From assembly GCA_009015555.1 (NCBI GenBank), contig GCA_009015555.1_3613.1: a stretch of 64,000 nucleotides of DNA; one strand, 5' to 3'. Position numbers and translations under genes: made by a program. Each line of letters begins with the position of its first letter. Positions within the stretch are counted from its first letter, which is position 1. Origin of the DNA: a phage. Below the pieces are notes generated by a model. The model was not told the DNA's origin and did no database searches. It saw only the letters and a program-made list of their open reading frames with translations. This document shows positions 1-64,000 of this stretch, piece by piece.

Positions 1-63
1 TTACGCGATGCCGCAAAGGCCCGCCGGGCCGAACTGGAAACAATGATCAGCACTAAATGCTAA
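1..63 (+). CDS. 3' end of an upstream ORF (partial, runs off window start)
   Basis: Open frame 1 from position 1 to TAA at 61-63; followed by a promoter. Confidence 0.3.
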   Translation, partial: LRDAAKARRAELETMISTKC

Positions 64-71
64 AAATAAAG

Positions 72-101
72 TTGACGCCGGGAAGCGTTACGGGTTATAC
101 T
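72..101 (+). promoter_or_regulatory. sigma70-like promoter (TTGACG-18-TATACT)
   Basis: -35 TTGACG and -10 TATACT with 18-nt spacer upstream of first early ORFs. Confidence 0.5.
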
Positions 102-149
102 CTTTTCATCGGGTCACAACAGACCACAACAAACAAAGAGAGAAACAAA

Positions 150-227
150 ATGAGCGTAATCTTCCTGGTATCTGTTTTCGTAGCTATCGCATCCACAACC
201 GCAATTTGCATCAAAATGGGCTGGTAA
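150..227 (+). CDS. small hydrophobic peptide (25 aa, MSVIFLVSVFVAIASTTAICIKMGW)
   Basis: ATG with upstream AAAGAGAG; stop abuts ATG of next ORF; below track size cut-off. Confidence 0.3.
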   Translation: MSVIFLVSVFVAIASTTAICIKMGW

Positions 228-228
228 A

Positions 229-621
229 ATGACTACTTTCAACGCTTTACACCTCCGCGCCTTTATCGCTGGTTACTTTGAGGCGCTGTATTTTGCAGAA
301 TCCGCCACCGGGAACGATGGCGAAGAGATCGACAACCTCGCCGGGTATGAGTTGAGCGCCACGGCGAAAGAAGAGGGCGAACAGGCTTGCGCCCGCTTCC
401 TGGACTGGCACGGCGAAAAGGTAAATTTAGCCATTGCCGGATCGGATGACTACGATCACACGCAAGCGGGCCGCGATTTTTGGTTTACCCGCCAGGGGCA
501 CGGCGTCGGATTCTGGGATCGTGGCTTGGGTATGGTTGGCGATGACCTAAGCACGGCGGCGCGGTCATTTGGTGAAAAACATGTATTTATCGACGATGAC
601 GGATTGATCGGGGTAGAATGA
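229..621 (+). CDS. hypothetical early protein (130 aa)
   Basis: Track ORF; downstream of promoter; 4-nt overlap with next ORF. Confidence 0.6.
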   Translation: MTTFNALHLRAFIAGYFEALYFAESATGNDGEEIDNLAGYELSATAKEEGEQACARFLDWHGEKVNLAIAGSDDYDHTQAGRDFWFTRQGHGVGFWDRGLGMVGDDLSTAARSFGEKHVFIDDDGLIGVE

Positions 622-1082
622 TGAACCTTACAGATCTGAAATATTACGACGAACTGACACCCGGCGCACAGGCTGAAGCCCGGCGCAACGTCGCCGCCAG
701 TGTGCAGACCTACCACGGGCGGAATATTGGCAAAGCGTTTTTTAAGTTTCAGCGGGACCCGCACGGGGCGATCAATGACCCGCTACACATCCGCCGGATC
801 ATTAACGGCGGGGAAGCGTGGCGCAAGATCCGCCAGGAGGGCGACGCCTATCTAATCCGCTTCATTCGTTCGAACCGTGTGATCTTCACCCCTTGCGGCG
901 CTTATGTGGCGTATGTGGATAGCTTCACGATGTTTATTGATGGGTTGGAATACATACCCACAGCCGAACAACAAAAGGCGCTGAGAACGCCTTACATTGA
1001 CGTTAACGGGCGGGGGCCTGCCTTTCATGATTGGCTATACCGTATGCACCACAAAATAAAATTTTTCATGATCCGGGGTTGA
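618..1082 (+). CDS. hypothetical early protein (154 aa)
   Basis: Track ORF, ATGA overlap with upstream gene. Confidence 0.6.
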   Translation: MMNLTDLKYYDELTPGAQAEARRNVAASVQTYHGRNIGKAFFKFQRDPHGAINDPLHIRRIINGGEAWRKIRQEGDAYLIRFIRSNRVIFTPCGAYVAYVDSFTMFIDGLEYIPTAEQQKALRTPYIDVNGRGPAFHDWLYRMHHKIKFFMIRG

Positions 1083-1107
1083 CACCCGGCGCAATAGGGC
1101 CGATAAT
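1079..1107 (+). promoter_or_regulatory. sigma70-like promoter (TTGACA-17-GATAAT)
   Basis: Consensus -35 and near-consensus -10 with 17-nt spacer. Confidence 0.5.
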
Positions 1108-1160
1108 GTCTCTCATAGGGCGGGGAATGGTCCCCGGCCCAATGACCTGGAGTCAGTACA

Positions 1161-1412
1161 ATGGAAATCAAACACGTAATTTCTGCAAACGTCGCCGTTT
1201 TAGGTTCTGTAAGTGAAACCCGTGTGAGTCTGGCTAAATGGTGCGCCGCTCAAACTTTCGGGAGTTACGGCGAAAAGGTAACAGAGGTTAAGCGCTTGCT
1301 TTCCTTTGGTAACGTGGGCCGCAAGTTGTTAACAGAGGATATCGCCCGCCGGGTTGAGATCCATTATTCACTTGCTCAAATCATCGTAAAAGAGATCGAA
1401 AGCGCAATTTAA
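1161..1412 (+). CDS. hypothetical early protein (83 aa)
   Basis: Track ORF with GGAG upstream; followed by GC hairpin GGCCCC-GCAA-GGGGCC. Confidence 0.6.
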   Translation: MEIKHVISANVAVLGSVSETRVSLAKWCAAQTFGSYGEKVTEVKRLLSFGNVGRKLLTEDIARRVEIHYSLAQIIVKEIESAI

Positions 1413-1448
1413 CCCGGCCCGGCCCCGCAAGGGGCCAACAGAGGACAA

Positions 1449-1673
1449 ATGAGAATGATTATCAAAAACACTTTGGGCAAAACTGATTTTCTGCGCTCGC
1501 TGGAGATCGGCAAGCCGCAAGCCTGGTATTGTAAAAAGCTGGCGCATGATGAAATGAAAGATTTTACAGCCACGTTAACCCGTGTTAAAATCAGCATTAC
1601 CCAAAAGAAAGCGCTTTTAGTGATTGAGGGGCAGATCCCGCAAACCGTGATCATTGTTGAGAGGACCGCATAA
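1449..1673 (+). CDS. hypothetical early protein (74 aa)
   Basis: Track ORF, RBS AGAGGA upstream. Confidence 0.5.
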   Translation: MRMIIKNTLGKTDFLRSLEIGKPQAWYCKKLAHDEMKDFTATLTRVKISITQKKALLVIEGQIPQTVIIVERTA

Positions 1674-1674
1674 A

Positions 1675-1899
1675 ATGGGGGCCAATACTCGCAACCGCTA
1701 CGGCATAACGCGCCGTTTCGGGGTCTGCTATATGCTGGCAGATGATCCACAATATCGGGCCTTGCTGGAGGCTTACCAGGTCACCAAACTGGACGCCCAA
1801 AAGGGCCGGGCCGAACACGACGCCCACACCGCCAACATTAAAGCGCTTCACGACTTTTTAGCCGTCGCGGAAAAGCGTCACGACATCCGCCACAATTGA
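1675..1899 (+). CDS. hypothetical early protein (74 aa; start moved to in-frame ATG after RBS GAGAGG)
   Basis: Track ORF 1654..1899; internal ATG at 1675 has RBS and avoids overlap. Confidence 0.5.
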   Translation: MGANTRNRYGITRRFGVCYMLADDPQYRALLEAYQVTKLDAQKGRAEHDAHTANIKALHDFLAVAEKRHDIRHN

Positions 1900-1909
1900 G
1901 GGCCGAACC

Positions 1910-2104
1910 ATGATCACAGCTTCAGAGATCCGCCAAACGTTAGCCGCCTTGCGTTACCTTCACCGCCTGCGCCGGGAGAGTGATCCGACTTATGCCGGGT
2001 CATGCCTGGCGAAAGATGCCGAAAACGGGATCGCCACCCTGAAGGAATTAAACGACCGCATGAGGGATAGCGACCGATCCGACTTTATCGGGGGTGAAAT
2101 ATGA
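1910..2104 (+). CDS. hypothetical early protein (64 aa)
   Basis: Track ORF with RBS. Confidence 0.5.
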   Translation: MITASEIRQTLAALRYLHRLRRESDPTYAGSCLAKDAENGIATLKELNDRMRDSDRSDFIGGEI

Positions 2105-2409
2105 TCGCTTTATCGCCAATGGTTTTAGAATGGTATCGCCAGCAGATCGCGCCGCCGCTGGCTATCTTCAAAGAGGCCGAAAGCAAACAGCGCCGGATCT
2201 CCATTCATGAGATCATTACGCTTAACGCCGGGCAGAAAATGAATGTTTCCCGGTCCCACATGGGCAACACGTTAGCGCTTTTAAGTTTACGCCGCAAGCG
2301 TCAACGCCTAACCCTTGAATCACTCCGCATTATGGGACAGCCGCACCAGGTCACCGGGGATCGGATCGCCAGGGCATGGAACCGGGCAAACAGTCGAAAG
2401 GCTGGATGA
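2101..2409 (+). CDS. hypothetical early protein (102 aa)
   Basis: Track ORF; ATGA overlap with upstream ORF. Confidence 0.55.
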   Translation: MIALSPMVLEWYRQQIAPPLAIFKEAESKQRRISIHEIITLNAGQKMNVSRSHMGNTLALLSLRRKRQRLTLESLRIMGQPHQVTGDRIARAWNRANSRKAG

Positions 2410-2828
2410 ATTAACAGTGTTTACAGGGGTTGACTTGTTCGCCCCTTTTTTGTTATTCTTATGTCATGCGATGGCACCTGATGCAGGGGGAGACAAACAC
2501 CGGACCTGCCCGCTATTCAGGAAGGCAGACCGGACCTGGGCCGCGCCGGGCAGATGAGAATGATTATCATTTTCAACAAAATCAAATACATACTTTAAAA
2601 CCGTTGTCAAATTTATTTCCGTTTACTGTATAAATGTACATGCCCGCCAAACGCTCTAAATCGCGTTTTAAGCCGTTTTCCCCTTACCCGGTATCCTACA
2701 TCATAAAAATATAGATCTCCCGAAATCGGACTTTCGCACTTTTTGCCCTTGCAAACGTAAAATTTTTATGTTAGACCTGAAGGGCTGAAAGCCGGGTTTA
2801 CGTTGACAAAACTTTACAATTCTCCCTA

Positions 2829-2857
2829 TTGACGCCAGGAGGCGGATCGCTTATTCT
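2829..2857 (+). promoter_or_regulatory. sigma70-like promoter (TTGACG-17-TATTCT)
   Basis: -35/-10 pair ~50 nt upstream of ORF 2910; a second TTGACA lies 26 nt upstream. Confidence 0.35.
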
Positions 2858-2909
2858 TTACCACGTAGGGCGGCAATGACGCGACGGCCCACAGAGAGGA
2901 GACCGTAAA

Positions 2910-3281
2910 ATGAACCTGAACAATTTCAACCGCTACTACATCCGCGACGAACAGGCAAATGCTTTCGGGTATGATCGTTCGTTCGAAATGCAACAGCACG
3001 TAAACGGCGCAAAGTTACACGTTGAAACTGTTACCTTTGAAAACTATTTTATGGCGACCTTTGAAAGCGGCTTACAGATCTCTATTGAGTACAAAGGCGG
3101 CGTGATGACTCTCGCAACAGATGACAAATTACGCCGTAAAGATCTGTTATCACATCCGGGCTACGCAAGCAACAAAGCATTATTGATTAAAATCTATATC
3201 CGCTGGGTAGTGGGCCGCATCGCAACAGAAGAGGAGATCGCCGCCCTGGTAGATCTGGCCCTGAATCTGGATTTAAATTAA
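2910..3281 (+). CDS. hypothetical early protein (123 aa)
   Basis: Track ORF; RBS AGAGAGGAG. Confidence 0.6.
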   Translation: MNLNNFNRYYIRDEQANAFGYDRSFEMQQHVNGAKLHVETVTFENYFMATFESGLQISIEYKGGVMTLATDDKLRRKDLLSHPGYASNKALLIKIYIRWVVGRIATEEEIAALVDLALNLDLN

Positions 3282-3284
3282 TCG

Positions 3285-3313
3285 TTGACAAGGGGGCCGA
3301 AAGGCCCCATAAT
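3285..3313 (+). promoter_or_regulatory. sigma70-like promoter (TTGACA-17-CATAAT) with GGGGCC-GAAA-GGCCCC hairpin in spacer
   Basis: Consensus elements; same architecture repeated at 3673. Confidence 0.5.
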
Positions 3314-3358
3314 ACCCACTCAAGCAACAAACCACTAAAAACACTGGAGACCGTAAAA

Positions 3359-3670
3359 ATGACTAAATCAAAATTTTTCGAAATGCTGGATCGCTACCTG
3401 TCAAGCCATAACGAATGGGCGAAGTTAGGCAACGGCGGCAACGAATACACCGCCGCACAGTTAGAGGGCTATGTATTCCACGAAGATCCGGCCCGTTTGG
3501 CATCTTACAAAGAATCTGATCCGTCTTATCCGTGGGTTGCTCACGCTTCAGGCTTCACCCTTGCCGATTGTTGGCATGTTGAAGTGATGCAACACAAAAC
3601 AGCGGCAGCGGCAGAAAAGCAAGCTGAAATCTTCACCCGCTGGATCGAAGAGTACAAAAACAAAAAATAA
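3359..3670 (+). CDS. hypothetical early protein (103 aa)
   Basis: Track ORF with RBS GGAGA. Confidence 0.6.
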   Translation: MTKSKFFEMLDRYLSSHNEWAKLGNGGNEYTAAQLEGYVFHEDPARLASYKESDPSYPWVAHASGFTLADCWHVEVMQHKTAAAAEKQAEIFTRWIEEYKNKK

Positions 3671-3672
3671 TA

Positions 3673-3701
3673 TTGACTCAGGGGCCGAAAGGCCCCATAA
3701 T
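3673..3701 (+). promoter_or_regulatory. sigma70-like promoter (TTGACT-17-CATAAT) with GGGGCC-GAAA-GGCCCC hairpin in spacer
   Basis: Near-identical copy of promoter at 3285. Confidence 0.5.
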
Positions 3702-3735
3702 GCGATCTCACCCAACAAAACGGGATTAAGCCATA

Positions 3736-3981
3736 ATGAACCGCCTTTTTAAAATCAATCTTCCACTTTGGACCCTGGCGGCGGTCCTCATCGCGTTTTC
3801 TGGCGATACCGTAAACAACTGGATTTTATCCGCTGTACTCGGACCCGATCAAATGGTCACAACATTTTTAAACGCTTTCGGCGCTACACTGGCAACGGCC
3901 CGCCTGGCTTATCGTCGTAAATCCTTAAACCGTTATGATCTGGCGCTGGCACTGCCTGCCCTGGTTACCTGCCTTAACTAA
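3736..3981 (+). CDS. small membrane protein (81 aa)
   Basis: Track ORF; hydrophobic N-terminal segment; followed by terminator. Confidence 0.55.
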   Translation: MNRLFKINLPLWTLAAVLIAFSGDTVNNWILSAVLGPDQMVTTFLNAFGATLATARLAYRRKSLNRYDLALALPALVTCLN

Positions 3982-3998
3982 CATCATTCAGCCAAACA

Positions 3999-4029
3999 GG
4001 CCCGCCACCCCGGCGGGCTTTTCTTTTGT
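3999..4029 (+). terminator. rho-independent terminator
   Basis: GC-rich hairpin GGCCCGCC-ACCC-CGGCGGGC followed by TTTTCTTTT. Confidence 0.6.
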
Positions 4030-4299
4030 CCCCAACGTGGCAAGCCTGGAGGGCTACCCGGTCCGACTCCCCCAGTCAATAGCCCTTATCACTTCCATTT
4101 GTGGAAATCAACACTTAATTTTATTCACTTTAAAGCGCATAATTGAATAAACGAGGGGCTAACCCACTAGCCAGGGTTGAGAGTAGCGGCCCGCATAGGG
4201 CCTTACAGCGCGTTTTAGACCCTATTGACTTCTATCTGCAAACGTGTATCAGGCCAAAACTGACTAAATCACCTTTTCTTTACATAACTTGACACTATT

Positions 4300-4950
4300 T
4301 ATTCATTTATCTGCATAATGCGAGAATGATTCTCATTTACTATCAATAACTTAACTTTTTATTGACTTCTCAGAAAACACGGTTTTACGTTCCCACGGAT
4401 CAAGGGAGGGCGCGCCGGAGGCGCGACCAATAGAAAACAGGTAACGAACCCTCCCCCGTTGCTAGCTCGCAACGGTTTAGCGTTACGTTCCCACGGTCAA
4501 GGGATGACCGCTATCACCTGTTTTCTATTGGTCATTTGAAGGTGTAAACCTTCATAAAGTCAAGCCTTTTTAGTGCCTACAGGCACAAATACGAATTATT
4601 CTCATCTGCATAAAATCGTGTTTTATCTGCATAAATACGTAAACAGGCGGACCCGTACAGCGTAGCGGGGGCCGCATAGGCCCTACAGGGCAAGGGGCTT
4701 TATTGTGCGAAAAGTAAACGAAAGCGTAGCTTTTGCCTGGCAAAATTCACTCTTCGTGTCAAGCGAAAAATAATTTTTTTTTTCTTTTTGCGTAAACGAT
4801 AATGGTTCTCATCCGACAACCATTCTCAAAGGGCGAATGCGAATCATTCTCATTATCATGCCACAAGGTGAGTGAGACTCATTCTCATCTACGCCAGTGC
4901 TGGCGGGCCTCTCCACGTGTTGGGAATGATTATCATTATCCCGAGTGCGT
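4300..4950. repeat. array of imperfect palindromes built on ATTCTCAT / ATGAGAAT half-sites plus TTATCTGCATAA direct repeats
   Basis: At least six sites, e.g. GAGAATGATTCTCAT, AATGGTTCTCAT..AACCATTCTCA, TGAGACTCATTCTCAT, ATGATTATCAT; TCTGCATAA three times. Confidence 0.5.
4381..4535. repeat. nested repeat structure: 16-bp perfect inverted repeat (CCAATAGAAAACAGGT / ACCTGTTTTCTATTGG) flanking direct repeats TTACGTTCCCACGG(A)TCAAGGGA
   Basis: Read directly; additional GGGAGGG/CCCTCCC and GCGCGCC-GGA-GGCGCGC stems inside. Confidence 0.55.
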
Positions 4951-6169
4951 ATAAGGTGTATTATGTTAAATGGGGTATGGTGGCGTGATGCACAGTCGGA
5001 CCGATGAGTCAATAAGAGAAGTGTAAAGATGGGCAAGATGGTAGACATTTTGTGGAGATGATCACGTAAAGCGAGGGCCTACCCGGTCCGATTGAGGAAA
5101 AGCTGAGAGGGGCTAAGTCATTGATTCATAAGGATATTTGGGGAAAATAACGAGGCCCCTCCCCACCCCCTGATCGCCATGCCTGGCAGCAATATCCATA
5201 CGCTGAGATATTTTTCTGGTTTCTGGGCAAGAAGGGCCACCCCTGATCGCGTTCTAAAAATTTTGGCGGGAGGGTAAAAACACCAAAAAGTCAGGGTAGG
5301 TGAGCCTCTCCGGCTCCCTTGATATTTGGGCAATGTGGGAATACAGACGGGTACGTCTCTGTGGGACGGTTACTACCCGGCGGGAGAGGGCCTCCCGGAC
5401 GGGGTGGTGCACCAGCCTGTGGCACATGAGTTATGCACAGGTCTGCCTCTTTAGGCGACAGATGTGGCTCTACAGGTTTACCACTGTGGGAAACAAAATT
5501 GTGGGAGGGAGATACAAAAATACCGCCCGAAGGCGGTTTATAGATGAATTATTTGTCCACCGTGGCTCTCATATATCTTTCGGACAGACTCCAGATTTTG
5601 GGAGTATGTGGTCTCTGTGGGGCCATCCCTTAAAGAGGATGTACCGCAGGTTAGGATTTTCTTACACTCAAGCTCCGCCTTTGTTGCCATTCCGGGTGGG
5701 AACCGATATATGAACAATGGTGTAACCGTGTGGTCTGGATTGTTCCTCTGTAGTTGCCTTATCCTAATCTTTGGTGTGTGGGTAACACCAAACTTGATGC
5801 TCCCCTCACCGACATCAAGTATGTAGGCACAGTCAGGCGACATCCTGTTGGATCTTCGGGACACGACCGCCATTTTATCACGGACTGACAAGTCAACACC
5901 TGGGTTTCTGACTAGGCCCGGCACCAATATATCCGGGCACCTTTTCCTCTCGATCGCTGCCATCTTTTGACTCTGTTCTGAGTACCACTCGTTACCCGAG
6001 ATTGTTTTGTATTTGTTCATATGCGGCCCGCCGTGGGTAATACGCGATGTGTTTGATATTGTGGTGGGCGAGGAACATAGGTCCGACTCTCCAGGTGTGT
6101 TTTCATAAGTGTTCCTCTTTGGCATGTTTGGAATATGTGGGGAGTATACCTATGTTTGGGGAAGGGGTC

Positions 6170-6192
6170 AAGGGCCTTTCGGCCCTTTTTAT
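6170..6192 (+). terminator. rho-independent terminator (plus-strand orientation)
   Basis: Hairpin GGGCC-TTTC-GGCCC followed by TTTTTATA; on the minus strand no U-run follows. Confidence 0.45.
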
Positions 6193-6473
6193 AGGATTTC
6201 AAATTCCTTGCGGAACAGGTCACGCTGGTTGTTGATGAACACCCAGGATGCTACAGGGTGGTCTTCGGAGAAGTCGTCCTTCTCTACAGTGACCACATCG
6301 TATGGTGGGTATGTGAGTGCCTCTACCCGACTGTGGAATCGGTAGACCTTACCGACCACAAACCCGTACTCATTTCCCCTAAGACACCGGGCGGTGCCTA
6401 CGGAAGGGACAGGGCAGTACGCTGGCTTGTATGCCTTGGCCTTCTTGGGGACATTCCACTTATGCGCCGTCAT
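6189..6473 (-). CDS. hypothetical protein (94 aa); last gene of the leftward block
   Basis: Track ORF; ATGA overlap with upstream small ORF. Confidence 0.5.
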   Translation of the reverse strand: MTAHKWNVPKKAKAYKPAYCPVPSVGTARCLRGNEYGFVVGKVYRFHSRVEALTYPPYDVVTVEKDDFSEDHPVASWVFINNQRDLFRKEFEIL

Positions 6474-6613
6474 TCGATCGTCCTCCGTGCATAGTCATAA
6501 CCTTGCTGGAAGAAATCCCACAGGTCCTCAACGTAGGACTTATTGGGGTACTCTGACGGGTCCCAGCCTGTGTGCTCCTCAAAGTATTCGTTGAACTGCT
6601 CGCGTAGTGTCAC
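6470..6613 (-). CDS. small ORF (47 aa, GTG start, RBS GGAGG)
   Basis: Fills gap between two track ORFs with overlapping stop/start on both sides. Confidence 0.3.
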   Translation of the reverse strand: MTLREQFNEYFEEHTGWDPSEYPNKSYVEDLWDFFQQGYDYARRTIE

Positions 6614-6828
6614 AGGTAATCCTCCAACTTTTTGAGCCAGAAACCAGACAGGTCCCGGCGTCGTCTATCCACTGGGCCGCTATCCATGATCTGGTAGATA
6701 ACGCCGTCTCTCTGGTCCTCGAAGATACGCACGTCACAGTCCACATACAGATACCGCAGTTCTTTCTGTGTGAAGCCATACGTCGGATACCAGTCAGAGA
6801 CCTTGACCTCCGGAGGGACCTTAATCAT
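6610..6828 (-). CDS. hypothetical protein (72 aa)
   Basis: Track ORF. Confidence 0.5.
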   Translation of the reverse strand: MIKVPPEVKVSDWYPTYGFTQKELRYLYVDCDVRIFEDQRDGVIYQIMDSGPVDRRRRDLSGFWLKKLEDYL

Positions 6829-7184
6829 GAGGATGCCTTAAACCCGGCGTTCCAGCCGAAGTCGTAATCAGTTTTGGGATCACCGTTCGCGCCCTTGTAG
6901 CCGCCCGGCGGGCACTCACCCTCAAAGTGCTTCAGTGCGTCCACATACCCGATGTACCAGTCCTTGGGCTTGTCCTCTTTCGAGTACCAAGATTCGCGGA
7001 ATACGAACTCTCTCCACAGGTCTTGGATGACGGCGACGTGCTCCCGCTGGCAGCGGCTATACAGGTTGTTCCTGCCGTTGTACAGCATGTCAAAGACACG
7101 CTGCTCCAGCGCTGCCTCTTCGTCACTGTTCGGGATAATCGGATTGTACCCGGCATACGGGCTTCGGTCTTCGGTATTTTCCAC
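6825..7184 (-). CDS. hypothetical protein (119 aa)
   Basis: Track ORF; 4-nt overlap with downstream ORF. Confidence 0.55.
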   Translation of the reverse strand: MENTEDRSPYAGYNPIIPNSDEEAALEQRVFDMLYNGRNNLYSRCQREHVAVIQDLWREFVFRESWYSKEDKPKDWYIGYVDALKHFEGECPPGGYKGANGDPKTDYDFGWNAGFKASS

Positions 7185-7217
7185 AGAAACTCCTTAGTTA
7201 TCAACAGGTTCGCCACT

Positions 7218-7502
7218 TCAGGCAGGGTACTGATGGGACTCGACAGGCTCCATGACTACCACCAATTGTTGGCCCACACCGCTTATGGTACGGTAGCGCA
7301 CGGAGCGCTCCGGCAGGGGAGGGCGGTTCTGTTCCAGTTGGTGGACCAGTTGGTAGATTTCCTCTTCCGTTGCCGGGCGGCATTCCATCCGGTATCCCAT
7401 GTTGGGAACGAGCGCGGAGGCCATAACCTCTGCCACGATGTGCTCCGGCACGATGGCGGCTACCATGCCGTCCCGGTCTACGATTGCATACGGAACACCC
7501 AT
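7218..7502 (-). CDS. hypothetical protein (94 aa)
   Basis: Track ORF. Confidence 0.5.
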   Translation of the reverse strand: MGVPYAIVDRDGMVAAIVPEHIVAEVMASALVPNMGYRMECRPATEEEIYQLVHQLEQNRPPLPERSVRYRTISGVGQQLVVVMEPVESHQYPA

Positions 7503-7503
7503 A

Positions 7504-7659
7504 CTAACCTCTCTTCAGCCATTGATCACGATTTTCCCAGATGCGTTCTGCGGCTTGTTCAGCCCAGCGCCTGTCCAGGTAACGCTCGAAGTAATACCCC
7601 GCCACCCCTGCGGCGATGATCAGCAGGAACCCACCGACGATTACGATGCCGGGAGTCAT
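7504..7659 (-). CDS. small membrane protein (51 aa, MTPGIVIVGGFLLIIAAGVAGYYFERY...)
   Basis: ATG overlaps stop of upstream ORF (ATGA); stop abuts next start; single TM helix. Confidence 0.35.
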   Translation of the reverse strand: MTPGIVIVGGFLLIIAAGVAGYYFERYLDRRWAEQAAERIWENRDQWLKRG

Positions 7660-7850
7660 GCGTCCACCAAACGGCGTCCAAACGCCGCTATGTCGTCTTC
7701 ATTTGCCAAACGGATAGTCGTAGACACCAGCAGGAATCTGTCCCAGTAGCGGGCCACTGAGCGGGCCATAACGATGTTATGCACCAAGGCCAACGGGTTC
7801 CCGTTGATGTCCTCGATAATGTGCGGGGCGTTCATTTCTTCAATAGTCAT
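7656..7850 (-). CDS. hypothetical protein (64 aa)
   Basis: Track ORF. Confidence 0.45.
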   Translation of the reverse strand: MTIEEMNAPHIIEDINGNPLALVHNIVMARSVARYWDRFLLVSTTIRLANEDDIAAFGRRLVDA

Positions 7851-8064
7851 CGTACCAATCTCCTTGCAGTTCCGCCAGCCGGGCGGTGTCGGATTTAATT
7901 CGGCGTTGCAGAGTACAGATTTCCCGGATGCGGGCCTCTTCAGGCGTTTCTATCGGGAACTCATGCACCAACCCTGTCGAGGACAGGCGCAGTTCTGTAC
8001 GGTGCCCGTTAGGGTACTGGATTATACGGACGCCCTGGTCCCACAAATCACGGTTCTTGCTCAT
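7840..8064 (-). CDS. hypothetical protein (start uncertain; track ORF extends to 8172)
   Basis: Track ORF; N-terminal 36 codons are Cys-rich low-complexity, internal ATG chosen. Confidence 0.35.
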   Translation of the reverse strand: MSKNRDLWDQGVRIIQYPNGHRTELRLSSTGLVHEFPIETPEEARIREICTLQRRIKSDTARLAELQGDWYDDY

Positions 8065-8289
8065 AGACCCATCCAGACCGCAATGGCACAAGGGGCGAAT
8101 AGCAGGGCTACAATGGCCCATGACACATATGCGTACCATGCAGGCCACAAAAGATAATCGCAGTTCTCCCATTCAGTGTTAGGGTTGTTGATCATTTGCC
8201 CTCCTCTCAGTGACTACCGTGCCCCAGGCACAGTTCCCCGTACAGGAATACCGCGCCAGCAACGCAGGCCATGAACAAACAAAAGCCCA

Positions 8290-8472
8290 TCATTCCAGAA
8301 TACCTCGCTTCACGCCTTCACGGCACAGTTCCACAACCACCAGGGCAGCGGAGCTATCCTTGCCGAGGCACAGGGCCATCTTACGCATCAGTGGCAGCGT
8401 GGACAGGATAACAGAGTCCTCCAGGCGGCTGATAGTCTCACGAATTTGTTCAATAGGTACTCGCTTTTCCAT
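8290..8472 (-). CDS. hypothetical protein (60 aa; start at internal ATG preceded by GAGGAG)
   Basis: Track ORF 8290..8502; RBS lies inside the first 10 codons. Confidence 0.4.
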   Translation of the reverse strand: MEKRVPIEQIRETISRLEDSVILSTLPLMRKMALCLGKDSSAALVVVELCREGVKRGILE

Positions 8473-8573
8473 AGTCTTCTCCTCTTCAGTTGATAAGGTC
8501 AATATACACCCATATGTTTACGCTGTAAACATGTTTCGGGGCATATGTCGAAAAAAGTTCATTCCATAAACAT

Positions 8574-8598
8574 GAAAACCGCCCGGATGGGCGGTTGC
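8574..8598 (-). terminator. rho-independent terminator
   Basis: Hairpin ACCGCCC-ATCC-GGGCGGT then U-run on minus strand. Confidence 0.45.
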
Positions 8599-8601
8599 GT
8601 T

Positions 8602-8814
8602 TTATTTGCGGAAGATTTGTACCGGGGTCGGCACGTAATGACTCTGCGGGTTCAGGGGGTGACGGTAGCAATCGAAATCCTCCGGGTTGTCGTTAGACTT
8701 CAGGATCACTTCACGAACCAGCGGCAGGCTGGTAAACAAACCCCAGTCCACATCGGTCTGTCCCATCTCTCCACGCATACTTACGTGGAATAGTTGGTAA
8801 ACGTATGCTTTCAT
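8602..8814 (-). CDS. hypothetical protein (70 aa)
   Basis: Track ORF. Confidence 0.5.
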   Translation of the reverse strand: MKAYVYQLFHVSMRGEMGQTDVDWGLFTSLPLVREVILKSNDNPEDFDCYRHPLNPQSHYVPTPVQIFRK

Positions 8815-8815
8815 C

Positions 8816-9286
8816 TCACTCTCCGTATTTTGCTTTCAGGCGGGCCAACTGGGCACGTTCCTCAGCCTCACGACGTTCAGCCGCCTGCTGCTCTGCTTTC
8901 TCCGCACGAAGTCGTTGCGCCTCCCGGTGATCAACCAGACGGGCATCATACTTACGCTTGGCGAGGATCTCTGCATCTTCCAGCATCAACTGACGTTCAG
9001 CCGAGTATTTCTCATACCCCTCGTCGGAGATTTCGTCAACCGCATAAGATGTACCGAAGTACCCGTTGATGCCCAAAGTGATGTCGGCCCCGGCAGTGAA
9101 CTCGTAATCCTTGTTCAGGCTACGATCCTGGGCCACAGTGTCCAGATAGATGGCGTGGGCCAGCAACTCAATAGCCTGTTCACGATCCTGAGTTGACTGA
9201 ATCGTCATGTCACTGTCAGTGCGGCCTTCACAGTAGCCGCCACGGTAGACGGCATCGTTTTCACGGTAAGAAATAATTGTGTACAT
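8816..9286 (-). CDS. hypothetical protein with charged coiled-coil C-terminus (start at ATG with RBS AGGGG)
   Basis: Track ORF 8816..9307; C-terminal RLRAEKAEQQAAERREAEERAQLARLKAKYGE. Confidence 0.55.
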   Translation of the reverse strand: MYTIISYRENDAVYRGGYCEGRTDSDMTIQSTQDREQAIELLAHAIYLDTVAQDRSLNKDYEFTAGADITLGINGYFGTSYAVDEISDEGYEKYSAERQLMLEDAEILAKRKYDARLVDHREAQRLRAEKAEQQAAERREAEERAQLARLKAKYGE

Positions 9287-9489
9287 TAGAACCCCTGTTT
9301 TGTCCAAGGTAGTGGAATACGTAACTGCCCGATTGTAAACTCCCTGCCAGGATACTCAGCAGCCAAAACCGTCAGGTTGAGTGCAGCAGCCTGCATGGAT
9401 TTATAAATGTGGAAGTGTCCGTCGATACAAACAATTCCGTCATTTCCTTTCTGCTTTATCGCAAAAGCATCATGGTAACCGCCAGCCAT
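9286..9489 (-). CDS. hypothetical protein
   Basis: Track ORF 9286..9522; internal ATG with RBS GGGGGA chosen. Confidence 0.45.
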   Translation of the reverse strand: MAGGYHDAFAIKQKGNDGIVCIDGHFHIYKSMQAAALNLTVLAAEYPGREFTIGQLRIPLPWTKQGF

Positions 9490-9490
9490 A

Positions 9491-9766
9491 TCATCCCCCA
9501 CAATATTTGTTAACTGGTTCACCGTCGATGTCTAAATCGGTGATTACGTGCTTAGGTCCAGTATAGTCCTCTGCCAGTTTCTTTGCAACCCTTTTTGCTT
9601 CTTCCAAGGTTTCAAAATCCTTGATGTCGGGGTCGCCGTGGGAGTAATGCTGCTGGACATACTGCCAGAAGGGCCACCAGAAGCCACGATTGTACTTCAC
9701 CCGGTAATACTCAACCACACGCCCGTTGGCGTAGGTCTTCACATTTTTCTCGATAAGAATCTTCAT
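9491..9766 (-). CDS. hypothetical protein (91 aa)
   Basis: Track ORF. Confidence 0.5.
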   Translation of the reverse strand: MKILIEKNVKTYANGRVVEYYRVKYNRGFWWPFWQYVQQHYSHGDPDIKDFETLEEAKRVAKKLAEDYTGPKHVITDLDIDGEPVNKYCGG

Positions 9767-10122
9767 TCAAACATCCCCTCCATATCGTTCTCGTAGATGT
9801 GATCCCGGATAGCCTCTGCGGTAGCTTTGATGCTGTCCTTGTGGGCATGGATAAGAGTCTTGAACATGTCCACCTTGCCCGGCAGACCAGCAAGCTGCGC
9901 CTTGTTGGCTGCGGCCCTAAAAACACCCATGCAGTGCATGTCATACCCCCAGGGTGTATACAGCCGGAGGAGTTCGGGGAACTCGTCCTTGATCATGTCC
10001 TCAAAATTGTAATATTTCGACTCCCAATACCCGAACATCATCAAATTACCGATATTCCGGCGGAGGGTTTCGTTAGTCTTTGCCATTTCAAGCAACAATT
10101 CAATTGCAGATTTTTCGATCAT
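9763..10122 (-). CDS. hypothetical protein (start at ATG with RBS GGAGG)
   Basis: Track ORF 9763..10140. Confidence 0.5.
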   Translation of the reverse strand: MIEKSAIELLLEMAKTNETLRRNIGNLMMFGYWESKYYNFEDMIKDEFPELLRLYTPWGYDMHCMGVFRAAANKAQLAGLPGKVDMFKTLIHAHKDSIKATAEAIRDHIYENDMEGMFE

Positions 10123-10245
10123 TTTGCCTCCTAAGTGCAATTATTTTGCGGTTTTGTGCAGAAAAGTGCCGGAATTTTGACTTTTACGTGCAAAAACGGC
10201 ACATTTTTACCTGATTTGTGTAAAATACATGAAAACTGTCAAAAA

Positions 10246-10473
10246 TCAACTCTTTTTGATGAATTGGTATCCCGGCGCTTTCAAAAAGGCGATTTGTTTT
10301 TGTACCTGGTCCAGCAAGAAAGATGACCACTCAGGGTAAACTGTTTCGAAGAAAGCCATCTCTTCCTTGTCATACAGGAAGGAATCGCTCAATTGGTGAA
10401 CAAAATCTATCACCTCTTCAGGGCAAAATACTGCCACAGTACCCTCTTCAAGCTCCAATTCAAGTATTTTCAT
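10246..10473 (-). CDS. short member of paralogous family (motif EEMAFFETVYPEW)
   Basis: Track ORF; shares C-terminal module with ORFs 14538-16834. Confidence 0.5.
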   Translation of the reverse strand: MKILELELEEGTVAVFCPEEVIDFVHQLSDSFLYDKEEMAFFETVYPEWSSFLLDQVQKQIAFLKAPGYQFIKKS

Positions 10474-10724
10474 ATGGCTACGAACCCATCCTCGTTCATC
10501 AGGACGTGGTTCGGTGCCCAGAAGTTGTGCCGGGACTCAAGCCACAGGTAGAATCGACGCTTACTTGACAGCGGATGCGGCTCTGTCTCGTAGGAAACGA
10601 GGGCCGTGCGGCCCTTATTCTTCCCACGGAGGATTCGTACACGCTGATCCTTTTTCCACTGGGATGGCACCCGTGGCGAATCGTAACACTTAGGCAGACA
10701 TTCCATGATATGGCCCCTTTCCAC
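10470..10724 (-). CDS. hypothetical protein (84 aa)
   Basis: Track ORF; ATGA overlap. Confidence 0.45.
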   Translation of the reverse strand: MERGHIMECLPKCYDSPRVPSQWKKDQRVRILRGKNKGRTALVSYETEPHPLSSKRRFYLWLESRHNFWAPNHVLMNEDGFVAI

Positions 10725-11205
10725 AGAATTTTTCCCAAAGTGCAGAGTCTATCCCGTGCAAGCCGGGCAGCAACTCCACCACCTGAGTCGTTATGCCCGG
10801 GTACAGAAACTCCAGCATCTCCAGTTCTTCGTTCTGGATGTCACGACAATCCAAGAAGAAGTCTGTCATCTTCACCGGGGATTGCCATACCTTTCCGACA
10901 CGACGCTTCAGGAACACATCCCCATCAGGCATCGCCATCCAAGAGATCCGGTCCAGCTTTCCGGTTGTGGAAATACTGAAGTGTCTCGGAGTGGAGGTGA
11001 CTGTCCCACCAAGGTATGGACCAATATCGAAACGAAACTTAATGGCAGGTTTGCCGACATTCTGAACCACACGATTGTCCTTGCGGTAGCCGCCATTTCC
11101 TGTAAAGATCAGGTTCCCGACGTATTTACGCCGAGTTAGATCTCGCCATGTCCACTCTTTAAACAGTTTGTGCAGGGTGGTCTTAGTCATCCGTGGAATC
11201 ATCAT
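10690..11205 (-). CDS. hypothetical protein (start at MM with RBS GGAGG)
   Basis: Track ORF 10690..11313. Confidence 0.45.
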   Translation of the reverse strand: MMIPRMTKTTLHKLFKEWTWRDLTRRKYVGNLIFTGNGGYRKDNRVVQNVGKPAIKFRFDIGPYLGGTVTSTPRHFSISTTGKLDRISWMAMPDGDVFLKRRVGKVWQSPVKMTDFFLDCRDIQNEELEMLEFLYPGITTQVVELLPGLHGIDSALWEKFCGKGPYHGMSA

Positions 11206-11413
11206 TTTCCTCCGGCAGGATCTCGAATTTTGCAACACCCAGTACCACCACGTGACCCAGAGACAGGACACCTGTCCACGGAGAGCCGTCACGCTTGGGC
11301 CGGGTCCCTTCAACGTCGCAGAAGCCGTTTTTAAGCTCCGAAGCAGTGAAGATCTGCCCCTTTGGAAACACTTTGTTGAAGTCGGTAATCACGTTCGTAC
11401 ATTTCAGCTTCAC
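11183..11413 (-). CDS. hypothetical protein (76 aa)
   Basis: Track ORF; long overlap with neighbour lowers confidence. Confidence 0.3.
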   Translation of the reverse strand: MKLKCTNVITDFNKVFPKGQIFTASELKNGFCDVEGTRPKRDGSPWTGVLSLGHVVVLGVAKFEILPEENDDSTDD

Positions 11414-11681
11414 GATTCATCCCCTCGTATTCAATAGCCACGGCTTTTTGCCACTCTTCTGCGTTTGGTTCCAGTGCCTGAGCCACAAGGCAGGCTCTGG
11501 TCCTCAGGTCTTCAGAAAACTTCCCTGTAGCAACAGTCTCACAACTGATGGCTGTGACCTCTGCGTTGAGTTCCTTACTCACGAAACCTTTGTAATACAT
11601 ATCCCGGGCCTGAAGAACAATGGCCTCCCACAGGTGCCAGTGCATATCGTCCACGTGTATCATATAACTATGGTCTCCCAC
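11331..11681 (-). CDS. hypothetical protein (116 aa)
   Basis: Track ORF. Confidence 0.45.
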   Translation of the reverse strand: MGDHSYMIHVDDMHWHLWEAIVLQARDMYYKGFVSKELNAEVTAISCETVATGKFSEDLRTRACLVAQALEPNAEEWQKAVAIEYEGMNREAEMYERDYRLQQSVSKGADLHCFGA

Positions 11682-11884
11682 TTGAAAAATTTACCAAACG
11701 GCCCATCAACCTCAACCTCATAACTGGCCTCCAAGCTCGTTCCTACCTCCCGGTAAGCATGGATACGGATATCTACCCTATACCTCTCCATGCCGCAGGG
11801 GAATCTGAACTTAATCTCCCTTTTAATCAGATCCGTTATCCCACCGCACTCCGCGACGGGTTTTCTCCACGGCGTTGTCTTCAT
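11660..11884 (-). CDS. hypothetical protein (74 aa)
   Basis: Track ORF. Confidence 0.45.
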   Translation of the reverse strand: MKTTPWRKPVAECGGITDLIKREIKFRFPCGMERYRVDIRIHAYREVGTSLEASYEVEVDGPFGKFFKWETIVI

Positions 11885-11934
11885 AAGTCACCTCCAGGGC
11901 CAGTATACACGAACATCATCGGATTGCAAGCAAT

Positions 11935-11962
11935 AAAAAACCGCCCGAAGGCGGTTGTTTTT
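11935..11962 (-). terminator. rho-independent terminator (hairpin usable in both directions)
   Basis: AAAAAACCGCCCGAAGGCGGTTGTTTTT. Confidence 0.5.
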
Positions 11963-12073
11963 AAAGAGGGGCGATGTCCGACTCAGGAACTTCCTGAACA
12001 ACAGGCCGACCACCGATCTTCACCTCGACGTACCAGTTTTCGGTGTCAGCAACCGGAGCGAGAGTTTTGCCCA

Positions 12074-12580
12074 TCAGACCTTCAAATGGGCCGGAGATGA
12101 ATCGGATTTGTTGATATTCGCTAAATGACATTTATCTTCCTCGTTAATAAACAAAGACATATCTGTCTTCAGGTCGTATTCACGACGCCAAAAGACAGCC
12201 ATAGTTTCGACGATTTGGTTCCCGTACATTGTACGGATGAAGCCAATATCGCCATATGTCAACTCCTTCCCTACAGGCAAGGCGTCGTAGAAGTGGCGCG
12301 GCACCGGAGACCAAAACTCAATACCCTTCCAGAAGAACTGGGCTTTTCTTTCGGTCCGAGGGTCATAGGCATACTTATCCCACGCATCCTTCCCTGGCTC
12401 TCCCGGGGAACCAGCCATACCCATAGGCCCCATAGGGCCAGGGTGGTTCTTTATTTCCGCAGCAGCGATGCCCTTTATGTGGGACCAGATATCTCCGCAG
12501 TCCATATCATACCCGGCGACACGGATAGCAGCCTGCAAGGCACCAATCAAGTCAGTTGTTCTTTTAAGCTCCTGCTCCAC
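12074..12580 (-). CDS. collagen-like repeat protein (GPMGPMGMAGSPGEPG), paralog family member
   Basis: Track ORF; Gly-X-Y tract; FWKGIEF motif shared with ORF 16328. Confidence 0.55.
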   Translation of the reverse strand: MEQELKRTTDLIGALQAAIRVAGYDMDCGDIWSHIKGIAAAEIKNHPGPMGPMGMAGSPGEPGKDAWDKYAYDPRTERKAQFFWKGIEFWSPVPRHFYDALPVGKELTYGDIGFIRTMYGNQIVETMAVFWRREYDLKTDMSLFINEEDKCHLANINKSDSSPAHLKV

Positions 12581-12785
12581 TCTCCACCCCTATCCATACC
12601 AAGACCTTGCAGAAGATGTAGTAATACAGGGGAACAGCCCCCAGTATGTACCAGAATACCCACTGACTGGACCAACCCTTTACCCAATACGGGACGATGA
12701 CCTTCCTTACGATCAGGATCAGACCACCCAGCGGTACGATAATACCAAAGAACCAGAGTGCAGCAAGAATCAGGAAATCAATCAT
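12564..12785 (-). CDS. small membrane protein (73 aa, 2 TM)
   Basis: Track ORF; hydrophobic. Confidence 0.5.
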   Translation of the reverse strand: MIDFLILAALWFFGIIVPLGGLILIVRKVIVPYWVKGWSSQWVFWYILGAVPLYYYIFCKVLVWIGVESGAGA

Positions 12786-13120
12786 TTGACCCCCTTTACG
12801 CCAGTAATATTTTTAATTTCCGCCTTTACCGATGCAGCTTGGGATTTTTCCACAGTTACGATAAGGACCTCGGTAGTTTGTATTTTGAGCCAACGGCGAT
12901 AGAAAGCCTCCAGAGAAGTATCACGGGCGGCAAGTTGGAAGCCTTCGGCTTCAAAATACACATCCCCGGCCTGTACGTCAACCACGGCGTCATCTGCTGG
13001 GTTGTCATACTCCTCTTGCTCAACACCGTCAAATAGGATCAGGGTGTCGTCATGCCAACGACTGCCCCAGAACTCCTCGTCATTGTAGAATTGTTTCCAA
13101 AGGGCACCTTTTACCTTCAT
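12782..13120 (-). CDS. hypothetical protein (start at ATG with RBS AGGAG)
   Basis: Track ORF 12782..13198. Confidence 0.45.
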   Translation of the reverse strand: MKVKGALWKQFYNDEEFWGSRWHDDTLILFDGVEQEEYDNPADDAVVDVQAGDVYFEAEGFQLAARDTSLEAFYRRWLKIQTTEVLIVTVEKSQAASVKAEIKNITGVKGVK

Positions 13121-13255
13121 TTGTATTCTCCTGTAAAGTTTTAAACGGGAATGCCCGTCAGGACGCACCAGATCGATTCTGAGGCGTTTTCTCGCCAAGG
13201 ATGATAAATCACCTTACCTCACCTCTAAAACGCTTACAGCGCGTTACAGGGCGTT

Positions 13256-13465
13256 TTAAGGAACCTTGGTGCAACTCACATTTGGACTACCCTCCATAAG
13301 ACGACAGATCATCGTCTTATCTGATGTCTTCGTGATGACGTAATCCGGGCAGGCGATGATAGTGGCACCACCGCCGTGGTCATGCACGGTACACTTCTTC
13401 AGGTCTTCCTCGGCACTGGCCCCAAAGGCCAAGAGTGCCAGTAAAATTAACGACGCTCTTCCCAC
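13256..13465 (-). CDS. small secreted protein (signal peptide, 4 Cys)
   Basis: Track ORF; N-terminal LILLALLAFGASA. Confidence 0.45.
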   Translation of the reverse strand: MGRASLILLALLAFGASAEEDLKKCTVHDHGGGATIIACPDYVITKTSDKTMICRLMEGSPNVSCTKVP

Positions 13466-13743
13466 TGGCGGTACTCCTCTTCCAGACCCTCAAGGGTCGC
13501 ATTAGCCATAAGCGGCTGGCCCTCCACAGGGTCGATGATATACAGCGTCCCGGTAACATTGTCCACCTGATCCATCATCTGCATGATGTCCGGACGCTTG
13601 AACACGTCATACGGCAGGCCGGGGAAGGCTGTCTGCAACATCATCTTGCAGTTCTGGGCAAATCCGCAGTTTGAGCCTTGGAAGGACATGAACCCCGGCG
13701 TAACCACCATTAGAGACACAACACCAAAACGAGATCTGCTCAT
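13447..13743 (-). CDS. hypothetical protein (98 aa)
   Basis: Track ORF. Confidence 0.5.
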   Translation of the reverse strand: MSRSRFGVVSLMVVTPGFMSFQGSNCGFAQNCKMMLQTAFPGLPYDVFKRPDIMQMMDQVDNVTGTLYIIDPVEGQPLMANATLEGLEEEYRQWEERR

Positions 13744-13744
13744 A

Positions 13745-14008
13745 TCAGTTCAACCTGTTGATTTCTTTAGCTTCGACCACTTCCAGATTTTTGTAGTTCA
13801 CGATCTGGTAGCTCCCCAAGTAGATGTCAGTCTCAAGGATCACCCGGCGGGCTTCCTCCAACGACAGTGCCACACACAGGAAGTCGTTAAACCCGCCCTG
13901 CGGGTAGTATTTTTCCGATGCGAACACCAGAAACAGTCCGGTTGCCGCCGGAGGCTCAGACATCGCCGTAACGGCTTGAGCGGTAACTTCTTTGTTCATC
14001 TGTAACAT
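13745..14008 (-). CDS. hypothetical protein (87 aa)
   Basis: Track ORF. Confidence 0.5.
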   Translation of the reverse strand: MLQMNKEVTAQAVTAMSEPPAATGLFLVFASEKYYPQGGFNDFLCVALSLEEARRVILETDIYLGSYQIVNYKNLEVVEAKEINRLN

Positions 14009-14019
14009 ATTGATCTCCT

Positions 14020-14310
14020 TTACCAGTCCAGTTTGTCAGCGCGGTGGCAGATTGCCAGTCGTGCAGCGCCGAGTTCGTCGCCTTTGCCCAGCAGTATATT
14101 ATGGTCCCGCTGGAACTTCAACTCTTTTATCACATATTCGAGATGCGGTTCGAGTAAACTTACCAGCACCTCGGCCTTTTCCGGATGCAGGGTCTCAAAG
14201 AGATCCCAGCCTGCATCGAAGTTCTCTTCATCGTCGGTGAAGAACTGCTCGCGTAGTTCCGGCGACATGATGTGGAACAAAAGGTGAGAGTATCGGGTAT
14301 TTTTGCTCAT
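14020..14310 (-). CDS. hypothetical protein (96 aa)
   Basis: Track ORF. Confidence 0.5.
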   Translation of the reverse strand: MSKNTRYSHLLFHIMSPELREQFFTDDEENFDAGWDLFETLHPEKAEVLVSLLEPHLEYVIKELKFQRDHNILLGKGDELGAARLAICHRADKLDW

Positions 14311-14483
14311 CAGCTACGACTCTTATGCAGAAGGCCGATGATGGCAGCACCCAAGACGCCGAAGCCCAGACCAATACCGAAGGCCCCTGTCAGCCCAGCG
14401 TTCGCCAGTACCGCTGCACAACCGCTAATCATGGACATGATGCCGATGATAAATGCTTTTTCGATGGTAGATACCTTTTTCAT
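14310..14483 (-). CDS. small glycine-zipper lipoprotein (57 aa; lipobox ISGC)
   Basis: ATG with RBS GAGGAGAG; stop overlaps next start; not in track (<60 aa). Confidence 0.45.
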   Translation of the reverse strand: MKKVSTIEKAFIIGIMSMISGCAAVLANAGLTGAFGIGLGFGVLGAAIIGLLHKSRS

Positions 14484-14537
14484 TCTTCTCTCCTCTGTTG
14501 TTTGATAGGACCCATCATACAGGGTCCTGTGTCAATG

Positions 14538-14996
14538 TCAATCGTTTTCGAAAGCATTTAATGCCTGAAGCTCTTTCCAGGCGGCAATCCATGCCTGCTT
14601 TATCTTGGCGTACTCTTTAGGATGAGCAACTTCCAGTAATCGAAGCTCGTCCCGAGTTACGTGCCTGTCGTCCTCGAAGAACTCCATAGCCTCATCAGAG
14701 AGGTAAGCCGTAAAGACGATCTCTTTGAACTTTATCGTCCTGTTCCTCGACGTCGGAGGATCTACGATGACCTGGGTTCCAGTTGTTGTGATAGTCGGGG
14801 CCGGGGTATTCATGACCTCCCTCATAATCCTTTCCCACTCCCGGGCCTTGATATCGGACGGGGAGGGGGTCCAAGGTTGGTGAATGTTCGGCGGGATGTT
14901 GCCATCCCCAATTCTCCACGGCCCGCCAATCCCAGTTGTCTCATTACCCATCAATGAAGAATTGATGTGTTCCTTCAGGCTCTTATGTTCACTCAT
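14538..14996 (-). CDS. paralog family member (Gly-rich N-terminal part; C-terminal ...KQAWIAAWKEL)
   Basis: Track ORF; shared motifs with neighbours. Confidence 0.55.
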   Translation of the reverse strand: MSEHKSLKEHINSSLMGNETTGIGGPWRIGDGNIPPNIHQPWTPSPSDIKAREWERIMREVMNTPAPTITTTGTQVIVDPPTSRNRTIKFKEIVFTAYLSDEAMEFFEDDRHVTRDELRLLEVAHPKEYAKIKQAWIAAWKELQALNAFEND

Positions 14997-15435
14997 TTGG
15001 CATCATCTCCCCTAAATCAAAGGCTCGGTACGCCTGGCGTTTGTTCCACTCTTCCGCCCAAGCATCCCGGATCGATTTCCACTCGGACTCATCCACCACC
15101 TTGATAAAAGAAAGTTCGTCCCCGTTCAATTGGGTAGCATCATCAATCATGGCAAAGGTTTCTGGTTTCAAGCGGACCTTGAATGCAAGCCCGGCATACG
15201 ATAAAACATAAAGCTCTGTGCAGATACCCATAGGCCCAGGTGTCCCGCACACCCCGGACACCCCCATATCCCCTCTTGGTCCCAACATCCCATTTACCCC
15301 CATCACAACCCCGGTAGTTGCGTCGTAACGCAGTTCGTTCAACTGCGCCGCCCTCAGTTCATCATTAGCGCTTCGCTTTTGGCCCATTGAATTTCTCCAG
15401 CAACAGTTTATCGGCTTCGTCCAAAGCCCCAGCAA
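14989..15435 (-). CDS. paralog family member with collagen-like tract (GVNGMLGPRGDMGVSGVCGTPGPMG)
   Basis: Track ORF; WAEEW motif; start uncertain. Confidence 0.5.
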   Translation of the reverse strand: MLGLWTKPINCCWRNSMGQKRSANDELRAAQLNELRYDATTGVVMGVNGMLGPRGDMGVSGVCGTPGPMGICTELYVLSYAGLAFKVRLKPETFAMIDDATQLNGDELSFIKVVDESEWKSIRDAWAEEWNKRQAYRAFDLGEMMPNE

Positions 15436-15838
15436 AGAGAGGCACCATTGGGGAAAGATCTGCGTACAGCATCTCGAACATCGCCACCTCTCCTTCGTCC
15501 ACGTTGTGCGTGTCTAAGAAGATTTCTTCAATAGACAGACGTTCGGTATCTCCTCGCCCAAAGGCATGATAAACCAAACGATCACCCTTCTCAGGGCAGG
15601 TTCTCCACTGAAGAAGGCCACTCATGCTCTTAGTCCACAACCGCAGGTCCCCGTTCTTCATCTCGTGACGCATGGTAAACTCCCGGACGGTATTCGGCCC
15701 GGTGGGGACTTCGATAGTCAAACCTCGGAACTTACCTTCCAACTTGGTCACTACTTGGCGTCGAACAGGATCATCCATAACGGCCTTCCAACTCCAATCC
15801 CGAGCCAGCCTCTCAATTACATCTTTGATTTCACTCAT
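15365..15838 (-). CDS. paralog family member (motif EVAMFEMLYADL)
   Basis: Track ORF. Confidence 0.55.
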   Translation of the reverse strand: MSEIKDVIERLARDWSWKAVMDDPVRRQVVTKLEGKFRGLTIEVPTGPNTVREFTMRHEMKNGDLRLWTKSMSGLLQWRTCPEKGDRLVYHAFGRGDTERLSIEEIFLDTHNVDEGEVAMFEMLYADLSPMVPLFAGALDEADKLLLEKFNGPKAKR

Positions 15839-16359
15839 TATTTATCCTTCGTTGGGAAAAATACAGACAGGGTATTGGAACCCGCCGCCTTATCGAGTTT
15901 TCGGGTGACGCCGAAGAACTCCCGATTCATATCTATGAGCATTTGCTCGTCGCCGTAAAGCATCTGGAACATATCCAACTCTTCAAATGTCGGACGCCAA
16001 GGGTCGTCAAACATCTCCGATAAATGAGTCTTTACACCGTCACACTCGTAAGTGCAGGAGTTTTCAGTGACTACCAATCTGGCCCGGAGACCTTTTATGC
16101 CAATGCCGGGGATCTCTATGCTCGCCAGATCTCCTGTCTCAGGGTCGATATTCGCCTTTACCATCTTGTCCATCTCCCAAGAAGAATCCATCTTGGTTTT
16201 GAGGTAGAACGAGGCCCGGCTGTCTATATCTATCCCTCTCTCCACCCGATGCTCAAGGAACTTGAAGAAAACTTGGTGTTTCAGCCAGTGGTTCCACCCG
16301 ATCCAGCGAGCACCCTGCCCAAATACCTCACGGGTAATTTCTTCTTGGCTTTTTCTCAT
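15838..16359 (-). CDS. paralog family member (motif ELDMFQMLYGDE)
   Basis: Track ORF. Confidence 0.55.
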   Translation of the reverse strand: MRKSQEEITREVFGQGARWIGWNHWLKHQVFFKFLEHRVERGIDIDSRASFYLKTKMDSSWEMDKMVKANIDPETGDLASIEIPGIGIKGLRARLVVTENSCTYECDGVKTHLSEMFDDPWRPTFEELDMFQMLYGDEQMLIDMNREFFGVTRKLDKAAGSNTLSVFFPTKDK

Positions 16360-16834
16360 AGTAGTCTAACTCCCACTCGTCAAATTCTTCTTTGGCCCTT
16401 TCGATTGCCCACTTTTCCGCCCACTGCTCCCTAAACGCTTTAAATTCATCCGGATAAGTCATCTGGAAGAATGCCATATCCTCCTTGGTGAGGGCATACT
16501 GGTTAAAGAAGAGAGCCTTTATGTCCTCTTCTGAATATAATGTAACCGAAATTCCCTTCCAGATCAACTTGGATTCGATAATTTCTTTCGGCGGTTCGTA
16601 TGATCCGCTGTGACCCATCGGTCCTCCCGGCGCACCTAAGTTTGCCCAACTCCCGTGCATCCACATATACAGAACACCCCCGATGATATAGGTGTCGCCG
16701 TGGTTTGCCGTCAAGGGTAGATTGGTCACTGATTGCAATGACCCTTGTATCACCATATTTTGTGTCGCAGCAGGGAAAAGGCCGGGAGACGTTGAATACG
16801 GGTTAGATACATTACCAGTGTTAAAATTTGCCAT
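16328..16834 (-). CDS. paralog family member (GAPGGPMGHSGS; EDMAFFQMTYPDEFKAFREQWAEKW)
   Basis: Track ORF. Confidence 0.55.
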   Translation of the reverse strand: MANFNTGNVSNPYSTSPGLFPAATQNMVIQGSLQSVTNLPLTANHGDTYIIGGVLYMWMHGSWANLGAPGGPMGHSGSYEPPKEIIESKLIWKGISVTLYSEEDIKALFFNQYALTKEDMAFFQMTYPDEFKAFREQWAEKWAIERAKEEFDEWELDYYEKKPRRNYP

Positions 16835-16881
16835 GCACCCTCCAAAAGAAAAGGCCGACCGTCTTTCGACGATCGACCCGA

Positions 16882-17325
16882 TTATCCAAAGAACAGCACG
16901 ATGACTGTCACAATGGCGTATACCGCCGCCCCGGCAATGAGAATCATTCCGAATGGCTTGCGTGTGAAGCGCTTTAGACGAGCGAACAGGGAGTTTCTTT
17001 TCTTATGCTCTACAACAAGATTCTTGCAGAGTGTCAGGAAAGAATTGATCTCTCCGGCATCGCCTGTCATAGCGAATGGAGTGTGCTTCAACTCTCCGGG
17101 GTTCGGGACTGCAATCGGCCCAGATGGTGTTTCCACAACCATGCCGCGCTGATTTACCCGGTAAGTAACCCCTCGGATCTTATCTTCAAGGACGTATGCC
17201 CTGAATCCCCAAAGATCGGCCTTGGCCCGGCGGATAGATCCGCACGAGTAATCCAAGCGATCCCCTCGGATCAGATCGAGGTTACCCTCTACCATCGGAA
17301 GTTGACGAACGTATGCGTAAAACAT
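16882..17325 (-). CDS. hypothetical protein with C-terminal transmembrane anchor
   Basis: Track ORF; RBS GGGAGGAAGG; C-terminal GMILIAGAAVYAIVTVIVLFFG. Confidence 0.55.
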   Translation of the reverse strand: MFYAYVRQLPMVEGNLDLIRGDRLDYSCGSIRRAKADLWGFRAYVLEDKIRGVTYRVNQRGMVVETPSGPIAVPNPGELKHTPFAMTGDAGEINSFLTLCKNLVVEHKKRNSLFARLKRFTRKPFGMILIAGAAVYAIVTVIVLFFG

Positions 17326-17530
17326 AGCCTTCCTCCCGTTGTAAGATTCCGCACAACCATTTTACCATGTTATGCAAAAATACAACAGAAGACTCTTGAC
17401 AAAGTTGCCATGTTGTCATTTTACACAACAAATTCTCCGCTTCACATTTAAATTGCTAAAATCTATTTTAATACATCGAAAATGCCTATCGTCGGGATCT
17501 GGTCAATAGGCATAACCTTGCAATGAATTT

Positions 17531-18124
17531 TTAGTCAAAAGTCGTTTCACATTTATGCTGGAAACGTTCCAGTGCGATCGAGGTCCTTGGCTCCGCCAAT
17601 CCGGTCCCGTAAACATACGATTTTCCGGTCATGGTTTTACGCACACCGTATGATCCGAGTTCCAGATCTTCGTACATGACGTCGAACCCGTCCTCTGTCT
17701 CGATCACCTCTGTAGGCAGTGCATAAAACTCCCTCAGAAACTTCTGCATCTTCCCGGCGATCCACAGTGCATCCGTCCGGGTGTAGAAGTTGCTGTCATC
17801 ACTCAGCTTCATGAGTTCCAGTTTCAGGAACACAGGTAAGTGAGTTTCGTCAAGGATCGGCTCGTCACGGTAGCAAGGGGTCAACGCCATCCAACGCCCT
17901 GGTTTAAGTTTGCCCTCTTTCTCCAACTGGAGAAAAGATTGCTCCGCCGAGGCAACAACAGTATCCGGATATTTACCGTACAGGCGGGAATCATGTACGC
18001 CCGCCGGGCAGGTGTGAGACATAACATCCGGGTCTACAAGGGCCGGGACCTTTTTGGTCTCAAACCAAAGCCCCCACCAGTTAATCGCGTCACGTACCAG
18101 TGCCAAGTTCATAGGATATTTCAT
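17531..18124 (-). CDS. hypothetical protein with class-II aminoacyl-tRNA-synthetase-like motifs (tentative)
   Basis: Track ORF; motif-2-like CYRDE..HLPVF and motif-3-like GTGLAEPR; function unverified. Confidence 0.5.
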   Translation of the reverse strand: MKYPMNLALVRDAINWWGLWFETKKVPALVDPDVMSHTCPAGVHDSRLYGKYPDTVVASAEQSFLQLEKEGKLKPGRWMALTPCYRDEPILDETHLPVFLKLELMKLSDDSNFYTRTDALWIAGKMQKFLREFYALPTEVIETEDGFDVMYEDLELGSYGVRKTMTGKSYVYGTGLAEPRTSIALERFQHKCETTFD

Positions 18125-18125
18125 A

Positions 18126-18386
18126 TTACCCCCTGTGCCCGTTTTCGAATACTCGGCGGGTAATGCCGGAGAACTTTTTCAGGTCTTCCATCTTGAACCC
18201 CGGGTAGTTTTCCTCCAAGAATCCTTGCATGGCCCCGTAAAGATCAGACATCTCGACAAGAATCATGACGTGACTGCCCTGACGGTGTGCATCGACCAGT
18301 TCCTCGACCTCCTCTTGAATCTTGCCGAGAGATCCGAAACGGCGCTTTTCTATTTTGTCCAGATGATAACCAGGTTTATCTTGCAC
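18126..18386 (-). CDS. MazG/HisE-like all-alpha NTP pyrophosphohydrolase (tentative)
   Basis: Track ORF; EEVEEL...EMSDLYGA pattern. Confidence 0.45.
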   Translation of the reverse strand: MQDKPGYHLDKIEKRRFGSLGKIQEEVEELVDAHRQGSHVMILVEMSDLYGAMQGFLEENYPGFKMEDLKKFSGITRRVFENGHRG

Positions 18387-18395
18387 TTTCTCCTC

Positions 18396-18896
18396 CTATG
18401 GGCAGCAGCGCGGCCCTCCACCACAATAATATTGCCAGCTTCTACCCCCGTGGTAGTTTACTGGCCCTGCTCTCTCACACCCTGACCCGCTGCACCCCTC
18501 TTCCATAATGTGGTAGTCGATGGAACATGAGTGTGGATGGTCCAGCATATCGAGGATCTCAAAACAAAGTCCTCTCAACCATATAAAGTGATTATGCTCG
18601 CATACCTCCAACAAGTCAATCTCTTGTTTTGTCGGTTTTGCCGGATTCTCAAAATACGGGTATGATTTCCATCCAGTAATGACATGGATAACCTTACCGT
18701 CCTTTACCTCATAATCCACGCTCTCAACCAGCCTGATCGAAACCTCTTGGATTACCTCTGTGCAACTTGATCCGTAATCAGGATTTGCCTTCCCTGTGCG
18801 AATGTTTTCCTCTATCCAAGAGATAACCGGGCTTTTGGCCCGGTGTGTATCGACAGACAGGAGATGCGCCATTCTCCCGTTAGTCATTGTGACCAT
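18396..18896 (-). CDS. Cys/His-rich hypothetical protein
   Basis: Track ORF; CEHNH, HPHSC, CSGSGC, CGGGPRCC clusters. Confidence 0.5.
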   Translation of the reverse strand: MVTMTNGRMAHLLSVDTHRAKSPVISWIEENIRTGKANPDYGSSCTEVIQEVSIRLVESVDYEVKDGKVIHVITGWKSYPYFENPAKPTKQEIDLLEVCEHNHFIWLRGLCFEILDMLDHPHSCSIDYHIMEEGCSGSGCERAGPVNYHGGRSWQYYCGGGPRCCP

Positions 18897-20008
18897 GCAG
18901 CATCCTGTACATTGAGGATCAGTTCTTCCGCCAATCGCTTGTTGCTGTTCTTCGGCAGCTTACTCTCGTGGTAGAGAACTTCACGGATCAGTTTGTCCTT
19001 GTCCGATGCCCACTCAACGATGTCCTCGTAACTGTGGGTTCCGTTACGAATGCCCAGCAGTTCCTCTGCGTCCGGGCGGCGAACGATGACCTGCCCCGTT
19101 TCAAGGATTTCCTGTCCCATACGGAGCAGGCGCACCAAGTGCATGGCGTGTTTGGTGTCGTAACCGAACTTCTCCTCCAGCTCATGCCGGGCGGCGTTAC
19201 GGTTCTTCACCCACTGCCAGTAGTTGTGGTGCTTATCCTTGGCAACCGTGTGATCCTGACGAAGATATTTAACGATGAACAACGGCGGCTGCTTTTTCAC
19301 AGACTCTGGGATCTCATCGTACTGCAATTTACGGATCGACCCGTCGGGGTTGAACATCGGCCCAACATCTTCACGGTGGTCCGGTACTACGCCATAGATG
19401 TCCGCCCCGAACGGCACCAACGTGCAGACACCCTGCATATTGTTCAGCTTACGCATGAAGTCTTCGTGCTTCAGCACCTTCACGTCGAGGTAGCTCTGTA
19501 CCAAACGGAAGAACTCAAGTTGGGTCGGCTTTTCTTCCGGCATCGGGTTGTTGATATGCTTGTTGTGACCCTTGATGCGTTTCAACTGCGCCATCGCATA
19601 ACCGCCGAAGCGGTAGGCCACGTTTTTGTTCAGCAGTTGCGGCAGGAAGGACTTCAAATAGTCCCACGCCGGATGCTTGTACAGAGTCGCCTGATCATCA
19701 GTGAAGCCCAGTTCAATGATATTTGGGTTCATGTCGCAGAACAACTCCATGAAGTTGTTCAGTTCGTAAACCTTTCCATCTTCCTCGTCCTCGATCCCCA
19801 TCTCACGGAGGGTTCGGAAAGGTGCCCGGATTACTCCCGGGCGGGCAACGATGATGCCACGAATATCAGTGTCGCTAGTCGGCGTCGCCGTCCCATACGC
19901 ATGAGATCCTGCGAGACATAGCATCAGCACCTTCGATACGTCTTTGTGACTTTCCAGCTTCTCGACGATGCTTTTTACCCTTCCATTTGTCACAATGGTA
20001 TTTTCCAT
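18884..20008 (-). CDS. nucleotidyltransferase-fold protein (Pol-beta superfamily signature GS..G...SDTD)
   Basis: Track ORF 18884..20041; start at in-frame ATG (MENTIV). Confidence 0.6.
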   Translation of the reverse strand: MENTIVTNGRVKSIVEKLESHKDVSKVLMLCLAGSHAYGTATPTSDTDIRGIIVARPGVIRAPFRTLREMGIEDEEDGKVYELNNFMELFCDMNPNIIELGFTDDQATLYKHPAWDYLKSFLPQLLNKNVAYRFGGYAMAQLKRIKGHNKHINNPMPEEKPTQLEFFRLVQSYLDVKVLKHEDFMRKLNNMQGVCTLVPFGADIYGVVPDHREDVGPMFNPDGSIRKLQYDEIPESVKKQPPLFIVKYLRQDHTVAKDKHHNYWQWVKNRNAARHELEEKFGYDTKHAMHLVRLLRMGQEILETGQVIVRRPDAEELLGIRNGTHSYEDIVEWASDKDKLIREVLYHESKLPKNSNKRLAEELILNVQDAAWSQ

Positions 20009-20095
20009 TAATCCTCCAGTCGTGCAAATCACAGAGACCAACCCATCCGGGCTTTTTCACCCGGATGAAACTGTCACAGTTAGTACAGTCTTTTG

Positions 20096-20497
20096 TTACA
20101 GACATTTTACCCCGTAGAAAATCAGAGCGATCACCATCCCGGTTGTGTAGATTGCACCGAAGACGTGCTGACCGTAAGTGTACGTTTTCGCCTTGCCTGC
20201 ATTGGCAATGCCCAAGATATAGCTAACGATGATCGATGCCCAGTGTACAATCATGATGCCGAGGCTCAGTGCGCCAGGGGACCAAATGTACAGCGAGTAC
20301 GAAAGGTACGCTGCAAAGATACCCATCAAAGTTTTGAAGAGAAGAGACCCGGCACCTAACGTTCGCTGTTCGAACTTCAACGCCTCCGGCTTAATGCTTT
20401 CCAAGAAGAGCATCAGACCCAAGCTGATTACATTCAGGCTCGCGCCCAAGCAGAAGATTACCATAAGAACGATGTACTGCCAAGTTGGTGCCAACAT
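20096..20497 (-). CDS. integral membrane protein (4 TM)
   Basis: Track ORF; hydrophobic. Confidence 0.5.
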   Translation of the reverse strand: MLAPTWQYIVLMVIFCLGASLNVISLGLMLFLESIKPEALKFEQRTLGAGSLLFKTLMGIFAAYLSYSLYIWSPGALSLGIMIVHWASIIVSYILGIANAGKAKTYTYGQHVFGAIYTTGMVIALIFYGVKCL

Positions 20498-20898
20498 TAT
20501 AATTTCTCCTCATAAATATCAGTGATGAGGTCAGAGACCTCGAAAGGTTCTAACTCTTCAACGTTAATCAACCGCTTCAGTCGCTCGATAACGAAGTCCT
20601 TCTTCACAAACACATCCGACAAGTGGGCAATGTCCTGCTTGCCACGCATCCCACTGACCAACTGCTTGTACCGGATGTGCTCATAATACTCTTCCCGGGT
20701 GATGTCTGTCAACATCTTTCCGTCTTCCAGTTTCAGAAAGACAGTCCCGTGGTCCCAGTCGAATCCACTGTGGGCAGAGTCTACACCGACACGGGGTGTT
20801 CCGCCAATGGTCACGAAACCTTTGTCGATCTGTACCGCCACTTTGTCTTCCGGGTTGCATTTCTGCAACTGCTCAATCAACTCTTTAACTTTTATCAT
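20497..20898 (-). CDS. hypothetical protein (133 aa)
   Basis: Track ORF. Confidence 0.55.
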   Translation of the reverse strand: MIKVKELIEQLQKCNPEDKVAVQIDKGFVTIGGTPRVGVDSAHSGFDWDHGTVFLKLEDGKMLTDITREEYYEHIRYKQLVSGMRGKQDIAHLSDVFVKKDFVIERLKRLINVEELEPFEVSDLITDIYEEKL

Positions 20899-21194
20899 TT
20901 GCCAACCTTACAGAAATGTGCCAAGGCCAGCCCAATCAGAGACAGAATTGCCGCCGCCAAGATGAAAGGTAAAAAGAACGGTAGTATTGTCAGGAGTACC
21001 GGGGTGATGAAGCCAAGAACGGCACCAACCAATGACCCCAGTACGGCCCCATTTTCACGATTGTAACTCGGTTCCCCGGCGAGGGCCAAGAGTACCACCC
21101 CTAACCACACCAGGACACCGATTATCGCCCATACCCACCCGATCATCACGACACTACCGATGGCGTTCGAGGCCGCAACCATTAAATCAAACAT
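20895..21194 (-). CDS. integral membrane protein (99 aa)
   Basis: Track ORF; hydrophobic. Confidence 0.5.
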   Translation of the reverse strand: MFDLMVAASNAIGSVVMIGWVWAIIGVLVWLGVVLLALAGEPSYNRENGAVLGSLVGAVLGFITPVLLTILPFFLPFILAAAILSLIGLALAHFCKVGK

Positions 21195-21195
21195 A

Positions 21196-21651
21196 TTAAC
21201 CCCTTTTAAGATGGAACTTTTTCAGTTCGACGATGAAATTACGTTCTGTTTCCGTAAAGTCTACCCAGCGGCAGAAATCGCCCTCCCCGAAGTAACCCGC
21301 CGGGGCCTCTCCGTCCTCGTCCAGCTTAACATCGTAAAAGTAATCTGGGAGAACGAAGGCAATAGCCGTCAGTGCCCCGTTCAGTGCATCCTCTTCCTCA
21401 TGGAAGTAAGCAAACGGAATGGAACTTGGGATCTTATCCGCAAATTCATACATCCGTTGCTGATACCCGCCGTCCAGCACGATAAAGGTTTTATCCTTCT
21501 TGAGCCACTGCTCGATCATTTTCACTTTCGGATTGTCTCGCGGTTCGTCCCAGTAGTCAGCCAGTAGTTCGCAGGCAGCATGTCCCGGCTGGATACCTGC
21601 CTGGATGCCCATGATATACTGGTTGACCAAGAAATACATACGAGTCTTCAC
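21196..21651 (-). CDS. PTH2-like peptidyl-tRNA hydrolase (tentative)
   Basis: Track ORF; IMGIQAGIQPGHAA resembles PTH2 GKIAAQCxHAA core. Confidence 0.45.
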   Translation of the reverse strand: MKTRMYFLVNQYIMGIQAGIQPGHAACELLADYWDEPRDNPKVKMIEQWLKKDKTFIVLDGGYQQRMYEFADKIPSSIPFAYFHEEEDALNGALTAIAFVLPDYFYDVKLDEDGEAPAGYFGEGDFCRWVDFTETERNFIVELKKFHLKRG

Positions 21652-21974
21652 TCTTTACCTCCGAAAATTTTACGGGCCAATTCCTCATCGCCGATCGTGT
21701 GGTTCCAAATCCACCGGATTATTTCAATTGCCCACGCGATAGCGTAACAGCCGATCAGGATAAACCATGCAATGGGCCAAACCACTGCGATCAAGACCCA
21801 CCCTAGCATTAGCATGGACCAATCCACGGTTTTACCCTTGTCCAAAGGGCAAAGATACCACCCATCGATGGCGTCCGGCATCTTTATCCCCCGGCCAGTC
21901 TGCCGCCACTTGATAATCCCGAACCACACTGCCGCACTAATACAGACGCCAAGTAGGTAAATTGGAATCGTCAT
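21648..21974 (-). CDS. membrane protein (108 aa)
   Basis: Track ORF; hydrophobic. Confidence 0.5.
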   Translation of the reverse strand: MTIPIYLLGVCISAAVWFGIIKWRQTGRGIKMPDAIDGWYLCPLDKGKTVDWSMLMLGWVLIAVVWPIAWFILIGCYAIAWAIEIIRWIWNHTIGDEELARKIFGGKE

Positions 21975-23253
21975 ACCCTTCCTCCTCTCTTAATTTTTTG
22001 ATTTCTGCCTTTACTCGTGATAGAGCGCGGGCAACGTATTTAACTTTCATCGCTCGGATCTCAGAAGAGATTAATTCACGACGACCTGCCAATCTCGCGG
22101 AGATCTCTTTACTCTTCTCGGAGATTTCCAGTCGATTCTTATGCAACTCGACAGCACAGGCCCATAGTACATGAGGCTGGTCGTAGATGTCAAACATTTT
22201 CTCCGGCCCACGACCCCGTGCGTCGCACATACAAGCCTCAATGAACTTCAGTGCGAACTGATTTTCCTGCGGTTTGTGCGCCTTGATGCGTTCAATCAGG
22301 TCGAATACCTTGCGAGGCTTCAGATCCATGATCCGGTGCAGTCGTGTGTGGTCGGCGCAAACGCGATGGGCGAGGTCTGCCCATTTGTTTGGTACGCCGA
22401 ATCGCTCGCTCAGTTGTGCAACCAACCCAAGACCGAAGTATTCGTGCCCGTGCAGGTTCCCGTACTCAAAATACTGGACCTTCCCCAAGTCGTGACACAG
22501 GACTGCCCATTTCACCTCCGGTGATGACATGATGCGCTGGGCATAGTCCAAACACAGCAGCGTGTGAACGTATGCGTCACCCTCGGGGTGGTGGGCTTTC
22601 GGCTGCAATGCACCTCGCAGGTTTGCCACCTCCGGCATTTCCCCAAGATTGCAGAGCATGTCGATCATCAACGAGGGTCGGTTGTCATTACTCTGGTCCT
22701 CGAAGCATTTGCGGATCTCAGCCATCTTGCGCTCTTTCGGGAGCGCAGCCAGTGTCGCTTTTGCACTCTCGCAAACGAACATCGTTGAGTGGTCCACCAC
22801 GAACTTGCCGCCAAAGCGGGCCAAGAATCGAGCCAGGCGGTAGATACGGAGCGGGTCTTCACGCATAGCTGCCGCTGATACGTTCCTCAGAACACCTTTT
22901 TGGATGTCACGGATGCCGCCATATGGGTCGATGTATTCCCCGGTCTCCAGATCCTTTGCGATCGCATTAATGGTCAAGTCCCGGCGGGCCAAGTCCTCTT
23001 CGATGGTCACATCTGGGCTGAACATCACCTCGAAATCGTGGTATCCTGCGCCAGTTGAACGCTCGGTACGGGCCAGGGCGTACTCTTCCTTGGTCTCAGG
23101 ATGCAGGTAAACTGGGAATGCGGCACCAACTTGCTCGAAGCCGAGTGCCATCATCTCTTCGTGGGTGGAGCCGACCACAACGTAGTCACGGTCTTTGCTC
23201 TCAACACCCATCAGTTCATCGCGGACCGCGCCGCCTACCAGATAGATTTTCAT
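21937..23253 (-). CDS. cca: tRNA nucleotidyltransferase (CCA-adding enzyme) with HD domain
   Basis: MKIYLVGGAVRD..DRDYVVVG head motif, RDLTINA, HD-domain HHPEGDAYVHTL. Confidence 0.9.
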   Translation of the reverse strand: MKIYLVGGAVRDELMGVESKDRDYVVVGSTHEEMMALGFEQVGAAFPVYLHPETKEEYALARTERSTGAGYHDFEVMFSPDVTIEEDLARRDLTINAIAKDLETGEYIDPYGGIRDIQKGVLRNVSAAAMREDPLRIYRLARFLARFGGKFVVDHSTMFVCESAKATLAALPKERKMAEIRKCFEDQSNDNRPSLMIDMLCNLGEMPEVANLRGALQPKAHHPEGDAYVHTLLCLDYAQRIMSSPEVKWAVLCHDLGKVQYFEYGNLHGHEYFGLGLVAQLSERFGVPNKWADLAHRVCADHTRLHRIMDLKPRKVFDLIERIKAHKPQENQFALKFIEACMCDARGRGPEKMFDIYDQPHVLWACAVELHKNRLEISEKSKEISARLAGRRELISSEIRAMKVKYVARALSRVKAEIKKLREEEGYDDSNLPTWRLY

Positions 23254-23471
23254 TTTTTGATGTTCCCTTCCCAGTTGTGCAGATAATCATCGAAGGTCTC
23301 TTTGCAATCGGCAGAGACCACTACTTCCGTATCATCACCCCAGTTGGTGACTCCAGACTCAACAACCTTGAGGTGCTTGGCACCCCAGGATGGGTTGTAC
23401 ACATCATCGAAAAACTTACCCGGCACCGTGCCGCCTTCAAACAGATAGGTTCTTTCTACGTATCCGCTCAT
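23250..23471 (-). CDS. hypothetical protein (73 aa)
   Basis: Track ORF; ATGA overlap. Confidence 0.5.
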   Translation of the reverse strand: MSGYVERTYLFEGGTVPGKFFDDVYNPSWGAKHLKVVESGVTNWGDDTEVVVSADCKETFDDYLHNWEGNIKK

Positions 23472-23800
23472 ACTCTTTCTCCTCGTAAGTTGACAGACCA
23501 GCGGTCAATATCCTTTTCCCAATCCATCGTTCGTTTGGGCATCTCTTTCTCACCACGCAGGTATCTTATGATATTCAGCGGGTGCTTGTCAACAAAAGAA
23601 ATGTCGCTGAACGGGTCATACTCACCACGAAGCATGTTTTCGAATCGAGTGAACTCATTGCCGGACTTTGCCTCAATGGTCATTACGTCAAAATCGTCGT
23701 GTGGACGAGCAGGATCATGAGGGTACACGACCATTTCATACCCTGACAGAGTTTTGGCTTTCTTTGTAAACACCGGGCGGTAAAAAATGTCGTATTTCAT
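23468..23800 (-). CDS. hypothetical protein (start at ATG with RBS GAGGAG)
   Basis: Track ORF 23468..23866. Confidence 0.5.
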   Translation of the reverse strand: MKYDIFYRPVFTKKAKTLSGYEMVVYPHDPARPHDDFDVMTIEAKSGNEFTRFENMLRGEYDPFSDISFVDKHPLNIIRYLRGEKEMPKRTMDWEKDIDRWSVNLRGERV

Positions 23801-23847
23801 GATTATCTCCTCTTCAATGATGGTCATTATACACATGTCTGGTCGCA

Positions 23848-23882
23848 ATGCAATAAAAAAGGCCACCCGAAGGTGACCTTTT
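23848..23882 (-). terminator. rho-independent terminator
   Basis: Minus strand hairpin GGTCACC-TTCG-GGTGGCC followed by TTTTTT. Confidence 0.5.
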
Positions 23883-23884
23883 TG

Positions 23885-24397
23885 TTATTTGGGAGAGACC
23901 CAGTAGAAAGGCTTCTCCAGATTCAGCTTTTTCAGTGGGTCCCAGATGAAATATGCGTACCCGGCACCGTCTGTTTTACCATCCTCGGTGAAGGATGGTC
24001 GCTTCGACAACGTGATCAGGTGGTCAAGGGGGTACTGTTTCCAGAACTCCTCTCGACGCATACTCTCCAAGAACCCCAGGCGCAGCAGCATGATTACGAC
24101 ATCTGCATCTTTATGGGCCTTCTCCACAAACTCTTGGGCCAAGGAGTAGGGCGGATTGGTGATAATGCAATCCACACGATCGTAAGAAGTATTAAGGTAA
24201 TCAACACCGTCCCTGATCTCTCCCCACGCTGACCCGATCGGCAGTTCGTTGTAAAAGCGCCCGGAGGCGCGACAAGGTTCCATGTAAGTCCAGCCCTTGC
24301 GGATTGGAATCAGGTCGAACAGACATTTTACTGCCCACTCAGGAGTTTCGTATACATCGAATGCCTTACGTTCGCCCTTCGGCTTCAGTGCCGCCAT
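23885..24397 (-). CDS. small DNA N6-adenine methyltransferase-like protein (NPPY motif)
   Basis: Track ORF; motif IV IITNPPY, motif-I-like EPCRASGRF. Confidence 0.55.
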   Translation of the reverse strand: MAALKPKGERKAFDVYETPEWAVKCLFDLIPIRKGWTYMEPCRASGRFYNELPIGSAWGEIRDGVDYLNTSYDRVDCIITNPPYSLAQEFVEKAHKDADVVIMLLRLGFLESMRREEFWKQYPLDHLITLSKRPSFTEDGKTDGAGYAYFIWDPLKKLNLEKPFYWVSPK

Positions 24398-25320
24398 TAA
24401 TCTTCCTCTCCAACATAGAACTGACTTCCCGCCAGGATTTCTTCAATCAAGCACTCCAGTGCCTGCTGACGAGTATTCTGCGAGGGATCGAGATCAAGGC
24501 CAAAGGCAATGCCGATCTCCTCGATCTCGTCCATGTTGTACTCATCGAAATCCTTCGGGCACAGGGTACTCAGACGAAACACCTTTTTGTAGCCGTCATC
24601 CAAGGTGATGTCGAACTCATCTCCCTGTGGGAAGTCTTCCGCCGACAGAACTTTAGTCTCCGGGAACGGAAGGGAAATTACCTCTCCGATCGGCAATAAA
24701 ATACCTTCGTCCTGTGAAGCAGGTTCCGGCAGTTTACCCGAGCCAAATCGGGAAAGAATCTGCTCACGACGTTCACTGTTCTGCAAACGCTCACGCATCT
24801 CTTCCGCCGTCAGGTATATTTCCCCGGCACGTTCGAACAACTCAGCCAGTTCAAGAGGCGTCAGGACCTCAGCCATCATCCCGTAGAACTTCTCTTTGAA
24901 GAGACGTTCATAAAATTTGCTGCGGGCGATCACGTGGGCACTATCACCTCCAGATCCCAACTGAACGTTGTGGAACATGAAATAGCAGCCGTCTTCACAA
25001 ATACGCTCATCCCCGGACAGGAAGATCGTGGTTGCTGCACTGGCACACTCACCAATGGCCCGGGTAATGATCTTCGCCTTGCTGTCACGGAAAGCAGCGA
25101 GGTACATGTCGGCAATGTCTACTCGCCCGCCCGGTGATGTGATCAGGATTTCAATAACATCATCTTCCTCTGCGGTCCGAATCATGTCCAAACCCTCGAA
25201 GTGGTTTCGTGGATCATTGTCCAGTTCGGTCACATAGAGACGCCAGTCACGGCGCTCTTGAGGGGTACACCAAAGGTTACCACGGTAAGTTTGATCAACG
25301 GTATCGAATTGCTCTTCCAT
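24397..25320 (-). CDS. ClpP-family serine peptidase-like protein with C-terminal extension
   Basis: ITSPGGRVDIADMY...ECASAATTIFLSGD...FMFHNVQLGSGG matches ClpP Ser/His region. Confidence 0.6.
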   Translation of the reverse strand: MEEQFDTVDQTYRGNLWCTPQERRDWRLYVTELDNDPRNHFEGLDMIRTAEEDDVIEILITSPGGRVDIADMYLAAFRDSKAKIITRAIGECASAATTIFLSGDERICEDGCYFMFHNVQLGSGGDSAHVIARSKFYERLFKEKFYGMMAEVLTPLELAELFERAGEIYLTAEEMRERLQNSERREQILSRFGSGKLPEPASQDEGILLPIGEVISLPFPETKVLSAEDFPQGDEFDITLDDGYKKVFRLSTLCPKDFDEYNMDEIEEIGIAFGLDLDPSQNTRQQALECLIEEILAGSQFYVGEED

Positions 25321-25796
25321 CAGGCCCCCTTGCTCAGTTCAGTACGGACACGAATGTGGTTTTGCAGAATCCACTCAATAACCTGAGACCGATCCGAATC
25401 CACAATTACTTCATGATGGCGCTTGAACATGTCGAGGATCTTTTGAGCCTCGACCGCATACCGCGCTGCCCGGTCGATAAACAGCAGACGCTCTTTTGCA
25501 TCACCTGTCACCGGACACAGTTCACTTGGCACCTCGATATCTGCCAAATGGTCAACCAGTTCTTGACGCTTTGAGAACATGAGGTGGACCTCTTGCTCAA
25601 CTGGCATCGACAGGTCGAATAATTTGGCCCAAAAGCCGGGCTTAACCCGTAGCTTACGGACGTTGATGATTTCCTCTTTCATGTCCAAGAAAAGGAGTTC
25701 CGCCAGATCTTCCAGGCGAGCGGCATCGACAGCACCACAGTTTTTAAGTTCCATCAGTTTGCGATGTTCAACTGTGGCAAAAATACCCTTATCCAT
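25320..25796 (-). CDS. hypothetical protein (start at ATG with RBS GGGAGAG)
   Basis: Track ORF 25320..25946. Confidence 0.5.
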   Translation of the reverse strand: MDKGIFATVEHRKLMELKNCGAVDAARLEDLAELLFLDMKEEIINVRKLRVKPGFWAKLFDLSMPVEQEVHLMFSKRQELVDHLADIEVPSELCPVTGDAKERLLFIDRAARYAVEAQKILDMFKRHHEVIVDSDRSQVIEWILQNHIRVRTELSKGA

Positions 25797-25806
25797 AAAC
25801 TCTCCC

Positions 25807-26121
25807 TTAGATACCGACGAGGTAGTGAAATTTTCCGTCATCTGACGTAATTTTGTCAATAACGTAGTACCACTCATTGATACCTCGCTTAACACTAATG
25901 CCAACCCGATCACCAGGGGACAACTGCACATCAGAAATGTGCTCAATTGCCTCTCGGAAATAACGCCAATGGGTCATCTCCTTGAAAGCACAGATACGCT
26001 TGTTGGAACCATCCACGGTCCAGAGCGCTTGGTTGGCCCACTGACCTACCGACCACTTCCCGGTCTTCTTATCCTTACCCAGTGCAAAAGCGCTGTTAAG
26101 GTTATTACGATTTAAGGCCAC
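25807..26121 (-). CDS. hypothetical protein (104 aa)
   Basis: Track ORF. Confidence 0.5.
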   Translation of the reverse strand: MALNRNNLNSAFALGKDKKTGKWSVGQWANQALWTVDGSNKRICAFKEMTHWRYFREAIEHISDVQLSPGDRVGISVKRGINEWYYVIDKITSDDGKFHYLVGI

Positions 26122-26698
26122 GCTTTTCCTCCATACTTACCAAAAACTTCTCAAGGACTTCGTGGTTTTTCTCATGAAGGAGATTCAAGGTACGAATACC
26201 CTGCTTCTTCGCAAGATTCACTGCCGTCGCCGTCCCACCCTTCGGGTCACCCTTCTTGGTTTCGAGGGCGTAATATAACACAAACTTGCTCTGGTTCAAG
26301 TAAGCATTTCCGAGATCGGCACCGAACAACTGGTGTACGTTCCGTTCATGGAGCTTGCGAGCACCTTGGGATAACCTCTCCCACCCACCATGCACTTCCT
26401 TCACCCAATCCCAACGCATCTCTGCGTGTTCCGGGAACTGTCTGTCCACAGCGTCCAAAGTGATGTCCCACGTATTGACAAGGCCATCACCACCTGTGAA
26501 ACCTCTCCAAGGGATGAAGATCTCACATTTTGCACCTTCAAATCTCTGCGCTCCACGTTGGAACGCCGCATCCGCCCCGGCAGCTTTACCGGAACGCAAA
26601 ACAAACCCCATACGGGCTAGTCGGTAAGCGGCGTCTTCCATGACGCCTACGACTTCAGCCGGGGTTTCACGGGAACCAATCCCGGTGTATGCCGTCAT
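26105..26698 (-). CDS. DprA/SLOG-like Rossmann-fold protein (tentative)
   Basis: YTGIGSRETP...VLRSGKAAGADAAF pattern. Confidence 0.45.
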   Translation of the reverse strand: MTAYTGIGSRETPAEVVGVMEDAAYRLARMGFVLRSGKAAGADAAFQRGAQRFEGAKCEIFIPWRGFTGGDGLVNTWDITLDAVDRQFPEHAEMRWDWVKEVHGGWERLSQGARKLHERNVHQLFGADLGNAYLNQSKFVLYYALETKKGDPKGGTATAVNLAKKQGIRTLNLLHEKNHEVLEKFLVSMEEKRGLKS

Positions 26699-27444
26699 TA
26701 CTGCTCCTTCAAGTCACGCTCACGCGCCTTAACCACTGCCTTACAGAACGGGCTACGGACGATATCGTCACTGGAACCTTCGACAAACTCTGCCAGATGG
26801 AAGAGGTTGTGACGATCGATAAACTCAATCGCCCAGTCCAGCCCGGATTCACGGCCCTTCATGTCGTTCTGGGTAATGTCACCCAGGCAGAACATCTTGG
26901 AACCTTCACCCAGTCGTGTCATGATCGTATATGCGGTCTCTTCGTCCGTGTTCTGAAACTCGTCGATAATAACCACAGAATCCTCAAAGGATCGACCACG
27001 CACGTACTCCAGAGGAACGAACTCGATGTTCTTGTTGTTCAACTGGGTCTCGTAGTAGTTCGCCCCGTAGCGATCTTTGATCACCTGAACCAGTGCCGCG
27101 AGGTACGGTTCAAATTTCTCTCTGATATCACCCGGCAGCAGGCCCAAACTGTTCCCCATACCCACGGTTGGGCGGGACAGGACGATCTTTTTAATCTTCC
27201 CAGATTTGAGCCAGTCAATGACGGTACTCATCACAACGAAAGTCTTACCAGTGCCAGCGGGGCCGTTTACGAAAACGGCATCCTTCTGGTTTACCGCGCT
27301 CAAAAGGCTTTTCTGGAAGTGGGTCCGGGTCTGGATAGCCTTAGCCAGTTCAACTTCCTCGCGGGCGCGGGGTGTTACCACACGCTCACGACTTGCCTTC
27401 TTCTCACGACGAGATTGACGCTCTTGACGATTGTTATGACGCAT
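26698..27444 (-). CDS. phoH: PhoH-like ATPase
   Basis: Walker A VNGPAGTGKTF, Walker B VIIDEFQN, RBS GGAGG. Confidence 0.85.
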   Translation of the reverse strand: MRHNNRQERQSRREKKASRERVVTPRAREEVELAKAIQTRTHFQKSLLSAVNQKDAVFVNGPAGTGKTFVVMSTVIDWLKSGKIKKIVLSRPTVGMGNSLGLLPGDIREKFEPYLAALVQVIKDRYGANYYETQLNNKNIEFVPLEYVRGRSFEDSVVIIDEFQNTDEETAYTIMTRLGEGSKMFCLGDITQNDMKGRESGLDWAIEFIDRHNLFHLAEFVEGSSDDIVRSPFCKAVVKARERDLKEQ

Positions 27445-27488
27445 AGTACCTCCGAAAGCTGTTTATGGCCCCCGGCGGGGGCCGTCAG

Positions 27489-28082
27489 TTACTTCTGGCA
27501 AAGGCCCAGTTCAACGTTGTACTCCGGCATTTCCCGGAACACACGGTCGTACCACCCGTAGGTGAACTCCTCGTTGGCCTGACGCTTCTCACTGATGTCT
27601 GTGTAATAAGACACCTGATGACAGGTCAGTGCGAATGCAAGAACGTTGATGCCCTTGTCTCCACGCGCCTTCTGGAACGCCTTCAGGGCAGCAAGGGTAT
27701 TTTTACCCATGCCTCCATCTGTGGCAATATCTCCGTAGAGTTTGCCCTGGCGATTCAGTACGTTCAACATACGCTGAAGAGTCTTGACTGCGTTTGCACG
27801 TCCGGAGTTGATCCCGAAGTCAAACAGGCGGTCGGCGATAGCCGGGCTGATAGCCAAGATATCATCCAACCACATACGCTGCCACCAACCACGGTCATAA
27901 ATGTCCAAGGCTTGGGCCACTGTCAAGTCTTTCATCGCGCCTTTATACCCGAACTCCCTTGCCGTTGCAATGGTGATCCCATGATTGGTTTCACCACCAA
28001 GGTCGTTCTTGTTGTTGACATACCCAGCCTCGATATTCACCTTGGCGCGGATAATGCCTTCTTTACTAAAGCGTACTGGCAC
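27489..28082 (-). CDS. peptidoglycan hydrolase-like protein (GH108 N-terminal domain + PG-binding-like C-terminus), GTG start
   Basis: EAGYVNNKNDLGGETNHGIT signature; RBS GGAG before GTG. Confidence 0.65.
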   Translation of the reverse strand: MPVRFSKEGIIRAKVNIEAGYVNNKNDLGGETNHGITIATAREFGYKGAMKDLTVAQALDIYDRGWWQRMWLDDILAISPAIADRLFDFGINSGRANAVKTLQRMLNVLNRQGKLYGDIATDGGMGKNTLAALKAFQKARGDKGINVLAFALTCHQVSYYTDISEKRQANEEFTYGWYDRVFREMPEYNVELGLCQK

Positions 28083-28091
28083 TACAACTCC

Positions 28092-28505
28092 TTATTGCAG
28101 GGTCGGCTTACTGACGACGCCATAAAGAAGCTCCTGCTGCGCTTCTTGAAGCGCCGGGACGAGTTGCAGGTTCATCTCTGCAATCGCATCCTGATAAAGA
28201 ATATCTGCGTGGTACTGCTTCAGGTGCTCCGGAGCCAACGTCGCCAAATGTTCAGCAAACAGGTTCTGGAGGCGGTTCCGATAATCTTCACCGGACAATT
28301 GATCAACCAGTTTCTCCTGGTCTTTAATCCGGCGCAGATCGTCGGCAGTTTTGTCTTCAATGTCCTGGAGAAACTCCAGGGTATCGACAGCCACTTCGAT
28401 TTGCGGTTCAATGTTGATTTCCGCAAGACGGATAGCCACGTCATGGAGAATGTCCAGTTCCGCTTCTTCCGGGGATACCACGATGTTCTCAGCCAGTGCT
28501 GTCAT
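28092..28505 (-). CDS. hypothetical acidic protein
   Basis: Track ORF 28092..28550; internal ATG with RBS AGGAG chosen. Confidence 0.45.
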   Translation of the reverse strand: MTALAENIVVSPEEAELDILHDVAIRLAEINIEPQIEVAVDTLEFLQDIEDKTADDLRRIKDQEKLVDQLSGEDYRNRLQNLFAEHLATLAPEHLKQYHADILYQDAIAEMNLQLVPALQEAQQELLYGVVSKPTLQ

Positions 28506-28515
28506 TCCCTTCTCC

Positions 28516-28803
28516 TTACAGTTCGCCAATGTCGAAATCGCCAGCTTCAACGACCTCTTTTTCAGACTCGAAATGAGCCACTAACTCAGTGTACCCGCCG
28601 ATGTACCGATCGTCAAGGAAAATCTGCGGCACGGTAGCAGCAGGTCGTCCAGTCGCATCTTTCACCCAAGCGTTCATTTGCATAAAGAACACTTCGTCCT
28701 CTAAAACATCCTTGTATGTGAACTCCAACAGTTTTGACTGGAGAAGCTCCTTGGCCCGTACACAGTACGGACAGTTTTCCTTGCCGAAGACCGTAAAGTA
28801 CAT
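28516..28803 (-). CDS. glutaredoxin/NrdH-like redoxin (CPYC)
   Basis: FGKENCPYCVRAKELL; adjacent to RNR genes. Confidence 0.8.
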   Translation of the reverse strand: MYFTVFGKENCPYCVRAKELLQSKLLEFTYKDVLEDEVFFMQMNAWVKDATGRPAATVPQIFLDDRYIGGYTELVAHFESEKEVVEAGDFDIGEL

Positions 28804-29030
28804 CAAACCTCCACAAACATAGCCAGTACCGGGGATTTGGCGTCGAAATAATCGACATGTGCTTCCAGCGGGCCGTGATTTTCAAAAGTGCCCAGCGTAT
28901 GAGGGATACCCTCTGCATCATACACCAGATTCAGATCTTTGCTGTATTTGTACACCGAGCCAGCCTTGAACGGATTGTTCATGGATTTGGCAACCACCTT
29001 GCAGTACAAATCTTGTAGGTCTTCCATCAT
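28803..29030 (-). CDS. hypothetical protein (75 aa)
   Basis: Track ORF. Confidence 0.5.
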   Translation of the reverse strand: MMEDLQDLYCKVVAKSMNNPFKAGSVYKYSKDLNLVYDAEGIPHTLGTFENHGPLEAHVDYFDAKSPVLAMFVEV

Positions 29031-29248
29031 TCCTCCACAATTTCAAAAGTCGCCACAATGGCGCTGTCTTCATCACAACAAGCGGCACGGACCGTAACCC
29101 CATCTGGTTCCAATTCCCAGTTGTGATCAGTCTCGTCTATGGAGTCGTTGTCAGCAACACCATACTCCAAATCTGCCCCGTACACCTTTCCGACGGTGAA
29201 GAACTTTCCATACCCATTGCCAACGGTCTTACATTTCAGCTTTGCCAT
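29027..29248 (-). CDS. hypothetical protein (73 aa)
   Basis: Track ORF. Confidence 0.5.
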   Translation of the reverse strand: MAKLKCKTVGNGYGKFFTVGKVYGADLEYGVADNDSIDETDHNWELEPDGVTVRAACCDEDSAIVATFEIVEE

Positions 29249-29257
29249 AAAACCTCC

Positions 29258-30355
29258 TTACAGGTCCATATTGAAATCTTCGGCAGACATAGAGGAATCA
29301 ACCTGGCCGGACAGATACTGACCGTTCTCGGTTTCCTGCGGTGTTACCTGCACATTACCGGTATTCAGGTGGCTGTTGATCCAAGGGATTGGGTTCTTGG
29401 TCGGTTTTCCGATCAGTTCACCAAGGCCAACCGCCCGCATACGTTGATCTGTGATGTAGTCGATGTAACCGTCCAGCATACCTTTGTTCAGACCGATCAT
29501 CGAACCGTCTTTGAACAGGAAGCTGCCCCAGTCTTTCTCCTGCACCGATGCGTCGATAAAGCCCTGTCGTGCCTCTTCGTAGCAATCCTCTGCTACACGA
29601 GCAAACAGATCACCTTCGTTACCGTTCTGCATTTCTTTCAGCATATACTGGGTGCCGGACAAATGCAAGGCTTCATCACGGGCAATCAGTTCAATAATGT
29701 TGGTGTTGCCCAGCATTACCCCGCGCTCGCCGAACGCAAATGAGCAGGCGAAGCTCACGTAGAAGCGGATCGCTTCCAGTGCGTTGATATTGTGCAGGCA
29801 CAGGTACAGCGCACGGGCATGAGTGTACGGGTCAACCGGAAGGTTTAGGGCCTTGCGGCAGTTCAGTTCGTACAGGTCATCATACATCTTCGTCACCGCC
29901 TCGGCGCGGGCGATAATCTCCGGCGACTTCATGATGTCGTCAAAGACGATCGACGGATCTGCCAGGATGTTACGGATGATATGGGTGTATGAGCGAGAGT
30001 GGATAGTCTCACTGAACGCCCAAGTCTCGACCCATGTTTCCAAGGTTGTGTCGGACACGATCGGGAGCAGAACTGCGTTCGGCCCACGGCCCTGTACAGA
30101 ATCCAGAAGGATCTGGTACTTCAGGTTGCTGATGAAGATGTGCTTCTCGTGATCCGGCAGATTCATGTAGTCGATACGGTCACGGGTCACGTTAACTTCT
30201 TCCGGACGCCAGAAGAACGCCAGTTGCTTCTCGATCAGCTTCTCGAACTTGGCGTGTTTCTGCTGGTCATAACGAGAAACGTTCGGTGTCTCGCCGAGGA
30301 ACATCGGCTGAGTCAGGAAATCGAATTTGTTCTGGTTGAAAGTGCTGTAAGACAT
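29258..30355 (-). CDS. nrdB: ribonucleoside-diphosphate reductase beta subunit (class Ia)
   Basis: Full-length R2 homolog; start at ATG with RBS AAGGAG (track ORF extends to 30388). Confidence 0.95.
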
Positions 30356-30425
30356 TGTTTTCTCCTTTTCTCTAAACTTGCGGTCCATTATACGGATGCC
30401 GGACCAAGTGTCAATACCCTAAGAC

Positions 30426-30450
30426 AGAAAAACCGCCCCGAAGGGCGGTT
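30426..30450 (-). terminator. rho-independent terminator
   Basis: ACCGCCC-TTCG-GGGCGGT with flanking T-runs. Confidence 0.5.
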
Positions 30451-30452
30451 TA

Positions 30453-30623
30453 TTATTTGAGGATCTTCTGCATGTCACGGTAGATCGCTTTGTGGTCACG
30501 ACACGAGCACAGATTCACCTTGTATGCGTTGTTGATGAGAGTCTTCTTCTCCAACGGCCCATACGTCTTGGTCCAACTGATCATCCGCCAGCGGCGATAG
30601 ATGAACCACCATAACACAGTCAT
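30453..30623 (-). CDS. small hypothetical protein (W/R-rich)
   Basis: Track ORF 30453..30659; weak. Confidence 0.3.
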   Translation of the reverse strand: MTVLWWFIYRRWRMISWTKTYGPLEKKTLINNAYKVNLCSCRDHKAIYRDMQKILK

Positions 30624-30631
30624 ACTGCCCC

Positions 30632-32890
30632 TTACAGTTTGCAAGCCCCGCCGCCGCAACCATCGTCTTCCTGATCGTTGCCGTCTTTGGTCTCTTGGTA
30701 ATACAGAGTCTTCAGTCCGTGTTTATACGCCCACATAATGTCACGCAGCACGACCTTGATCGGCAGCTTTCCGCCCGGGAAGTCCCACGGCTTGTAGAAC
30801 GTATTCGCCGATGCCGCCTGGTCGATGAACTTCTGCATGATTGCCACGAGAGTCAGGTAAGGAATAGGCGAAGCCATGTCCCACTTGTACTCGTAAACCA
30901 CACTTGGGTCACCTACCCCCGGCACCAACACTGGCAGCATACCCGCTCCGGATTTCTTGAAGGAAATCGCATCACGAGGTGGCTCAAAACCATTCGTGGA
31001 GTTAGTGATCTGGCTGGATGTCTCGCAAGGCATCATCGTGGACAGCGTGGAGTTACGCAGGCCATGAATCGCGATATCGACACGCAGCTTTTCCCAGTCC
31101 ATCTTCAGTTCCGCAGTGTGGAGAGCATCCACCTCTTTTTTGTAACGGTCGATCGGCAGAATGCCCTGAGAGTAAGTGGTCTCGTGGAAGAGATCACATT
31201 TGCCCAGTTCTTTTGCCAGGTCAACCGACGCTTCCAGTAGGTAATACTGGAATGCTTCAGCCAGTTCGTGAACAGCGTTAGCTGCACGAGGGTCGCTGTA
31301 CTTCATCCCGCGCTTCGCCAGGTAGTACGCGAGGTTGGTCCAGCCAATCCCCAGTGTACGGCGCAGCTTGGTCTTCTCTGCCGCCAGAACCGGGTAGTTC
31401 TGATAGTCCAGCAGTCGGTCCAGAGCACGAACCAGTGTACGGACAGGCTCACGCATGTCTTCCGGCTTCTCGATCTTGCCAAGGTTAATGGCAGACAGAG
31501 TACACAGGGCTACCTCGCCCGGGTCTTCTGGATCGTTAATGTCGTTGATCGGATGCGTCGGCAGCGCGATCTCCATACACAGGTTGGACTGCTTCACCGG
31601 GGCCTGTTTAGGGTCAAACGGGCTGTTGGTATTACAGTGGTCAACGTGCTGAACATAAATACGACCAGTTTGTGAACGCTCCTGCCCAAAGACAGAGAAT
31701 GCGTCCGCCGCAGGGATAGACTTCTTCGCCACGGAAGGATCTGCTTCCAGTTCCTCGTAAAGCTGTTGGAATTTCTCCTGATCAGAGAAGAAATATTCGT
31801 ACAGCTTACCGCCAGCCACGTTCGGGTGGAACAACGTGATGTTCTTGCCCTGCTGGAGGCGGGTATAAAGCAGCTTGTTGATCTGGAGGCCGTAGTCCAC
31901 ATGGCGAGCACGAGTGCTCTCGGTGCCACGATTGTTCTTCAGAACGATCAGGCTCTCAAAATCCCAGTGCCACATCGGGTAGAAATAGTTAGCCGATGCC
32001 TTACGGACGCCGCCCTGAGAGGTCCACCCAAGAGACTCTTGGTACATGCGGACAATCGGCACGGTGCCTGCGTGTTTAACCTCACCACCACGAATGGCAG
32101 AATCCTGACCACGAATCATGCCGAAGTTCAGGCCGATCCCGGCTCGTTGAGCCGCATATTTACCCTGCGCCGTGTTGGCGTTAAAGATCTGGTCGATATT
32201 ATCACCAGACTCAATCAGTACGCAAGAGCTAAACTGACGGGTCGGGGTACGAACACCCGCCATGATCGGGGTCGGTAAAGACACCTTCATCAGCGATACG
32301 TTCTCGTACAGGTCAACAATACGTTCCAGACGGGTCTTTTTGTCTTCCTGTGACAACAGGCCCATTGCAATCAGCATCAGCGCCATCTGAGGGGATTCAT
32401 AAATCTCCCCGGTGACGCGGTGCTTGACCAGGTACTTGTCTTCGTACTGACGCATTGCTGCGTAAGTGTAATCGAAGTCGCGGTCGTGAACGATCTTGTC
32501 ATTCAGGAAAGCAATCTCATCACGGGTGTAATCGTCCAGCAGGTGGCGGTCGTACTTGCCGTTGCCCACGTTCAGATAAATCTGATGGAACAGATCGAAC
32601 GGCTGGAAATCACCATATGCCTCTTTGCGGATCTTGAACAGCAGCAGTCGTGCAGCAGCGTACTGGTAATCCGGATTCTGAACACTAATCAGGTCGGATG
32701 CCGCCTTAATCAGGGTTTCGTGGATGGCCTTTGTTGTTACTCCATCGAACATTTGAATCTGGGCTTTCATAAGGATCTCTGATGCACACACATCGAGACC
32801 TTCACATGCCCACTCTACCACACGGTTAGCCTTCTCGGCATCGAACTTCTCTGTCGCGCCGGAATTTTTTACAACATTAATGCTGGTCAA
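30632..32890 (-). CDS. nrdA: ribonucleoside-diphosphate reductase alpha subunit (class Ia), TTG start
   Basis: 752 aa R1 homolog; C-terminal CGGGACKL; RBS GGAG upstream of TTG. Confidence 0.95.
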   Translation of the reverse strand: MTSINVVKNSGATEKFDAEKANRVVEWACEGLDVCASEILMKAQIQMFDGVTTKAIHETLIKAASDLISVQNPDYQYAAARLLLFKIRKEAYGDFQPFDLFHQIYLNVGNGKYDRHLLDDYTRDEIAFLNDKIVHDRDFDYTYAAMRQYEDKYLVKHRVTGEIYESPQMALMLIAMGLLSQEDKKTRLERIVDLYENVSLMKVSLPTPIMAGVRTPTRQFSSCVLIESGDNIDQIFNANTAQGKYAAQRAGIGLNFGMIRGQDSAIRGGEVKHAGTVPIVRMYQESLGWTSQGGVRKASANYFYPMWHWDFESLIVLKNNRGTESTRARHVDYGLQINKLLYTRLQQGKNITLFHPNVAGGKLYEYFFSDQEKFQQLYEELEADPSVAKKSIPAADAFSVFGQERSQTGRIYVQHVDHCNTNSPFDPKQAPVKQSNLCMEIALPTHPINDINDPEDPGEVALCTLSAINLGKIEKPEDMREPVRTLVRALDRLLDYQNYPVLAAEKTKLRRTLGIGWTNLAYYLAKRGMKYSDPRAANAVHELAEAFQYYLLEASVDLAKELGKCDLFHETTYSQGILPIDRYKKEVDALHTAELKMDWEKLRVDIAIHGLRNSTLSTMMPCETSSQITNSTNGFEPPRDAISFKKSGAGMLPVLVPGVGDPSVVYEYKWDMASPIPYLTLVAIMQKFIDQAASANTFYKPWDFPGGKLPIKVVLRDIMWAYKHGLKTLYYQETKDGNDQEDDGCGGGACKL

Positions 32891-32908
32891 GCGGATCTCC
32901 TTATTGAA

Positions 32909-33139
32909 TTACTTAGCTTCAGGCTTTTTGACTTCGTACTGCTCAACATCTTCCTCGGAAGCCGCACCGAGGCGGATTGTTTTACCGGAGTACGGGTCGT
33001 GGTACGTATCGTCGTAACCCATCGACTCATCACACAGGTCGTTGAACTGCAACCAGCCAATGTACTCGGCTTTGCTTTGGAAGCCACGTTTGAACCACTT
33101 AGTCTGCTCGTCCGGAACAGCATTGTTTTTCTTTGCCAT
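32909..33139 (-). CDS. hypothetical protein (76 aa)
   Basis: Track ORF. Confidence 0.5.
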   Translation of the reverse strand: MAKKNNAVPDEQTKWFKRGFQSKAEYIGWLQFNDLCDESMGYDDTYHDPYSGKTIRLGAASEEDVEQYEVKKPEAK

Positions 33140-33141
33140 GA

Positions 33142-33636
33142 TTACGCTCCTTTCACCAGGTTGAAGATATCATCCATGTCGTCGAACTCTGGCAGGTCCA
33201 TGACAACAACGTCGCTACGATCCTCGCGTTTGGTGTACTTGCGGGTGTTGACCTTTTCCACAGATGGGATGTCGAACGCCAGGGAGTTCACCAGTGCAGC
33301 ACCCACGGCGCTGTTTACATCGAGGACATCTACTTTATCATAAATCCCCACGAACGGGAAGTCACGTTCATCACGCAGACGACCTGAGAAAATGGTTGTC
33401 GTGCGGAACATGTAAGGCTTATCAGCACATCGGACATTTACGCCGTCCATGCGGTCAATCTTGCATGGGACGTACAGACCAGTCTCTTCATTCAGGACAG
33501 AGACCTCAAATCCGATCAGGTGCAACACTTGGCGAAGAGTTTCCTTTTTCTTCATGTCCTTTCCAAGAAACTTTGCACACTCGACAATGAAATCCAGAGT
33601 CACAGAGCCATATTTAATATTTTTACCGAAAGCCAT
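33142..33636 (-). CDS. hypothetical protein (start at ATG with RBS GAGGAG)
   Basis: Track ORF 33142..33657. Confidence 0.5.
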   Translation of the reverse strand: MAFGKNIKYGSVTLDFIVECAKFLGKDMKKKETLRQVLHLIGFEVSVLNEETGLYVPCKIDRMDGVNVRCADKPYMFRTTTIFSGRLRDERDFPFVGIYDKVDVLDVNSAVGAALVNSLAFDIPSVEKVNTRKYTKREDRSDVVVMDLPEFDDMDDIFNLVKGA

Positions 33637-33717
33637 TCTACATCTCCTCGTACACAAATTCCGGGGCCAATGCCCCGGTCATAACAGAATAGGGTAAGGT
33701 TACTTCTTTGTCAAACT

Positions 33718-34764
33718 TTATTTAGCAAAATTGCTCAGGTTGTACCCACCAACTGCAACATGGCCCGGGATTAGCTGGCGATGCTGGATAAATCCCTTGA
33801 AATTGCCCGACCAGAAGTTTCCTTCGCGATCGACGTGCGTGATCCCTTTCTCCCAAGAGGATGGGCACCATGCCGCATTCAGCAACTGGCTCTCTGGGTA
33901 CTCACAATCATCAACCGTCTCTTCAATTTCACGACCCTGGTGTTCGAATGGAGAGGCATGTACCTTCTTCCCGGCAACCAGACGGGTGTAGATGTCCAGA
34001 GCCTTGTCCTTGGTGCTGTCCAGACGGCGATAGCTCACCTGACCACAACAAGAGGCAGAGATGCGGAGCGCCTCTTCTTCTGTCAGCATTACCGGGCGGT
34101 CATTTTCATCCAGAACGCAATAGCCTTCGAAGATGTGTGCGTCACCCTCCGGCCCGAAACCGTACACGTGGTCAACATACGGGGTGTGCCATACGCCCGC
34201 CGGGAGCCACTCCGGCTCGGAGTTATCCATCGCCTCCTTCATGAGGTTAGCCAGAACCTCGATCGTTGGGTCTGCATCAGCATCGACACGAAGCCACAGG
34301 AAGTTTTCCATTTCCGTTGTGGTCATGACCGTCTTCATCATCTGGAACGGTTCGATCAGACGGTTAGCGATCTGCTTGTGGAATTTGGCCTCTTCAAAAG
34401 CCAGTGCCACTTCGCAGGCGCGATCAGCCGCCTCGGCCCATGCGTCGCGCCCAGTCATTCCCTGCTCGTACTGCGGCAGGTAAACCAACGCATCATGCTC
34501 AACACCCTTGTCCTGCATACCCGGCTGGTTGGAGCCGAAGCGGACTGGCATTGCCATGTTTTCACGAATCAGCTTCACCATCGTCTTGATCGGTACAGCG
34601 CGAGATGACATCGCGTTACGGCTGAACAGTCGGTGAGTCATGAACTCACTGTGGATGATGCGAGGGTAAGTCAATTCAAAAGTCGTGATACGACCACTGC
34701 GCTGCCCCACAGAATCGGCGATGATCTGAACTTCGATATTGCCACGACTAAATACCTGACCCAT
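33718..34764 (-). CDS. thyX: ThyX-like flavin-dependent thymidylate synthase homolog with C-terminal extension
   Basis: ThyX-like motif THR-LFSRNAM-SSR (canonical RHR-x7-S-x-R) and preceding FELTYPRIIHSEF block. Confidence 0.6.
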   Translation of the reverse strand: MGQVFSRGNIEVQIIADSVGQRSGRITTFELTYPRIIHSEFMTHRLFSRNAMSSRAVPIKTMVKLIRENMAMPVRFGSNQPGMQDKGVEHDALVYLPQYEQGMTGRDAWAEAADRACEVALAFEEAKFHKQIANRLIEPFQMMKTVMTTTEMENFLWLRVDADADPTIEVLANLMKEAMDNSEPEWLPAGVWHTPYVDHVYGFGPEGDAHIFEGYCVLDENDRPVMLTEEEALRISASCCGQVSYRRLDSTKDKALDIYTRLVAGKKVHASPFEHQGREIEETVDDCEYPESQLLNAAWCPSSWEKGITHVDREGNFWSGNFKGFIQHRQLIPGHVAVGGYNLSNFAK

Positions 34765-34778
34765 AAAATCTCCTTTTA

Positions 34779-34982
34779 TTACTTCAACTTACGAATTTTG
34801 TAAGGAACAACAACATCATGCCTGACGGCAAGATACAAGTCAAGCATCTCCTTGCACATATCCTGCGTCACCCTGAAAGAAGTGAGCAGGTCTCCCTGCT
34901 CCGTTCTTACCTCAATATGCTCCCCGTATCGGACAACATATCGACCTTTTCCGCAACGCATTACAGGTTTTCCAGCAACCAA
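34779..34982 (-). CDS. hypothetical protein (67 aa)
   Basis: Track ORF. Confidence 0.4.
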   Translation of the reverse strand: MVAGKPVMRCGKGRYVVRYGEHIEVRTEQGDLLTSFRVTQDMCKEMLDLYLAVRHDVVVPYKIRKLK

Positions 34983-35572
34983 TCAGCGATTTCTTTCCAG
35001 TCCGCTGAAGTTAAGTCGTAATTGATGCGTGGCTCAACATCCTGACTGAAAGGCGTGTCGAACTTGATCTTAATCACGTCGTCCGGGAATTGATTCAGGA
35101 ACTGGTTCCGATCGTCAATGATTACCCCTCCAGCGACGCCCGCTTTAACCTTTGTGGCATAAAAACCGCTGCCGTCTGTCCCGTTGTCGAGATCAAGGAA
35201 CGGACAATGACGCTTCAGGAATCGTACCTTGCTGCTGAAGTGCCCCTTCTTGCAGTAAGATACGAAACGAATCGGGTGCCCGGCCTCGTGCAAACGACGA
35301 ATTGCATCCACTGCCCCGGCAATCGGCGTCATCTTGTCGTACAGATGAGGATCTTCCCAAAACTCATACGGCTCAATCGCCTCTTTGCAACGAGTCGGGA
35401 AGTATTTGGAGAGGTTGTAATTGAACAACCCCTTTTCCTCATAATCCTTGTCCATCAAATCAACGTCCGCAGGGATTTGATAGACACTTTCCATCCAGTA
35501 AAGCCAAGGCCACCCTGAATCAACGAACGTCAGATCTACATCTACCAGGATCGGGGTCTTAGTGAATGACAT
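34961..35572 (-). CDS. HAD-family 5'(3')-deoxyribonucleotidase-like protein
   Basis: ILVDVDLT N-terminal motif; start at ATG with RBS GGGAG (track to 35608). Confidence 0.5.
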   Translation of the reverse strand: MSFTKTPILVDVDLTFVDSGWPWLYWMESVYQIPADVDLMDKDYEEKGLFNYNLSKYFPTRCKEAIEPYEFWEDPHLYDKMTPIAGAVDAIRRLHEAGHPIRFVSYCKKGHFSSKVRFLKRHCPFLDLDNGTDGSGFYATKVKAGVAGGVIIDDRNQFLNQFPDDVIKIKFDTPFSQDVEPRINYDLTSADWKEIADWLLENL

Positions 35573-36218
35573 ACAGGTCGCTCCCTTTACAGTCTTGCAC
35601 AAAATCACAAATCTTACGGACCGTGCCGTTCAGATCGCCTTCTTCGTTCAGGATGTCAGTTTCATACATCCGAAGATGTTCAGGAAACTCTTTCGCATAG
35701 ATATATCGGCGAGAATCCCCATCGAAATTGTACTCCGTGCCATCTTTTTTCAGACGGTGGATTCGGACAAGGAAATAGTTGTCCGGGCCAACCACATTCA
35801 CAACCGGGATCGACTCCTCTAAGAAGCCCCCGTCGCTGACCACAACTACCAGTTGCACGTCTGCCGGGGTTTCATCCTTCAGCTTTTGCAACTTGGCGGC
35901 AAATGCCTTACCAAACACATCATTCCCAAATGTGGGCTTCATGATGTTCTCGGAGCAGTGGATCATCCAGTCACGAGGGCTGACGTTTACGCCGTTGATC
36001 TGGAGATACGGGCACGGCTTCTCTTTGTACTCACGCTCATACAGAGCGAACCACAGCTTACGGCTCAGGCCGGATGCCCGGATAGCGATATCGAACAGAA
36101 GTTCCTTGAACTCCATGTGGACGACTTCAAACCCCGGGGTGTTGATATAGCTGTGGAGACCTTCGCACAGTGCATCTTTTCCCGCGCCCGCCGGGGCATT
36201 CAAATTAATCAGAATCAT
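35559..36218 (-). CDS. P-loop nucleotide kinase (dNMP kinase-like)
   Basis: P-loop NAPAGAGKDA; start at ATG with RBS GGGAG (track to 36245). Confidence 0.55.
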   Translation of the reverse strand: MILINLNAPAGAGKDALCEGLHSYINTPGFEVVHMEFKELLFDIAIRASGLSRKLWFALYEREYKEKPCPYLQINGVNVSPRDWMIHCSENIMKPTFGNDVFGKAFAAKLQKLKDETPADVQLVVVVSDGGFLEESIPVVNVVGPDNYFLVRIHRLKKDGTEYNFDGDSRRYIYAKEFPEHLRMYETDILNEEGDLNGTVRKICDFVQDCKGSDLYVIH

Positions 36219-36529
36219 TAGTGCTCCCACTCCTCTCTGTACCATTTTGGCATAGGTGCCAAATAACCATTCACACGCTCAAGTTCGTTAAGGATCTTCT
36301 CTGCCGAACTTAATTTTGTAAAGCGGCGGAGGGTCTTCCACCCCTTGTAATGAACCGGGAGTTCAAAACACTCATAAGAGCCTTCGCAATACCTGAACTC
36401 TTGAACCCGATACTTAAAGAAATAAGCTCTCGGGTCGTACTGGATTCGATATTTGAACTGATCGCCATTATCCCGATGCGCCTGCTTTTTGTCAAGGGCC
36501 TTTTTCATTTCTTGGGAGATGAACATCAT
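36218..36529 (-). CDS. hypothetical protein (103 aa)
   Basis: Track ORF. Confidence 0.5.
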   Translation of the reverse strand: MMFISQEMKKALDKKQAHRDNGDQFKYRIQYDPRAYFFKYRVQEFRYCEGSYECFELPVHYKGWKTLRRFTKLSSAEKILNELERVNGYLAPMPKWYREEWEH

Positions 36530-36544
36530 TATCCTCCTGTTTCA

Positions 36545-36572
36545 AAAAGAAAAACCGCCCCGAAGGGCGGCT
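36545..36572 (-). terminator. rho-independent terminator
   Basis: GCCGCCC-TTCG-GGGCGGT followed by TTTTTCTTTTT on minus strand. Confidence 0.55.
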
Positions 36573-36576
36573 TGGG

Positions 36577-37659
36577 TTACAGAATGTTCGCCAGCGTTTT
36601 CTTCATCGCTGCCTTCTCACGAACGTTCTGGCGGTCACGGGCACAAGACCCGCATTCCTGACAACGGTACACCTTAAATTTGGACAGGAAGGTGTGGGCA
36701 GATTTGCCTTTTTCTTCCACCAAGTCGTCGGAACCGCAGCGTACACATCGCATCACAGACTGATCCGGGTGGAACAGGGCAATGTTAGGGTGCTTACGCA
36801 TAAACGGACGAACGGTCAGGTACAGTTCTTCCAATGTCGGGATATCCCCGATGTTGTACTCTTCCATTTCGTCGAATGCCGTAGGATCACCTTCCACACA
36901 GCGACGCCACAGACCGAATCCTTCGTGAGACAACTTACGGCTGTCCAGTTCGAAGTAGTTACACGCCGCTTCCAGTGCATTGGAAGGCAGAGAGAACGAC
37001 TCCTTCAGTGCCGCCAGTGTGTCGATCGTGATATATGGGCTTGGCGGTTGCATACCGTAATATGCGAAACGCTGGTTGGCCCAACCACGGTCGAAACGGG
37101 CGTTGTGTGCAATGAAGATATCACACTCGTCAAGGACTTGCCAGAGATCCTGAATCAGTTTTTTATCCGACTGATGATCCCGTTTGAACTCTTCCGGGTA
37201 GTCGGTCAGTTTACGACTGAAGATGGACGGGTTGTGCAGCCACTTCCCGGCGAACGTCAGCATGTACGGCTCTTGAATAACCTGCTTCGGCGCGATGAAT
37301 TGCTTGAAGCGACCAAACGAATAGGCGATGCTCGGAGAGGTCTCGACATCACCAAGGAACACTTTGGCACCCGGGTTATTTTCCTTCACCTTTTCGATGA
37401 AGGTTTTCTGGATCTCTGCCAGCGTTTTACCACCATTGACTTCCTGCTGCATAAAATCAGCGTACTCATCTGGTGTTGGGATACTGTCAATCAATTGTTG
37501 GACAGTTTCCAGATTACGTGCTTCCAGTTCACGCTTCAGCATGTTGCGTACAGTTGACTCTTGAGATTCCTTGCCCAGTTGACGGGCTACCTCGCGCTGG
37601 GACAACCCACCCTTCATCAGAGCCATAACCTGTTCAACAGTAAAAGTCACATTAGCCAA
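36577..37659 (-). CDS. DEDD-family 3'-5' exonuclease with N-terminal HTH and C-terminal zinc ribbon
   Basis: FLGDVETSP, IFIAHNARFD, YNIGDIPTLEELY motifs; CVRCGS...CQECGSC. Confidence 0.7.
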   Translation of the reverse strand: MANVTFTVEQVMALMKGGLSQREVARQLGKESQESTVRNMLKRELEARNLETVQQLIDSIPTPDEYADFMQQEVNGGKTLAEIQKTFIEKVKENNPGAKVFLGDVETSPSIAYSFGRFKQFIAPKQVIQEPYMLTFAGKWLHNPSIFSRKLTDYPEEFKRDHQSDKKLIQDLWQVLDECDIFIAHNARFDRGWANQRFAYYGMQPPSPYITIDTLAALKESFSLPSNALEAACNYFELDSRKLSHEGFGLWRRCVEGDPTAFDEMEEYNIGDIPTLEELYLTVRPFMRKHPNIALFHPDQSVMRCVRCGSDDLVEEKGKSAHTFLSKFKVYRCQECGSCARDRQNVREKAAMKKTLANIL

Positions 37660-37673
37660 AATTAATCTCCCGA

Positions 37674-37907
37674 TTACTTACAAAATTCGATAATGTCTAC
37701 CACGGCGAAGTCACGAACATCGTCTTTATCGACATCGTGCGCCTTGATGAACCACTGAGCGCCTTTATGGTACTCACTTTCCCCGTACCAGAACATTGGG
37801 GCACCCTTGATGGTTCGATAACCGCATTCACCTCTCCAGTTACGGTAGAAGAACCGAATGTTCGGGGCATCCAACCCCGCATACAGACTTCGATCGATCT
37901 TACTCAT
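37674..37907 (-). CDS. hypothetical protein
   Basis: Track ORF 37674..37937. Confidence 0.4.
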   Translation of the reverse strand: MSKIDRSLYAGLDAPNIRFFYRNWRGECGYRTIKGAPMFWYGESEYHKGAQWFIKAHDVDKDDVRDFAVVDIIEFCK

Positions 37908-38469
37908 AAAGATAGTCTTCCTCCAATTTCCGGACAAACTCAGTGACGTAGATGGTGATCATCACGCCCTTGTCCAGGTTCTCGTCAATAACGATACCGA
38001 AGTTCAGGTAGGCGTTACGGGCGATAGTTTCCTTTGTCCACCTCTTGAGTGACTTCTTCAAGTCGGCGACAATCTCTCCGTGGAACTTATGGTGGAGATA
38101 GTCCCTTTCAAGATAGTCTGCCAGTCTACGCAGAGTTTCACTCATTGTCAACCCTGTTTTCCCTTCCATGTGCTTAGACCACAACTTCTGGACTCCGCCC
38201 TCGAAAAGATTAAGAGTTGACCCGATGACCCCACGGCATTTTCCGTCGTAATGGTCATGGTCCAAACATGGGTCCGCCATCGGCTCCCGCAGGATAGCAC
38301 AAAGACCACCCTGCTCCAAAAGGAGTTGATCCCGGTAGGCCGCAATACTCTTCGACCCAGAGACCCACTTATCCTTGCTCAAAGGTACACGAATCGGCGT
38401 TGTAGCCTTCACTTTAGCAGTGAAGCTGGGCTTCCTCGATCGCCTTCTTCTCCCTGTCCGTATTGCCAC
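37900..38469 (-). CDS. recombination endonuclease VII-like protein
   Basis: CAIL..DPCLDHDH..GKCRGVIGSTLNLFEG matches endo VII zinc/active-site motif. Confidence 0.7.
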   Translation of the reverse strand: MAIRTGRRRRSRKPSFTAKVKATTPIRVPLSKDKWVSGSKSIAAYRDQLLLEQGGLCAILREPMADPCLDHDHYDGKCRGVIGSTLNLFEGGVQKLWSKHMEGKTGLTMSETLRRLADYLERDYLHHKFHGEIVADLKKSLKRWTKETIARNAYLNFGIVIDENLDKGVMITIYVTEFVRKLEEDYLYE

Positions 38470-39058
38470 TAATACCCTCCATCGTCAGAGCGAAAAGGAA
38501 CTCCTCCCGGGTCGGGTTTTTGAAGTCCTCAAAATATCCCAGCATGGTCCGGCGGAACAGCGTAACAGGAAAGTCAAACTTATCCGACAGTGATCCGACA
38601 TTTGTACCGACGCCTGTACTGGTCAGGGCAATATCTGAACCCAGCCCGTTCCTGATCCTCTCATCGTTTTGCGTTAAGAGGAACATAGCCATGCCCGGTA
38701 TGTAATCTGATCTTTTGCAACGAGACATCACCTCTGCCAAGTTTTCAGGATACTCCATCCTCTCAAACCCCCGCCCGGTGACGAGGACCTCATCATAGAT
38801 GAGGCCCCTTGTCTTCTCTGCCCAAGACCATTGATTAGTGCAGTAAAAGTTGATCAGGAAATCAACATTCAGCACCTTGTCACGAACAATGATCTCGTCG
38901 AAGTGTTTCCTGTCTACAGACTCGTATGTTTTATCGCGGGAAAGAGTCCCCTGCAAAGAAAACCTCCAGTCCTGCTTATCACTCCGGTCGTAACACAGGA
39001 TAATCTTACGTGTTGCGTTCTTTAAGATTGAATCCCAGTCTTTCTCCGTTTCTCTCAA
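38414..39058 (-). CDS. hypothetical protein (TTG start in track)
   Basis: Track ORF. Confidence 0.45.
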   Translation of the reverse strand: MRETEKDWDSILKNATRKIILCYDRSDKQDWRFSLQGTLSRDKTYESVDRKHFDEIIVRDKVLNVDFLINFYCTNQWSWAEKTRGLIYDEVLVTGRGFERMEYPENLAEVMSRCKRSDYIPGMAMFLLTQNDERIRNGLGSDIALTSTGVGTNVGSLSDKFDFPVTLFRRTMLGYFEDFKNPTREEFLFALTMEGISGNTDREKKAIEEAQLHC

Positions 39059-39629
39059 GGAAACACCCTCCGATCAGGATGGCGTCGGCGAGGTCGGTAG
39101 CCCCGCCATTCTTTCCAGACTTATTATAGCCCTTCAGGAATCCCGGATGCAGGATCTCGCAAACACGCATCATTTCGTTTTTGCCCATCTTCACCTTGAC
39201 CATCTTCGTCCCGGCATCGTTCATGGTTTCCTGTTCTTCACCCGGTAACCACTTACGTGCCCAAGACTTAACCGATGTCGGCGCGATGACGTGAATTTGG
39301 TCCATAGTATACCCGTCACGAAGAAGAGTCAACTGGATGCTGTAAAATAATCCAGCCAGGTCCCTTGTGGCATCGCCAACCGACCCCAGGCTCAACGATT
39401 CAAGCACGATGTGATCCACATCGAACGAATCACACACCCCGGCAATCTGCCCGGTGATGTAGGCAATCTGTTCAGCAGTGTGCTCGAAGTACATGCACCA
39501 ACCTTTGGAGTCCTTGGCCTTCTTCTCTGACCCCGTGGTGTGGAGTACCTCCTTAAAGATCGGAATCCCGTCTTCCAACACCACATAGGCACATGAAGAC
39601 AAACTTTGGTCAATCGTCAATAAGCGCAT
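39006..39629 (-). CDS. RuvC-like Holliday junction resolvase (tentative)
   Basis: LLTIDQS...IVLESLSLG...GATDLADAILIG acidic catalytic pattern. Confidence 0.55.
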   Translation of the reverse strand: MRLLTIDQSLSSCAYVVLEDGIPIFKEVLHTTGSEKKAKDSKGWCMYFEHTAEQIAYITGQIAGVCDSFDVDHIVLESLSLGSVGDATRDLAGLFYSIQLTLLRDGYTMDQIHVIAPTSVKSWARKWLPGEEQETMNDAGTKMVKVKMGKNEMMRVCEILHPGFLKGYNKSGKNGGATDLADAILIGGCFLERNGERLGFNLKERNT

Positions 39630-39945
39630 CTTCATCCTTAGCAATAAAATGGTACTCGTTCATCAAAAACACATAGTTCTTGATGACCTTTTGAACTTCG
39701 TCGTACACCGTGAACATGGCGTACTTGTCCCCCGGGTAAGGAACACCCACCGGGTATACTTCGCACAGACTACGCACCCGTGGGTCGTACCACTGGATTC
39801 GCCAAGGTTCTTCCAGCATGGTCCACGGCTCCTCGATGAGATAGAAGGTCTTTGAAGCCCCGGGCACGAATGCCGCCCGGAGTTCATCTGCCTTAATCAT
39901 CTCCTCGACGCGAACATCCAAACCGCCAGCGTCGTTTTGACTCAT
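39610..39945 (-). CDS. hypothetical protein (111 aa)
   Basis: Track ORF. Confidence 0.5.
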   Translation of the reverse strand: MSQNDAGGLDVRVEEMIKADELRAAFVPGASKTFYLIEEPWTMLEEPWRIQWYDPRVRSLCEVYPVGVPYPGDKYAMFTVYDEVQKVIKNYVFLMNEYHFIAKDEDALIDD

Positions 39946-41057
39946 TACACAACCCCCACTTTACGAAGAACATGTCCCAGAGTGGTCTTATCATCCGGGG
40001 TGCGCTTCATGTACACCGCTTGGAAGATAACAGAGGCCCACTGCCCGGCGCTGAACTTGCGATCCACGCCCATGTGATCAGTGAATGCCACCCCGTCAGG
40101 GAACCACTCCTTGTACTGATTTACGATCGCTTCCCACATGGCCTTCTCATCCTGACACGGAGAGATGACTTGGAAGGCAGAGGTCTCGCCAAACTTGATC
40201 TTGTCGAAGTTTTGGTATGGCTTCACGTTATCCGATTGATCACCGAACAACATTTGGTAACCAAAGAACTTCTGGCCCCAGCCTTTTACCTTACCCTTCT
40301 CCATCCAGATCTCCCCCATCGACTCATCAATAAGCCACGGGAGCGGATGCTTCCAGTCGCGCTCTGTTGAGTCACGCATGGTATTGAAGATAAGGCCAGG
40401 GCACTGGACTTGATCTTTGTCGAATGATGCCACGATATAGTTGAACTTGCCAGTCTTTTTGTAATGCAACCAGCCCTCATACTGTTTCATGGTCAGATAA
40501 TCATCCGCCTCGATCCCGTCAATCACGATCGCGCCGTATTTCCGTTGAACATATTCACGGGTATCCGACAGCAACAACGGGCGAACAGTGTCCTCACGGT
40601 TGCCTTTGTAGATTTCCGGCGTCGGCAGCGCCAACCGGAAGTTTCCGGTCCCACCCAAGACACCGAGTCCATTTGTCGTACCCATGTGTTCAAGGATCGC
40701 GTTGATCTTAATCTTCAGCAAGTGCAGGCAGTTTTCCACAGGTTCAGGGTACTGCTTGTCCGTAATTGTGAAATCATCACGGGTCCAAGGAGTAAACTCC
40801 CGGCCCGCTGCCGCCATCTTCGCCTCCATGTTGGTGTTCTGGTCCTTCAGCCACCCGCCGACTACTGTTTTCTGTCGGCCCCAAAACTCCGTCTTGTTCT
40901 TGAACTCCATCTGACGACCGGATTTGTTGTGGGTTGCGATAATGGTACGCTTTTCCGCGCCCGCCGCCGCAACATAACACGTCTGATCCAAATCAAGAAC
41001 AATAGTAACATCATCCGTAACGATATCCTTCAGGTTTTCTACAACGGGATAACCCAT
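39945..41057 (-). CDS. FEN-family 5'-3' exonuclease / flap endonuclease
   Basis: EIYKGNRED, GIEADDY, FGDQSDNV motifs; RBS GAGGAG. Confidence 0.8.
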   Translation of the reverse strand: MGYPVVENLKDIVTDDVTIVLDLDQTCYVAAAGAEKRTIIATHNKSGRQMEFKNKTEFWGRQKTVVGGWLKDQNTNMEAKMAAAGREFTPWTRDDFTITDKQYPEPVENCLHLLKIKINAILEHMGTTNGLGVLGGTGNFRLALPTPEIYKGNREDTVRPLLLSDTREYVQRKYGAIVIDGIEADDYLTMKQYEGWLHYKKTGKFNYIVASFDKDQVQCPGLIFNTMRDSTERDWKHPLPWLIDESMGEIWMEKGKVKGWGQKFFGYQMLFGDQSDNVKPYQNFDKIKFGETSAFQVISPCQDEKAMWEAIVNQYKEWFPDGVAFTDHMGVDRKFSAGQWASVIFQAVYMKRTPDDKTTLGHVLRKVGVV

Positions 41058-41069
41058 TACTCACTCCTC

Positions 41070-41576
41070 TTAAAACGCATCACCAAAGTCCTCTTCTTCC
41101 TTGACGGGGCGCTTGAACTTAAAGTCCGGCCCCATGTACTCACTCAGGTAGTCGATATTAAGCGACCACTCCTGCTGGCTGCGCTGCCGCCATGTGGCAA
41201 ACTCACTTTTCAGATAAGCAATGGCCTGATCACGAGTGATCCCATTAACCTTCATGAATTGCTTGATCGCCCTTTCGAGTTTCCCGTTCTTCTCGGCGAG
41301 GCCCGGATGGTGGAACTCATGGCACGGCGGACACAGGCTCATGAGGCCGACCAGTTTAACCTCTCCATTTTCGAATGTCCAGCTTTCATGACACTCAACC
41401 GGATGTTTTCTTCCGTTTCCACCCTGCCCACCACAGATCTGGCAGGTGTAGTTGTGCTCGGCATAGCACTTCCGGCGCACCTTATCCCACCCGGTCTGGG
41501 TGAGGTAAGAACGGAGGTTGTTGTCCCACGCCGTTTGTGGGATCAGGCAGATTTTATGCTTAATCTTTGAAGTCAT
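41070..41576 (-). CDS. HNH-motif zinc-binding endonuclease-like protein
   Basis: CQICGG..HPVECHESW...LCPPCHEFHH; start at ATG with RBS AGAGGG. Confidence 0.55.
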   Translation of the reverse strand: MTSKIKHKICLIPQTAWDNNLRSYLTQTGWDKVRRKCYAEHNYTCQICGGQGGNGRKHPVECHESWTFENGEVKLVGLMSLCPPCHEFHHPGLAEKNGKLERAIKQFMKVNGITRDQAIAYLKSEFATWRQRSQQEWSLNIDYLSEYMGPDFKFKRPVKEEEDFGDAF

Positions 41577-42111
41577 TACGCACCCTCTCATACCCGCCGC
41601 AGCGGTCAATCAGGGCGTCCGTCGCCCGGTCCCACGCCTTGCCCAAGAGGTTCATCCCCAACCAGTTGGCCTCGTCGTCAATCATCGGGTGGTCTTGGCT
41701 CAGGCCGACACCCCAGATACGATCCCGGTCAGAAGCCTCAACAAAACTCCGGCCCGCAAGTCGGTGCTGGATCGCCTCGCAGCGGAGGCCGAGGTCAAAC
41801 ACCAGACGGCAGTAACAGACATTCTCGACGATCTGCTCTCGGGACTTCTCCCACAGTTCGTTGTTGAACCCCTTTACCTTACGACCAAGCATCTTGGCTT
41901 CCTGCGGGTGGAATACCTCTGTGATCTGCCGGGCGATATTGTGATCGGCAAACAGCATGGCCTTTTCGTACATCATCATGTGCTCCCCGGTGTAGAACTT
42001 AACACCTTCCTGCTCATGTCGCGGCAGAGCGAAAGCCCTGTCGTTTCGGTAATGATTACTGAACATGTCCTTCCACGAATAGAAGAACACGTGCTTGTCG
42101 GTCACCCTCAT
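41560..42111 (-). CDS. NADAR (YbiA-like) domain protein
   Basis: FFYSWKDMFSNHY, GEH..MYEKAMLF, AKMLGRKV, ANWLGMNLLGKAW blocks. Confidence 0.65.
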   Translation of the reverse strand: MRVTDKHVFFYSWKDMFSNHYRNDRAFALPRHEQEGVKFYTGEHMMMYEKAMLFADHNIARQITEVFHPQEAKMLGRKVKGFNNELWEKSREQIVENVCYCRLVFDLGLRCEAIQHRLAGRSFVEASDRDRIWGVGLSQDHPMIDDEANWLGMNLLGKAWDRATDALIDRCGGYERVRNDFKD

Positions 42112-42305
42112 ACGCAGAACTCCCCTGCCAGTCGGTTGTACTTTTCCCGGAAGAACTCAAGGCGGACCTCCAGGTCGTCGATATGGTCCGCAGCCTGAAT
42201 CATCTGGTCATACGGATCTCCGTCGCAGTTCTCCTGACTCGCAAGGTCCCGCAGGACCGTCTGAATCGGGAACATGCCGTTTTTAATTGGATGGATCACT
42301 TTCAT
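42108..42305 (-). CDS. hypothetical protein
   Basis: Track ORF 42108..42320. Confidence 0.4.
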   Translation of the reverse strand: MKVIHPIKNGMFPIQTVLRDLASQENCDGDPYDQMIQAADHIDDLEVRLEFFREKYNRLAGEFCV

Positions 42306-42517
42306 CGGCGGCTTCCCCACTCGGTGGAGATCAGGAAGGCCATAGCCACGGCAAATACCAACTCAACCATCAATGTGACATTGATCACTGTCTCCAGTTC
42401 ACGACCGTAAATACCGTTCAGGTTGAAAGTCGTTAACCCCACAATCGCCGGGGTGGCGAAAAGGATCAGTACGCCGATAACAACATAGCCGATCAAGAAT
42501 TTAACCAAACTGTTCAT
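42302..42517 (-). CDS. small membrane protein (2 TM)
   Basis: Track ORF 42302..42592; internal ATG with RBS. Confidence 0.45.
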   Translation of the reverse strand: MNSLVKFLIGYVVIGVLILFATPAIVGLTTFNLNGIYGRELETVINVTLMVELVFAVAMAFLISTEWGSRR

Positions 42518-42852
42518 AGTCCATCTCCAAAAATCAGGGACGCCGGGCAACTGATCCGGCAGTCTTTTGCTAACGGGAAGTCCTGCAACCACTGCGCCAG
42601 TAGGATGCTCGAACTGTTTTTGTAATCACCGGAGTTGATGTGGATGTATCCGATCTCCCAAGGGAACAGAGGGCTGTTCACGATGTGAGTCTCCACAATG
42701 TCCGTCAACTGACCATAAGTGATCAAGTTCTCTGCCTTCGATGGCAGGTACAAGCCGAAGCGAAGACCCGCCGGGCCAGTCGGTTCCATCTTACGGAACC
42801 CTACCGCCTTGGACATGTCTACCGCAAACACCTCAATAGTTACAGTTTCCAT
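42514..42852 (-). CDS. hypothetical protein (112 aa)
   Basis: Track ORF. Confidence 0.5.
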   Translation of the reverse strand: METVTIEVFAVDMSKAVGFRKMEPTGPAGLRFGLYLPSKAENLITYGQLTDIVETHIVNSPLFPWEIGYIHINSGDYKNSSSILLAQWLQDFPLAKDCRISCPASLIFGDGL

Positions 42853-43229
42853 CAGTAAAGATCCTCGCTAAACAGTGTATCGTATGGCGCACCTTTTTTA
42901 CGCACCGTGTTGATCTGTCCTGCGTGAGTGGCAATGACCAGGGCATCTTGTCGGTTGTGATACTCTCCCCATTGGTCGATAAAACCCTGCTCTTCACCCG
43001 CTACAAAACGAGTAGAAATTTTATCTTCCAAGAGGTCAAGAACCTCAGCCATATCTTTGGAATAGTGACGAGACCCCGGAACTACCACAAAACCACCAGT
43101 CTTCAGTTCGAAGCGGTTGGCGGCACAAACAATCCGTCGCTGCAATTTGCGACCGTCCCACCAGTCGGCGATCTTATAACAAATTTCCGGGAGACCTTCT
43201 TTTACGGTATCTTCCATCAGTTCCTCCAA
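42852..43229 (-). CDS. hypothetical protein (125 aa)
   Basis: Track ORF. Confidence 0.5.
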   Translation of the reverse strand: MEELMEDTVKEGLPEICYKIADWWDGRKLQRRIVCAANRFELKTGGFVVVPGSRHYSKDMAEVLDLLEDKISTRFVAGEEQGFIDQWGEYHNRQDALVIATHAGQINTVRKKGAPYDTLFSEDLY

Positions 43230-43429
43230 TATACGTTTTTGTCTTTTTTAATCATGCGGCTTACCTCTTTTGCCGACAAACGGTCATAACTTGCTCCGTT
43301 TTCCCGGTATGCGCCGCATGGGACCCATTCAGGGATAGAAAAGCTATAGTGCTGGTAGAAGATAGTACCTTTGGCAATTTCAATCTCCAGCCAAGGGAGA
43401 TGAACCTCGCGGATTTTGAAATATGTCAT
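43217..43429 (-). CDS. hypothetical protein (70 aa)
   Basis: Track ORF. Confidence 0.45.
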   Translation of the reverse strand: MTYFKIREVHLPWLEIEIAKGTIFYQHYSFSIPEWVPCGAYRENGASYDRLSAKEVSRMIKKDKNVYWRN

Positions 43430-43599
43430 TGTCTGTTCACCAGGCTCGTCAGGATCGCAGAACCGATATATTCCAGCACATCATTGGTCGTGCTCATCTC
43501 CGGCAGTTTGATTGCCTTGCTTTCTTTATCTATTCCTGCCTGAACAGAGGGGTTTTTGAGAAGGGCCGCGATCTGCTCTTTGTTGAACTTTACTAACAT
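43426..43599 (-). CDS. hypothetical protein (start at ATG with RBS AGGAGA)
   Basis: Track ORF 43426..43647. Confidence 0.4.
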   Translation of the reverse strand: MLVKFNKEQIAALLKNPSVQAGIDKESKAIKLPEMSTTNDVLEYIGSAILTSLVNRQ

Positions 43600-43609
43600 G
43601 ATGGTCTCC

Positions 43610-43819
43610 TTAGTGCTTAACGTATTTTGAAGGGCAAGAACCGCCACCTTCGTGAGTTATCGCCACGGTGGTGCGCCCGTTGCTATAAATGCACACCTTG
43701 TCACTACCGTCGGTGTAGTAATCCTCCAGGTCCAGCGTTTGAGCCGCATGTGCCGCAGAGAAATTTAACACACCTGTAATCAAAACTCCCAGCATAAACC
43801 CTAAGAATACTTCTTTCAT
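43610..43819 (-). CDS. small secreted protein (signal peptide)
   Basis: Track ORF; N-terminal hydrophobic stretch ending AHA. Confidence 0.45.
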   Translation of the reverse strand: MKEVFLGFMLGVLITGVLNFSAAHAAQTLDLEDYYTDGSDKVCIYSNGRTTVAITHEGGGSCPSKYVKH

Positions 43820-44022
43820 TTCGTCACCCCTTTTGCGATATTTTCGATTCGTTGGCGAAGGATCTCTTCGCCCGGTATTGGCCCGGCCTTAATAAATTCA
43901 CGGGCCTCTGGAAATTCAGTCTCCGGAAGTGCATTCAGGATCTGTTTCAGAAAACACAAAGCCTGCATACGGTGCCCATCGAACTGAAGCGCAAGGTCTC
44001 GCCATTTCATTTCTGTACTCAC
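43816..44022 (-). CDS. hypothetical protein (68 aa)
   Basis: Track ORF. Confidence 0.45.
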   Translation of the reverse strand: MSTEMKWRDLALQFDGHRMQALCFLKQILNALPETEFPEAREFIKAGPIPGEEILRQRIENIAKGVTK

Positions 44023-44522
44023 TTTGCCCCCATCGCTTTCGATATGTCGTCCAAATACTGAGTCTGTGTCTTGTCATCGTCCGGCAGGCGGAGGATGTCG
44101 GCACCCCAGCGGTTGGCGTTCATCATGATGTGCAGCGGACCGCGCCGCCATTCGCCGTACCATGCACTAAGTTTGTCGTGCTCTTTGTGCATACTGTCCA
44201 ACTGGTCAATAAGATAATACGCATGATTCAGGAACTTTGCAACCAATTTCACAATATTTTCGTACTTCGGTGGAAACGGGTTGTACTCGAACATCTTATC
44301 CAGAATAACCATCTCGCGGACCATCTCACGAACGGTGCCGATCGGGTTGGCTACCGGGGCGTTCTCCCAGTTGAAGCGGTAAAGAGACTCACAGATTTCC
44401 TTGCAGCGCTTCTCCTTCTTCTCTTGGCTCTTTGGAGCTTGGAAGAAGATCTCTGCTGGAGGGTAGATGGATACGTTGTTGATCCACTTTTCAATGAAGG
44501 CCAGGTTGATACTGTTGCTCAT
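44019..44522 (-). CDS. hypothetical protein (167 aa)
   Basis: Track ORF. Confidence 0.55.
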   Translation of the reverse strand: MSNSINLAFIEKWINNVSIYPPAEIFFQAPKSQEKKEKRCKEICESLYRFNWENAPVANPIGTVREMVREMVILDKMFEYNPFPPKYENIVKLVAKFLNHAYYLIDQLDSMHKEHDKLSAWYGEWRRGPLHIMMNANRWGADILRLPDDDKTQTQYLDDISKAMGAK

Positions 44523-44591
44523 GATATTTCCTCTTTCGTTGTTTGATGGGAGTAGTATACAGGAGGGGAGGCAGGAGTCAAGAGGCAGATA

Positions 44592-44620
44592 AAGAAAAAC
44601 CGCCCCGAAGGGCGGTTCTT
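44592..44620 (-). terminator. rho-independent terminator
   Basis: ACCGCCC-TTCG-GGGCGGT followed by TTTTTCTTT on minus strand. Confidence 0.55.
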
Positions 44621-44902
44621 TTAGTATTGATCTTCAGCGTAGCGGCGCTGATTTTCTGTGTTATCCACGTCCTTTAGCGTAAAGTTGTACTGCTCGCTAC
44701 GGACTGGGGCCGGGCGCGGTGTCGGGTCCAGATGGGCCAGCTTGACACCCGGCGGAATTTCATTGATGGTGAACGTGGTGTTGACCAGTTGTCCAGCCAG
44801 TTCATCCATACGCATGGAAACGAAGGCGGCTACGGAACGACCTTCACGGTCAGCCAGGAAACGCAGTTTTTCGAAGGTTGCATCGTTGAAGTTAATGTTC
44901 AT
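44621..44902 (-). CDS. ribbon-helix-helix-like DNA-binding protein (tentative)
   Basis: Track ORF; N-terminal beta-strand/helix pattern FEKLRFLADREGRSVAAFV. Confidence 0.45.
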   Translation of the reverse strand: MNINFNDATFEKLRFLADREGRSVAAFVSMRMDELAGQLVNTTFTINEIPPGVKLAHLDPTPRPAPVRSEQYNFTLKDVDNTENQRRYAEDQY

Positions 44903-44974
44903 ATTGTAAATCTCCTTTCTGAATTATGTTTGGGTTAACCGCCCCCGTAGGGGCGGGGTACTGCACAGCGGGTA

Positions 44975-45292
44975 TTACTCGCCGTCTTCTTCAGAAGCGC
45001 GGCCCATCAGGATGTCCAGTTCGTTAAGCTGCTCAATCTGGCCTTCCAGCGCCGCACGTTTCTTCTCAGCGGCGTCCTGCTTGTCGTACTCGCCGTTGAT
45101 CAGGGTTCGCAGGAATTTCGGATCGATGTTCAGATCTTCTTTGGTGATCGCCAGGATGCTTTTCAGGTCTTCTGCGGCGTCCTTCTGCTTACGAATCGCA
45201 TCAACACCTTCCTGAACGATATTTGCAAGGCGCTTACGTACAGCCGGGTCAGAAGGCAGGGTGTTCAGCAGTTCAACTTTTACTTTAGCCAT
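44975..45292 (-). CDS. hypothetical protein (105 aa)
   Basis: Track ORF. Confidence 0.55.
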   Translation of the reverse strand: MAKVKVELLNTLPSDPAVRKRLANIVQEGVDAIRKQKDAAEDLKSILAITKEDLNIDPKFLRTLINGEYDKQDAAEKKRAALEGQIEQLNELDILMGRASEEDGE

Positions 45293-45366
45293 TTGTGTTA
45301 CTCCTCTTCAGTGAATGTGTGAGCATTATGCTCGTTTTAACTCAGTGTGTCAACAACTTTTTGAAA

Positions 45367-45543
45367 CTATCGGACGAACATTCGACCTTGTTCAAAATAT
45401 CCATTCTTAATGCCCCGAGGGGCAGAAAGAGACTGTACCGCAGTAGCACCACAATTGCAAGTGGCAGTTTTGCGGTCTGCAATCTTTCGATTCTTGTCAA
45501 ATACTGCCCCGCACCCGGGGCATTTGTAAGAATACGTCGGCAT
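45367..45543 (-). CDS. FmdB-type zinc-ribbon protein (58 aa, MPTYSYKCPGCG...CNCG)
   Basis: Hand-translated; TAATG overlap with MazG stop; below track size cut-off. Confidence 0.5.
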   Translation of the reverse strand: MPTYSYKCPGCGAVFDKNRKIADRKTATCNCGATAVQSLSAPRGIKNGYFEQGRMFVR

Positions 45544-45905
45544 TACTTGTCTGTCTCCAGGATCTTACGCTCAGTAGCCAGATCACGGTTCTCCGCCAGG
45601 TCGTTTTCGAACTTACTCGGGTAACGAGCCTTCAGCTTGCGAATCACACGGTCCTGCTCTGCATCGAAGTCGGTGTTCAGTGCATCCATCGCCAGTGCCA
45701 GATACCACAGCAGGTCACCCATTTCCTCTTTCAGGTTGGTGGTGTCCAGAGGCTTGCCGTAGAACAGGGACTTCTTCAGGGCATCCTGGAACTCTGCCGC
45801 CTCGGTCACCAGACCCATTGAAGCGTGAATCAGGCGCGGGCCAACCGCGTCCAGATAAAAGTTGTGGGACTCGGTACGGATAGCATCTTTAATAAACTGC
45901 GACAT
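45543..45905 (-). CDS. mazG: MazG-like nucleotide pyrophosphohydrolase
   Basis: EEMGDLLWYLALA motif; start at ATG with RBS AAGGAG (track to 45944). Confidence 0.7.
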   Translation of the reverse strand: MSQFIKDAIRTESHNFYLDAVGPRLIHASMGLVTEAAEFQDALKKSLFYGKPLDTTNLKEEMGDLLWYLALAMDALNTDFDAEQDRVIRKLKARYPSKFENDLAENRDLATERKILETDK

Positions 45906-45959
45906 CAACTTCTCCTTTTCTGTTTCAGTGGGGCCATTATACATGACCCCGTTACACTG

Positions 45960-46400
45960 TCAACGACTTTTGTAAATCTTTTCTGCTTCTTCCCGGCGAC
46001 GTTCGTCACGGGCCTTCCTTTCGATGGCACACGCTTCCCGGTAGGCTTTCCGCCGGGCACCGCAGATACCTTCGACCAGACGCAGAACGCGATCCTGCTC
46101 CCAACGGTTCATCCAGTCGAGATCCCCGGAGACAACAGGGGAGCCGTGGAAGTTGTCACGGTAAAGGTACGTCTTCACCTTCCGTTCGTGGTCGAGGATC
46201 ACATAGTCCACAAAGTGGCTACAGCGGTCTCGGTCCGCTTGCGATGGGTTGTCGTACACTTCCAGCTTTTTGGCAGCGATCAATTCGAGAATCCGATTGA
46301 CCGGGGGCCGGGTCATGCGCCTTGGTGTCACGTACTTATCCCATGCCCATACGAGGACCAGAAGAATAAACAAACTTGTGCAGACCCAGAATCCCGTCAT
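45960..46400 (-). CDS. membrane-anchored hypothetical protein
   Basis: Track ORF; N-terminal TM helix. Confidence 0.55.
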   Translation of the reverse strand: MTGFWVCTSLFILLVLVWAWDKYVTPRRMTRPPVNRILELIAAKKLEVYDNPSQADRDRCSHFVDYVILDHERKVKTYLYRDNFHGSPVVSGDLDWMNRWEQDRVLRLVEGICGARRKAYREACAIERKARDERRREEAEKIYKSR

Positions 46401-47764
46401 TCCAGATCCTCCGCAATAGCCCGCAGCAGATCCAGCAGGGAGTCAGATGCCTCGATCACCTCTTCCAGGCTGTTAGCCTTGGTCTTGTCCATACGGATCT
46501 CGACGAACTTGTAGTTCAGACGAGGCAGGAACAGAGACTGAAGCTCTTTGGTTTCCGACTTCGTGATGTCGTTGGCCTTGATCGTGATGATCTGCCCGAT
46601 GAAGAAGTCCGCTGGCTTCTTACGAAGCGCGTCCGTCAAGCCGGAGCCGACGCCAACTTCCAGCAAGCCGTCACGAGTACGACAGATCAGTGCGCCGACG
46701 AGACTAGGATCTTTCTTGTGCGGCGTTGTAGCCACGACTTCCAGATCAACATCGAACTCGTTCTTCAACTTGACGCCTTTCTTCGTCTTGTTGTCGCCCC
46801 ACGGCATCTTCGCCTCTTTGAGGACGGTGCCCTCTTTCTTCTGGAGGCGCATTTCGATGAAGTGGTCGATCGCTTCCTTCAGGCTGTTGATCTTACGGCC
46901 CGTAACCATACGGAAGTTGTAACGGCGATCGACTTCCTGCACCAGCAGATCCGCCTCGATACGACGATCAGCGTAGTCGGTCTTCGACTTACGTGCGATG
47001 TACTCTTCCATCGTCACGATGTCCCAGATCACCAGGCGCACCAGATCACGATCGATGTCTGCCGGGTCTTGGTTCAGGTAGCCGTTGCCCTCAGCACGTT
47101 CCATCACACCATGCAGGCCATCATCGTCGATAACCAGACCTTCGCCATGTGCCACAAAGGCCCCACGGTTTTCTGCCGCCTGCATCAGGCGCTGCTCGAT
47201 CTCTTCCGGAGCACGGAAGTTCAGTTCCTTCCCGGAGCGGGAGCGGTAGATCACCTGCTCAGGCCACACCATGATGTCCGCATACAGGCCATCCATTTTC
47301 TCGTCGGAGAAAGCGCCCTTGTAGTTGAACTTACGCAGCAGATCCTCTTTGAACAGGGTGTAGCTCTGGTACGGAGGCTCCGTGATCAGGTCTTTCCACA
47401 CCTTATTGGTCAGAGTGGTCTGGATGCCGCACTCCAGATCTCGGTTGATGATCTTCAGAAGTGTGCCCGGCTCCTCGCAGGTCTGTACCAGTTGAGTCAT
47501 GTACGACTTCGCATCATCACCCGTGTAAACTCGCCCTGCGATGTTCTTCACCAACAGATCCACGCTTTCAGACAGCGGGGTAAGACCAGTCGTGAAGAAT
47601 GGAACCCGCAGTCCTCGGACGAAAAAGTTCAGTTCTTTGGAATATGCAACAGCGAAGGCTTGTTTCAGGCCATCGTTATCGGCATTCGCCCGCAGGATCG
47701 CTTCCTTCTCCTTGAGGGATCGGGTTGCAGACAACTCTGCGAGAATACTCGTTACGTTTGACAT
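46397..47764 (-). CDS. ATP-dependent DNA ligase (T4 gp30-like)
   Basis: KMDG adenylation motif, RDLECG, PHKKDP, DKTKAN blocks collinear with T4 ligase; RBS GAGGAG. Confidence 0.9.
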   Translation of the reverse strand: MSNVTSILAELSATRSLKEKEAILRANADNDGLKQAFAVAYSKELNFFVRGLRVPFFTTGLTPLSESVDLLVKNIAGRVYTGDDAKSYMTQLVQTCEEPGTLLKIINRDLECGIQTTLTNKVWKDLITEPPYQSYTLFKEDLLRKFNYKGAFSDEKMDGLYADIMVWPEQVIYRSRSGKELNFRAPEEIEQRLMQAAENRGAFVAHGEGLVIDDDGLHGVMERAEGNGYLNQDPADIDRDLVRLVIWDIVTMEEYIARKSKTDYADRRIEADLLVQEVDRRYNFRMVTGRKINSLKEAIDHFIEMRLQKKEGTVLKEAKMPWGDNKTKKGVKLKNEFDVDLEVVATTPHKKDPSLVGALICRTRDGLLEVGVGSGLTDALRKKPADFFIGQIITIKANDITKSETKELQSLFLPRLNYKFVEIRMDKTKANSLEEVIEASDSLLDLLRAIAEDLE

Positions 47765-47850
47765 TTGGTCTCCTCATTAACGCCACAATTGTAAGCCCGG
47801 CGAGCATTGCCCCACCGAGAATTAAGAATACCGCAAGAAATCGGATCGCG

Positions 47851-48237
47851 TCAAGCATTATCTGGTGACCAGAGTAACACTGATTCCTCGATCTCAAAAT
47901 CGTAGTCGTCCACATGACCAGACTCCCGGTCGATATGAGTGTGATAACTGCACGTCCAGCGATAAACACCAGGGTCCATGTCATCTACGTCCGGCGGCAG
48001 GCCAAGATACTCCGCCTCCGGGCCGTTGTCCATGATACCGGGATGCAGGTTTGGTGGGTCCAGCACGGTAACCCTTCCAGCATAATCCACCGCCACGATC
48101 CACACACTCCCGTGCGGGGAGTCATATTCCGGCTCTTCGTCAACCATGATCAGCATATCCTCGGTCTCCTCTACTGGAGGATTAAGGCACTTATCGATCC
48201 CGGCGTCAAGCCACTTTTCAGATAAACTCTTACCCAC
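47851..48237 (-). CDS. hypothetical acidic protein (128 aa)
   Basis: Track ORF. Confidence 0.5.
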   Translation of the reverse strand: MGKSLSEKWLDAGIDKCLNPPVEETEDMLIMVDEEPEYDSPHGSVWIVAVDYAGRVTVLDPPNLHPGIMDNGPEAEYLGLPPDVDDMDPGVYRWTCSYHTHIDRESGHVDDYDFEIEESVLLWSPDNA

Positions 48238-48496
48238 GAACCCACCCCTTCGATTTCATATACGCCTCCGCAGAGGGCCAGTTATTATCGACAACAGCCT
48301 TTAACCAATCATGGTCGAGTCCGTCATGTACATGCTCCGAGTACAGGTCGTCAATGGTCTCCAAGTGATCCTCTTGACCTTGGTCAACGAGATAATCACG
48401 GAGCGCCGTCACCCGGCGACCCAGCTTGCACGATTCGCAATCACACATCAACTTCCTCCACGACGCAAAGTCTTTGAGCGAGAACCCAAGTTCCAC
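48230..48496 (-). CDS. hypothetical protein (88 aa)
   Basis: Track ORF. Confidence 0.5.
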   Translation of the reverse strand: MELGFSLKDFASWRKLMCDCESCKLGRRVTALRDYLVDQGQEDHLETIDDLYSEHVHDGLDHDWLKAVVDNNWPSAEAYMKSKGWVRG

Positions 48497-48782
48497 CTTG
48501 TGACTCTGGTCTCTGGAATGTTCTGATCCCCTGAACCCTCACCTTGAACCACTTCCGAGTTTCCCCAGACTTCAGGTCGGTTTTCAGATGTGGGGCAACA
48601 GGTGCCAGTGTACAGTGCCAGCCGGGCCGCAGGGCGAATCCCTTTGTCGGGTGGGACTCTGCCTCCATCCACTGCCCAGGCACCACTACGAGCTTCCTGT
48701 TGATAAACAGAGGCCCTATCGTACCATCTTTCCGCACACGGAACAACTTGTATGCGGTTATTTCAAGACATATATCAGCCAT
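48441..48782 (-). CDS. hypothetical protein (start at ATG with RBS GGAG)
   Basis: Track ORF 48441..48860. Confidence 0.5.
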   Translation of the reverse strand: MADICLEITAYKLFRVRKDGTIGPLFINRKLVVVPGQWMEAESHPTKGFALRPGWHCTLAPVAPHLKTDLKSGETRKWFKVRVQGIRTFQRPESQGGTWVLAQRLCVVEEVDV

Positions 48783-49077
48783 CAATATGCTCCAGAACCA
48801 GAAGGTGTTTGCACCGCTTGTTGTTTGCCCAGACCAGAAGGGCCATGTCCATCCATGCAACCTGATCCGGGTCTCCGGCCACGGTTAAGTGCATGTTGTC
48901 ACAGTTCTGCCTTACTTTCGTCACAGTGAAGTCAATATTGGCCCGGTTCATCCGTTCCTCAAGATACTCCAACTGGTCGTTCAGATCAATACTCCATTTG
49001 TAAAATCGCGGTTTTTCTTGTGCCCGGTAGATCTCTTCCATTCGATCAACCACACCCTCCGCAAAGCTCAGTGTCAT
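48775..49077 (-). CDS. hypothetical protein (start at ATG with RBS GGGGG)
   Basis: Track ORF 48775..49137. Confidence 0.5.
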   Translation of the reverse strand: MTLSFAEGVVDRMEEIYRAQEKPRFYKWSIDLNDQLEYLEERMNRANIDFTVTKVRQNCDNMHLTVAGDPDQVAWMDMALLVWANNKRCKHLLVLEHIDG

Positions 49078-49292
49078 CCTACCCCCTTCATTCCCGCCCG
49101 GCACTCCGGGCAATACCAAACCCCGAGACCGGGGCATTCAGGATCTTCCACGTAATTATCAGGCTTATTCGATACAGTCACTGATTGACCGATCACCGCA
49201 CCCGGTATTTTGTAGAAACAGATATGCGGCCCAACACCATAGTGAGGGTATGAACCGTCTGCACAGTTACCACACATCGCGTTTCTTCCCAC
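49074..49292 (-). CDS. Cys-rich small protein (putative zinc-binding)
   Basis: Track ORF; CGNC...CPGLGVWYCPEC. Confidence 0.5.
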   Translation of the reverse strand: MGRNAMCGNCADGSYPHYGVGPHICFYKIPGAVIGQSVTVSNKPDNYVEDPECPGLGVWYCPECRAGMKGVG

Positions 49293-49494
49293 GAGGGTGC
49301 AGATCCATATCCACAGCCAAGAACGGATTCTTACGCGCCCAGCGCTCTTCTTTAGTCTCCAGCCCGTAGTTAAGATAGGACAACAACCAACGACCCAGCA
49401 CTATCGCCAACACAATGATTACGGCAAACACAACCAGATCCAATTCGCGTTGATTAAGACCGAAAGCCACAATATCATTCACACACTGTTTCAT
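49267..49494 (-). CDS. small membrane protein (75 aa)
   Basis: Track ORF. Confidence 0.5.
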   Translation of the reverse strand: MKQCVNDIVAFGLNQRELDLVVFAVIIVLAIVLGRWLLSYLNYGLETKEERWARKNPFLAVDMDLHPRGKKRDVW

Positions 49495-49775
49495 CAGATC
49501 ATCTCCATCGTAATCAGTACATTGTCGAGGTCATCAGCGTTAAGCTGGAGTTCAGGCTTCATACTATCTTCCACACGGTGATAAATCAACCCCTTTTCCA
49601 CATATTTGATCATCACCTCGTAATATTTCCCCAACAGGGTGTCCCATCCACACTCGTAAACAGACACCATACAGACTTTCAGGCCAGCTTTTGCTGAGTG
49701 CCATGCCTCACGCACAGCTTCCAGATGGGCTAATTCCAGTTCATCAATTTTATTACGCTGCTTATTACTTAACAT
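49494..49775 (-). CDS. hypothetical protein (93 aa); first gene of leftward block
   Basis: Track ORF; RBS GAGGG; promoter upstream. Confidence 0.55.
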   Translation of the reverse strand: MLSNKQRNKIDELELAHLEAVREAWHSAKAGLKVCMVSVYECGWDTLLGKYYEVMIKYVEKGLIYHRVEDSMKPELQLNADDLDNVLITMEMI

Positions 49776-49814
49776 TCTATAACCCTCATACGGTTGTCTC
49801 GTTTCAATGTGTGC

Positions 49815-49843
49815 ATTCTATGATCCAATGATCCTCTTGTCAA
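49815..49843 (-). promoter_or_regulatory. sigma70-like promoter driving the leftward gene block (TTGACA-17-TAGAAT on minus strand)
   Basis: Plus-strand ATTCTA and TGTCAA read as -10/-35 on minus strand with 17-nt spacer. Confidence 0.5.
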
Positions 49844-49859
49844 TACTTTAAATTTTAAA

Positions 49860-50010
49860 TTTTTCATGTAAGATCTATATAAAGATCCTAAAGATCAATA
49901 GGAATCTTCTATTGTTTTCTTGTTTTTAATAATTATTATGAATGTATATGAATAATAATTATAAGATCAATAATTTATGAGTGGAACGAATAAATTATAA
50001 GATTAATAAA
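49860..50010. repeat. AT-rich region with reiterated (T)AAGATC(A)ATA motifs and clustered GATC sites
   Basis: AAGATCTATATAAAGATCCTAAAGATCAATAGG, TATAAGATCAATAA, TATAAGATTAATAA. Confidence 0.45.
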
Positions 50011-50139
50011 ACCGTAGCCCGGAGGGCGAGCGTAGCGAGGTTTATAGATTCTATTATTACTTCGTGTGCCTTTCAGGGCTACATGGTTGACAACCGATTT
50101 GATTAATGAAACACTGGGTAGGGTTTCAAAGGAGGGTAT

Positions 50140-50508
50140 GTGAAGGATTTTGTTGTTCCAGAGGGTTCTTTTGTAAGCCTCCCTACTAAGTGGGGCTTCG
50201 ACTTGCCTGCTGAAGACCTGAAGCGGATGTTCTTGTTACATTTCCGATTCAAGTATTTTGCAGAGCAAGCGTTTCAGAGTGGTGAAGACGTTAGGCGTTG
50301 TTACTATGAGTCACAGGAGACCATGTGTCGCCTGTTTGGTATGTCTGAAGCATCAAGGACGAAGGTTGGAAAGTTTCTCAAGCGAATGGAGGCATCGGGC
50401 CACATTTCCATCATACGTGAGAAAGTAATGCTGTACGGTTCAATGAAGCCACGGCACTACATTGTGGTCAATGACCCTGTGCTATTGGAAAGGTATGGTC
50501 TTTCTTAG
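50140..50508 (+). CDS. hypothetical protein, possible winged-helix DNA-binding protein (GTG start)
   Basis: Track ORF; RBS AAGGAGGG; first rightward gene after AT-rich region. Confidence 0.5.
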   Translation: MKDFVVPEGSFVSLPTKWGFDLPAEDLKRMFLLHFRFKYFAEQAFQSGEDVRRCYYESQETMCRLFGMSEASRTKVGKFLKRMEASGHISIIREKVMLYGSMKPRHYIVVNDPVLLERYGLS

Positions 50509-50550
50509 ACTATCTGACTGAATCTTGATAAAATGGGGGCGGAGGAACTC

Positions 50551-51201
50551 ATGAACGAAATGCTTATGCTTGGGCAGGCCAAAGCTAAAGCTGGCCTGGA
50601 TATTGATTTTGAAGACGCCGAGATTGGCAGCACCACGATTGTGGACAAGAACGGACATCCTTTCACACTCGTTGGTACTATCGCGACTGGTGGTGGGGTA
50701 GTCGAAGACCCCGAGGTAGGGAAGTGCTTCTACTTCCCCGGTACGGGATACTTCGAAACCCCTATGGTAAAGGACCTTCAACTCGCTGGAGTACCTGTCA
50801 TGATCGAGGCGGTATTTAAGTGGGACGGTGCCGCAGGAGGGTCTATCTGGGAGACTGGGAACTACCCCAGTGGACGACCACCAACACCCGGCATTTGCCT
50901 TAGTGTTGGTCAATACCCTGCTACGTACATCCAGTATTTCATGATGTATACCAACGGGTCTTGGGGCCGTGGCCTACCTCCAGCTACAACCTTCACCGGG
51001 GAATGGGAGACTGTAACCTTCCAACGGTCAAATGATGGAACGGGACCAATGGTTGTTTATCGCGACGGTGCCGAGTTCTCCAGGGTTGCCTTGGGTCCAA
51101 GCCCGATCGGTAATGGAAGCAAGCTGTCGGTTGGCGGGTCGTACACATACGGTGCCTATTGGAAGGGACGCCTGAAAAGTCTTAAAATTACACCACTCTA
51201 A
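50551..51201 (+). CDS. hypothetical protein with lectin/LamG-like C-terminal pattern (tentative)
   Basis: Track ORF 50533..51201; start at ATG after GGAGGAA. Confidence 0.5.
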   Translation: MNEMLMLGQAKAKAGLDIDFEDAEIGSTTIVDKNGHPFTLVGTIATGGGVVEDPEVGKCFYFPGTGYFETPMVKDLQLAGVPVMIEAVFKWDGAAGGSIWETGNYPSGRPPTPGICLSVGQYPATYIQYFMMYTNGSWGRGLPPATTFTGEWETVTFQRSNDGTGPMVVYRDGAEFSRVALGPSPIGNGSKLSVGGSYTYGAYWKGRLKSLKITPL

Positions 51202-51203
51202 CA

Positions 51204-51234
51204 AAAGGCCCTTGACGGGGCCTTTTTCTTTTTG
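51204..51234 (+). terminator. rho-independent terminator
   Basis: AGGCCC-TTGAC-GGGGCCT followed by TTTTCTTTTT. Confidence 0.55.
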
Positions 51235-51269
51235 TAAGATCGCTTTACTTTAACTGAGAGGAGAGAGAT

Positions 51270-52160
51270 ATGATTCGTGCATATTTAGGCGGAAGTCAGT
51301 TGGACATCGAGTTCAGCACATTTGCCGGGGGCGAGAGAAACGTCCTCATCAAGGGTTTCCAATGGCCCAGTCCGTTCAATGCGGATCTGAAAGAGAAGAT
51401 GCCAGAAGGTAAAGACCTTGTTGTCTACGCCCATGTTGACAGTTCAGATGCCATCATGGACCTGCTGCTGTTTACCGACGCATTCAACCGCATGGGTCGA
51501 GGCACAGGCAACCAGGTGAAGAAGGTCTGTTATGTGCCATACATCCCGTATGCCCGTCAAGACCGAGTGATGGTTCCTGGAGAACCGCTGTCGTCGGCAG
51601 TGTTTGGAACACTTATCAACCTGTGTGGATTTGACCGTATCATTGTTGATGACCCGCACTCAGATGTGTCTCCGTCACACATCAAGAACGTTGCCATTTT
51701 CGAACAATATGAACTGGCCTTGGATATTCTTGGCCCGGGCTTCTTCGACGATGCCGTTATCGTAGCTCCGGACGCCGGGGCAATCAAGAAGGTCACGAAG
51801 TTGGCTCAGAAGGTCAACCACCGTGAAATCGGGGTTGGGACCAAGCATCGTGACCTTATGACCAATAACATCACTGACACGACTTATGCCGGGCCGGATG
51901 TTAATGGTAAGCGTGTCATCATGGTTGATGACATTTGCGACGGAGGTCGTACATTTATCGAGCTTGGTAAGGTTCTCCGTGCCAATGGTGCGAAAGAGGT
52001 TGTTCTGTACACCACGCACGGGATTTATTCCTACGGCGCGGATGTGTTTAAGGACGTTATTGATGAGGTTTACTCCGCCTATCCGTGGATGAAGAACCTG
52101 GAAGGCCGAAACGAAAATAATATTTTCAAATCTGTTGACAAGATGGTTGAGTTCAAGTAA
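51270..52160 (+). CDS. ribose-phosphate pyrophosphokinase (Prs)-like enzyme; candidate ADPR-pyrophosphate synthetase of a NAD+ reconstitution pathway
   Basis: PRTase type I motifs YARQDR, DPHS, VIMVDDICDGGRT; RBS GAGAGGAGAG. Confidence 0.85.
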   Translation: MIRAYLGGSQLDIEFSTFAGGERNVLIKGFQWPSPFNADLKEKMPEGKDLVVYAHVDSSDAIMDLLLFTDAFNRMGRGTGNQVKKVCYVPYIPYARQDRVMVPGEPLSSAVFGTLINLCGFDRIIVDDPHSDVSPSHIKNVAIFEQYELALDILGPGFFDDAVIVAPDAGAIKKVTKLAQKVNHREIGVGTKHRDLMTNNITDTTYAGPDVNGKRVIMVDDICDGGRTFIELGKVLRANGAKEVVLYTTHGIYSYGADVFKDVIDEVYSAYPWMKNLEGRNENNIFKSVDKMVEFK

Positions 52161-52211
52161 TATTCACAACGTTCCGGGGCACATTGCCCCAATTTAACTG
52201 AGGAGATTTAT

Positions 52212-54002
52212 ATGTTACATAACGACCTGCCTATCCTGTTTGCTGACTGGTACAAACCGAGCCATATTTCCATGTACAGCAAACAGTCTGAGATCGTACA
52301 AGACAACATGACCCCACGCTCAAGCAAACACTTTCAGCACTTTTCTGACAGTGACCAGCGCGTCATGTCTGCTGGCCTGCAAGGCTTTATTAAGTGGTTC
52401 CTGATTGAACACTTCAACCGTGAGTTCTTCGGTCGTCCGAAGGAAGAAGTTATCGGGGAGTTCAAAGAGATCTGTGACCTGGCGATCGGCCCAGACATGG
52501 TTGAAACGTGGGGCTTCGAAAAGCTGCATGACCTGGGCTATCTGCCTGTTGAAATCCGCGCCCTGCCGGAAGGTACTCTTTCTCCGGTACAAGTGCCTCT
52601 GTTCACAATTCAGAACACGCACCCGGACTTCTACTGGCTTCCTAACTACCTGGAGTCAGTGATCTCCTCTGAAAACTGGAAAACCGTAACTACGGCAACC
52701 ATTTTCTGGCAGTATCGTAAGCTGGCTGAACTGTGGGCGCAGAAAACCTGCGACAACAACCTGCACGTCCCGTTCCAGATTCATTGCTTCGCTTATCGCG
52801 GCCAGGCTGGCACTCACGATGCGGCCCAGTCTGAACTGGGACAACTGATGAACTCTCAGGGCACCGACACCATCCCGGCGATCCTGTATGCAAACCGTTA
52901 TTACGGTATGAAAGGCAAGTTCGTATCCGGCTCCATCCCGGCATCCGAGCACAGCGTTGCAACAACGAACATCGGGTTCATCATCGGACGCCTCCGTTCT
53001 GAGCATCCGGAAATGTCGCTGGATGACCTGCGTTTCCACGCAGAAGTCGAGTTCCTGCGCCGATACATCACTGAAATCTTCCCGAAAGGTTTCGTGTCTT
53101 ATGTCGGCGACAGTTATGACTGGTTCCGCCTGATCACTCAGGGTGTTCGTATCCTGAAAGACGAAATCATGGCCCGTGATGGTCGTGTGGTATTCCGCCC
53201 GGATTCCGGCGTACCGGAAGACATCATCTGCGGCACACTGGACTGGCGTAAGATTGAAGACCTCGACACGGCAGGTACTCTGGAACGCGCTGCCAATTGG
53301 GCACTGGAAAGTGCCGAAGATGAAGTTCGTGAGAACACCCCGCACGGTGAATGCGGTGATGAATCCGTTGAACGTTACTTCCTGTTCGATGGCGATCTGT
53401 ACCTGATGAAGGGTGAGATTGACTGGAACCGTCACGACAAAACGTATTACTACATCGACGGTCGCCGTGTTCTGTCTTACGAAAAGGCAGAACTCACTGA
53501 TGAGCAGAAAGGTTCTGTTGAACTGCTGTACGATGTGTTCGGTGGCGACCTGAACTCCAAAGGCTATCGTACTCTGGACACCCACGTCGGCCTGATTTAC
53601 GGTGACTCCATCACCGTTGCTCGCGCCAAAGAGATCTTCGAGCGCCTGGAAGCAAAAGGCTTTGCATCGAACAACGTTGTGTTCGGTGTCGGTTCCTTCA
53701 CCACCCAGTTCAACACTCGTGATTCTCTGGGTCAGGCAGTCAAGGCGACAGGCGCGGTTATTGACGGTCAGCAGATCATGGTCGTCAAAGAGCCTAAGAC
53801 CGACCTCGGCAAGAAGTCTGCTCAGGGCTTCCTGAAGGTTGTTCGTGGTGAAGACGGTGAACTGAAGCTGGTTGATAACCTCCAACTGGAGCAAGTCAAC
53901 GATACCGACAATGAACTGCGTGTGGTTTTCCGTGACGGCGTTCTGCTGGTTGACGAAACGCTGACTGAAATCCGTGAGCGTGTCACAGCAAACCTGAAAT
54001 AA
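52212..54002 (+). CDS. nadV: nicotinamide phosphoribosyltransferase (NAMPT/NadV)-like enzyme with ~100-aa insertion
   Basis: DWYKPSHI, PEG..VPLFTIQNT.PDFYWL, FAYRG, GTDT, SIPASEHS, YVGDSYD, FRPDSG, VFGVGSF collinear with NAMPT. Confidence 0.9.
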   Translation: MLHNDLPILFADWYKPSHISMYSKQSEIVQDNMTPRSSKHFQHFSDSDQRVMSAGLQGFIKWFLIEHFNREFFGRPKEEVIGEFKEICDLAIGPDMVETWGFEKLHDLGYLPVEIRALPEGTLSPVQVPLFTIQNTHPDFYWLPNYLESVISSENWKTVTTATIFWQYRKLAELWAQKTCDNNLHVPFQIHCFAYRGQAGTHDAAQSELGQLMNSQGTDTIPAILYANRYYGMKGKFVSGSIPASEHSVATTNIGFIIGRLRSEHPEMSLDDLRFHAEVEFLRRYITEIFPKGFVSYVGDSYDWFRLITQGVRILKDEIMARDGRVVFRPDSGVPEDIICGTLDWRKIEDLDTAGTLERAANWALESAEDEVRENTPHGECGDESVERYFLFDGDLYLMKGEIDWNRHDKTYYYIDGRRVLSYEKAELTDEQKGSVELLYDVFGGDLNSKGYRTLDTHVGLIYGDSITVARAKEIFERLEAKGFASNNVVFGVGSFTTQFNTRDSLGQAVKATGAVIDGQQIMVVKEPKTDLGKKSAQGFLKVVRGEDGELKLVDNLQLEQVNDTDNELRVVFRDGVLLVDETLTEIRERVTANLK

Positions 54003-54006
54003 TTTC

Positions 54007-54030
54007 AGCCGCCCTTCGGGGCGGTTTTTA
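54007..54030 (+). terminator. rho-independent terminator
   Basis: GCCGCCC-TTCG-GGGCGG followed by TTTTT. Confidence 0.6.
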
Positions 54031-54047
54031 ACTATCCGGAGGATGAA

Positions 54048-54206
54048 ATGAAACTGAATGAATCTCAGTATCTGGCGGCAAGAAAGGCGTTTGTGGAAAA
54101 TTCCGTATTCGATAATATCCGTATGTGGGTGGAAGATGGGCAAATGTCAGAGGATGAGCTTCGGGTGTTGATTGGAGAGATCTTCGCTCCCGTGGAGGTA
54201 GAATGA
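54048..54206 (+). CDS. small hypothetical protein (52 aa, MKLNESQYLAARKAF...)
   Basis: RBS GGAGG; ATGA overlap with next ORF; below track cut-off. Confidence 0.35.
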   Translation: MKLNESQYLAARKAFVENSVFDNIRMWVEDGQMSEDELRVLIGEIFAPVEVE

Positions 54207-54394
54207 GAAACCCAGTTGCACGAAACGACTTTAACCGGGCAGCAACGCACCCAGATCGCTCTAAGCGGCCTCAAAAGACTGTAGACGAGGGTTTGCTCGA
54301 CTACTTTGCAGAAAACGCTGAGAACGTCGCATACAGCGAATATGAACGTGCCTCTACAAACGCTCCGGGCGCTCCCCTTCCACCCGGGCGTTGA
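54203..54394 (+). CDS. hypothetical protein (63 aa)
   Basis: Track ORF. Confidence 0.4.
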   Translation: MRNPVARNDFNRAATHPDRSKRPQKTVDEGLLDYFAENAENVAYSEYERASTNAPGAPLPPGR

Positions 54395-54419
54395 CTATCA
54401 TTAAGTCCTCCAGTAAAAT
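54391..54419 (+). promoter_or_regulatory. sigma70-like promoter (TTGACT-17-TAAAAT)
   Basis: Upstream of ORF 54454. Confidence 0.4.
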
Positions 54420-54453
54420 GACCATATCACTTGATTAACTTACTGTTGGACTT

Positions 54454-54705
54454 ATGAATCCCTATAAACTCACTCTCAGCTTTATCACCCCTGATTACAC
54501 TTCTGAAGAACATTGTGAGCATTACCCTACCCTTCAAGACGCTCTCGATGACGCCGACGATTTAGCTTTCAGTACCGTCGGATTCCCTCTTGAGGATTGG
54601 CAAAGTGTTGACTTTGGTGAAGGTAATTACTTATACTCGTTTTACCCGAACGAGGTTGATAAAACCTCTCGCTATAAACTGGCAATCCTGAAGGAGGAAG
54701 TTTGA
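54454..54705 (+). CDS. hypothetical acidic protein (83 aa)
   Basis: Track ORF. Confidence 0.45.
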   Translation: MNPYKLTLSFITPDYTSEEHCEHYPTLQDALDDADDLAFSTVGFPLEDWQSVDFGEGNYLYSFYPNEVDKTSRYKLAILKEEV

Positions 54706-54938
54706 GAAAGTTCCATTACTTAGTCACCATCGACCTGGATGATGACCACCTTGAGCAGATGGTTAAGGACCAGCCTGACCTTATCGACTGCGAGACGTTC
54801 GAAGGAGTAGCCCCGGAAAACTTCGTAAGTGTTTTCGCAGAGAAGATGACCGAAGGTATTGACGAGGCTTTACAAGAAGGTCTCGGTGACGCTGGCAACA
54901 GCAAAGTTAAAACTATTTTCGCAGGAGAATGCAAATGA
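54702..54938 (+). CDS. hypothetical acidic protein (78 aa, TTG start)
   Basis: Track ORF; RBS AGGAGG. Confidence 0.45.
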   Translation: MRKFHYLVTIDLDDDHLEQMVKDQPDLIDCETFEGVAPENFVSVFAEKMTEGIDEALQEGLGDAGNSKVKTIFAGECK

Positions 54939-55004
54939 ACAGCACCGAATTAGTGATCGGCTACGGAGAAGGCATTCGTAGCGAAGAGGACTGGGGAGTT
55001 TTCG

Positions 55005-55175
55005 ATGAGCGCCCGGACCTTTAATCACCTGCCGGGGGCGGATGACCCCCGGAACCACGAATATAAGGGATACATCTGCCTTTGTTTTGTGTGCGGAAAC
55101 AAATATCTTGGTCCAAAACGCTCGGTTATGTGCAATCTTTGTGCAAACGGTAAAAAGCCTGTTGACAAAGAGTAG
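55005..55175 (+). CDS. small zinc-ribbon protein (56 aa; CLCFVCG...CNLCANG)
   Basis: ATG with RBS GGGGAG; two CxxC pairs; below track cut-off. Confidence 0.4.
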   Translation: MSARTFNHLPGADDPRNHEYKGYICLCFVCGNKYLGPKRSVMCNLCANGKKPVDKE

Positions 55176-55190
55176 AGCTACAGGTAATCT
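55162..55190 (+). promoter_or_regulatory. sigma70-like promoter upstream of tRNA cluster (TTGACA-17-TAATCT)
   Basis: Consensus -35; ~290-nt leader before first tRNA. Confidence 0.4.
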
Positions 55191-55477
55191 GAATATGTCC
55201 CGAACGAGATGACAATCAAGTAGGTGGATGGATAAGTCAACCCGGTCTGTTAAACGACCAAAGTGCCATTGCGGTTCGGGTTGAGTTCAGCCGGATAAAC
55301 AGCGGCTCCATCGACGGCCTCTGGAATAGCGACGGTTGCTTCAGGTCTCACGACCACCCGTTACGTGAAACACGCTTTTGCTGGACGAGAAGGGGAAGTC
55401 AACCCCACGGGCATACGTCCTCTGCCCATTTCTCCCTCCCCCGGAGCGTAACAACTACCGGACTTGCTGGGAGACTT

Positions 55478-55553
55478 GCTGGATTAGCTCAGTAGGTAGA
55501 GCGCCTCACTTGTAATGAGGATGTCGCGGGTTCGATTCCTGCATCCAGCACCA
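55478..55553 (+). tRNA. tRNA-Thr (anticodon TGT)
   Basis: Cloverleaf by hand: acceptor GCTGGAT/ATCCAGC, loop CTTGTAA, T-loop GGTTCGATTCC, encoded CCA. Confidence 0.8.
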
Positions 55554-55559
55554 GATCAT

Positions 55560-55636
55560 GCAACGTTGCCGGAGTCTGGTAACGGCTCTCGCTGCAAACG
55601 AGATGAGCACTGGTTCGAATCCAGTACGTTGCTCCA
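55560..55636 (+). tRNA. tRNA-Cys (anticodon GCA)
   Basis: Acceptor GCAACGT/ACGTTGC, loop CTGCAAA, T-loop GGTTCGAATCC, CCA. Confidence 0.8.
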
Positions 55637-55637
55637 A

Positions 55638-55714
55638 GCGCCTTTGGTCCAATTGGTAGAGGCACTACATTCAAAATGTAGGGGTTCCCAGTTCGAATCT
55701 GGGAAGGCGCACCA
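55638..55714 (+). tRNA. tRNA with Leu anticodon CAA but short (5-nt) variable arm; identity uncertain
   Basis: Acceptor GCGCCTT/AAGGCGC, anticodon stem CTACA/TGTAG, loop TTCAAAA, T-arm CCCAG-TTCGAAT-CTGGG, A73, CCA. Confidence 0.55.
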
Positions 55715-55730
55715 AAATTTATGTAACCTA

Positions 55731-55759
55731 TTGACATAGTGTAATTATACTGCTAATAT
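55731..55759 (+). promoter_or_regulatory. sigma70-like promoter (TTGACA-17-TAATAT)
   Basis: Consensus -35, good -10, upstream of ORF 55786. Confidence 0.5.
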
Positions 55760-55785
55760 GGATACACTAATTCAATGGGGGCATT

Positions 55786-56160
55786 ATGAGCAAGGCTGCG
55801 ATTGTAACTCGTAAGCGTGGTCGCCCAAGCAAAGAAGAGAGCACAGCAATCGCCCTTGAAAAGGCAATGCTTGATCTCCGAGGCGAATTGGCCCGTCTGA
55901 CGCCGAAGGCCATTCATACTCTCGAAAACCTGCTCACAACAGGCACAGAGAAAGTGAAGGAAACCACGGCGAAGTATATCCTTGAGCAGGCGAAAGAGGT
56001 TAACAACCTCTATACTGAAGAGGATAACGAAGACGACGCAGCAGGCGGCACAACATCTGCCTCTTCTGAAACTCACGCTGGTTCTTCTGACGAGATGAAA
56101 AATGCCATCCCGTTGACAACCCAGATTCGTGAGTATAAAGCAGTAGGCGAAGATGATTAA
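55786..56160 (+). CDS. small basic/acidic protein with AT-hook-like RKRGRPSK motif
   Basis: Track ORF; own promoter and terminator inside tRNA cluster. Confidence 0.55.
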   Translation: MSKAAIVTRKRGRPSKEESTAIALEKAMLDLRGELARLTPKAIHTLENLLTTGTEKVKETTAKYILEQAKEVNNLYTEEDNEDDAAGGTTSASSETHAGSSDEMKNAIPLTTQIREYKAVGEDD

Positions 56161-56163
56161 CTG

Positions 56164-56190
56164 GAAGGCTCCCGAAGGAGCCTTTATTAG
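56164..56190 (+). terminator. rho-independent terminator
   Basis: AGGCTCC-CGAA-GGAGCCT then TTTATT. Confidence 0.5.
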
Positions 56191-56325
56191 AAGTTCTCTT
56201 TTGACGGGCACTTGTTAACGACCCGCAGAATGACGACGGTGTACAACGGCGTTTGATGGCGAGGAAGGTCTATAGGGATCAGCGCAGATCCTTGGATGTC
56301 AGGTGAGCCGTACAAAAGAGAATTT

Positions 56326-56413
56326 GGGGAGTTATTTCCGTAGAGGTAGCGGTGCAGACTGTAAATCTGTTGTCATTGCGACTCGGGTGGTTCGACTCCA
56401 TCACTCCCCACCA
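56326..56413 (+). tRNA. tRNA-Tyr (anticodon GTA), long variable arm
   Basis: Loop CTGTAAA, variable arm GTCATTGCGACTC, T-loop GGTTCGACTCC, CCA. Confidence 0.8.
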
Positions 56414-56419
56414 AATTAT

Positions 56420-56514
56420 AGTAGGATGGCTGAGTGGCTTAAAGCAGCATCTTGGAAAGGTGTCGGATCAGGTAACCCCTGGTCCCGGGAGTTCAAATCT
56501 CCCTCCTACTGCCA
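56420..56514 (+). tRNA. tRNA-Ser (anticodon GGA), type II
   Basis: Acceptor AGTAGGA/TCCTACT, D-loop GAGTGGCTTAA, loop TTGGAAA, long variable arm, CCA. Confidence 0.75.
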
Positions 56515-56518
56515 GACC

Positions 56519-56595
56519 GGATCGTTAGCTCAATTGGTTAGAGCAAGGGACTTTTAATCCCGAGGTTCGGGGTTCGAGTCCCTGACGGTCCACCA
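56519..56595 (+). tRNA. tRNA-Lys (anticodon TTT)
   Basis: Acceptor GGATCGT/ACGGTCC, loop CTTTTAA, T-loop GGTTCGAGTCC, CCA. Confidence 0.8.
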
Positions 56596-56760
56596 GAAAG
56601 GAAGAGGGTCCAAGCTGGTAATGCGAGAGGCGAGTCCTCAGACCAAAGCCCAGATGGAGGCCACCCTAAAGTCGTCCAACCGAAGGTCCCTGATTGAGTA
56701 ATACTTCCCCGCTTGTCGGGTACAGTTCTCAGTCACACCGGAAGGGGCGCACCCTATAAT

Positions 56761-56836
56761 TGACGGTGAGCATATAAGGACATGCGGGGGCCTGTTAAGT
56801 CCAGGATAGCTGGTTCGAATCCAGTACCGTCAGCCA
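56761..56836 (+). tRNA. tRNA-Asn (anticodon GTT)
   Basis: Acceptor TGACGGT/ACCGTCA, loop CTGTTAA, T-loop GGTTCGAATCC, CCA. Confidence 0.75.
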
Positions 56837-56945
56837 ATTTGGTTCCGACAAGGTGACGGCGCACCCCGGAGCGACGCTGAAAGATGCAGGCCGACGAACA
56901 CATACGTGTACTTAATCAATAGTCATTGCGATGGCTATTCGTTAA

Positions 56946-57023
56946 GTCCTGGTAGACAAACTGGATAAAGTCACCACCCTTTCAAGGTGGGGTTTGAGGG
57001 TTCGATCCCCTCTCAGGACGCCA
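56946..57023 (+). tRNA. tRNA-Glu (anticodon TTC)
   Basis: Anticodon stem CCACC/GGTGG, loop CTTTCAA, T-loop GGTTCGATCCC, CCA. Confidence 0.75.
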
Positions 57024-57117
57024 ATCTTTTAGGTCGGTAGATTAATGAGCAAAGGCCGCTCGCTGGATTCCAACCCCAGTTCAAGGCGTTCGATTCGTCA
57101 CCTTCCTGCCAAATTCA

Positions 57118-57193
57118 GGTCCTATGGTATTAGCGGTAAACATACTCGCCTGTCACGCGAGAGTCACGGGTTCGAATCCCGTTAGGACCGCCA
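57118..57193 (+). tRNA. tRNA-Asp (anticodon GTC)
   Basis: Acceptor GGTCCTA/TAGGACC, loop CTGTCAC, T-loop GGTTCGAATCC, CCA. Confidence 0.8.
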
Positions 57194-57200
57194 CTTCAAA

Positions 57201-57275
57201 TGGGGATTAGCTCAGGGGTAGAGCGCACAACTGATAATTGTGAGGTCGGTGGTTCGAAACCACCATCCCCAACCA
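57201..57275 (+). tRNA. tRNA-Ile (anticodon GAT)
   Basis: Acceptor TGGGGAT/ATCCCCA, loop CTGATAA, T-loop GGTTCGAAACC, CCA. Confidence 0.8.
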
Positions 57276-57345
57276 AACAGCCCCTCCCGGGATTGGACCG
57301 GGTTAACGGCAATCGCACACTGAGGCGTCTTCCGGGGGAACAATA

Positions 57346-57422
<77 letters not shown>

Positions 57423-57428
57423 AATTAT

Positions 57429-57503
57429 TGCGAGGTAGTTCAGCGGTAGAACAGGGGTTTCATACGCCTCATGTCGGCAGTTCGATTCTGCCCTTCGCAA
57501 CCA
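57429..57503 (+). tRNA. tRNA-Met (anticodon CAT; initiator/elongator/Ile-lysidine not resolved)
   Basis: Acceptor TGCGAGG/CTTCGCA, loop TTCATAC, T-loop AGTTCGATTCT, CCA. Confidence 0.7.
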
Positions 57504-57509
57504 AATCAT

Positions 57510-57587
57510 GCTCCAGTAGCCCAATTGGTAGAGGCACTTGATTTAGGATCATGTCAGCGATGAGTTCGAATCTCTCCTGGAGTACCA
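57510..57587 (+). tRNA. tRNA-like gene with Leu anticodon TAG, short variable arm and weak T-stem; identity uncertain
   Basis: Acceptor GCTCCAG/CTGGAGT, D-arm CCAATTGGTAGAGG shared with 55638 tRNA, loop TTTAGGA, A73, CCA. Confidence 0.45.
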
Positions 57588-57593
57588 CATAAA

Positions 57594-57667
57594 GCGGGCA
57601 TGGTATAGTGGTTGTGCCTTAGCCTTCCAAGCTAATGAGTCCGGTTCGATCCCGGATGTCCGCTCCA
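57594..57667 (+). tRNA. tRNA-Gly (anticodon TCC)
   Basis: Acceptor GCGGGCA/TGTCCGC, stem TTAGC/GCTAA, loop CTTCCAA, T-loop GGTTCGATCCC, CCA. Confidence 0.8.
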
Positions 57668-57740
57668 ATTCACGGTGAGTCACTGCCGTTAAGTGTGAAG
57701 TTAAAAATGCCCGTGGTGATCGGGTTATCTCACCCAGTGT

Positions 57741-57816
57741 AGGGGATTAGTTTAATTGGTAAAACATCGGGTTTTGATCCCGACATCGCGAGGTTCGAAT
57801 CCTCCATCCCCCGCCA
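57741..57816 (+). tRNA. tRNA-Gln (anticodon TTG)
   Basis: Stem TCGGG/CCCGA, loop TTTTGAT, T-loop GGTTCGAATCC, CCA; 1-72 is A-C mismatch. Confidence 0.7.
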
Positions 57817-57898
57817 CATTAATGCTCATTAGCTCTTGTCAGTGGAACTCGAACCCTTAGAGCAGGCGACACAGACGTGTGTTTTAGTGAGCATCAAT

Positions 57899-57974
57899 GT
57901 GGCCTTAATTCAGCAGGTAGAATCCCCGGTTGTGAACCGGGCAGTCGTGGGTTCAAGTCCCACAGGTCACCCCA
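57899..57974 (+). tRNA. tRNA-His (anticodon GTG)
   Basis: Acceptor GTGGCCT/AGGTCAC, stem CCCGG/CCGGG, loop TTGTGAA, C73, CCA. Confidence 0.8.
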
Positions 57975-57978
57975 ATCT

Positions 57979-58071
57979 GGAAGATAGGGCGTAGTGGTAC
58001 GCACCCGGATTTGAACCCCGGCCCGCTGTGGCGACCCCACGGTGATAGTTCGACTCTATTATCTTCCGCCA
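57979..58071 (+). tRNA. tRNA-Ser (anticodon TGA), type II
   Basis: Collinear with bacterial tRNA-Ser(UGA): acceptor GGAAGAT, loop TTTGAAC, long variable arm, ...TTCC-G-CCA end. Confidence 0.7.
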
Positions 58072-58092
58072 CCCCTGATCATAAGGCAAACT

Positions 58093-58785
58093 ATGTTAGA
58101 AATGTTAACAGTGGGTAAATACACCCCTAGTCCTATAATTTCTAGCCCTATGGATGCTTATTTTGAGGGCGAGAGGAATAATAAATACGGCACTGTTGAG
58201 TGGGTTGTTCCTCAAGGCGTCACCTCAATCTGCTGTGTAGTGATAGGCGCAGGATCTTCTGGCAGAAGCGGCGGTCTTTCTTGGAGAAACAACATTCCAG
58301 TTACACCTGGTGAAAAACTTAAAATGCAGGTTAACTCCACAGCCAGCGCCCTCTTGAGAGAGACAACTATCCTTTGTGCTGCCCAGTGTGGCGGCAACGG
58401 AGGAAAAACATATAACTCTGTGAACGACGGTGGAGGCAATGCTGGACAATCACCACATGGTAGAGGTGGTGCTGGCGGCTACACCGGGAATGGTGGTGAT
58501 GGGCATACGTTCACAGGTGGTCCAGGACCAGGGTCCCCAGGTTCAGGTGGCGGCGGCGGCGGAGGCGCAGTTGTGTATCTGAACGGATCATTGACACCAA
58601 CTGTCTGCGGCGGAGTCGGCATGTATGGACAGGGGTCGAATGGTGGCGCTGATAACAGCGCCGGATATCCAGGCTCCGGCGGTTCTGGAACAAGATACGG
58701 AAGAGCAGTCGATGGTTATGGTGTTGTCAGGGTTGTGTGGGGAAATTATTCATTCCCAACAAATGCCCCGAGACCGAAATCCTGA
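58093..58785 (+). CDS. glycine-rich repeat protein (GGxGG tracts, poly-Gly run) embedded in tRNA cluster
   Basis: Track ORF 58042..58785; start at ATG after AAGG just downstream of tRNA-Ser. Confidence 0.5.
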   Translation: MLEMLTVGKYTPSPIISSPMDAYFEGERNNKYGTVEWVVPQGVTSICCVVIGAGSSGRSGGLSWRNNIPVTPGEKLKMQVNSTASALLRETTILCAAQCGGNGGKTYNSVNDGGGNAGQSPHGRGGAGGYTGNGGDGHTFTGGPGPGSPGSGGGGGGGAVVYLNGSLTPTVCGGVGMYGQGSNGGADNSAGYPGSGGSGTRYGRAVDGYGVVRVVWGNYSFPTNAPRPKS

Positions 58786-58856
58786 TAGGGATGGTCCCTA
58801 CGAGGATCGTCTTTTGCTCAGTGGTACTCAGCATTTACTTAGTATTCAAACAATAT

Positions 58857-58943
58857 AGAAGAGTGGCGAAATAGGTAGCCGCACCGGACTGCTAATCCGG
58901 GGTCCTTCGGGGCCTGAGAGTTCAAGTCTCTCCTCTTCTGCCA
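58857..58943 (+). tRNA. tRNA-Ser (anticodon GCT), type II
   Basis: Acceptor AGAAGAG/CTCTTCT, stem CCGGA/TCCGG, loop CTGCTAA, long variable arm, CCA. Confidence 0.75.
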
Positions 58944-58948
58944 AGCAT

Positions 58949-59024
58949 GGAACTGTAGCTCAGTTGGTAGAGCGGTTGCCTGAAGAGCAGCGCGTCAGCG
59001 GTTCAAATCCGTTCAGTTCCACCA
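58949..59024 (+). tRNA. tRNA-Phe (anticodon GAA)
   Basis: Acceptor GGAACTG/CAGTTCC, D-arm TAGCTCAGTTGGTAGAGC, loop CTGAAGA, T-loop GGTTCAAATCC, CCA. Confidence 0.8.
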
Positions 59025-59063
59025 CATTCTAACAAGAATAAAATATCTCCTCTCCTTCGCCTC

Positions 59064-59094
59064 AGTGCCCTCCTTCGTGGAGGGCTTTTTTATT
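59064..59094 (+). terminator. rho-independent terminator closing tRNA cluster
   Basis: GCCCTCC-TTCGT-GGAGGGC then TTTTTTATTT. Confidence 0.5.
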
Positions 59095-59130
59095 TCTGGT
59101 TTCGGTGATAAAATACCCAAAGGAGGTATT

Positions 59131-59502
59131 ATGACAACTTTCATATTGAAGTACAAGAAGTACCTGATCGGCATCGGGGTCGCGGCCCTTCTGCTGTTCT
59201 CCTTTAATTGGTATGTCGGCACCAAGGAGGATGCGGCTTATGACCGTGGCTTTCAGTATGCAAACACCCAGTGGGAGAAAAAGGGAAAAGAGTACGTTGA
59301 TCTTATCGACAAAGGTAAGGCTGACAACACGGCTCTTAATGAAGAACTGGCTCGGGTATCTGAGGAAAAGCGTAAGCTGGAAGAAGCCCGCCGTCATAAT
59401 GTAAACGACAAACAGGTCGAATACAACAAAACTGAAGCCGCCCGGAAGAAAGGGTTGGACGATGACTTTGTGGATCTGTACAACGAATCCTTGGGGGACT
59501 GA
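59131..59502 (+). CDS. i-spanin (Rz)-like protein: N-terminal TM helix plus charged coiled-coil
   Basis: Track ORF 59065..59502; start at ATG after AAAGGAGG; LIGIGVAALLLFSF then KRKLEEARR. Confidence 0.55.
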   Translation: MTTFILKYKKYLIGIGVAALLLFSFNWYVGTKEDAAYDRGFQYANTQWEKKGKEYVDLIDKGKADNTALNEELARVSEEKRKLEEARRHNVNDKQVEYNKTEAARKKGLDDDFVDLYNESLGD

Positions 59503-59816
59503 TGAGAAAATTTATTCTCGGAATGTTCATGGTTCTGGCACTGTCAGCGTGCAGCAACAAAGACAGAATCCCAGAGGTTGCCTTCAAGGGCACCACGGTA
59601 GAAGACCTTGTAGATAAGCCGGACCGAGAGCTAATGCGTAAGGCTCCACCAAAGCAGTACCTCAAGAAAGGTACAGACAACGGTGAAGGCGCGGTTGTTA
59701 TAAGTAACAACAACTTGCGGGCAGCGACAGTCGAGCGCAGGCTCGAAGACCTCCAGCAATACGTCTGCAACCTCTTCCAAGACCCAGTTGGGGAAGTCTG
59801 CGTAAAGGGTAAGTGA
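59502..59816 (+). CDS. o-spanin (Rz1)-like outer-membrane lipoprotein (lipobox LSAC)
   Basis: Track ORF; start overlaps Rz-like stop (TGATG); signal peptide MFMVLALSAC. Confidence 0.5.
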   Translation: MRKFILGMFMVLALSACSNKDRIPEVAFKGTTVEDLVDKPDRELMRKAPPKQYLKKGTDNGEGAVVISNNNLRAATVERRLEDLQQYVCNLFQDPVGEVCVKGK

Positions 59817-59825
59817 TTGTGCCAA

Positions 59826-59860
59826 AAGGCTCTCCATACGTGGAGGGCCTTTTCTTTTAG
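59826..59860 (+). terminator. rho-independent terminator
   Basis: AGGCTCTCCA-TACG-TGGAGGGCCT then TTTCTTTT. Confidence 0.5.
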
Positions 59861-59921
59861 GTCACTTTGTGATAATATACCTACTATCGAAGCATGTCAA
59901 TTTATTTATTCAGGAGAGTTA

Positions 59922-61409
59922 ATGTCCGCTACATTCGCACCCGCGAGTCGTAAGCAACAGATGGTTCTCGAATCTAAAGCACAGATCCTCATCATGGGTG
60001 GCGCAGCAGGCTCCGGCAAATCTTACCTGCTCCAGTTGATGCCCCTGTTGATCATTGATGATCCTCGTACAGCTTGCATCATGTTCCGCCGTACAGTGCC
60101 TCAGATTCGTGGTCAGGGCGGTCTGTTCGACAAAGCGAAAGATATTTACAACCAGCTTCCTCCGGTCGTCAAGCCTAAGTTCAAAGAGAACGAGATGATT
60201 GCGACCTTCCCGAACGGGGCGACGGTGAAGTGGCAGTCCATGCAGCACATCAACGATAAGTATAACATCCAGGGTCTGGAATTTACTTTCATTGGTGTGG
60301 ATGAAGGGACCCAGTTTGACTGGGAACAGCTTGAGTACATGATGTCGCGTTTGCGTTCAAACTCAAAGTACCCTTCCCGTATGGTCGTATCTTGTAACCC
60401 CGACCCGGATCATAAGCTCCGGGAAATGATTGACTGGTATCTGGATGAGAATGGTCTGCCGATCCCTGAACGTGACGGAGTTATCCGTTGGTTTGTTCGT
60501 GTGGATGACAACTACATCTGGGGTTCCACCAAGGAAGAACTGAAGCAACGCTTCGGTAAGAAATGTAAGCCTGTTTCATTCAGCTTCATCTCTTCCACCA
60601 TTTACGACAACCCTCCGATGCTGATCAACAACCCGGAGTACCTTGCCCAGTTGGAAGGTCTGAACGATGTTGACCGCGCCCGCCTGCTTCACGGCAACTG
60701 GGACGCTCGCCCGGAAGGTGCAAACTATTTCAAACGTGAGTTCCTGAAAGAGGTGGATTGCCTCCCGATGAACGTCACGAAAGTCCGTGCTTACGATAAG
60801 GCAGGTACGGAGCGATCCACAGCAAACAAAACCCCTGACTTTACGGCGGGGATTGGTGTGGCCCGCGATGACGACGGATTTTATTACCTGTATGGAAACT
60901 ACCATGACGATTTCATCGACAATGGTGAGTGGTCCACTGGCACCGCCGGGCGCTTCTGTAAGAAAGCTGGCGAACGTGACGTGATTATCACGAAGCAGGC
61001 AATGCTGGACGGTGACGACACAATCGTCATTTTCTCCGTTGACCCCGGTCAGGCAGGTATCTCCGAGTTCACCACGTCATCCCGTGATCTTATCTCGAAA
61101 GGGTATATGGTAGAGAAAGACCCGACACCCGGTAACAAATCGAAGCTAACCCGCTTCTCCCCGTTTGCCCAGTTGGCACAGAACGGATTTGTCCGGATCG
61201 TTAAGAAGTCATTCCCTCTGGACACGTACAACGCATTGATGAAAGAACTTGAGTCTTTCAACGGTGAACGTTCTACCGGGTCCCGTAAGGATGACTGGGC
61301 GGATGCCGTGGCATCAGGAATTAACTTCCTGGAGAAGACCGAGGTCGTCCGCGCCGTCGCTATTCCTCGACCAAATGCCCCTACTCTGTACGCCTCACGT
61401 CGTTATTAA
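59922..61409 (+). CDS. terminase large subunit
   Basis: Walker A GGAAGSGKS, Walker B FIGVDEG, C-terminal nuclease region; RBS CAGGAGAG (track ORF from 59817). Confidence 0.9.
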   Translation: MSATFAPASRKQQMVLESKAQILIMGGAAGSGKSYLLQLMPLLIIDDPRTACIMFRRTVPQIRGQGGLFDKAKDIYNQLPPVVKPKFKENEMIATFPNGATVKWQSMQHINDKYNIQGLEFTFIGVDEGTQFDWEQLEYMMSRLRSNSKYPSRMVVSCNPDPDHKLREMIDWYLDENGLPIPERDGVIRWFVRVDDNYIWGSTKEELKQRFGKKCKPVSFSFISSTIYDNPPMLINNPEYLAQLEGLNDVDRARLLHGNWDARPEGANYFKREFLKEVDCLPMNVTKVRAYDKAGTERSTANKTPDFTAGIGVARDDDGFYYLYGNYHDDFIDNGEWSTGTAGRFCKKAGERDVIITKQAMLDGDDTIVIFSVDPGQAGISEFTTSSRDLISKGYMVEKDPTPGNKSKLTRFSPFAQLAQNGFVRIVKKSFPLDTYNALMKELESFNGERSTGSRKDDWADAVASGINFLEKTEVVRAVAIPRPNAPTLYASRRY

Positions 61410-61427
61410 TATCACAGGGGATATGCC

Positions 61428-62951
61428 GTGTCAAGAAAACGTAATCGTAACCGCTCCGTTAAAGTGGCTAAGGCCACCAGCGAGCAACTTAACGTATCCC
61501 GTATGCGTATGAGTGAGCAAGGGACCTTTGCTCTGGCTAAGGTTCAGGTTGACTCCGAACGTATGAAGGCCGAAGAGATTCGCTGGCCCAACCTGATTGG
61601 TACAGTCGAGTCAATGAAGCAGGACGCCACCGTTGCGACGGGCCTTGACATGCTGTACACTTTCGTGGAGAAGGCGTTCAAGGATTTCAAGGTAATCCCT
61701 GGCGAATCTGAGGAGTCCAAAAAGGCTGCTAAGTTTGTTGAGTATTGCCTGAAGAACATGGAAGGTCAAACCCTTCGTCAGTTCGCCCGTGACGCCGCAA
61801 CATTCAACGAGTATGGCCTGTCAGTTGTGGAGAAAGTCTACACTCAGGTTACTGTTGGGGAATACATCGGCAAGTACAAGGTAAAGAACCTTGCTTTCCG
61901 ACCGCAGGCGTCCTTGAGCCGGACAAACCCGATTGTTTACAATGAGGACGGCTCTGCCATCATCGGTATTAAACAATCCCTATCTGCGTTCCAGAACTAC
62001 ACAGCCAGTGAGATTGGTGTTGGTGGCGTATCCACCCGCATGAGTGATGTCATTATCCCAATCAATCGTGTCATGCTGATGAACACGGGAGGCTCTTCAT
62101 CTCAGGCTCTCGGTGTCTCTCCTCTGGTAGGGTGCTACCGAGCGTGGCGTGAAAAGATTCTGATTGAGAACCTTGAGGTTGTTGGCGCAACCAAGGACAT
62201 GGGTGGTGTGATCGAATTGAAGATCCCTTCCCAGATCCTGAACAAAGCTGCAATGGACCAGTCTTCTCCTGAAGCAGAAATGGTCCGTGGCCTGATGTCT
62301 GACGCTGCAAATGCCCACTCCGGTGAGCAGTCATTCTTCATGCTGCCATCTGATACAAAGGATAACGCCCCTCAGTATTCAATGACCCTCAAGGGCATCG
62401 ACGGGATGGGTAAGCAGTACAGCACCGCACAGTTGATCAGTGACCGTAAGAAGTCAATCCTTGATCGTCTGGGCGCTGGCTTCATCAACGTGGGTAACGA
62501 CAAAGGCGGTTCTTACAACCTGTCTGAGTCCAAGCAGACTATCCACACCCAGTTTGTTCAACGTGTAAACGAGATCATTCTGGAAGCTCTGAACGAAAAC
62601 CTGCTGCCACAATTGCTGGCTCTGAACGATATGCGCCTCCCGGAGACGGAGATGCCATACGTCAAGGCTGGGGAAATCGTGGACGTGGACATGGAAGGTT
62701 TCTCCAAGGCGATTCAGCGTATTGGTGCCGTTGGATACCTGCCGAAAACTCCGAAGGTTATCAACCGTGTACTGGAAGTTCTGGGCATTGATGAGAAGAT
62801 TGAGGAAGACATTTCTCAGGAAGAACTCATGAAGCTGTTGGGTGAAGATACGAGCCGCGCCGGAGACGGCATGACGAAAGGATCTTCTGGTAACGGTACT
62901 GGCAAAATCTCTTCCACAAGAGATAATTCAGCGGCTAATTTGGATAATTAA
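61428..62951 (+). CDS. portal protein (by size and position after terminase), GTG start
   Basis: 507-aa ORF immediately downstream of terminase; RBS AGGGGA. Confidence 0.6.
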   Translation: MSRKRNRNRSVKVAKATSEQLNVSRMRMSEQGTFALAKVQVDSERMKAEEIRWPNLIGTVESMKQDATVATGLDMLYTFVEKAFKDFKVIPGESEESKKAAKFVEYCLKNMEGQTLRQFARDAATFNEYGLSVVEKVYTQVTVGEYIGKYKVKNLAFRPQASLSRTNPIVYNEDGSAIIGIKQSLSAFQNYTASEIGVGGVSTRMSDVIIPINRVMLMNTGGSSSQALGVSPLVGCYRAWREKILIENLEVVGATKDMGGVIELKIPSQILNKAAMDQSSPEAEMVRGLMSDAANAHSGEQSFFMLPSDTKDNAPQYSMTLKGIDGMGKQYSTAQLISDRKKSILDRLGAGFINVGNDKGGSYNLSESKQTIHTQFVQRVNEIILEALNENLLPQLLALNDMRLPETEMPYVKAGEIVDVDMEGFSKAIQRIGAVGYLPKTPKVINRVLEVLGIDEKIEEDISQEELMKLLGEDTSRAGDGMTKGSSGNGTGKISSTRDNSAANLDN

Positions 62952-63020
62952 TCCGGTCGTGAAAACAACCTGTTGCAAAACAGTCAGTTCAGTGCTAAAA
63001 TAATTATCACGGGAGCAATG

Positions 63021-63596
63021 ATGGAAAACATTACCCTTTCCGACCTTCCTTCACAAACTAATCTGACTCGAATCCAAAAGAGTCGGTTTGTGAAAAAGGC
63101 CAACGACCTGTTGAAGCAGGGCTTTAATAAAGCTGCTGCCGTTAACGGGGCCGTTGGCTCCGTCCTCGTCCAGAAAGCCGCTGGTGAAGAAGAGATGATT
63201 TCTTATGAGATCATCTACGAACCTGACACCCCGGACCTTCACGGACAGTGGATGTCGAAAGAGACCTTGGTAAAGGCTCAACAGGATTTCAAAAAGGCTC
63301 AGGAACTCGGTGCTGTCACGGAGAACCTGTATCACCTTTTCGACACCGACTCTTGGAAAATCGTTGACCACTGGATTCAACCAGAGTTCGACGTTAATGT
63401 AGCGCAAACTGGCGAAGTAATCAAGGCCGGATCTTGGGTTGCAAAAGTTCAGTACACCCCTGAGACATGGGAGTTGAAGAAGGCCGGACTTATCGGTGGC
63501 CTGTCACTTCAGTGCGGCGGAATGCTGAACGAAGAGACGAATGAACTTTCCGAACTGGACTTCAGTATTTCACTCGAAGAAGAGGAAGCCAAATGA
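63021..63596 (+). CDS. hypothetical head-morphogenesis-region protein
   Basis: Track ORF 62973..63596; start at ATG spaced 5 nt after GGGAG. Confidence 0.45.
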   Translation: MENITLSDLPSQTNLTRIQKSRFVKKANDLLKQGFNKAAAVNGAVGSVLVQKAAGEEEMISYEIIYEPDTPDLHGQWMSKETLVKAQQDFKKAQELGAVTENLYHLFDTDSWKIVDHWIQPEFDVNVAQTGEVIKAGSWVAKVQYTPETWELKKAGLIGGLSLQCGGMLNEETNELSELDFSISLEEEEAK

Positions 63597-64000
63597 TCAA
63601 GACGTGGATCGAGAAAGGTCGCCAGATTAAATCTCGCGGCATTGCTCTCACTCACCGAGATCAGGGCTACAGCGCGAATAACCGCCACGTCAGCCTCCTG
63701 ACCAAATCCGAAGTTGACCCTGAGAAACTCACGGTTGACATCATCAAATCTCTCGAACAGGTCCAACTCACCATTTCTATGGAAGAGTACCTGCGCCGCT
63801 TCTTCCACCTGTGGAGTGGAGATGCAGAGTTGCTCACCAAAGTGCTGGGCATGAAGACCGAGTTCGAACAGTCCATCGAAGACAACCCGCCGGATGATGA
63901 TTCCTGGGAAGCAGAATGGAATGAGCGCCACCAAGAATACTTGGAACAGAAGCTCTCCTCTGTCACCCTTATCAAGAAAGCGAAGGCTGGCGATGAACTG
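63593..64000 (+). CDS. hypothetical protein (partial, continues beyond window end)
   Basis: ATG overlapping upstream stop (ATGA), RBS GAAGAGGAAG; open to end of window. Confidence 0.4.
   Translation, partial: MIKTWIEKGRQIKSRGIALTHRDQGYSANNRHVSLLTKSEVDPEKLTVDIIKSLEQVQLTISMEEYLRRFFHLWSGDAELLTKVLGMKTEFEQSIEDNPPDDDSWEAEWNERHQEYLEQKLSSVTLIKKAKAGDEL

Follow-up and report, generated by a model that had tools for sequence, protein, structure and literature searches.

Promoter-early stem-loops (PeSLs) have been described in the T4-like phages RB49/phi1, PST/T4 and nt-1/KVP40 (Arbiol et al. 2010, PMC2839356; Comeau et al. 2014, PMC4122927). In RB49/phi1, lacZ reporters revealed both promoter and terminator activities in these elements; as promoters the RB49 PeSLs gave about 13,000 Miller units, and as terminators they were on a par with rrnB T1 (PMC2839356). 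The RB49/phi1 PeSLs also recombine with one another (PMC2839356; PMC4122927). According to the published model, the stem-loop attenuates read-through from upstream, and the promoter remains functional (PMC2839356). A second body of work concerns the genus Certrevirus, for which a sigma70-like early promoter, AAAA(N3-4)TGTTGAC(N17-19)TATAAT, was reported by Buttimer et al. (2020, PMC7344957). Its sites, 21 in CR3 and CR8 and 13 in CR9 and CB7, are concentrated among short early ORFs (PMC7344957). Our literature search found no paper linking PeSLs to Vequintavirinae or rV5-like phages, and no transcriptome of Vequintavirinae. The Certrevirus promoter and the PeSL design were thus both known; what is new here is the finding of PeSL-type hairpin cassettes in Certrevirus.

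We analyzed a 64,000-nt stretch of phage DNA (GCA_009015555.1), hereafter the window. It is approximately 96% identical to Cronobacter phage CR3, and its source is a Cronobacter-type phage of the genus Certrevirus (Vequintavirinae). Window position 1 is equivalent to position ~88,294 of CR3, and the window carries the last part of a CR3-type plus-strand array of small genes, with both cassettes located at the tail end of this array. Cassette 1 (3285-3313, plus strand; TTGACAAGGGGGCCGAAAGGCCCCATAAT) consists of a -35 box TTGACA at 3285-3290, a 17-nt spacer and a -10 box CATAAT at 3308-3313. Cassette 2 (3673-3701, plus strand; TTGACTCAGGGGCCGAAAGGCCCCATAAT) is built likewise, with TTGACT at 3673-3678, 17 nt of spacer and CATAAT at 3696-3701. 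The first-pass annotation had described the two sites as near-identical promoters whose spacer contains the hairpin GGGGCC-GAAA-GGCCCC, and both sites were confirmed: 26 of the 29 positions are identical, and the differences are confined to positions 6-8. A promoter scan placed both cassettes near the top within the first 10 kb, with 11 (cassette 1) and 10 (cassette 2) of 12 positions matching the sigma70 consensus boxes. The 16-nt hairpin, located at 3293-3308 in cassette 1 and 3681-3696 in cassette 2 (plus strand), occupies the promoter-proximal part of the spacer, and its final C doubles as the first base of the -10 hexamer. Upstream of the -35 box of cassette 1 lies an AT-rich, UP-element-like stretch (3265-3284, plus strand; 75% A+T) that fits the genus promoter consensus AAAA(N3-4)TGTTGAC (PMC7344957); the 20 nt upstream of cassette 2 are 90% A+T.

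Both cassettes are intergenic, following stop codons at 3279-3281 and 3668-3670 and preceding start codons at 3359 and 3736, and in each the hairpin begins 11-12 nt past the upstream stop. The gene upstream of cassette 1 encodes a 123-aa protein of the T4 Gp30.7 family (2910-3281, plus strand; Pfam PF06919, E = 1.3e-43), and its TAA lies 3 nt 5' of the -35 box. The ORF between the cassettes (3359-3670, plus strand; 103 aa) is served by a Shine-Dalgarno sequence GGAG at 3346-3349 (plus strand) and has a 5' UTR that is predicted to be unstructured. Cassette 2 probably drives the 81-aa ORF at 3736-3981 (plus strand), the last gene of the plus-strand early array; neither of these two ORFs has a Pfam match. 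The array is closed by a canonical intrinsic terminator, detected by the terminator scan at 3998-4030 (plus strand), in which a 9-bp stem is followed by TTCTTTTGT. A tblastn search with the three flanking proteins against the 100-150 kb region of RB49 returned no match, and there is thus no direct evidence that these particular genes were swapped with RB49.

The hairpin recurs in the window more often than chance would allow. Allowing up to two mismatches, three copies of the 16-mer were found against 0.07 expected, and none of 100 shuffles reached three. The third copy, at 6171-6186, reads AGGGCC-TTTC-GGCCCT on the plus strand and is followed by TTTTTATAGG. The first-pass annotation had assigned a related hairpin at 6170-6192 to a plus-strand terminator. 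The relatedness holds, and at 6171-6192 a U tract follows the stem, on the plus strand only; the element does not, however, serve solely as a plus-strand terminator, since it belongs to a minus-strand cassette (cassette 3, 6143-6191) lying between ORF 6473-6189, whose stop codon is at 6191-6189, and the downstream ORF 6125-5538 (195 aa). On that strand the hairpin is AGGGCC-GAAA-GGCCCT (6186-6171), so that its loop is GAAA in the sense direction, and the promoter comprises a -35 box TTGACC (6171-6166), a 17-nt spacer and a -10 box TATACT (6148-6143). The hairpin shares one base with the -35 box, a variant position in which it sits at this box instead of inside the spacer. The plus-strand TTTTT that follows the hairpin is complementary to an A run lying upstream of cassette 3. 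The cassette is kept in CR9, KaOmega, F1M1E and the IMG/VR relative L020. The element at 6170-6192 is better read as a minus-strand hairpin-plus-promoter cassette, the third promoter-associated copy, with a hairpin that is possibly a bidirectional terminator. Two more plus-strand promoters of the same family are still conserved despite decayed hairpins: one at 72-101 (TTGACGCCGGGAAGCGTTACGGGTTATACT), related to the GCCGGGA/TCCCGGC stem family of relatives, and one at 1079-1107 (TTGACACCCGGCGCAATAGGGCCGATAAT), in which a weak spacer hairpin is related to the CGGCCC/GGGCCG family.

To place these cassettes in a broader context, we scanned the whole CR3 genome (joined from three pieces) with one simple promoter rule. 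This revealed 14 promoters with a six-pair G+C spacer hairpin, 13 of which fall in a plus-strand array of small hypothetical genes at 80.9-92 kb. The search for additional copies, suggested by the first-pass annotation, thus yielded the third copy in the window and these 14 promoters, and a hairpin between -35 and -10, which that annotation considered unusual, is an ordinary feature of Certrevirus. The early regions of CR9, phiTE, KaOmega, P7_Pc, CR8, F1M1E, POP15 and PcCB7V were scanned as well, and about 70 promoters with six-pair G+C hairpins were found in all across ten relatives. Nearly all promoters, with or without a hairpin, have an upstream gene on the same strand. The stems fall into at least three sequence families, namely GGGGCC/GGCCCC, GCCGGG(A)/(T)CCCGGC and CGGCCC/GGGCCG, and stem types are exchanged between orthologous sites. 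The 3' arm adjoins the -10 box in the two commonest families and is 1-2 nt off in the GCCGGG family. This register is independent of loop length, as a longer loop shifts the 5' arm toward the -35 box; it would be the spacing needed by a terminator-like hairpin followed by a weak hybrid. Loop length ranges from 3 to 9 nt.

The GNRA tetraloop had been presented as a feature of the cassette. The loops of the relatives include, besides GAAA, also GATA, ACCT, GGAAA, GGGTTA and GACGATA, which rules out a conserved GNRA loop. Of the 11 unique 4-nt loops, five match GNRA when read in the sense direction, and none does in the antisense direction. Mismatches within stems, which could tell a structure acting in sense RNA from one acting in DNA, are few, three G.U against two A.C.

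Several lines of evidence indicate that base pairing has been maintained. The site orthologous to cassette 1 is conserved in CR9, P7_Pc, KaOmega, POP15, F1M1E, two IMG/VR contigs and the Mydovirus VIK251; in these orthologues neither the two promoter boxes nor the two hairpin arms change, and the variation falls in the loop and in the 3 nt that separate -35 from the stem. Cassette 2 is identical in CR3, CR8 and PcCB7V, and its P7_Pc counterpart has one A.C mismatch in the stem. Across 150 unique promoter-like sites, 33 contain, in the interval from TTGAC to ATAAT, a perfect stem of 6 bp or more, compared to a mean of 1.1 and a maximum of 5 when the spacers are shuffled, an enrichment of about 30-fold. 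We further examined 72 unique 29-mers that were picked by promoter criteria and not for hairpins. In the register of the window hairpin, 58.1% of cells are paired versus 49.3% in shuffles, and the covariation score is 0.312 versus 0.211; neither value was reached in 500 shuffles, and both measures show a clear peak at the correct helix register. Since stems and promoter boxes are invariant while loop, linker and stem type vary, pairing is what is conserved. Judging from these lines of evidence, the hairpin is real, non-random and selected for base pairing rather than for sequence.

The distribution of the cassette outside the genus is narrow. None of 43 promoter-like sites at 70-120 kb of rV5 has a G+C-rich spacer hairpin and, on the basis of these 50 kb, the trait is not subfamily-wide. 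A strict form of the pattern had one exact match in 596 Gb of bacterial and archaeal genomes, in a deltaproteobacterial MAG, and this near absence indicates that the cassette is not a host element. In IMG/VR, the strict pattern occurs in only 11 stretches, mostly contigs of Certrevirus size.

Comparing the window with close relatives shows that the cassettes mark module boundaries between related phages. Homology to CR3 and CR8 ends at 2912 and restarts at 3284, immediately 5' of the -35 box of cassette 1, and these phages carry an unrelated ORF in place of the Gp30.7-family gene. In F1M1E the upstream gene is yet another, unrelated to the other two, and the junction lies at the -35 box and hairpin of cassette 1. 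In L020, cassette 1 is shared and the downstream ORF differs, with homology breaking at 3370 and resuming at 3732. Cassette 2 is itself subject to presence and absence: a 63-nt alignment gap within 3660-3733 (plus strand) corresponds to all of cassette 2, that is, the AT-rich stretch, -35 box, hairpin, -10 box and 5' UTR/leader. The block is present in the window, CR3, CR8, P7_Pc and PcCB7V and absent from CR9, KaOmega and F1M1E, in which the flanking genes overlap by TAATG. Of the 38 break points that a comparison with three relatives revealed in the early region of CR3, 12 fall no more than 15 nt from a cassette, where random positions would give 3.7; the relatives are not independent of one another, however, and a general preference for intergenic junctions could give the same enrichment.

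As a positive control, the same scan was applied to the RB49 region containing PeSL206/205 and PeSL211/210. It returned elements of the same build, for example TTGACAGGGGATCggtGATCCCCTATAAT and TTGACGCGGGGAgaaaTCCCCGCTATAAT, together with elements of a second class, whose repeat overlaps the -10 box. The Certrevirus cassettes share the sequence and context features by which PeSLs were described and fall outside their described taxonomic range, the T4-like myoviruses. As PeSLs are defined only in T4-like phages and the phage analyzed here is of another lineage, the resemblance could be convergent.

We then considered how the hairpin behaves as a nucleic acid structure. As RNA in a 69-nt context, the folds have energies of -16.8 and -18.2 kcal/mol for cassettes 1 and 2 (z = -1.9 and -3.9), and the hairpin is the dominant, centroid predicted structure; the 29-mers as RNA yield about -14.7 kcal/mol. 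The corresponding single-stranded DNA folds are at -7.9 and -8.0 kcal/mol (z = -3.2 and -3.5). A U tract is present at the terminator at 3998-4030 and absent after the cassette hairpins: in 23 of 27 unique hairpins, only 2-3 T occur in the next 8 nt. The tails after the stem are AUAAUACC in cassette 1 and AUAAUGCG in cassette 2, giving AUAAUAC or AUAAUGC in RNA, and the intrinsic-terminator scan did not call either hairpin. The missing U tract and the separate terminator at 3998-4030 make full termination at each cassette unlikely. A search of window positions 1-12000 against Rfam 15, at E values up to 1, gave no relevant match; the two weak ones bear no plausible relation to the cassettes. 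The first-pass annotation had also raised the possibility that the hairpin is recognized by RNase III. This enzyme needs double-stranded RNA of roughly two helical turns (~20 bp), and with a stem of only 6 bp, far below this length, and no longer helix in the 69-nt context, an RNase III site was ruled out.

Architecture, selection on pairing, multiplicity across the genus, location at break points and an RB49-like build are the observations on which our interpretation draws. We consider it probable that cassettes 1 and 2 are PeSL-type elements that would combine a strong early promoter, an attenuator or 3'-end hairpin, and a homology patch. Each would consist, in order, of an upstream stop codon, an AT-rich stretch, a sigma70 promoter with a 6-bp G+C hairpin in its spacer, and an unstructured leader providing the ribosome-binding site of the next small gene, with host RNA polymerase reading the -35/-10 pair. 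Because the hairpin lies upstream of the promoter's own transcription start, it exists as RNA only in transcripts begun further upstream. In such read-through RNA, the hairpin would form with the A/U-rich -10 sequence AUAAU directly after it, so that transcription would be attenuated or a protected 3' end left on the upstream message. The overlapping promoter would then re-initiate, leaving each small early gene semi-insulated. Finally, the cassette of about 60 nt (63 nt for the cassette 2 block) may act as a patch of homology, at which recombination would swap, insert or delete the flanking genes. Promoter activity, attenuation and recombination via the cassettes would be expected by analogy with the RB49/phi1 experiments. 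We favor a role at the RNA level, given the near-fixed placement of the 3' arm next to the -10 box, the preference for GNRA loops in the sense direction and the RB49 reporter data. The idea of an attenuator that preserves promoter function, put forward in the first-pass annotation, gains credibility by analogy from the published PeSL model, the same architecture and the selection on pairing, and it is weakened by the missing U tract. Indeed, the 2-3 U per 8 nt after the stem and the separate canonical terminator at 3998-4030 argue against strong termination. The conservation of family members with decayed hairpins, at 72-101 and 1079-1107, likewise counts against the PeSL-type reading.

These same features bear on a related but rather unlikely explanation, in which the hairpin is only a stabilizer of RNA 3' ends, or a processing barrier, and not a terminator. 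Exonucleases proceeding 3'-to-5' would trim the read-through RNA back to the hairpin, which would set the half-life of the upstream message. A stem that is stable as RNA, begins 11-12 nt past the upstream stop, lacks a U tract and has a sense-strand GNRA bias in its loops would suit this function, as would the closing of the array by a canonical terminator of its own. A mere stabilizer, however, has no need for a 3' arm fixed so nearly at the -10 box, and the RB49 stem-loop behind the reporter data, which likewise lacks a U tract, cut expression of a downstream reporter as strongly as rrnB T1 (PMC2839356). We assign a very low probability to the inverted repeat being a DNA operator at which a dimeric phage or host protein shuts off the early promoters. 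The dyad symmetry of GGGGCC-N4-GGCCCC within the core promoter, its location between -35 and -10, the classical position for a repressor, and the identical copies at several promoters are what an operator would look like, yet three different arm sequences are found among the promoters of a single array, the arm distance of 3-9 nt would rotate the half-sites relative to each other, and the arms co-vary so that pairing stays. The first-pass annotation had also suggested protein recognition; a sequence-specific dimeric protein fits poorly, and its operator is unlikely, with arms that differ in sequence and spacing and yet remain able to pair. No regulator emerged as a candidate.

The repeat might instead act as DNA. 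The chance is slim that it extrudes as a small cruciform or hairpin in supercoiled phage DNA, where it would either alter the geometry of the -35 and -10 boxes, as a supercoil-sensitive switch, or offer a target for structure-specific recombination. Both DNA strands do form stable folds (-7.3 to -8.1 kcal/mol, z about -3), and a GAAA loop closed by C-G, as present here, is reportedly a very stable DNA mini-hairpin motif (Hirao et al.). Phage N4, in which extruded hairpins of 5-7 bp function as promoters, offers a precedent, and RNA termination does not explain the second promoter class, in which an inverted repeat flanks the -10 box on both sides. Against extrusion, the loops are not conserved, six base pairs are short for it, and the RB49 PeSL promoters are strong on plasmids (PMC2839356). 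We regard as unlikely, too, the broader notion of a repeat whose function is mainly at the DNA level, being extrudable, recombinogenic and mobile between Krischvirus T4-likes and Certrevirus; the early promoters might then also be supercoiling-sensitive, and the class bracketing the -10 box might be a variant of the same device. Finally, the hairpin could have no function, the palindrome having been passively carried along as a single promoter underwent recent duplications. The identity of cassettes 1 and 2 at 26 of 29 bases fits this, and copies within one genome are often identical, as gene conversion would give. Nevertheless, the stems are preserved in both Certrevirus and Mydovirus despite changes in the loops and neighboring bases, different stem sequences keep pairing, hairpins are about 30-fold enriched over shuffled spacers, and the same design recurs in RB49, leaving this explanation with a nearly negligible probability.

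Should the cassettes function as they do in RB49, they would account both for the expression of dozens of small early genes, each from an insulated unit of its own, and for the early region being more mosaic than any other part of these genomes. The presence of one composite design in another, unrelated group of large lytic phages would make PeSLs a solution more general than a T4 peculiarity or, alternatively, a shared mobile module. The annotation of these phages, which are used in biocontrol and therapy, currently misses the hairpins. The cassettes flag likely recombination points, and they are compact candidate parts for engineering, combining a strong promoter with an insulator.

Several known systems resemble the cassettes in part. 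Intrinsic terminators share with them a G+C-rich stem of 6-7 bp, a 4-nt loop and a location just past the stop codon, and the 6171-6192 copy has a T run on the plus strand; unlike such terminators, cassettes 1 and 2 have 2-3 U in 8 nt and no U tract. The promoters of the N4 virion RNA polymerase are extruded DNA hairpins with 5-7 bp stems and a small loop. Here too, a short stem with a small loop forms part of a phage early promoter, but in N4 a phage-encoded polymerase recognizes the extruded DNA and there are no -35 and -10 boxes, whereas the promoters described here are ordinary sigma70 promoters. Certrevirus phages encode no RNA polymerase (PMC7344957). The morons of lambdoid phages are likewise small accessory genes in self-contained transcription units, gained and lost between relatives. 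Their flanks, in contrast, do not consist of conserved repeats, nor is the exchange attributed to them (PMC2839356), while in the present phage promoter and hairpin overlap in one repeated cassette.

The remaining comparisons are with the two systems with which we began. The early promoters of Buttimer et al. are the same promoters in the same genus; their description comprises the -35 box, the -10 box and the UP element only, with the words hairpin and stem-loop absent and a link to gene shuffling not described (PMC7344957). PeSLs differ from the cassettes in three respects. Their hosts are T4-like Straboviridae, whereas the phage here belongs to the Vequintavirinae (Certrevirus); the RB49 stems are GGGGAT(C)/(G)ATCCCC, compared to GGGGCC/GGCCCC, GCCGGG/CCCGGC and CGGCCC/GGGCCG here; and promoter, terminator and mini-circle activities were demonstrated only for RB49/phi1. 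PeSLs and the cassettes both have a near-consensus sigma70 promoter with an AT-rich stretch upstream and a stem-loop of a G run and a C run, mostly between -35 and -10 and touching the -10 box, and both are preceded by a stop codon and followed by a Shine-Dalgarno sequence and an ATG. Both are present in numerous copies that group together with small genes of unknown function, are tied to insertions, deletions and replacements between close relatives, and include a further subclass whose repeat overlaps the -10 box or brackets it.

Leader motifs of two related types, CATAGGGCGGGGAATGG... and CATAGCGACGCACACCGCG..., are repeated downstream of many hairpin promoters, i.e., promoters carrying a G+C-rich hairpin in the spacer separating the -35 box from the -10 box, in the related phages CR3, CR9, KaOmega, and phiTE. 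A transcript from the 1079-1107 (+) promoter is predicted to open with a stable stem-loop, which would lie directly downstream, at 1114-1145 (+) (CAUAGGGCGGGGAAUGGUCCCCGGCCC; -19.8 kcal/mol when folded within 1114-1165). The leader motifs may act as stabilizers of the 5' end. A conserved leader (..ACAGGAGAGGAGACGCCACCCCACGGCGAAAAGGCGG) also follows a hairpin-bearing promoter that lies beyond the window, at CR3 80,515 on the minus strand (about 30500 in the CR3 piece L022), and that is conserved in CR9, KaOmega, and phiTE. This promoter points leftward, into a gap of ~1 kb without annotated genes within the plus-strand early array. What it transcribes may be a non-coding RNA or a gene that is missing from the annotation.

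A further gap, at 4020-5500, separates the plus-strand from the minus-strand gene arrays, such that transcription converges on it. The region retains 80-93% identity in all relatives, phiTE included, yet despite this conservation few or no genes are annotated there; in CR9, for example, there are none between the homologues of positions 3670 and about 5600. No Rfam match was obtained within 4020-5500. Small genes absent from the annotation, or a non-coding RNA, may be encoded in this stretch.

The hexamer GGGCCC, an ApaI-type site, is absent from the whole window (0 versus 28 expected) and from the three CR3 pieces (0 versus 70 expected), and CCWGG and CGCG are likewise rarer than expected. 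These deficits look like restriction-site avoidance. The hairpin arms GGGGCC/GGCCCC and CGGCCC/GGGCCG also avoid GGGCCC. Among bacterial and archaeal genomes, the strict cassette pattern was matched exactly only once, at 2374-2402 of L031 (TTGACTATGGGGCCAAGTGGCCCCATAAT), which lies in a 180-kb contig from an uncultured deltaproteobacterium MAG.

By its Pfam match (E = 1.3e-43), the gene upstream of the first cassette, at 2910-3281 (+), is a member of the T4 Gp30.7 family, and the records of phiTE and of rV5, a phage of the subfamily Vequintavirinae, also contain several small ORFs annotated as resembling hypothetical proteins of T4 or RB49. Small accessory genes seem to be common to T4-like phages and the Vequintavirinae. 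RB49, a T4-like phage, yielded no homologue in its 100-150 kb region. Elsewhere in the window, 18 tRNA genes are clustered at 55478-59024 (+), as they are in CR3.

In a second class of promoters, a near-perfect TTGACA is followed, after a spacer of 16 nt, by a -10 box resembling TATAAT; a G+C-rich inverted repeat brackets this box and so places it in the loop (for example, GGGGTC-atgtataat-GGCCCC and AGGACCC-tgtatgat-GGGTCCT). Such promoters occur at 45930-45963 (-) and 14507-14541 (-), with a weaker case at 30376-30414 (-). The window has a count of 2 where 0.14 would be expected; for CR3, the observed and expected numbers are 8 and 0.54. This second class, with its inverted repeat bracketing the -10 box, is present in RB49 as well.

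Follow-up and report, generated by a model that had tools for sequence, protein, structure and literature searches.

A conserved non-coding locus with Fur-like boxes, an early-type promoter and a covarying folded element in rV5-like phages

The 2.1 kb of phage DNA at the centre of this work are two separate things, a non-coding region at ~4030-5520 and a leftward cassette at 5522-6192. They lie in a window (the whole stretch of DNA analysed, 64,000 nt, with positions counted from its first letter) that comes from a Certrevirus, an rV5-like virulent myovirus with ~95% identity to Cronobacter phage CR3. The left part encodes no recognisable protein, is conserved among relatives, matches promoter and Fur-box sequences, the latter well above expectation, and contains an element, here called S, with clear covariation. 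We tentatively read it as a Vequintavirinae-wide non-coding control locus, where a rightward early unit transcribed by the host RNA polymerase would make a non-coding RNA under the gating of Fur, a proposal that we consider plausible but still short of probable.

Borders and parts of the region

An earlier note on this DNA, made from the sequence alone, had described a single gene-free island starting after the early-operon terminator. The left border was well placed, as the rightward operon ends at 3981 and is followed by an intrinsic terminator at 3998-4026. The right border, set by that note at 6170-6192, has to be moved to a kept bidirectional terminator at 5522-5537, the natural edge of the island, where relatives carry an equivalent hairpin with stem variants. 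The idea of one continuous 2.1-kb element has to be abandoned, the right third being a leftward endonuclease cassette. In the same way, the statement that no credible ORF exists is correct for 4030-5520 and wrong for the right third, where a minus-strand ORF (5538..6125) matches PHROG 681 (E 6e-12). The features of the region are the following, with those from promoter, consensus and terminator scans predicted from sequence:

3998..4026, plus strand: intrinsic terminator of the rightward early operon and left border of the island (terminator scan; kept in relatives)
4289..4319, plus strand: putative promoter P3, early-type sigma-70, TTGACA, 19-nt spacer, CATAAT (sequence match)
4322..4340, unstranded: predicted Fur box 1, GAGAATGATTCTCATTTAC, 15/19 to the consensus
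4341..4353, plus strand: IHF consensus TATCAATAACTTA (consensus match)
4383..4566, plus strand: structured element S, ~180 nt, multi-helix (RNAalifold, shuffles, covariance model)
Parts of S: hairpin Ha 4388-4409; hairpin H1 4412-4424; long-range stem P1, 4425-4442 with 4516-4533; inner hairpin H2 4457-4474; hairpin 4494-4510; variable hairpin H3 4537-4554
4387 and 4485, plus strand: 21-nt direct repeats inside S
4590..4634, plus strand: Fur-like box 4590-4608, overlapping the first of two ATCTGCATAA -10-like motifs (4604-4613, 4625-4634)
4764..4807, unstranded: most A+T-rich tract of the island, 80% over 40 nt, including a T10 run (conserved)
4792..4940, unstranded: array of Fur-like boxes in 6-bp register (4792/4798, 4833/4839, 4868, 4922)
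4945..4971, plus strand: block GTGCGTATAAGGTGTATTATGTTAAAT, invariant in certreviruses
4972..5521, plus strand: G-rich tail with strand-specific short repeats (GC skew +0.12 to +0.15)
5522..5537, both strands: bidirectional terminator hairpin ACCGCC-CGAA-GGCGGT, true right border of the island (minus-strand terminator call)
5538..6020, minus strand: endonuclease-like ORF, 160 aa from the probable start ATG 6020, 195 aa if from 6125
6017..6106, minus strand: truncated 29-aa ORF, its stop overlapping the endonuclease ATG (ATGA)
6143..6171, minus strand: leftward promoter TTGACC-17-TATACT, then RBS AAAGAGGAA (promoter scan)
6171..6190, plus strand: hairpin GGGCC-TTTC-GGCCC with T-run, terminator for plus-strand transcripts, adjoining the -35 of the leftward promoter

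All 18 tRNAs of the window lie at 55.4-59.0 kb, and no tRNA or tmRNA occurs within the island. Copies of two short repeats, GGTCCGACTC and GGSCTACCCGGTCCGA, are found at 4051/4060, 5076 and 6080.

The right-hand ~0.65 kb is an ordinary leftward cassette, where an endonuclease-like gene replaced most of a small early gene. Besides its PHROG 681 match (annotated 'endonuclease'), the product shows a weak similarity to Pfam MUG113 (13.2 bits for a cut-off of 22.3) and has one homologue at 50% identity, and a sequence search of the PDB gave no match. The gene has its own promoter, RBS context and terminator (5537-5522), and the 29-aa ORF before it matches, in its first residues, the N-terminus of a gene that in KaOmega and CR9 encodes 109-128 aa. 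The leftward promoter is kept upstream of different genes in F1M1E, KaOmega and CR9, the cassette is absent from CR3, CR8 and P7_Pc, and endonuclease genes and other cassettes are inserted at this edge of the island in different relatives. Free-standing homing endonuclease genes of certreviruses (CB7_143 and phiTE_097, HNH; PMC7344957) likewise sit at the right edge of the same island and are present or absent among close relatives, whereas the gene of the window is not HNH and has only a weak resemblance to the GIY-YIG-related MUG113/T5orf172 type; it is encoded on the opposite strand and took the place of another neighbour.

A conserved island with no protein genes

The island is kept in ~30 certreviruses at 82-91% identity, as near-invariant blocks separated by variable hairpins. 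Syntenic sparse or ORF-free regions occur in rV5, Mydovirus, Seunavirus and SSBI34, and the order of blocks found in the window is repeated in SSBI34, rV5, KPP-1 and SPLA5a. Nothing in this conservation looks like coding sequence. Substitutions are flat by codon position in all six candidate ORFs, with no third-position bias, only 34 of 181 indels (19%) are multiples of three, no stop-free frame in 4030-5520 is common to all 15 relatives, and the candidate ORFs of this interval found no match in Pfam or PHROG. The comparison with homologs thus supports no intact protein gene in 4030-5520, and the preference of the earlier note for conserved non-coding sequence over decayed genes holds for the left 1.5 kb.

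That the island consists of decayed coding sequence or small unannotated genes seems to us very improbable. Depositors did annotate several ORFs of 30-80 aa there, with small hypothetical proteins in the records of F1M1E, KaOmega, CR3 and P7_Pc, and a 52-codon frame at 4796-4951 is open in 11 of the 15 relatives; but the annotated ORFs vary from record to record, the open frame overlies a near-invariant array of Fur-like boxes, and the absence of codon periodicity, the indels not in threes and the lack of family matches all speak against genes. On the same grounds of periodicity and family matches, conserved small proteins in the island were ruled out. We also rejected an equivalence with the pseudo-ToxI locus of phiTE, which is located at 106.7 kb, between genes 202 and 203 (PMC3475682), that is, at another genome position, as the island corresponds to phiTE 48.6-51.1 kb; no tandem 36-nt ToxI-like repeat was found in the island.

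A folded element supported by covariation

The earlier note had called the whole stretch highly structured, which proved strongly true for the ~180 nt of S and not for the rest: the consensus fold of S reaches about -53 to -59 kcal/mol, and elsewhere in the island folds are weak, from 0 to -17 kcal/mol. The MFE z-scores of S are -5.9 on the plus and -7.1 on the minus strand, the minus-strand fold being equally good. RNAalifold gave 47 pairs, seven of them changed on both sides, with 99.2% of the cells paired against 38-47% when the alignment was slid; slid controls had at most one double-changed pair, and none of 500 shuffles reached this level of covariation. The compensatory base changes that the earlier note had proposed to look for among relatives are therefore there, and even inside a single genus H2, P2 and P1 show them.

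The strand and the molecule in which S would fold are less clear-cut. P1 spans 17-20 bp and its arms are perfectly complementary in all seven genomes checked, from five lineages, with many positions differing between lineages; across these genomes none of ~130 base pairs of P1 is a G.U, which is unusual for an RNA helix and fits a hairpin at the level of DNA or single-stranded DNA. Together with the equally good minus-strand fold, this points to DNA or to both strands. On the other hand, Ha keeps a U.G wobble at the same place in Certrevirus and rV5, next to three compensated pairs, and H3 stems are extended by G.U in phiTE and DU_PP_IV, both of which favour the plus strand.

A covariance model of S matches rV5 at 26 bits and found no match at E<=0.01 in the Mydovirus and Seunavirus loci, where the homologous architecture was recognised by eye and by exact inverted-repeat search. 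S is matched as one collinear piece in a single orientation by 24 of 26 records of Certrevirus type and by 118 of 120 from Vequintavirus. An invertible promoter switch (inverton), in which the segment between the inverted repeats would occur in both orientations, was discarded in view of this collinearity. What is missing from the PBES 02 record is precisely the 75-bp stretch that separates the P1 arms, and since all other genomes are collinear and in one orientation, this gap is more likely an assembly break at the hairpin; real ends or an inversion were rejected. Pattern scans of IMG/VR yielded only four further usable loci with an S homologue.

A comparison with known structured RNAs, among them GOLLD, ROOL, group I/II introns, 6S and Y RNA, gave no family: cmscan of positions 3500-7000 on both strands against Rfam 15 (E<=1) returned only a terminator-like Trp_leader match, which falls on the terminator at 3998-4026 and is weak (24 bits for a gathering score of 41 bits). 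The locus under the S match is unannotated in almost all genomes listed, and we consider S a candidate new structured nucleic-acid motif.

Promoters, terminators and the tail

The promoter-like elements announced for this region were located as TTGACT at 4225, TTGACA at 4289 and TTGACT at 4362. The second is the -35 of P3, whose hexamers (TTGACA/CATAAT) are identical to those of the gene promoters at 3285 and 3673. P3 is nearly invariant in 12 certreviruses, and SSBI34 keeps it with an 18-nt spacer; its 19-nt spacer, compared with 17 nt in the gene promoters, counts against an RNA locus. In line with the earlier note, the island carries a putative promoter with gene-promoter hexamers, and plus-strand terminators close its right side. 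The terminator near 6170-6192 was correctly said to work in the plus orientation only, with a hairpin and T-run at 6171-6190, and the promoters at 3285 and 3673 have the same GGGCCGAAAGGCCC hairpin within their spacers. The minus strand has a promoter-like site as well, made up of CTTGACT at 4564-4558, a spacer that contains H3, and TCAAAT at 4539-4534; it would fire into S and counts against a plus-strand RNA. Two matches to the IHF consensus were found in the island, where 0.1 were expected, and ATCAATAACTTAA is invariant in a 12-genome alignment.

The GC hairpins of the earlier note exist (GGCCC-GCATA-GGGCC at 4188-4202 and GGGCC-GCATA-GGCCC at 4670-4684), though their loops are 5-nt GCATA and not GNRA tetraloops. 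We considered them as CRISPR-repeat mimics and rejected this possibility, as they are only loosely similar to type I-F repeats and lack the stem bases that Cas6f reads.

Downstream, the block GTGCGTATAAGGTGTATTATGTTAAAT is also present in rV5, SSBI34, KPP-1 and SPLA5a. A borderline 33-nt match to this block lies beside an ISNCY transposase in E. coli plasmids (E 0.2). The tail contains GATATTT at 5133, 5207 and 5321, four copies of TGTGGG, and CTCTTYAGG, and the direct repeat previously described there was confirmed as CCCCTGATCGC at 5167 and 5240. In five lineages each locus has 3-5 copies of GATATTT on the plus strand and none on the other, with at most 0.1 expected. GATATTT, also considered as a general promoter motif, occurs 17 times window-wide against 6.7 expected, mostly inside coding regions. 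Two functions for a tail RNA were dismissed: a CsrA sponge, as no lineage shows an enrichment of GGA or ANGGA in its tail, and a RyhB mimic, as the 9-nt TTGCTCACA that relatives share with the RyhB core is no more than chance would give and is missing from the window itself.

Fur-like boxes

Candidate Fur sites were scored as matches out of 19 to the 19-bp consensus GATAATGATAATCATTATC. Box 1 begins 3 nt after the -10 hexamer of P3 and therefore covers the expected start site, and its position scores 14-16/19 in all relatives. The best sites of the window reach 17/19 (4922 and 2556) and 15/19 (4322 and 4839), and relatives keep the positions of the boxes, with 18/19 attained in phiTE, CB7, PcCB7V and DU_PP_IV. 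For thresholds of at least 13, 14 and 15 matches the island has 7, 4 and 3 sites, against 0.35, 0.05 and 0.01 in simulations. Overlapping pairs are spaced by exactly 6 bp (4792/4798, 4833/4839, 1445/1451, 2550/2556), with equivalent pairs in every relative, and footprinted Fur clusters of E. coli show overlapping sites at exactly 6 (or 3) bp (PMC2189734). In their close match to the consensus and their 6-bp phasing, these sites have the sequence hallmarks of predicted Fur boxes. Two of them may, judged by sequence, overlap a promoter (4322-4340 and 4590-4608, the latter lying over a TGCATAAA motif), and no clear promoter is found at 4792-4890 or 2556. Pectobacterium phages have an extra module with GATAATGAGAATCATTATC (18/19) between the two ATCTGCATAA motifs. 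In Mydovirus and Seunavirus the boxes lie inside S, an argument for part of this element being read in double-stranded form, as DNA.

The resemblance to Fur-repressed enterobacterial promoters such as iucA, fhuA, fhuF and ryhB includes the 19-bp boxes (up to 17/19 in the window and 18/19 in relatives), the overlapping sites in 6-bp register and a box directly downstream of a sigma-70 -10 (PMC2189734). Unlike in those promoters, the predicted boxes are found here in a virulent phage with no iron gene, or any gene, downstream, and the favoured half-site is GAGAAT instead of GATAAT. The core of the phage boxes (GAGAAT-N-ATTCTC versus GATAAT-N-ATTATC) deviates symmetrically, so that a phage-encoded protein, and not Fur, could be their ligand. 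Capture of a host Fur-regulated promoter was rejected after a blastn search of 4270-4990 against 5,426 E. coli genomes gave only the 33-nt borderline match (E 0.2). Boxes for host regulators are known in other phages, such as the pho boxes of cyanophages and, in lambdoid phages, the Fur box at the stx1 promoter. These cases share with our proposal that a host nutrient-sensing regulator is borrowed to time phage transcription, although they control protein-coding genes, whereas here the target would be non-coding and the boxes form an array.

What the locus may do

According to the reading that we tentatively favour, P3 would fire as the other early promoters of the phage do. When iron is plentiful, Fur-Fe2+ bound to box 1 and to the boxes at 4590 and 4792-4940 would repress or block transcription; when iron is scarce, or when Fur becomes diluted by replicating phage DNA, transcription would proceed through S and the G-rich tail, to stop at 5522-5537, with the terminator at 6171-6190 as a back-stop. 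The RNA might be a regulator acting in cis or in trans, which is a guess, and a phage or host protein may bind it through the duplicated Ha hairpin and the repeated motifs of the tail. Hints of a plus-strand RNA are the U.G wobble of Ha, the G.U-extended H3, the plus-only GATATTT and the terminators at 5522-5537 and 6171-6190. A literature search for transcript data on any relative of the phage found none. A more ambitious version, which we regard as unlikely, is that the locus joins host iron sensing in two ways: an expandable array of Fur boxes would titrate Fur or read it, and it would also gate structured ncRNA of a new class (S plus a tail of repeated motifs), an RNA that would reprogramme the host or the phage's own replication when iron is limiting.

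The main rival, though a somewhat doubtful one, is a transcription-activated replication origin of the type of ColE1 RNA II, T4 oriF/oriG or the T7 primary origin, in which RNA from the early promoters would open or prime DNA at the A+T tract and the G-rich region, S would fold as a hairpin either in the single strand that is displaced or in the RNA serving as primer, and host IHF, DnaA and Fur would modulate firing. In ColE1 RNA II/RNA I and in T4 oriF/oriG a promoter is followed by a structured RNA domain and a G-rich region next to an A+T tract. The island repeats this layout, with a possible antisense promoter facing the structured domain, in a likeness drawn from sequence features only, but lies where transcription converges instead of being co-directional, so that replication forks moving out of it would run into oncoming transcription in either direction. 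Its 80% A+T tract (4764-4807) is downstream of promoter-like motifs (4289, 4604, 4625), and the plus strand is G-rich over 4600-5500, which favours R-loops, as established for ColE1. The IHF matches also fit an origin, one copy being invariant, as does the perfectly Watson-Crick P1, with no G.U, expected of a DNA hairpin. DnaA-box-like 9-mers with at most one mismatch number 13 against 2.9 expected from the window density, in addition to a perfect TTATGCACA at 5431, but the TCTGCATAA motif and the low G+C content on the left side of the island inflate this count. In the homologous region of rV5, units of the CTGTTTAC type are directly repeated ~10 times, and a different strain has a TGACAC array; such arrays are not kept between strains or genera, however, and the window has just two copies of a 21-nt repeat. 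The change of skew reported at the homologous region of rV5, which counts for an origin, was ascribed by its authors to the direction of transcription (PMC3606486). Moreover, GATC is depleted (8 versus 19 expected) and no evident initiator gene adjoins the island. An iteron-type theta origin (pSC101, P1 oriR, R6K), for which we required at least three direct repeats of ~17-22 bp next to an initiator gene, was discarded, since the 21-nt repeat occurs only twice (4387, 4485) and no adjacent gene has a family assignment. The packaging or terminus role contemplated in the earlier note is unlikely as well, because certreviruses are reported to be circularly permuted headful packagers, with no degraded BAL-31 bands (PMC7344957, PMC3475682), and the records that start in the island region do so at three different, apparently arbitrary points.

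Two further readings were weighed. In one, the island would have no dedicated RNA product and would work at the level of DNA only, as a hub between the two operons where early promoters, terminators and recombination joints come together, with inverted repeats and hairpins as promoter-spacer stem-loops and protein sites flanking exchangeable cassettes. This would account for the GGGGCCGAAAGGCCC hairpin inside the promoter spacers (3285, 3673) and beside the cassette promoter at 6171, for H3 within the spacer of the minus-strand promoter-like site, for the cassettes exchanged at the right edge in different relatives and for the recurrence of GGTCCGACTC and GGSCTACCCGGTCCGA. It is nonetheless improbable in our opinion, since it leaves unexplained the compensatory changes that H2, P2 and P1 show inside a single genus, the architecture of S kept with different sequence across five lineages, the strand-specific repeats of the tail and 1.5 kb without genes in >140 genomes. 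Still more improbable is a decoy, whose clustered boxes would chiefly soak up host Fur as phage DNA multiplies, so that host iron uptake and RyhB are switched on and iron is freed for the phage ribonucleotide reductase. Titration of Fur by multicopy boxes is established (FURTA; PMC2189734), the boxes are clustered and phased, some (2556, 4792-4890) have no recognisable promoter, Mydovirus and Seunavirus keep them at other positions of the locus, and the extra module of Pectobacterium phages (18/19), present in two copies in PcCB7V (18/19 and 17/19), suggests selection for more sites. Yet there are only ~7-10 sites per genome, S, the tail motifs and the terminators would have no explanation, and the benefit of derepressed iron uptake may come too late for a phage whose lytic cycle takes tens of minutes.

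The rV5 region and its significance

In the genome of coliphage rV5 (Kropinski et al. 2013, PMC3606486) this region was drawn as a grey 'non-coding' box, stated to contain no ORFs and given no function or features. It occupies the same syntenic place between convergent operons, as a 2.6-kb gap from ORF 163 to ORF 164, and shares with the window S (the 26-bit match), Fur-like boxes, the GTGCGYATAA...TTAAAT block and the GATATTT and CTCTTCAGG tail motifs, differing in being longer and in having arrays of short direct repeats.

Phages of the rV5 type are often isolated and are candidates for therapy and biocontrol against E. coli, Salmonella, Klebsiella, Cronobacter and Pectobacterium, and their largest gene-free region has been without explanation since the rV5 genome paper. 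The blank box can now be replaced by testable hypotheses built on an early-type promoter, on predicted Fur boxes in phase and on an element whose fold is kept across five lineages. Whether Fur gating or an origin proves right, S stays a candidate new motif, with no match in Rfam. If the locus is an origin, it would be the first for the subfamily and an engineering handle. If Fur gating is true, a strictly lytic phage would read or manipulate the iron status of its host through a non-coding locus, which would bear on the performance of these phages where iron is scarce, for instance in infected tissue or in wounds of plants.

A leftward cassette beside a non-coding island

Over the 12 kb around the finding the sequence matches Cronobacter phages CR3 (95% identity) and CR8 (93%), which belong to the genus Certrevirus of the subfamily Vequintavirinae, that is, rV5-like virulent myoviruses of ~150 kb. 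The 18 tRNA genes clustered at window 55478-59024 on the plus strand equal the number reported for CR3 (PMC7344957). The stretch at 4030-6169 is the meeting point of two convergent sets of small early-type genes:

ends 3981, plus strand: last gene before the island, 81-aa protein, PHROG 20190
3998-4026, plus strand: terminator after the plus-strand genes
ends 6189, minus strand: last minus-strand gene, 94-aa protein, PHROG 21706

Upstream, the 123-aa protein at 2910-3281 is a homologue of T4 gp30.7; ~300 phage records contain it, among them those of T4-like phages of Klebsiella, Yersinia and Serratia.

This meeting point comprises two separate things, a leftward cassette in the right third and a non-coding island of ~1.5 kb to its left. 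The earlier note saw no credible ORF anywhere in the stretch, which is wrong for 5538-6125 because a cassette with its own promoter, terminator and endonuclease-like ORF lies there:

~6079-6190, minus strand: upstream segment with hairpin GGGCC-GAAA-GGCCC, promoter TTGACC-17-TATACT, RBS AAAGAGGAA and ATG
6106..6017, minus strand: 29-aa ORF
6020..5538, minus strand: 160-aa ORF, PHROG 681 'endonuclease' (E 6e-12), weak match to the GIY-YIG-related Pfam family MUG113
5537-5522, minus strand: terminator after the 160-aa ORF

F1M1E, KaOmega and CR9 share the upstream segment, which there drives a gene of 109-128 aa. The first residues of this gene, the 29-aa ORF, are its sole remnant in the window; the stop of this ORF overlaps (ATGA) the start of the 160-aa ORF. 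CR3, CR8 and P7_Pc have no cassette block, and phiTE and CB7 carry nearby, on the strand opposite to the window's cassette, an HNH gene listed as a free-standing homing endonuclease (PMC7344957). The plus-strand hairpin and T-run at 6171-6190, previously taken as the end of the structured region, do exist, but they mark the cassette border and not the end of the island.

Recognisable gene promoters at 3285 and 3673 (TTGACA/TTGACT-17-CATAAT; 3285-3319 and 3673-3701) hold a GGGGCCGAAAGGCCC stem-loop in the spacer, and this hairpin occurs again at 6171-6184, adjoining the cassette promoter. The arrangement resembles the promoter-stem-loop units by which exchangeable cassettes are flanked in T4-type phages. 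The short repeats GGSCTACCCGGTCCGA and GGTCCGACTC(C/T)CC, which could be joints for cassette exchange, occur at 4051-4072 (left edge), 4993-5006 and 5076-5091 (middle) and 6080-6092 (region of the cassette promoter).

The island is non-coding and conserved

The stretch ~4030-5520 is genuinely non-coding, and here the absence of a credible ORF was borne out by flat codon positions, non-triplet indels and the lack of a common open frame. In an alignment of 15 relatives none of six candidate ORFs showed excess third-position change (25/28/25 for 4802-4954, plus strand; 37/41/45 for 4809-5048, minus strand), only 34 of 181 indel runs were divisible by three, and no stop-free frame was common to all aligned relatives; the small ORFs annotated by some depositors vary between records. 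Decayed or small genes are rated as highly improbable. DNA identity is 82-91% across ~30 certreviruses, with near-invariant blocks interspersed with variable hairpins. Syntenic gene-sparse or ORF-free gaps are found in four further lineages: Vequintavirus rV5 (2.6 kb, between ORF 163 and ORF 164), Mydovirus KPP-1 and Seunavirus SPLA5a (~1.8 kb each) and Salmonella phage SSBI34. The rV5 gap was drawn as a 'non-coding' box without explanation (PMC3606486). Rfam holds no family matching the region, and the searchable literature gives no function for it. The main features of the island are:

4289-4319, plus strand: predicted promoter P3, TTGACA-19-CATAAT, near-invariant in the genus and kept in SSBI34
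4341-4353: IHF consensus, invariant; a second at 5114
4383-4566: folded element S
4564-4534, minus strand: candidate promoter, CTTGACT 4564-4558, hairpin H3 in the spacer, TCAAAT 4539-4534
4604 and 4625: two further promoter-like (-10-like) motifs, ATCTGCATAA
4764-4807: A+T tract, 80%
5522-5537: conserved bidirectional terminator at the end of the tail

DnaA-box-like 9-mers number 13 against 2.9 expected, one of them perfect (5431), and GATC is depleted. The block GTGCGTATAAGGTGTATTATGTTAAAT does not vary within the genus and is found in all four other lineages. In the G-rich tail GATATTT occurs in 3-5 copies, always on one strand, in all five lineages (at most 0.1 expected). This motif is also over-represented in the whole window (17 versus 6.7 expected), with two more loose clusters at 17968-19724 and 43837-45401. 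The invariant block at 4944-4976 is identical at 30 of 33 positions (E 0.2) to unannotated sequence of the E. coli plasmid pO111_1 (2501-2533 of the matched record), which lies ~115 bp upstream of a transposase gene of the ISNCY family; the matches come from 13 plasmids and 3 chromosomes, 16 E. coli genomes in all, and the likeness is possibly due to chance.

A covarying element shared by five lineages

S is the only strongly structured part of the island (single-sequence folding, plus strand z = -5.9, minus strand z = -7.1); consensus folds elsewhere are weak (0 to -17 kcal/mol), and many of their pairs are broken. A 13-sequence alignment of S gave 47 pairs in six helices with 99.2% of cells paired and seven pairs changed on both sides, values of pairing and covariation reached by none of 500 shuffles, and slid controls were 38-47% paired. 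Within the genus four versions of the stem of inner hairpin H2 occur, all Watson-Crick, and in CR9 and phiTE changes in one arm of the long-range stem P1 (18 bp, arms 73 nt apart) are compensated in the other, a matched deletion among them. The covariance model built from this alignment found rV5 (26 bits), and Blast located the rV5-type S in 120 Vequintavirus genomes; nearly all records listed have no annotation at the matched position. In all five lineages the P1 arms differ in sequence and keep perfect complementarity:

Certrevirus: GACCAATAGAAAACAGGT
Vequintavirus: GACATAATATAAAAGCAG
Mydovirus: GCGACACAATAACACGGGAG
Seunavirus: GCGACACTATAACACGAGGG

All lineages have a small hairpin (twice per locus) and a GC hairpin ahead of P1, and TAAC after it. 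Direct-repeat arrays adjoin S in Vequintavirus strains, with ~10 CTGTTTAC-type units in rV5 (2900-3140 of its record) and TGACAC units in ECP2303 (1-100), and they vary between strains. As deposited, the genome of Cronobacter phage PBES 02 stops at the left arm of the 18-bp inverted repeat and resumes at the right one; the 75 bp between them (equivalent to 4442-4516) are absent, probably through a break in the assembly at the hairpin. At the unpaired junction that follows P1 (4443-4457) most relatives have GGAUCACCCCC where the window has AACCCUCCCCC; presumably the junction resembles the 16S rRNA 3' end (GGAUCACCUCC), a likeness by which it could pair with Shine-Dalgarno-like G-rich sequences.

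Two features point to the plus strand, namely a U.G wobble at the same place of hairpin Ha in Certrevirus and rV5, with three adjacent pairs compensated, and the extension of H3 stems by G.U. Against a simple RNA reading, however, there are no G.U pairs among ~130 in P1, the minus-strand fold is equally good, and Fur-like boxes lie inside S in two genera.

Phased Fur-like boxes

The motif AATGATTCTCATT recurs in the window (14 matches versus 0.76 expected) and matches the Fur box in sequence. The best-scoring putative boxes are:

4922 and 2556: 17/19
4322 and 4839: 15/19

The island holds 7, 4 and 3 sites scoring at least 13, 14 and 15 of 19, against 0.35, 0.05 and 0.01 in simulations, and eight of the nine sites of at least 14/19 in the 64 kb fall within the first 5 kb. 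The box at 4322-4340 begins 3 nt past the -10 of P3, and a position just after the -10 is a classical repressor site. The sites are kept in position in relatives, and Pectobacterium phages (phiTE, CB7, PcCB7V, DU_PP_IV) have an added module at the equivalent of ~4615, in which GATAATGAGAATCATTATC (18/19) stands between two hairpins; PcCB7V has this module twice (18/19 and 17/19), and box numbers thus differ between lineages. Mydovirus and Seunavirus also show phased boxes (16/19), some of them within S. Overlapping hits are spaced by exactly 6 bp, as is typical of footprinted Fur clusters (Chen et al., PMC2189734). The half-sites of these putative Fur boxes prefer GAGAAT to GATAAT, a symmetric deviation. 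A second gene-poor stretch of the early region (2410-2909, ~500 bp) contains the box at 2556-2574, overlapping a 14-codon ORF, ATGAGAATGATTATC... (MRMIIIFNKIKYIL); ATGAGAATGATTATC is also the start of a 74-aa ORF at 1449.

Possible functions of the island

Tentatively, we read the island as a Fur-gated transcription unit that runs rightward and is non-coding, a reading that would account for the plus-strand early-type promoter and terminators, the strand-specific repeats and covarying hairpins, and a collinear conservation extending right up to the terminator. Its main rival, which we regard as rather less likely, is a replication origin activated by transcription, as may be suggested by the IHF sites, the DnaA-like 9-mers, the A+T tract, the G-richness of the non-template strand, the rV5 repeat arrays and the perfectly Watson-Crick P1; its convergent position, the lack of conservation of the arrays, the depletion of GATC and the absence of a gene for an initiator argue against it. 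Both could hold at once, since in ColE1 RNA II and T4 oriF the structured transcript itself can be the origin function. It seems improbable that the island acts purely as DNA, as a hub of promoters and recombination joints, and slightly more so that it is a decoy titrating Fur.

Taken singly, the ingredients (Fur boxes, non-coding RNAs of phages, origin-like regions) are of known kinds. What is new is their combination, a phased array of putative Fur boxes together with a structured element common to several genera, in a locus that is free of genes and belongs to strictly virulent phages.

Follow-up and report, generated by a model that had tools for sequence, protein, structure and literature searches.

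In enterobacteria, the operators of the ferric-uptake regulator Fur at fepB-entC, fepD-entS, fepA-fes, the fur promoter and aerobactin iucA share an architecture of hexamer repeats or 7-1-7 dyads with 6-bp offsets. Fur is a dimer and binds DNA when loaded with Fe2+. In RyhB-type sRNAs, which are repressed by Fur, a Fur box lies over a sigma-70 promoter and the transcript is made under iron limitation only. On the phage side, cyanophages carry PhoB and NtcA boxes, by which virulent phages co-opt a host nutrient-sensing factor to time their genes, and the Fur box of stx1 is found on a temperate lambdoid phage. Temperate lambdoid phages also have a Fur box upstream of sitABCD (PMC6969025). Finally, the untranslated iss region of T5-like phages holds eight DnaA boxes and lies in a terminal repeat (bioRxiv 10.1101/866236). 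In the literature searched, Fur boxes were not found to be described for Vequintavirinae or for any other virulent phages, and Fur is mentioned neither in the CB7 Certrevirus paper nor in that on T5 iss.

The locus considered here belongs to a virulent, CR3-like Certrevirus, 93% identical to Cronobacter phage CR3, of which a stretch of 64 kb (the window) was analysed. It has the hexamer-repeat and dyad architecture of the enterobacterial Fur operators, but its sites are found in a virulent phage, in a gap between convergent genes, and no iron-related or coding gene follows them. As in the lambdoid phages, host Fur sites on phage DNA would place phage-borne transcription under the host iron regulon. 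However, the lambdoid boxes are single and precede a prophage cargo operon, whereas here a strictly virulent phage carries arrays in its early region, and no cargo gene goes with them. Similarly, the cyanophage boxes precede auxiliary metabolic genes, and involve another regulator and another host phylum, whereas the present sites lie in an ORF-free gap. The logic proposed below is that of RyhB, but the phage element has no homology with RyhB in sequence or structure and its transcript is a predicted one. What the gap has in common with T5 iss is to be a long, strongly conserved and untranslated stretch of a big virulent phage, full of repeats, palindromes and sites for a DNA-binding protein of the host. 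This protein is DnaA in T5, not Fur, and iss belongs to a terminal repeat, whereas the window gap has no DnaA-box cluster. An identity with a T5-type iss, that is, with paired DnaA boxes in large inverted repeats, was rejected on this ground. Furthermore, phiTE has been reported to be circularly permuted (PMC3475682), which makes a terminal-repeat signal of the T5 type unlikely.

The gap is 1.5 kb long, devoid of ORFs, highly conserved and rich in repeats and hairpins. It is located in the early region, between two convergent blocks of early genes. The genes bordering it are small, convergent and hypothetical, with their 3′ ends facing the gap. Because the flanking blocks converge on the gap, no protein-coding gene is found downstream of any box. 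Neither a regulator gene flanking the gap nor an initiator gene adjoining it was found. Small proteins encoded by the ORFs 4802-4954(+) and 4809-5048(-), which overlap the array, were rejected: substitutions are evenly distributed over codon positions (61/60/59) and stops occur in relatives, so that the array is not coding.

Sites were scored against the 19-bp Fur consensus GATAATGATAATCATTATC, the architecture looked for being at least three NAT(A/T)AT hexamers or overlapping 7-1-7 dyads. The following sites were recognized in the region:

4322-4340, Fur box 1, GAGAATGATTCTCATTTAC, 15/19, the core being a perfect 6-1-6 palindrome, GAGAAT-G-ATTCTC
4591-4609, weak Fur-like site ACGAATTATTCTCATCTGC, 11/19, with one good half-site, fused to copy 2 of ATCTGCATAA
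4792-4828, Fur-like boxes GTAAACGATAATGGTTCTC and GATAATGGTTCTCATCCGA, 13/19 each, with the inverted partner GACAACCATTCTC (4815-4827), in inverted repeat I23
4833-4857, extended Fur operator GCGAAT-GCGAAT-C-ATTCTC-ATTATC, in which two 19-mers overlap at an offset of 6 bp, with scores of 14/19 (at 4833) and 15/19 (at 4839)
4868-4892, Fur-like operator GTGAGT-GAGACT-C-ATTCTC-ATCTAC, 13/19 and 12/19, in repeat families D1 and D2
4922-4940, Fur box GGGAATGATTATCATTATC, 17/19, the highest score of the region

Read from the sequence, the layout of the site at 4833-4857 is the classic one, with a C preceded by two forward hexamers and followed by two reverse ones. The 19-mers at 4792, 4798, 4868 and 4874 score 12-13/19. 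A bias towards the hexamers GAGAAT and GCGAAT is apparent in the phage sites.

The first-pass annotation had described this region as an array of at least six imperfect palindromes, regularly spaced and interleaved with three copies of TCTGCATAA. The sequences it quoted are all present, within a few bases of where it placed them (GAGAATGATTCTCAT at 4322-4336, ATTATTCTCATCTGC at 4595-4609, AATGGTTCTCAT at 4801-4812, AACCATTCTCA at 4818-4828, AATCATTCTCATTATCAT at 4843-4860, TGAGACTCATTCTCAT at 4873-4888 and ATGATTATCAT at 4926-4936), and the TCTGCATAA copies are indeed interleaved with them, at 4310, 4605 and 4626. The number of palindromes should be qualified, as 4591-4609 (11/19) and 4815-4827 have barely more than one good half-site. 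As to regular spacing, it is contradicted by start-to-start distances of 269, 248, 35 and 48 nt.

That the array is not random is, on the other hand, well borne out. On the + strand of the window, ATTCTCAT occurs four times, always within 4329-4881, for about one copy expected per strand, and the three copies of TCTGCATAA all fall in the region. ATCTGCATAA is also present three times, never outside the region, whereas 0.06 copies would be expected. The word counts of ATTCTCAT and TCTGCATAA were reached in none of 5000 dinucleotide-preserving shuffles of 4300-4950. Matches to the Fur consensus in the region number seven at 13/19 or better (shuffle mean 0.14), four at 14/19 or better (0.019) and three at 15/19 or better (0.003), and none of 2000 dinucleotide shuffles attained any of these counts. 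With about seven boxes in 620 bp, the density is far above that of any host locus scanned.

The proposal of an operator array for a dimeric DNA-binding protein is sustained by the dyad and hexamer-repeat architecture, by the above-chance frequency of the sites and by their retention in relatives. The binders first proposed were phage DNA-binding proteins. Here, the sequence points instead to the host regulator Fur, given consensus scores of up to 17/19 and the behaviour of the phage sites in E. coli. Indeed, when a matrix was derived from six sites of the focal region only and applied to 49 kb of E. coli K-12, its four top matches were fepB-entC (twice), fepD-entS and fepA-fes, all of which are Fur-regulated regions. 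In the E. coli fur locus, the box of the fur promoter was within the top two. The phage sites are equivalent, by this measure, to genuine Fur operators. From their sequence, the palindromes are therefore Fur boxes, that is, putative sites for the ferric-uptake regulator of the host.

Recognition by a different dimeric protein having a Fur-like specificity, either phage-encoded or another host regulator, may also be envisaged. In such a case, the preference for GAGAAT/GCGAAT...ATTCTC over GATAAT...ATTATC would be a real recognition code. Indeed, five sites share ATTCTCAT and not the canonical ATTATC. The 18-mer GAATGCGAANCATTCTCAT is found at 93 viral loci in about 28 lineages; the dereplicated bacterial genomes, 596 Gb in all, contain it in only 56 stretches, for about 17 expected by chance. 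Moreover, a 58-nt BLAST match to Vibrio phages covers the two-box module of 4833-4857 with the same 35-bp spacing. However, the best E. coli matches of the phage-site matrix are genuine Fur operators, and ATTCTC and ATTATC are freely exchanged at the same site in relatives, as seen in box 1. In addition, no regulator gene flanks the gap and no candidate emerged. A tblastn search of the window and of CR3 with E. coli Fur gave no match better than E = 0.9. The three ORFs suggested beforehand as binders (44621-44902, 50140-50508 and 55786-56160) are 40-51 kb away from the gap and have Pfam matches that are all sub-threshold (RHH_5 17.9 bits for a cut-off of 26, TrmB 13.7 for 25.6, AT-hook 15.3 for 17.4). 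Finally, the motif is shared by Vibrio phages and by phages whose hosts belong to five genera, as would suit a universal host factor. A protein other than Fur thus seems quite unlikely. Phage repressor operators of the lambda OR/OL type were rejected as well, since the gap lies between convergent 3′ ends and the three candidate ORFs are distant and sub-threshold.

Conservation of the motif in related genomes, proposed as a check by the first-pass annotation, was observed. The boxes are kept in 11 Certreviruses infecting five host genera, and the C/A swaps seen among them (ATTCTC to ATTATC at the same site) remain within the consensus. Mean column identity is 0.97 for box 1, 0.94-0.95 for the boxes at 4792-4828, 0.94 for 4868-4892 and 0.99 for 4922-4940; the least conserved box is 4591-4609 (0.72). 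The boxes as a whole are only slightly better preserved (0.93) than the rest of the gap, itself very conserved (0.88). Extra copies of GATAATGAGAATCATTATC, which we take to be essentially the iucA box, are inserted in phiTE, CB7, PcCB7V and DU_PP_IV. The complete genome of CR3 contains 15 matches at 14/19 or better, for 2.3 ± 1.6 in shuffles, and 13 of these are within 80.1-93.2 kb; a second ORF-free gap of CR3 carries another array, of four boxes, with a comparable enrichment.

Beyond Certrevirus, the corresponding gap of Salmonella phage SSBI34 is enriched in Fur boxes (none of 1000 shuffles reaches its count). It keeps the juxtapositions of TGCATA with a box, that of box 1 being present as TGCATATGAGAATAATTATC, and the composite ATTMTCAYCTGCATWA has equal spacing in the window, in the inserted copy of phiTE and in SSBI34. 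In rV5 and in Erwinia phage pEp_SNUABM_01, the enrichment of the equivalent gap is not significant (p about 0.08-0.14). Hence, a dense array characterizes Certrevirus and SSBI34, not the Vequintavirinae as a whole. A comparable enrichment is observed in unrelated T5-like vibriophages, where the Fur arrays lie in an untranslated gap beside clusters of perfect DnaA boxes and iterons.

These comparisons bear on the idea that the repeats would be functionless remnants of a local duplication. Repeat families D1 and D2 run past the box, as 27-nt units with 70-78% identity, which suggests that the boxes arose by local duplication. However, the repeats are conserved in 11 phages and recur in the non-alignable gaps of SSBI34 and of Vibrio phages, their variation stays within the consensus, and the observed counts are reached by no shuffle. 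Absence of function is therefore highly improbable. An identity of the repeats with the pseudo-ToxI antitoxin repeats of phiTE was also considered and rejected.

The second feature of the region is a set of promoter-like elements:

4289-4319, + strand, promoter-like element P2, with TTGACA (4289-4294), a 19-nt spacer and CATAAT (4314-4319)
4604-4613 and 4625-4634 (span 4604-4635), + strand, tandem copies 2 and 3 of ATCTGCATAA, 21 bp apart
4945-4971, + strand, single-copy invariant 27-nt element GTGCGTATAAGGTGTATTATGTTAAAT, with the -10-like hexamers TATAAG and TATTAT, directly downstream of the array

P2 contains copy 1 of TTATCTGCATAA (4307-4318), and its CATAATGCGA recurs unchanged as the -10/start sequence of the strong early promoter located at 3673. 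It is invariant in 11 relatives, with a spacer of 19 nt that exceeds the 16-18 nt accepted by the promoter scanner. In ATCTGCATAA copies 2 and 3, -10-like CATAAA hexamers are found at 4609-4614 and 4630-4635, lacking the conserved final T and a good -35 element. Copy 3 is kept in all relatives, and the equivalent gap of rV5 has a tandem pair of CTGCATAA, read as the reverse complement. CATAAT and CATAAA are the -10 sequences of the strong early promoters of this phage. To our knowledge, ATCTGCATAA has, beyond the -10 element, no convincing likeness to the Pho box, the ARG box, CpxR sites or other motifs. Most likely, TCTGCATAA holds the -10 element (CATAAT or CATAAA) of predicted sigma-70 promoters overlapped by the boxes. 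The TCTGCATAA copies, although interleaved with the palindromes as first described, are thus more plausibly -10 regions of promoters than a component of the operator. Box 1 begins 3 bp past the -10 element of P2 and, overall, the -10-like hexamers at 4314, 4609, 4630 and 4950 have boxes next to or over them, the promoters being predictions and P2 having its 19-nt spacer.

The element at 4945-4971 may be a promoter or a site for another protein. It occurs once in the window and once in CR3, and is conserved in SSBI34, in the Erwinia Henunavirus, in Serratia phage Kashira and, as its reverse complement, in rV5. In SSBI34 it is about 55 bp from the last box, in the Erwinia phage about 150 bp, and the boxes of rV5 are on its opposite side. 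Such a variable distance is unlike that of a strict operator.

Between the two first promoter regions lies a third feature:

4380-4535, conserved structured element with a TGCATAA/Fur composite on either side

This candidate noncoding RNA would be transcribed from P2. An 18-bp perfect stem pairs 4425-4442 with 4516-4533, and 8-9 pairs show compensatory changes, on either strand. Neither strand of the element folds better than the other, each having G-U pairs of its own. Rfam 15 families, RyhB included, gave nothing above threshold in 3000-7000, the sole match at E<=1 being Trp_leader with 24.3 bits for a gathering score of 41. Past the array, at 4958-5172, the possibility of a conserved RNA was rejected, its consensus fold being weak (-17.6 kcal/mol, with a covariation term of -0.11).

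Considering these features, the chances are about even that the sites are iron-responsive Fur operators acting on promoters for noncoding transcripts. The ORFless control region would carry about seven boxes of two to four GATAAT-like hexamers each. The box at 4322 would cover approximately +1 to +20 of P2, that at 4591 the -35/spacer region of the tandem promoters at 4609 and 4630, and the array at 4792-4940 would stop 10 bp short of the -10-like element at 4950. Fur would be in the cell before the phage DNA arrives. If the host is iron-replete, Fe-Fur would occupy the boxes and repress the noncoding units, including the structured element at 4380-4535, whereas in an iron-starved host the promoters would fire. 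Part of the early programme would thereby be keyed to the iron status of the host, with no phage-encoded sensor.

The main rival of this operator model is that the boxes serve as a sponge. Present in hundreds of genome copies, they would titrate host Fur instead of regulating phage promoters. The host Fur regulon (iron uptake, RyhB-mediated iron sparing, NrdHIEF) would be derepressed and iron made available to iron-dependent ribonucleotide reductases of the phage; NrdA and NrdB are encoded by CR3. Multicopy Fur boxes are known to derepress Fur-regulated reporters in the Fur titration assay (FURTA), of which the phage array would be a natural version. Several observations agree with titration. 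The genome has about 15 boxes, concentrated in ORF-free gaps with no gene downstream. Their number varies in relatives by insertion of whole boxes, as if number outweighed position, and their position relative to the invariant element varies across genera. Moreover, the Fur arrays and perfect DnaA boxes of the T5-like vibriophages resemble a platform for host DNA-binding proteins. However, a pure sponge would not need juxtapositions of boxes and -10-like hexamers that are fixed across genera (TGCATA followed by a box, the spacing within ATTMTCAYCTGCATWA), and titration as the sole function appears rather unlikely. A broader idea, also unlikely, is that large virulent phages carry decoy arrays for global regulators of the host, Fur alone or Fur and DnaA in the T5-like vibriophages, which would soak up these regulators as the phage DNA replicates and derepress iron uptake and ribonucleotide reduction. 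The module would then be convergent in, or exchanged between, Vequintavirinae and Demerecviridae.

The proximity of Fur arrays, perfect DnaA boxes and iterons in the T5-like vibriophages, together with the precedent of the untranslated iss region (bioRxiv 10.1101/866236), also raises the question of a replication origin or of a nucleoprotein architecture. The repeats would be iterons, accessory origin sites or a packaging or injection signal, and Fur or an initiator would bend or organize the DNA beside the 4945-4971 element and the AT-rich tract at 4769-4790. Such a role would be in keeping with the large size and conservation of the ORF-free gap, with its numerous repeats and hairpins, and with the presence of a short T-rich tract and of the unique, invariant element of 27 nt. 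Nevertheless, iterons, which had been suggested from the repeats, need regular, helically phased units of about 17-22 bp, whereas the spacing here is irregular; no DnaA-box cluster exists in the gap and no initiator gene adjoins it. Furthermore, the gap, a convergent junction, is a local maximum of the cumulative GC skew. The minimum is at 49.8-50.0 kb, where a divergent, AT-rich and GATC-rich junction makes a better origin candidate. Overall, an origin or packaging role for the gap is very unlikely.

The dense and conserved cluster of Fur boxes suggests that the phage reads or manipulates the iron status of its host. If Fur occupies the sites, a strictly virulent phage would either read this status by means of a pre-existing host protein or disarm Fur by titration. 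Bacteria that live in infected tissue, or in many plant and aquatic niches, are normally iron-limited. Certreviruses are under development against Cronobacter, Enterobacter, Klebsiella and Pectobacterium, so that an iron-dependent behaviour of the phage would bear on therapy and biocontrol. The present reading also gives a testable function to one large conserved ORF-free region, of a type routinely left unannotated in big phage genomes.

Finally, the first 5 kb of the window holds eight of its nine matches at 14/19 or better, and two boxes are located away from the array:

2556-2574, strong Fur box GAGAATGATTATCATTTTC, 17/19, lying between genes, within 2409-2910
1451-1469, Fur box GAGAATGATTATCAAAAAC, 15/19, overlapping the start codon of ORF 1449-1673

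The palindromes and interleaved repeats at 4300-4950 are located within a 1.5-kb gap on which two blocks of small early-type genes converge. The + strand block stops at 3981 and is followed by a terminator (3998-4020); the − strand block stops at 5538, and its terminator occupies 5537-5522. A megablast search with 3900-5600 matched 30 phage records, all Vequintavirinae. The closest is Cronobacter phage CR3 (genus Certrevirus; 93.3% identity, 92% query coverage); the other matched phages infect Enterobacter, Pantoea, Klebsiella and Pectobacterium. The CR3 counterpart of the gap, at 92.3-93.8 kb, is terminal to the + strand early block (69-92 kb). In careful annotations of relatives the gap is nearly empty of features, and the ORFs overlapping the array, considered as genes, were rejected as not coding. 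Elsewhere in the window, 18 tRNA genes are clustered on the + strand (55478-59024), as they are in CR3.

The sequences quoted in the first-pass annotation are all present, within a few bases of the positions it gave. ATTCTCAT has four copies on the + strand of the 64-kb window, every one within 4329-4881, and the three copies of ATCTGCATAA all lie inside 4300-4950. The view that this is not random sequence is borne out: these word counts were reached in none of 5000 dinucleotide-preserving shuffles of 4300-4950, and none of 2000 shuffles had as many sequences close to the Fur consensus. The spacing, described as regular, is actually 269, 248, 35 and 48 nt. Dyad symmetry is found at most of the sites, two being mere half-sites.

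In register, the palindromes read G-N-G-A-A-T-N-A-T-T-C/A-T-C-A-T. They very probably correspond to the enterobacterial Fur box GATAATGATAATCATTATC, tolerating G or C at position 3 of the hexamer. The candidate sites are as follows.

Candidate Fur sites in the window, with matches to the 19-bp consensus
4922-4940, Fur box, 17/19
4322-4340 and 4839-4857, Fur boxes, 15/19 each
4833-4851, Fur box, 14/19
4792, 4798, 4868 and 4874, Fur-like sites, 12-13/19
2556-2574, further strong Fur box outside 4300-4950, 17/19, in the intergenic stretch 2409-2910
1451-1469, further strong Fur box outside 4300-4950, 15/19, over the ATG of ORF 1449-1673

In phage rV5, too, a small ORF has a box across its start codon (near 117040-117064). 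The segment 4833-4857 (GCGAAT-GCGAAT-C-ATTCTC-ATTATC) has two forward and two reverse hexamers, the textbook arrangement accommodating two Fur dimers.

As an independent check on the identification, weight matrices built solely from phage sites were used to scan a 49-kb stretch of E. coli K-12 that surrounds the enterobactin cluster. With all eight sites of the window, the three best E. coli hits were in the fepB-entC (twice) and fepD-entS intergenic regions, fepA-fes being at rank 7. With the six sites of 4300-4950, the top four all fell in the fepB-entC, fepD-entS and fepA-fes regions, which together make up 1.5% of the sequence scanned. At the fur locus, the same matrices ranked the fur promoter box first or second. 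All four of these regions are established Fur operators. A Fur homologue is absent from the window and from CR3 (tblastn with E. coli Fur, best E = 0.9), and the three phage ORFs proposed earlier as DNA-binding candidates have Pfam matches that are all sub-threshold. The motif is retained in phages of five enterobacterial host genera, a breadth that fits a universal host factor, present at DNA entry.

The expected conservation in related phages is observed, box cores being kept across an alignment with 11 relatives. Mean column identity is 0.93 for the box cores and 0.97 for the ATCTGCATAA copies; because the rest of the region already scores 0.88, the entire gap is highly conserved and the excess for the boxes is modest. 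Three other observations are more telling. Firstly, variable boxes exchange ATTCTC for ATTATC, remaining inside the Fur consensus. Secondly, inserted segments in phiTE, CB7, PcCB7V and DU_PP_IV bring extra boxes, near-perfect GATAATGAGAATCATTATC. Thirdly, the gap of Salmonella phage SSBI34 is largely unalignable, yet it is enriched in Fur-like boxes (0/1000 shuffles reach their number) in the same juxtapositions. A look-alike phage or host protein binding these sites would account for the ATTCTC bias and for the motif being over-represented in viruses; the free exchange of ATTCTC and ATTATC and the E. coli cross-test make this improbable. In the CR3 genome, 15 positions score at least 14/19, versus 2.3 +/- 1.6 in shuffles, and 13 of them fall in 80.1-93.2 kb. 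Among them is a second array, outside the window, of four near-palindromic boxes (e.g. ATGAGAATCATTCTCAT) at 80150-80262; CR3_127 and CR3_128 flank the ORF-free gap of 960 bp in which it lies, and this gap additionally holds GGGTCTCGATCG and CGTATTCTC repeats. The equivalent gaps of rV5 and Erwinia Henunavirus have one to three boxes, without significant enrichment.

The second motif, TCTGCATAA, includes either CATAAA or CATAAT, the latter being the -10 hexamer in the best sigma-70 promoters of the phage, at 3285 and 3673. The ten-base string CATAATGCGA is identical in the 3673 promoter and in the first copy of the motif, at 4314. A conserved TTGACA (4289) lies 19 nt upstream of this copy and the Fur box at 4322 begins 3 bp past it, so that Fur bound there would overlie the transcription start of the promoter. 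The second and third copies (4604-4613 and 4625-4634) form a tandem pair, 21 bp apart, the second being fused to a weak box. The composite ATTMTCAYCTGCATWA has identical spacing in the window, in the inserted copy of phiTE and in SSBI34; the rV5 gap has a tandem CTGCATAA pair. From these shared promoter hexamers and strings, and from the fixed juxtapositions with the boxes, we infer that the TCTGCATAA repeats may be promoter -10 regions bearing Fur operators. For sigma-70, neither the 19-nt spacer nor the CATAAA hexamers are optimal.

The main array (4792-4940) stops 10 bp short of a 27-nt element, GTGCGTATAAGGTGTATTATGTTAAAT (4945-4971), single-copy in the window and in CR3 and invariant across four Vequintavirinae lineages. 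It is kept in SSBI34, Erwinia Henunavirus and Serratia phage Kashira, and occurs in rV5 as the reverse complement with 4 mismatches. The element includes -10-like hexamers; it may act as a promoter, or else be recognised by a conserved phage protein. A search for a conserved RNA fold downstream of it gave nothing convincing. Among genera, the nearest Fur boxes differ in how far from the element they lie, and even in the side on which they lie.

This variable position, the varying number of boxes and the absence of a downstream gene would suit a Fur sponge, in which the boxes simply take up Fur. This main rival is rather unlikely, given that the box/-10 juxtapositions are fixed. The best-supported reading, held with moderate confidence, takes the boxes as Fur operators placed on sigma-70 promoters of noncoding transcripts, from which it would follow that part of the early programme is keyed to host iron status. 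That the motif is a Fur box can be stated with far more confidence than this mechanism.

A parallel is found in T5-like vibriophages (Demerecviridae). In a sensitive BLAST search, 4780-4985 matched two of them over 58 nt, spanning two boxes with the same 35-bp spacing and about 80% identical to 4834-4891. In Vibrio phage vB_ValS_X1 the match lies within a 1.45-kb untranslated gap between convergent genes. This gap has five Fur-like boxes, a significant enrichment, along with iterons and three perfect DnaA boxes. In T5-like Vibrio/marine phage records (L016, 1494-2939; L106, L044, L039, L024, L090), 3-5 perfect DnaA boxes and iterons, e.g. TAGAATCCGCACTCACA in three copies or more, directly adjoin Fur arrays in the untranslated gap. 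The 18-mer GAATGCGAANCATTCTCAT has 93 IMG/VR loci, about 28 lineages after clustering; 64 of the 78 evaluable viral matches are in ORF-free gaps and nine matches lie no more than 600 nt from two or more perfect DnaA boxes. In 596 Gb of bacterial genomes this 18-mer turns up in just 56 stretches, versus about 17 expected by chance. A preprint on the T5 iss region reports DnaA boxes in untranslated regions of this type and is silent on Fur (bioRxiv 10.1101/866236). Fur boxes were known beforehand, and so were sites for host regulators in phage DNA, such as the box upstream of sitABCD in lambdoid phages (PMC6969025); our literature search retrieved no description of virulent phages with dense arrays of Fur boxes where ORFs are absent.

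The gap of the window has no DnaA-box cluster. Given this lack, a spacing that is irregular and a location where genes converge, a replication origin or an architectural role is very unlikely for the array. A better origin candidate is an AT-rich, GATC-rich divergent junction at 49.8-50.0 kb, at the cumulative GC-skew minimum. A plausible role for this region (49780-50050; GC 0.43; repeats TATAAGATCAATAA and AAAGATCCTAAAGATC) is as the origin of replication or, alternatively, as a major region of divergent promoters.

A sequence that might be transcribed is a conserved structured element spanning 4380-4535, which the two TGCATAA/Fur composites flank. In its perfect 18-bp stem, 4425-4442 pairs with 4516-4533; the element also forms internal hairpins, and it carries the 20-mer TTACGTTCCCACGG(A)TCAAGGGA twice, at 4385 and 4483. 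Compensatory changes occur in 8-9 pairs among 10 phages, distant SSBI34 included. It folds equally well on both strands and no Rfam family matches it. In the deposited genome of PBES 02, the sequence ends coincide with the two arms of this stem, probably owing to an assembly break.

Several minor features deserve mention. The strong predicted early promoters at 3285-3313 and 3673-3701 (TTGACA/TTGACT, 17-nt spacer, CATAAT) have as spacer a perfect GC hairpin, GGGGCCGAAAGGCCCC. TTGAC has eight copies in the gap, on both strands (4079, 4223, 4360, 5012, 4289, 4500, 4563 and 4762), four as TATTGACT; most have no recognisable -10 element, and those at 4563 and 4762 (− strand) have upstream A-tracts, resembling the published Certrevirus early-promoter consensus. 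The segment 4341-4353, TATCAATAACTTA, fits the IHF consensus WATCAANNNNTTR (about 0.05 chance matches expected in the gap); it is almost invariant among 11 Certrevirus relatives and has no exact match in SSBI34. The right half of the gap (5030-5520) has the recurring motifs GATATTTGGG(G/C)AA, TGTGGGAA and AAATTTTGGCGGGAGG, also present in SSBI34. Finally, a GCATAA(T/A) element lies some 50 nt upstream of each of the paralogous hairpin modules at 4184-4203 and 4665-4684 (GGCCCGCATAGGGCC and GGGCCGCATAGGCCC), where two small transcripts may have their 3′ ends.
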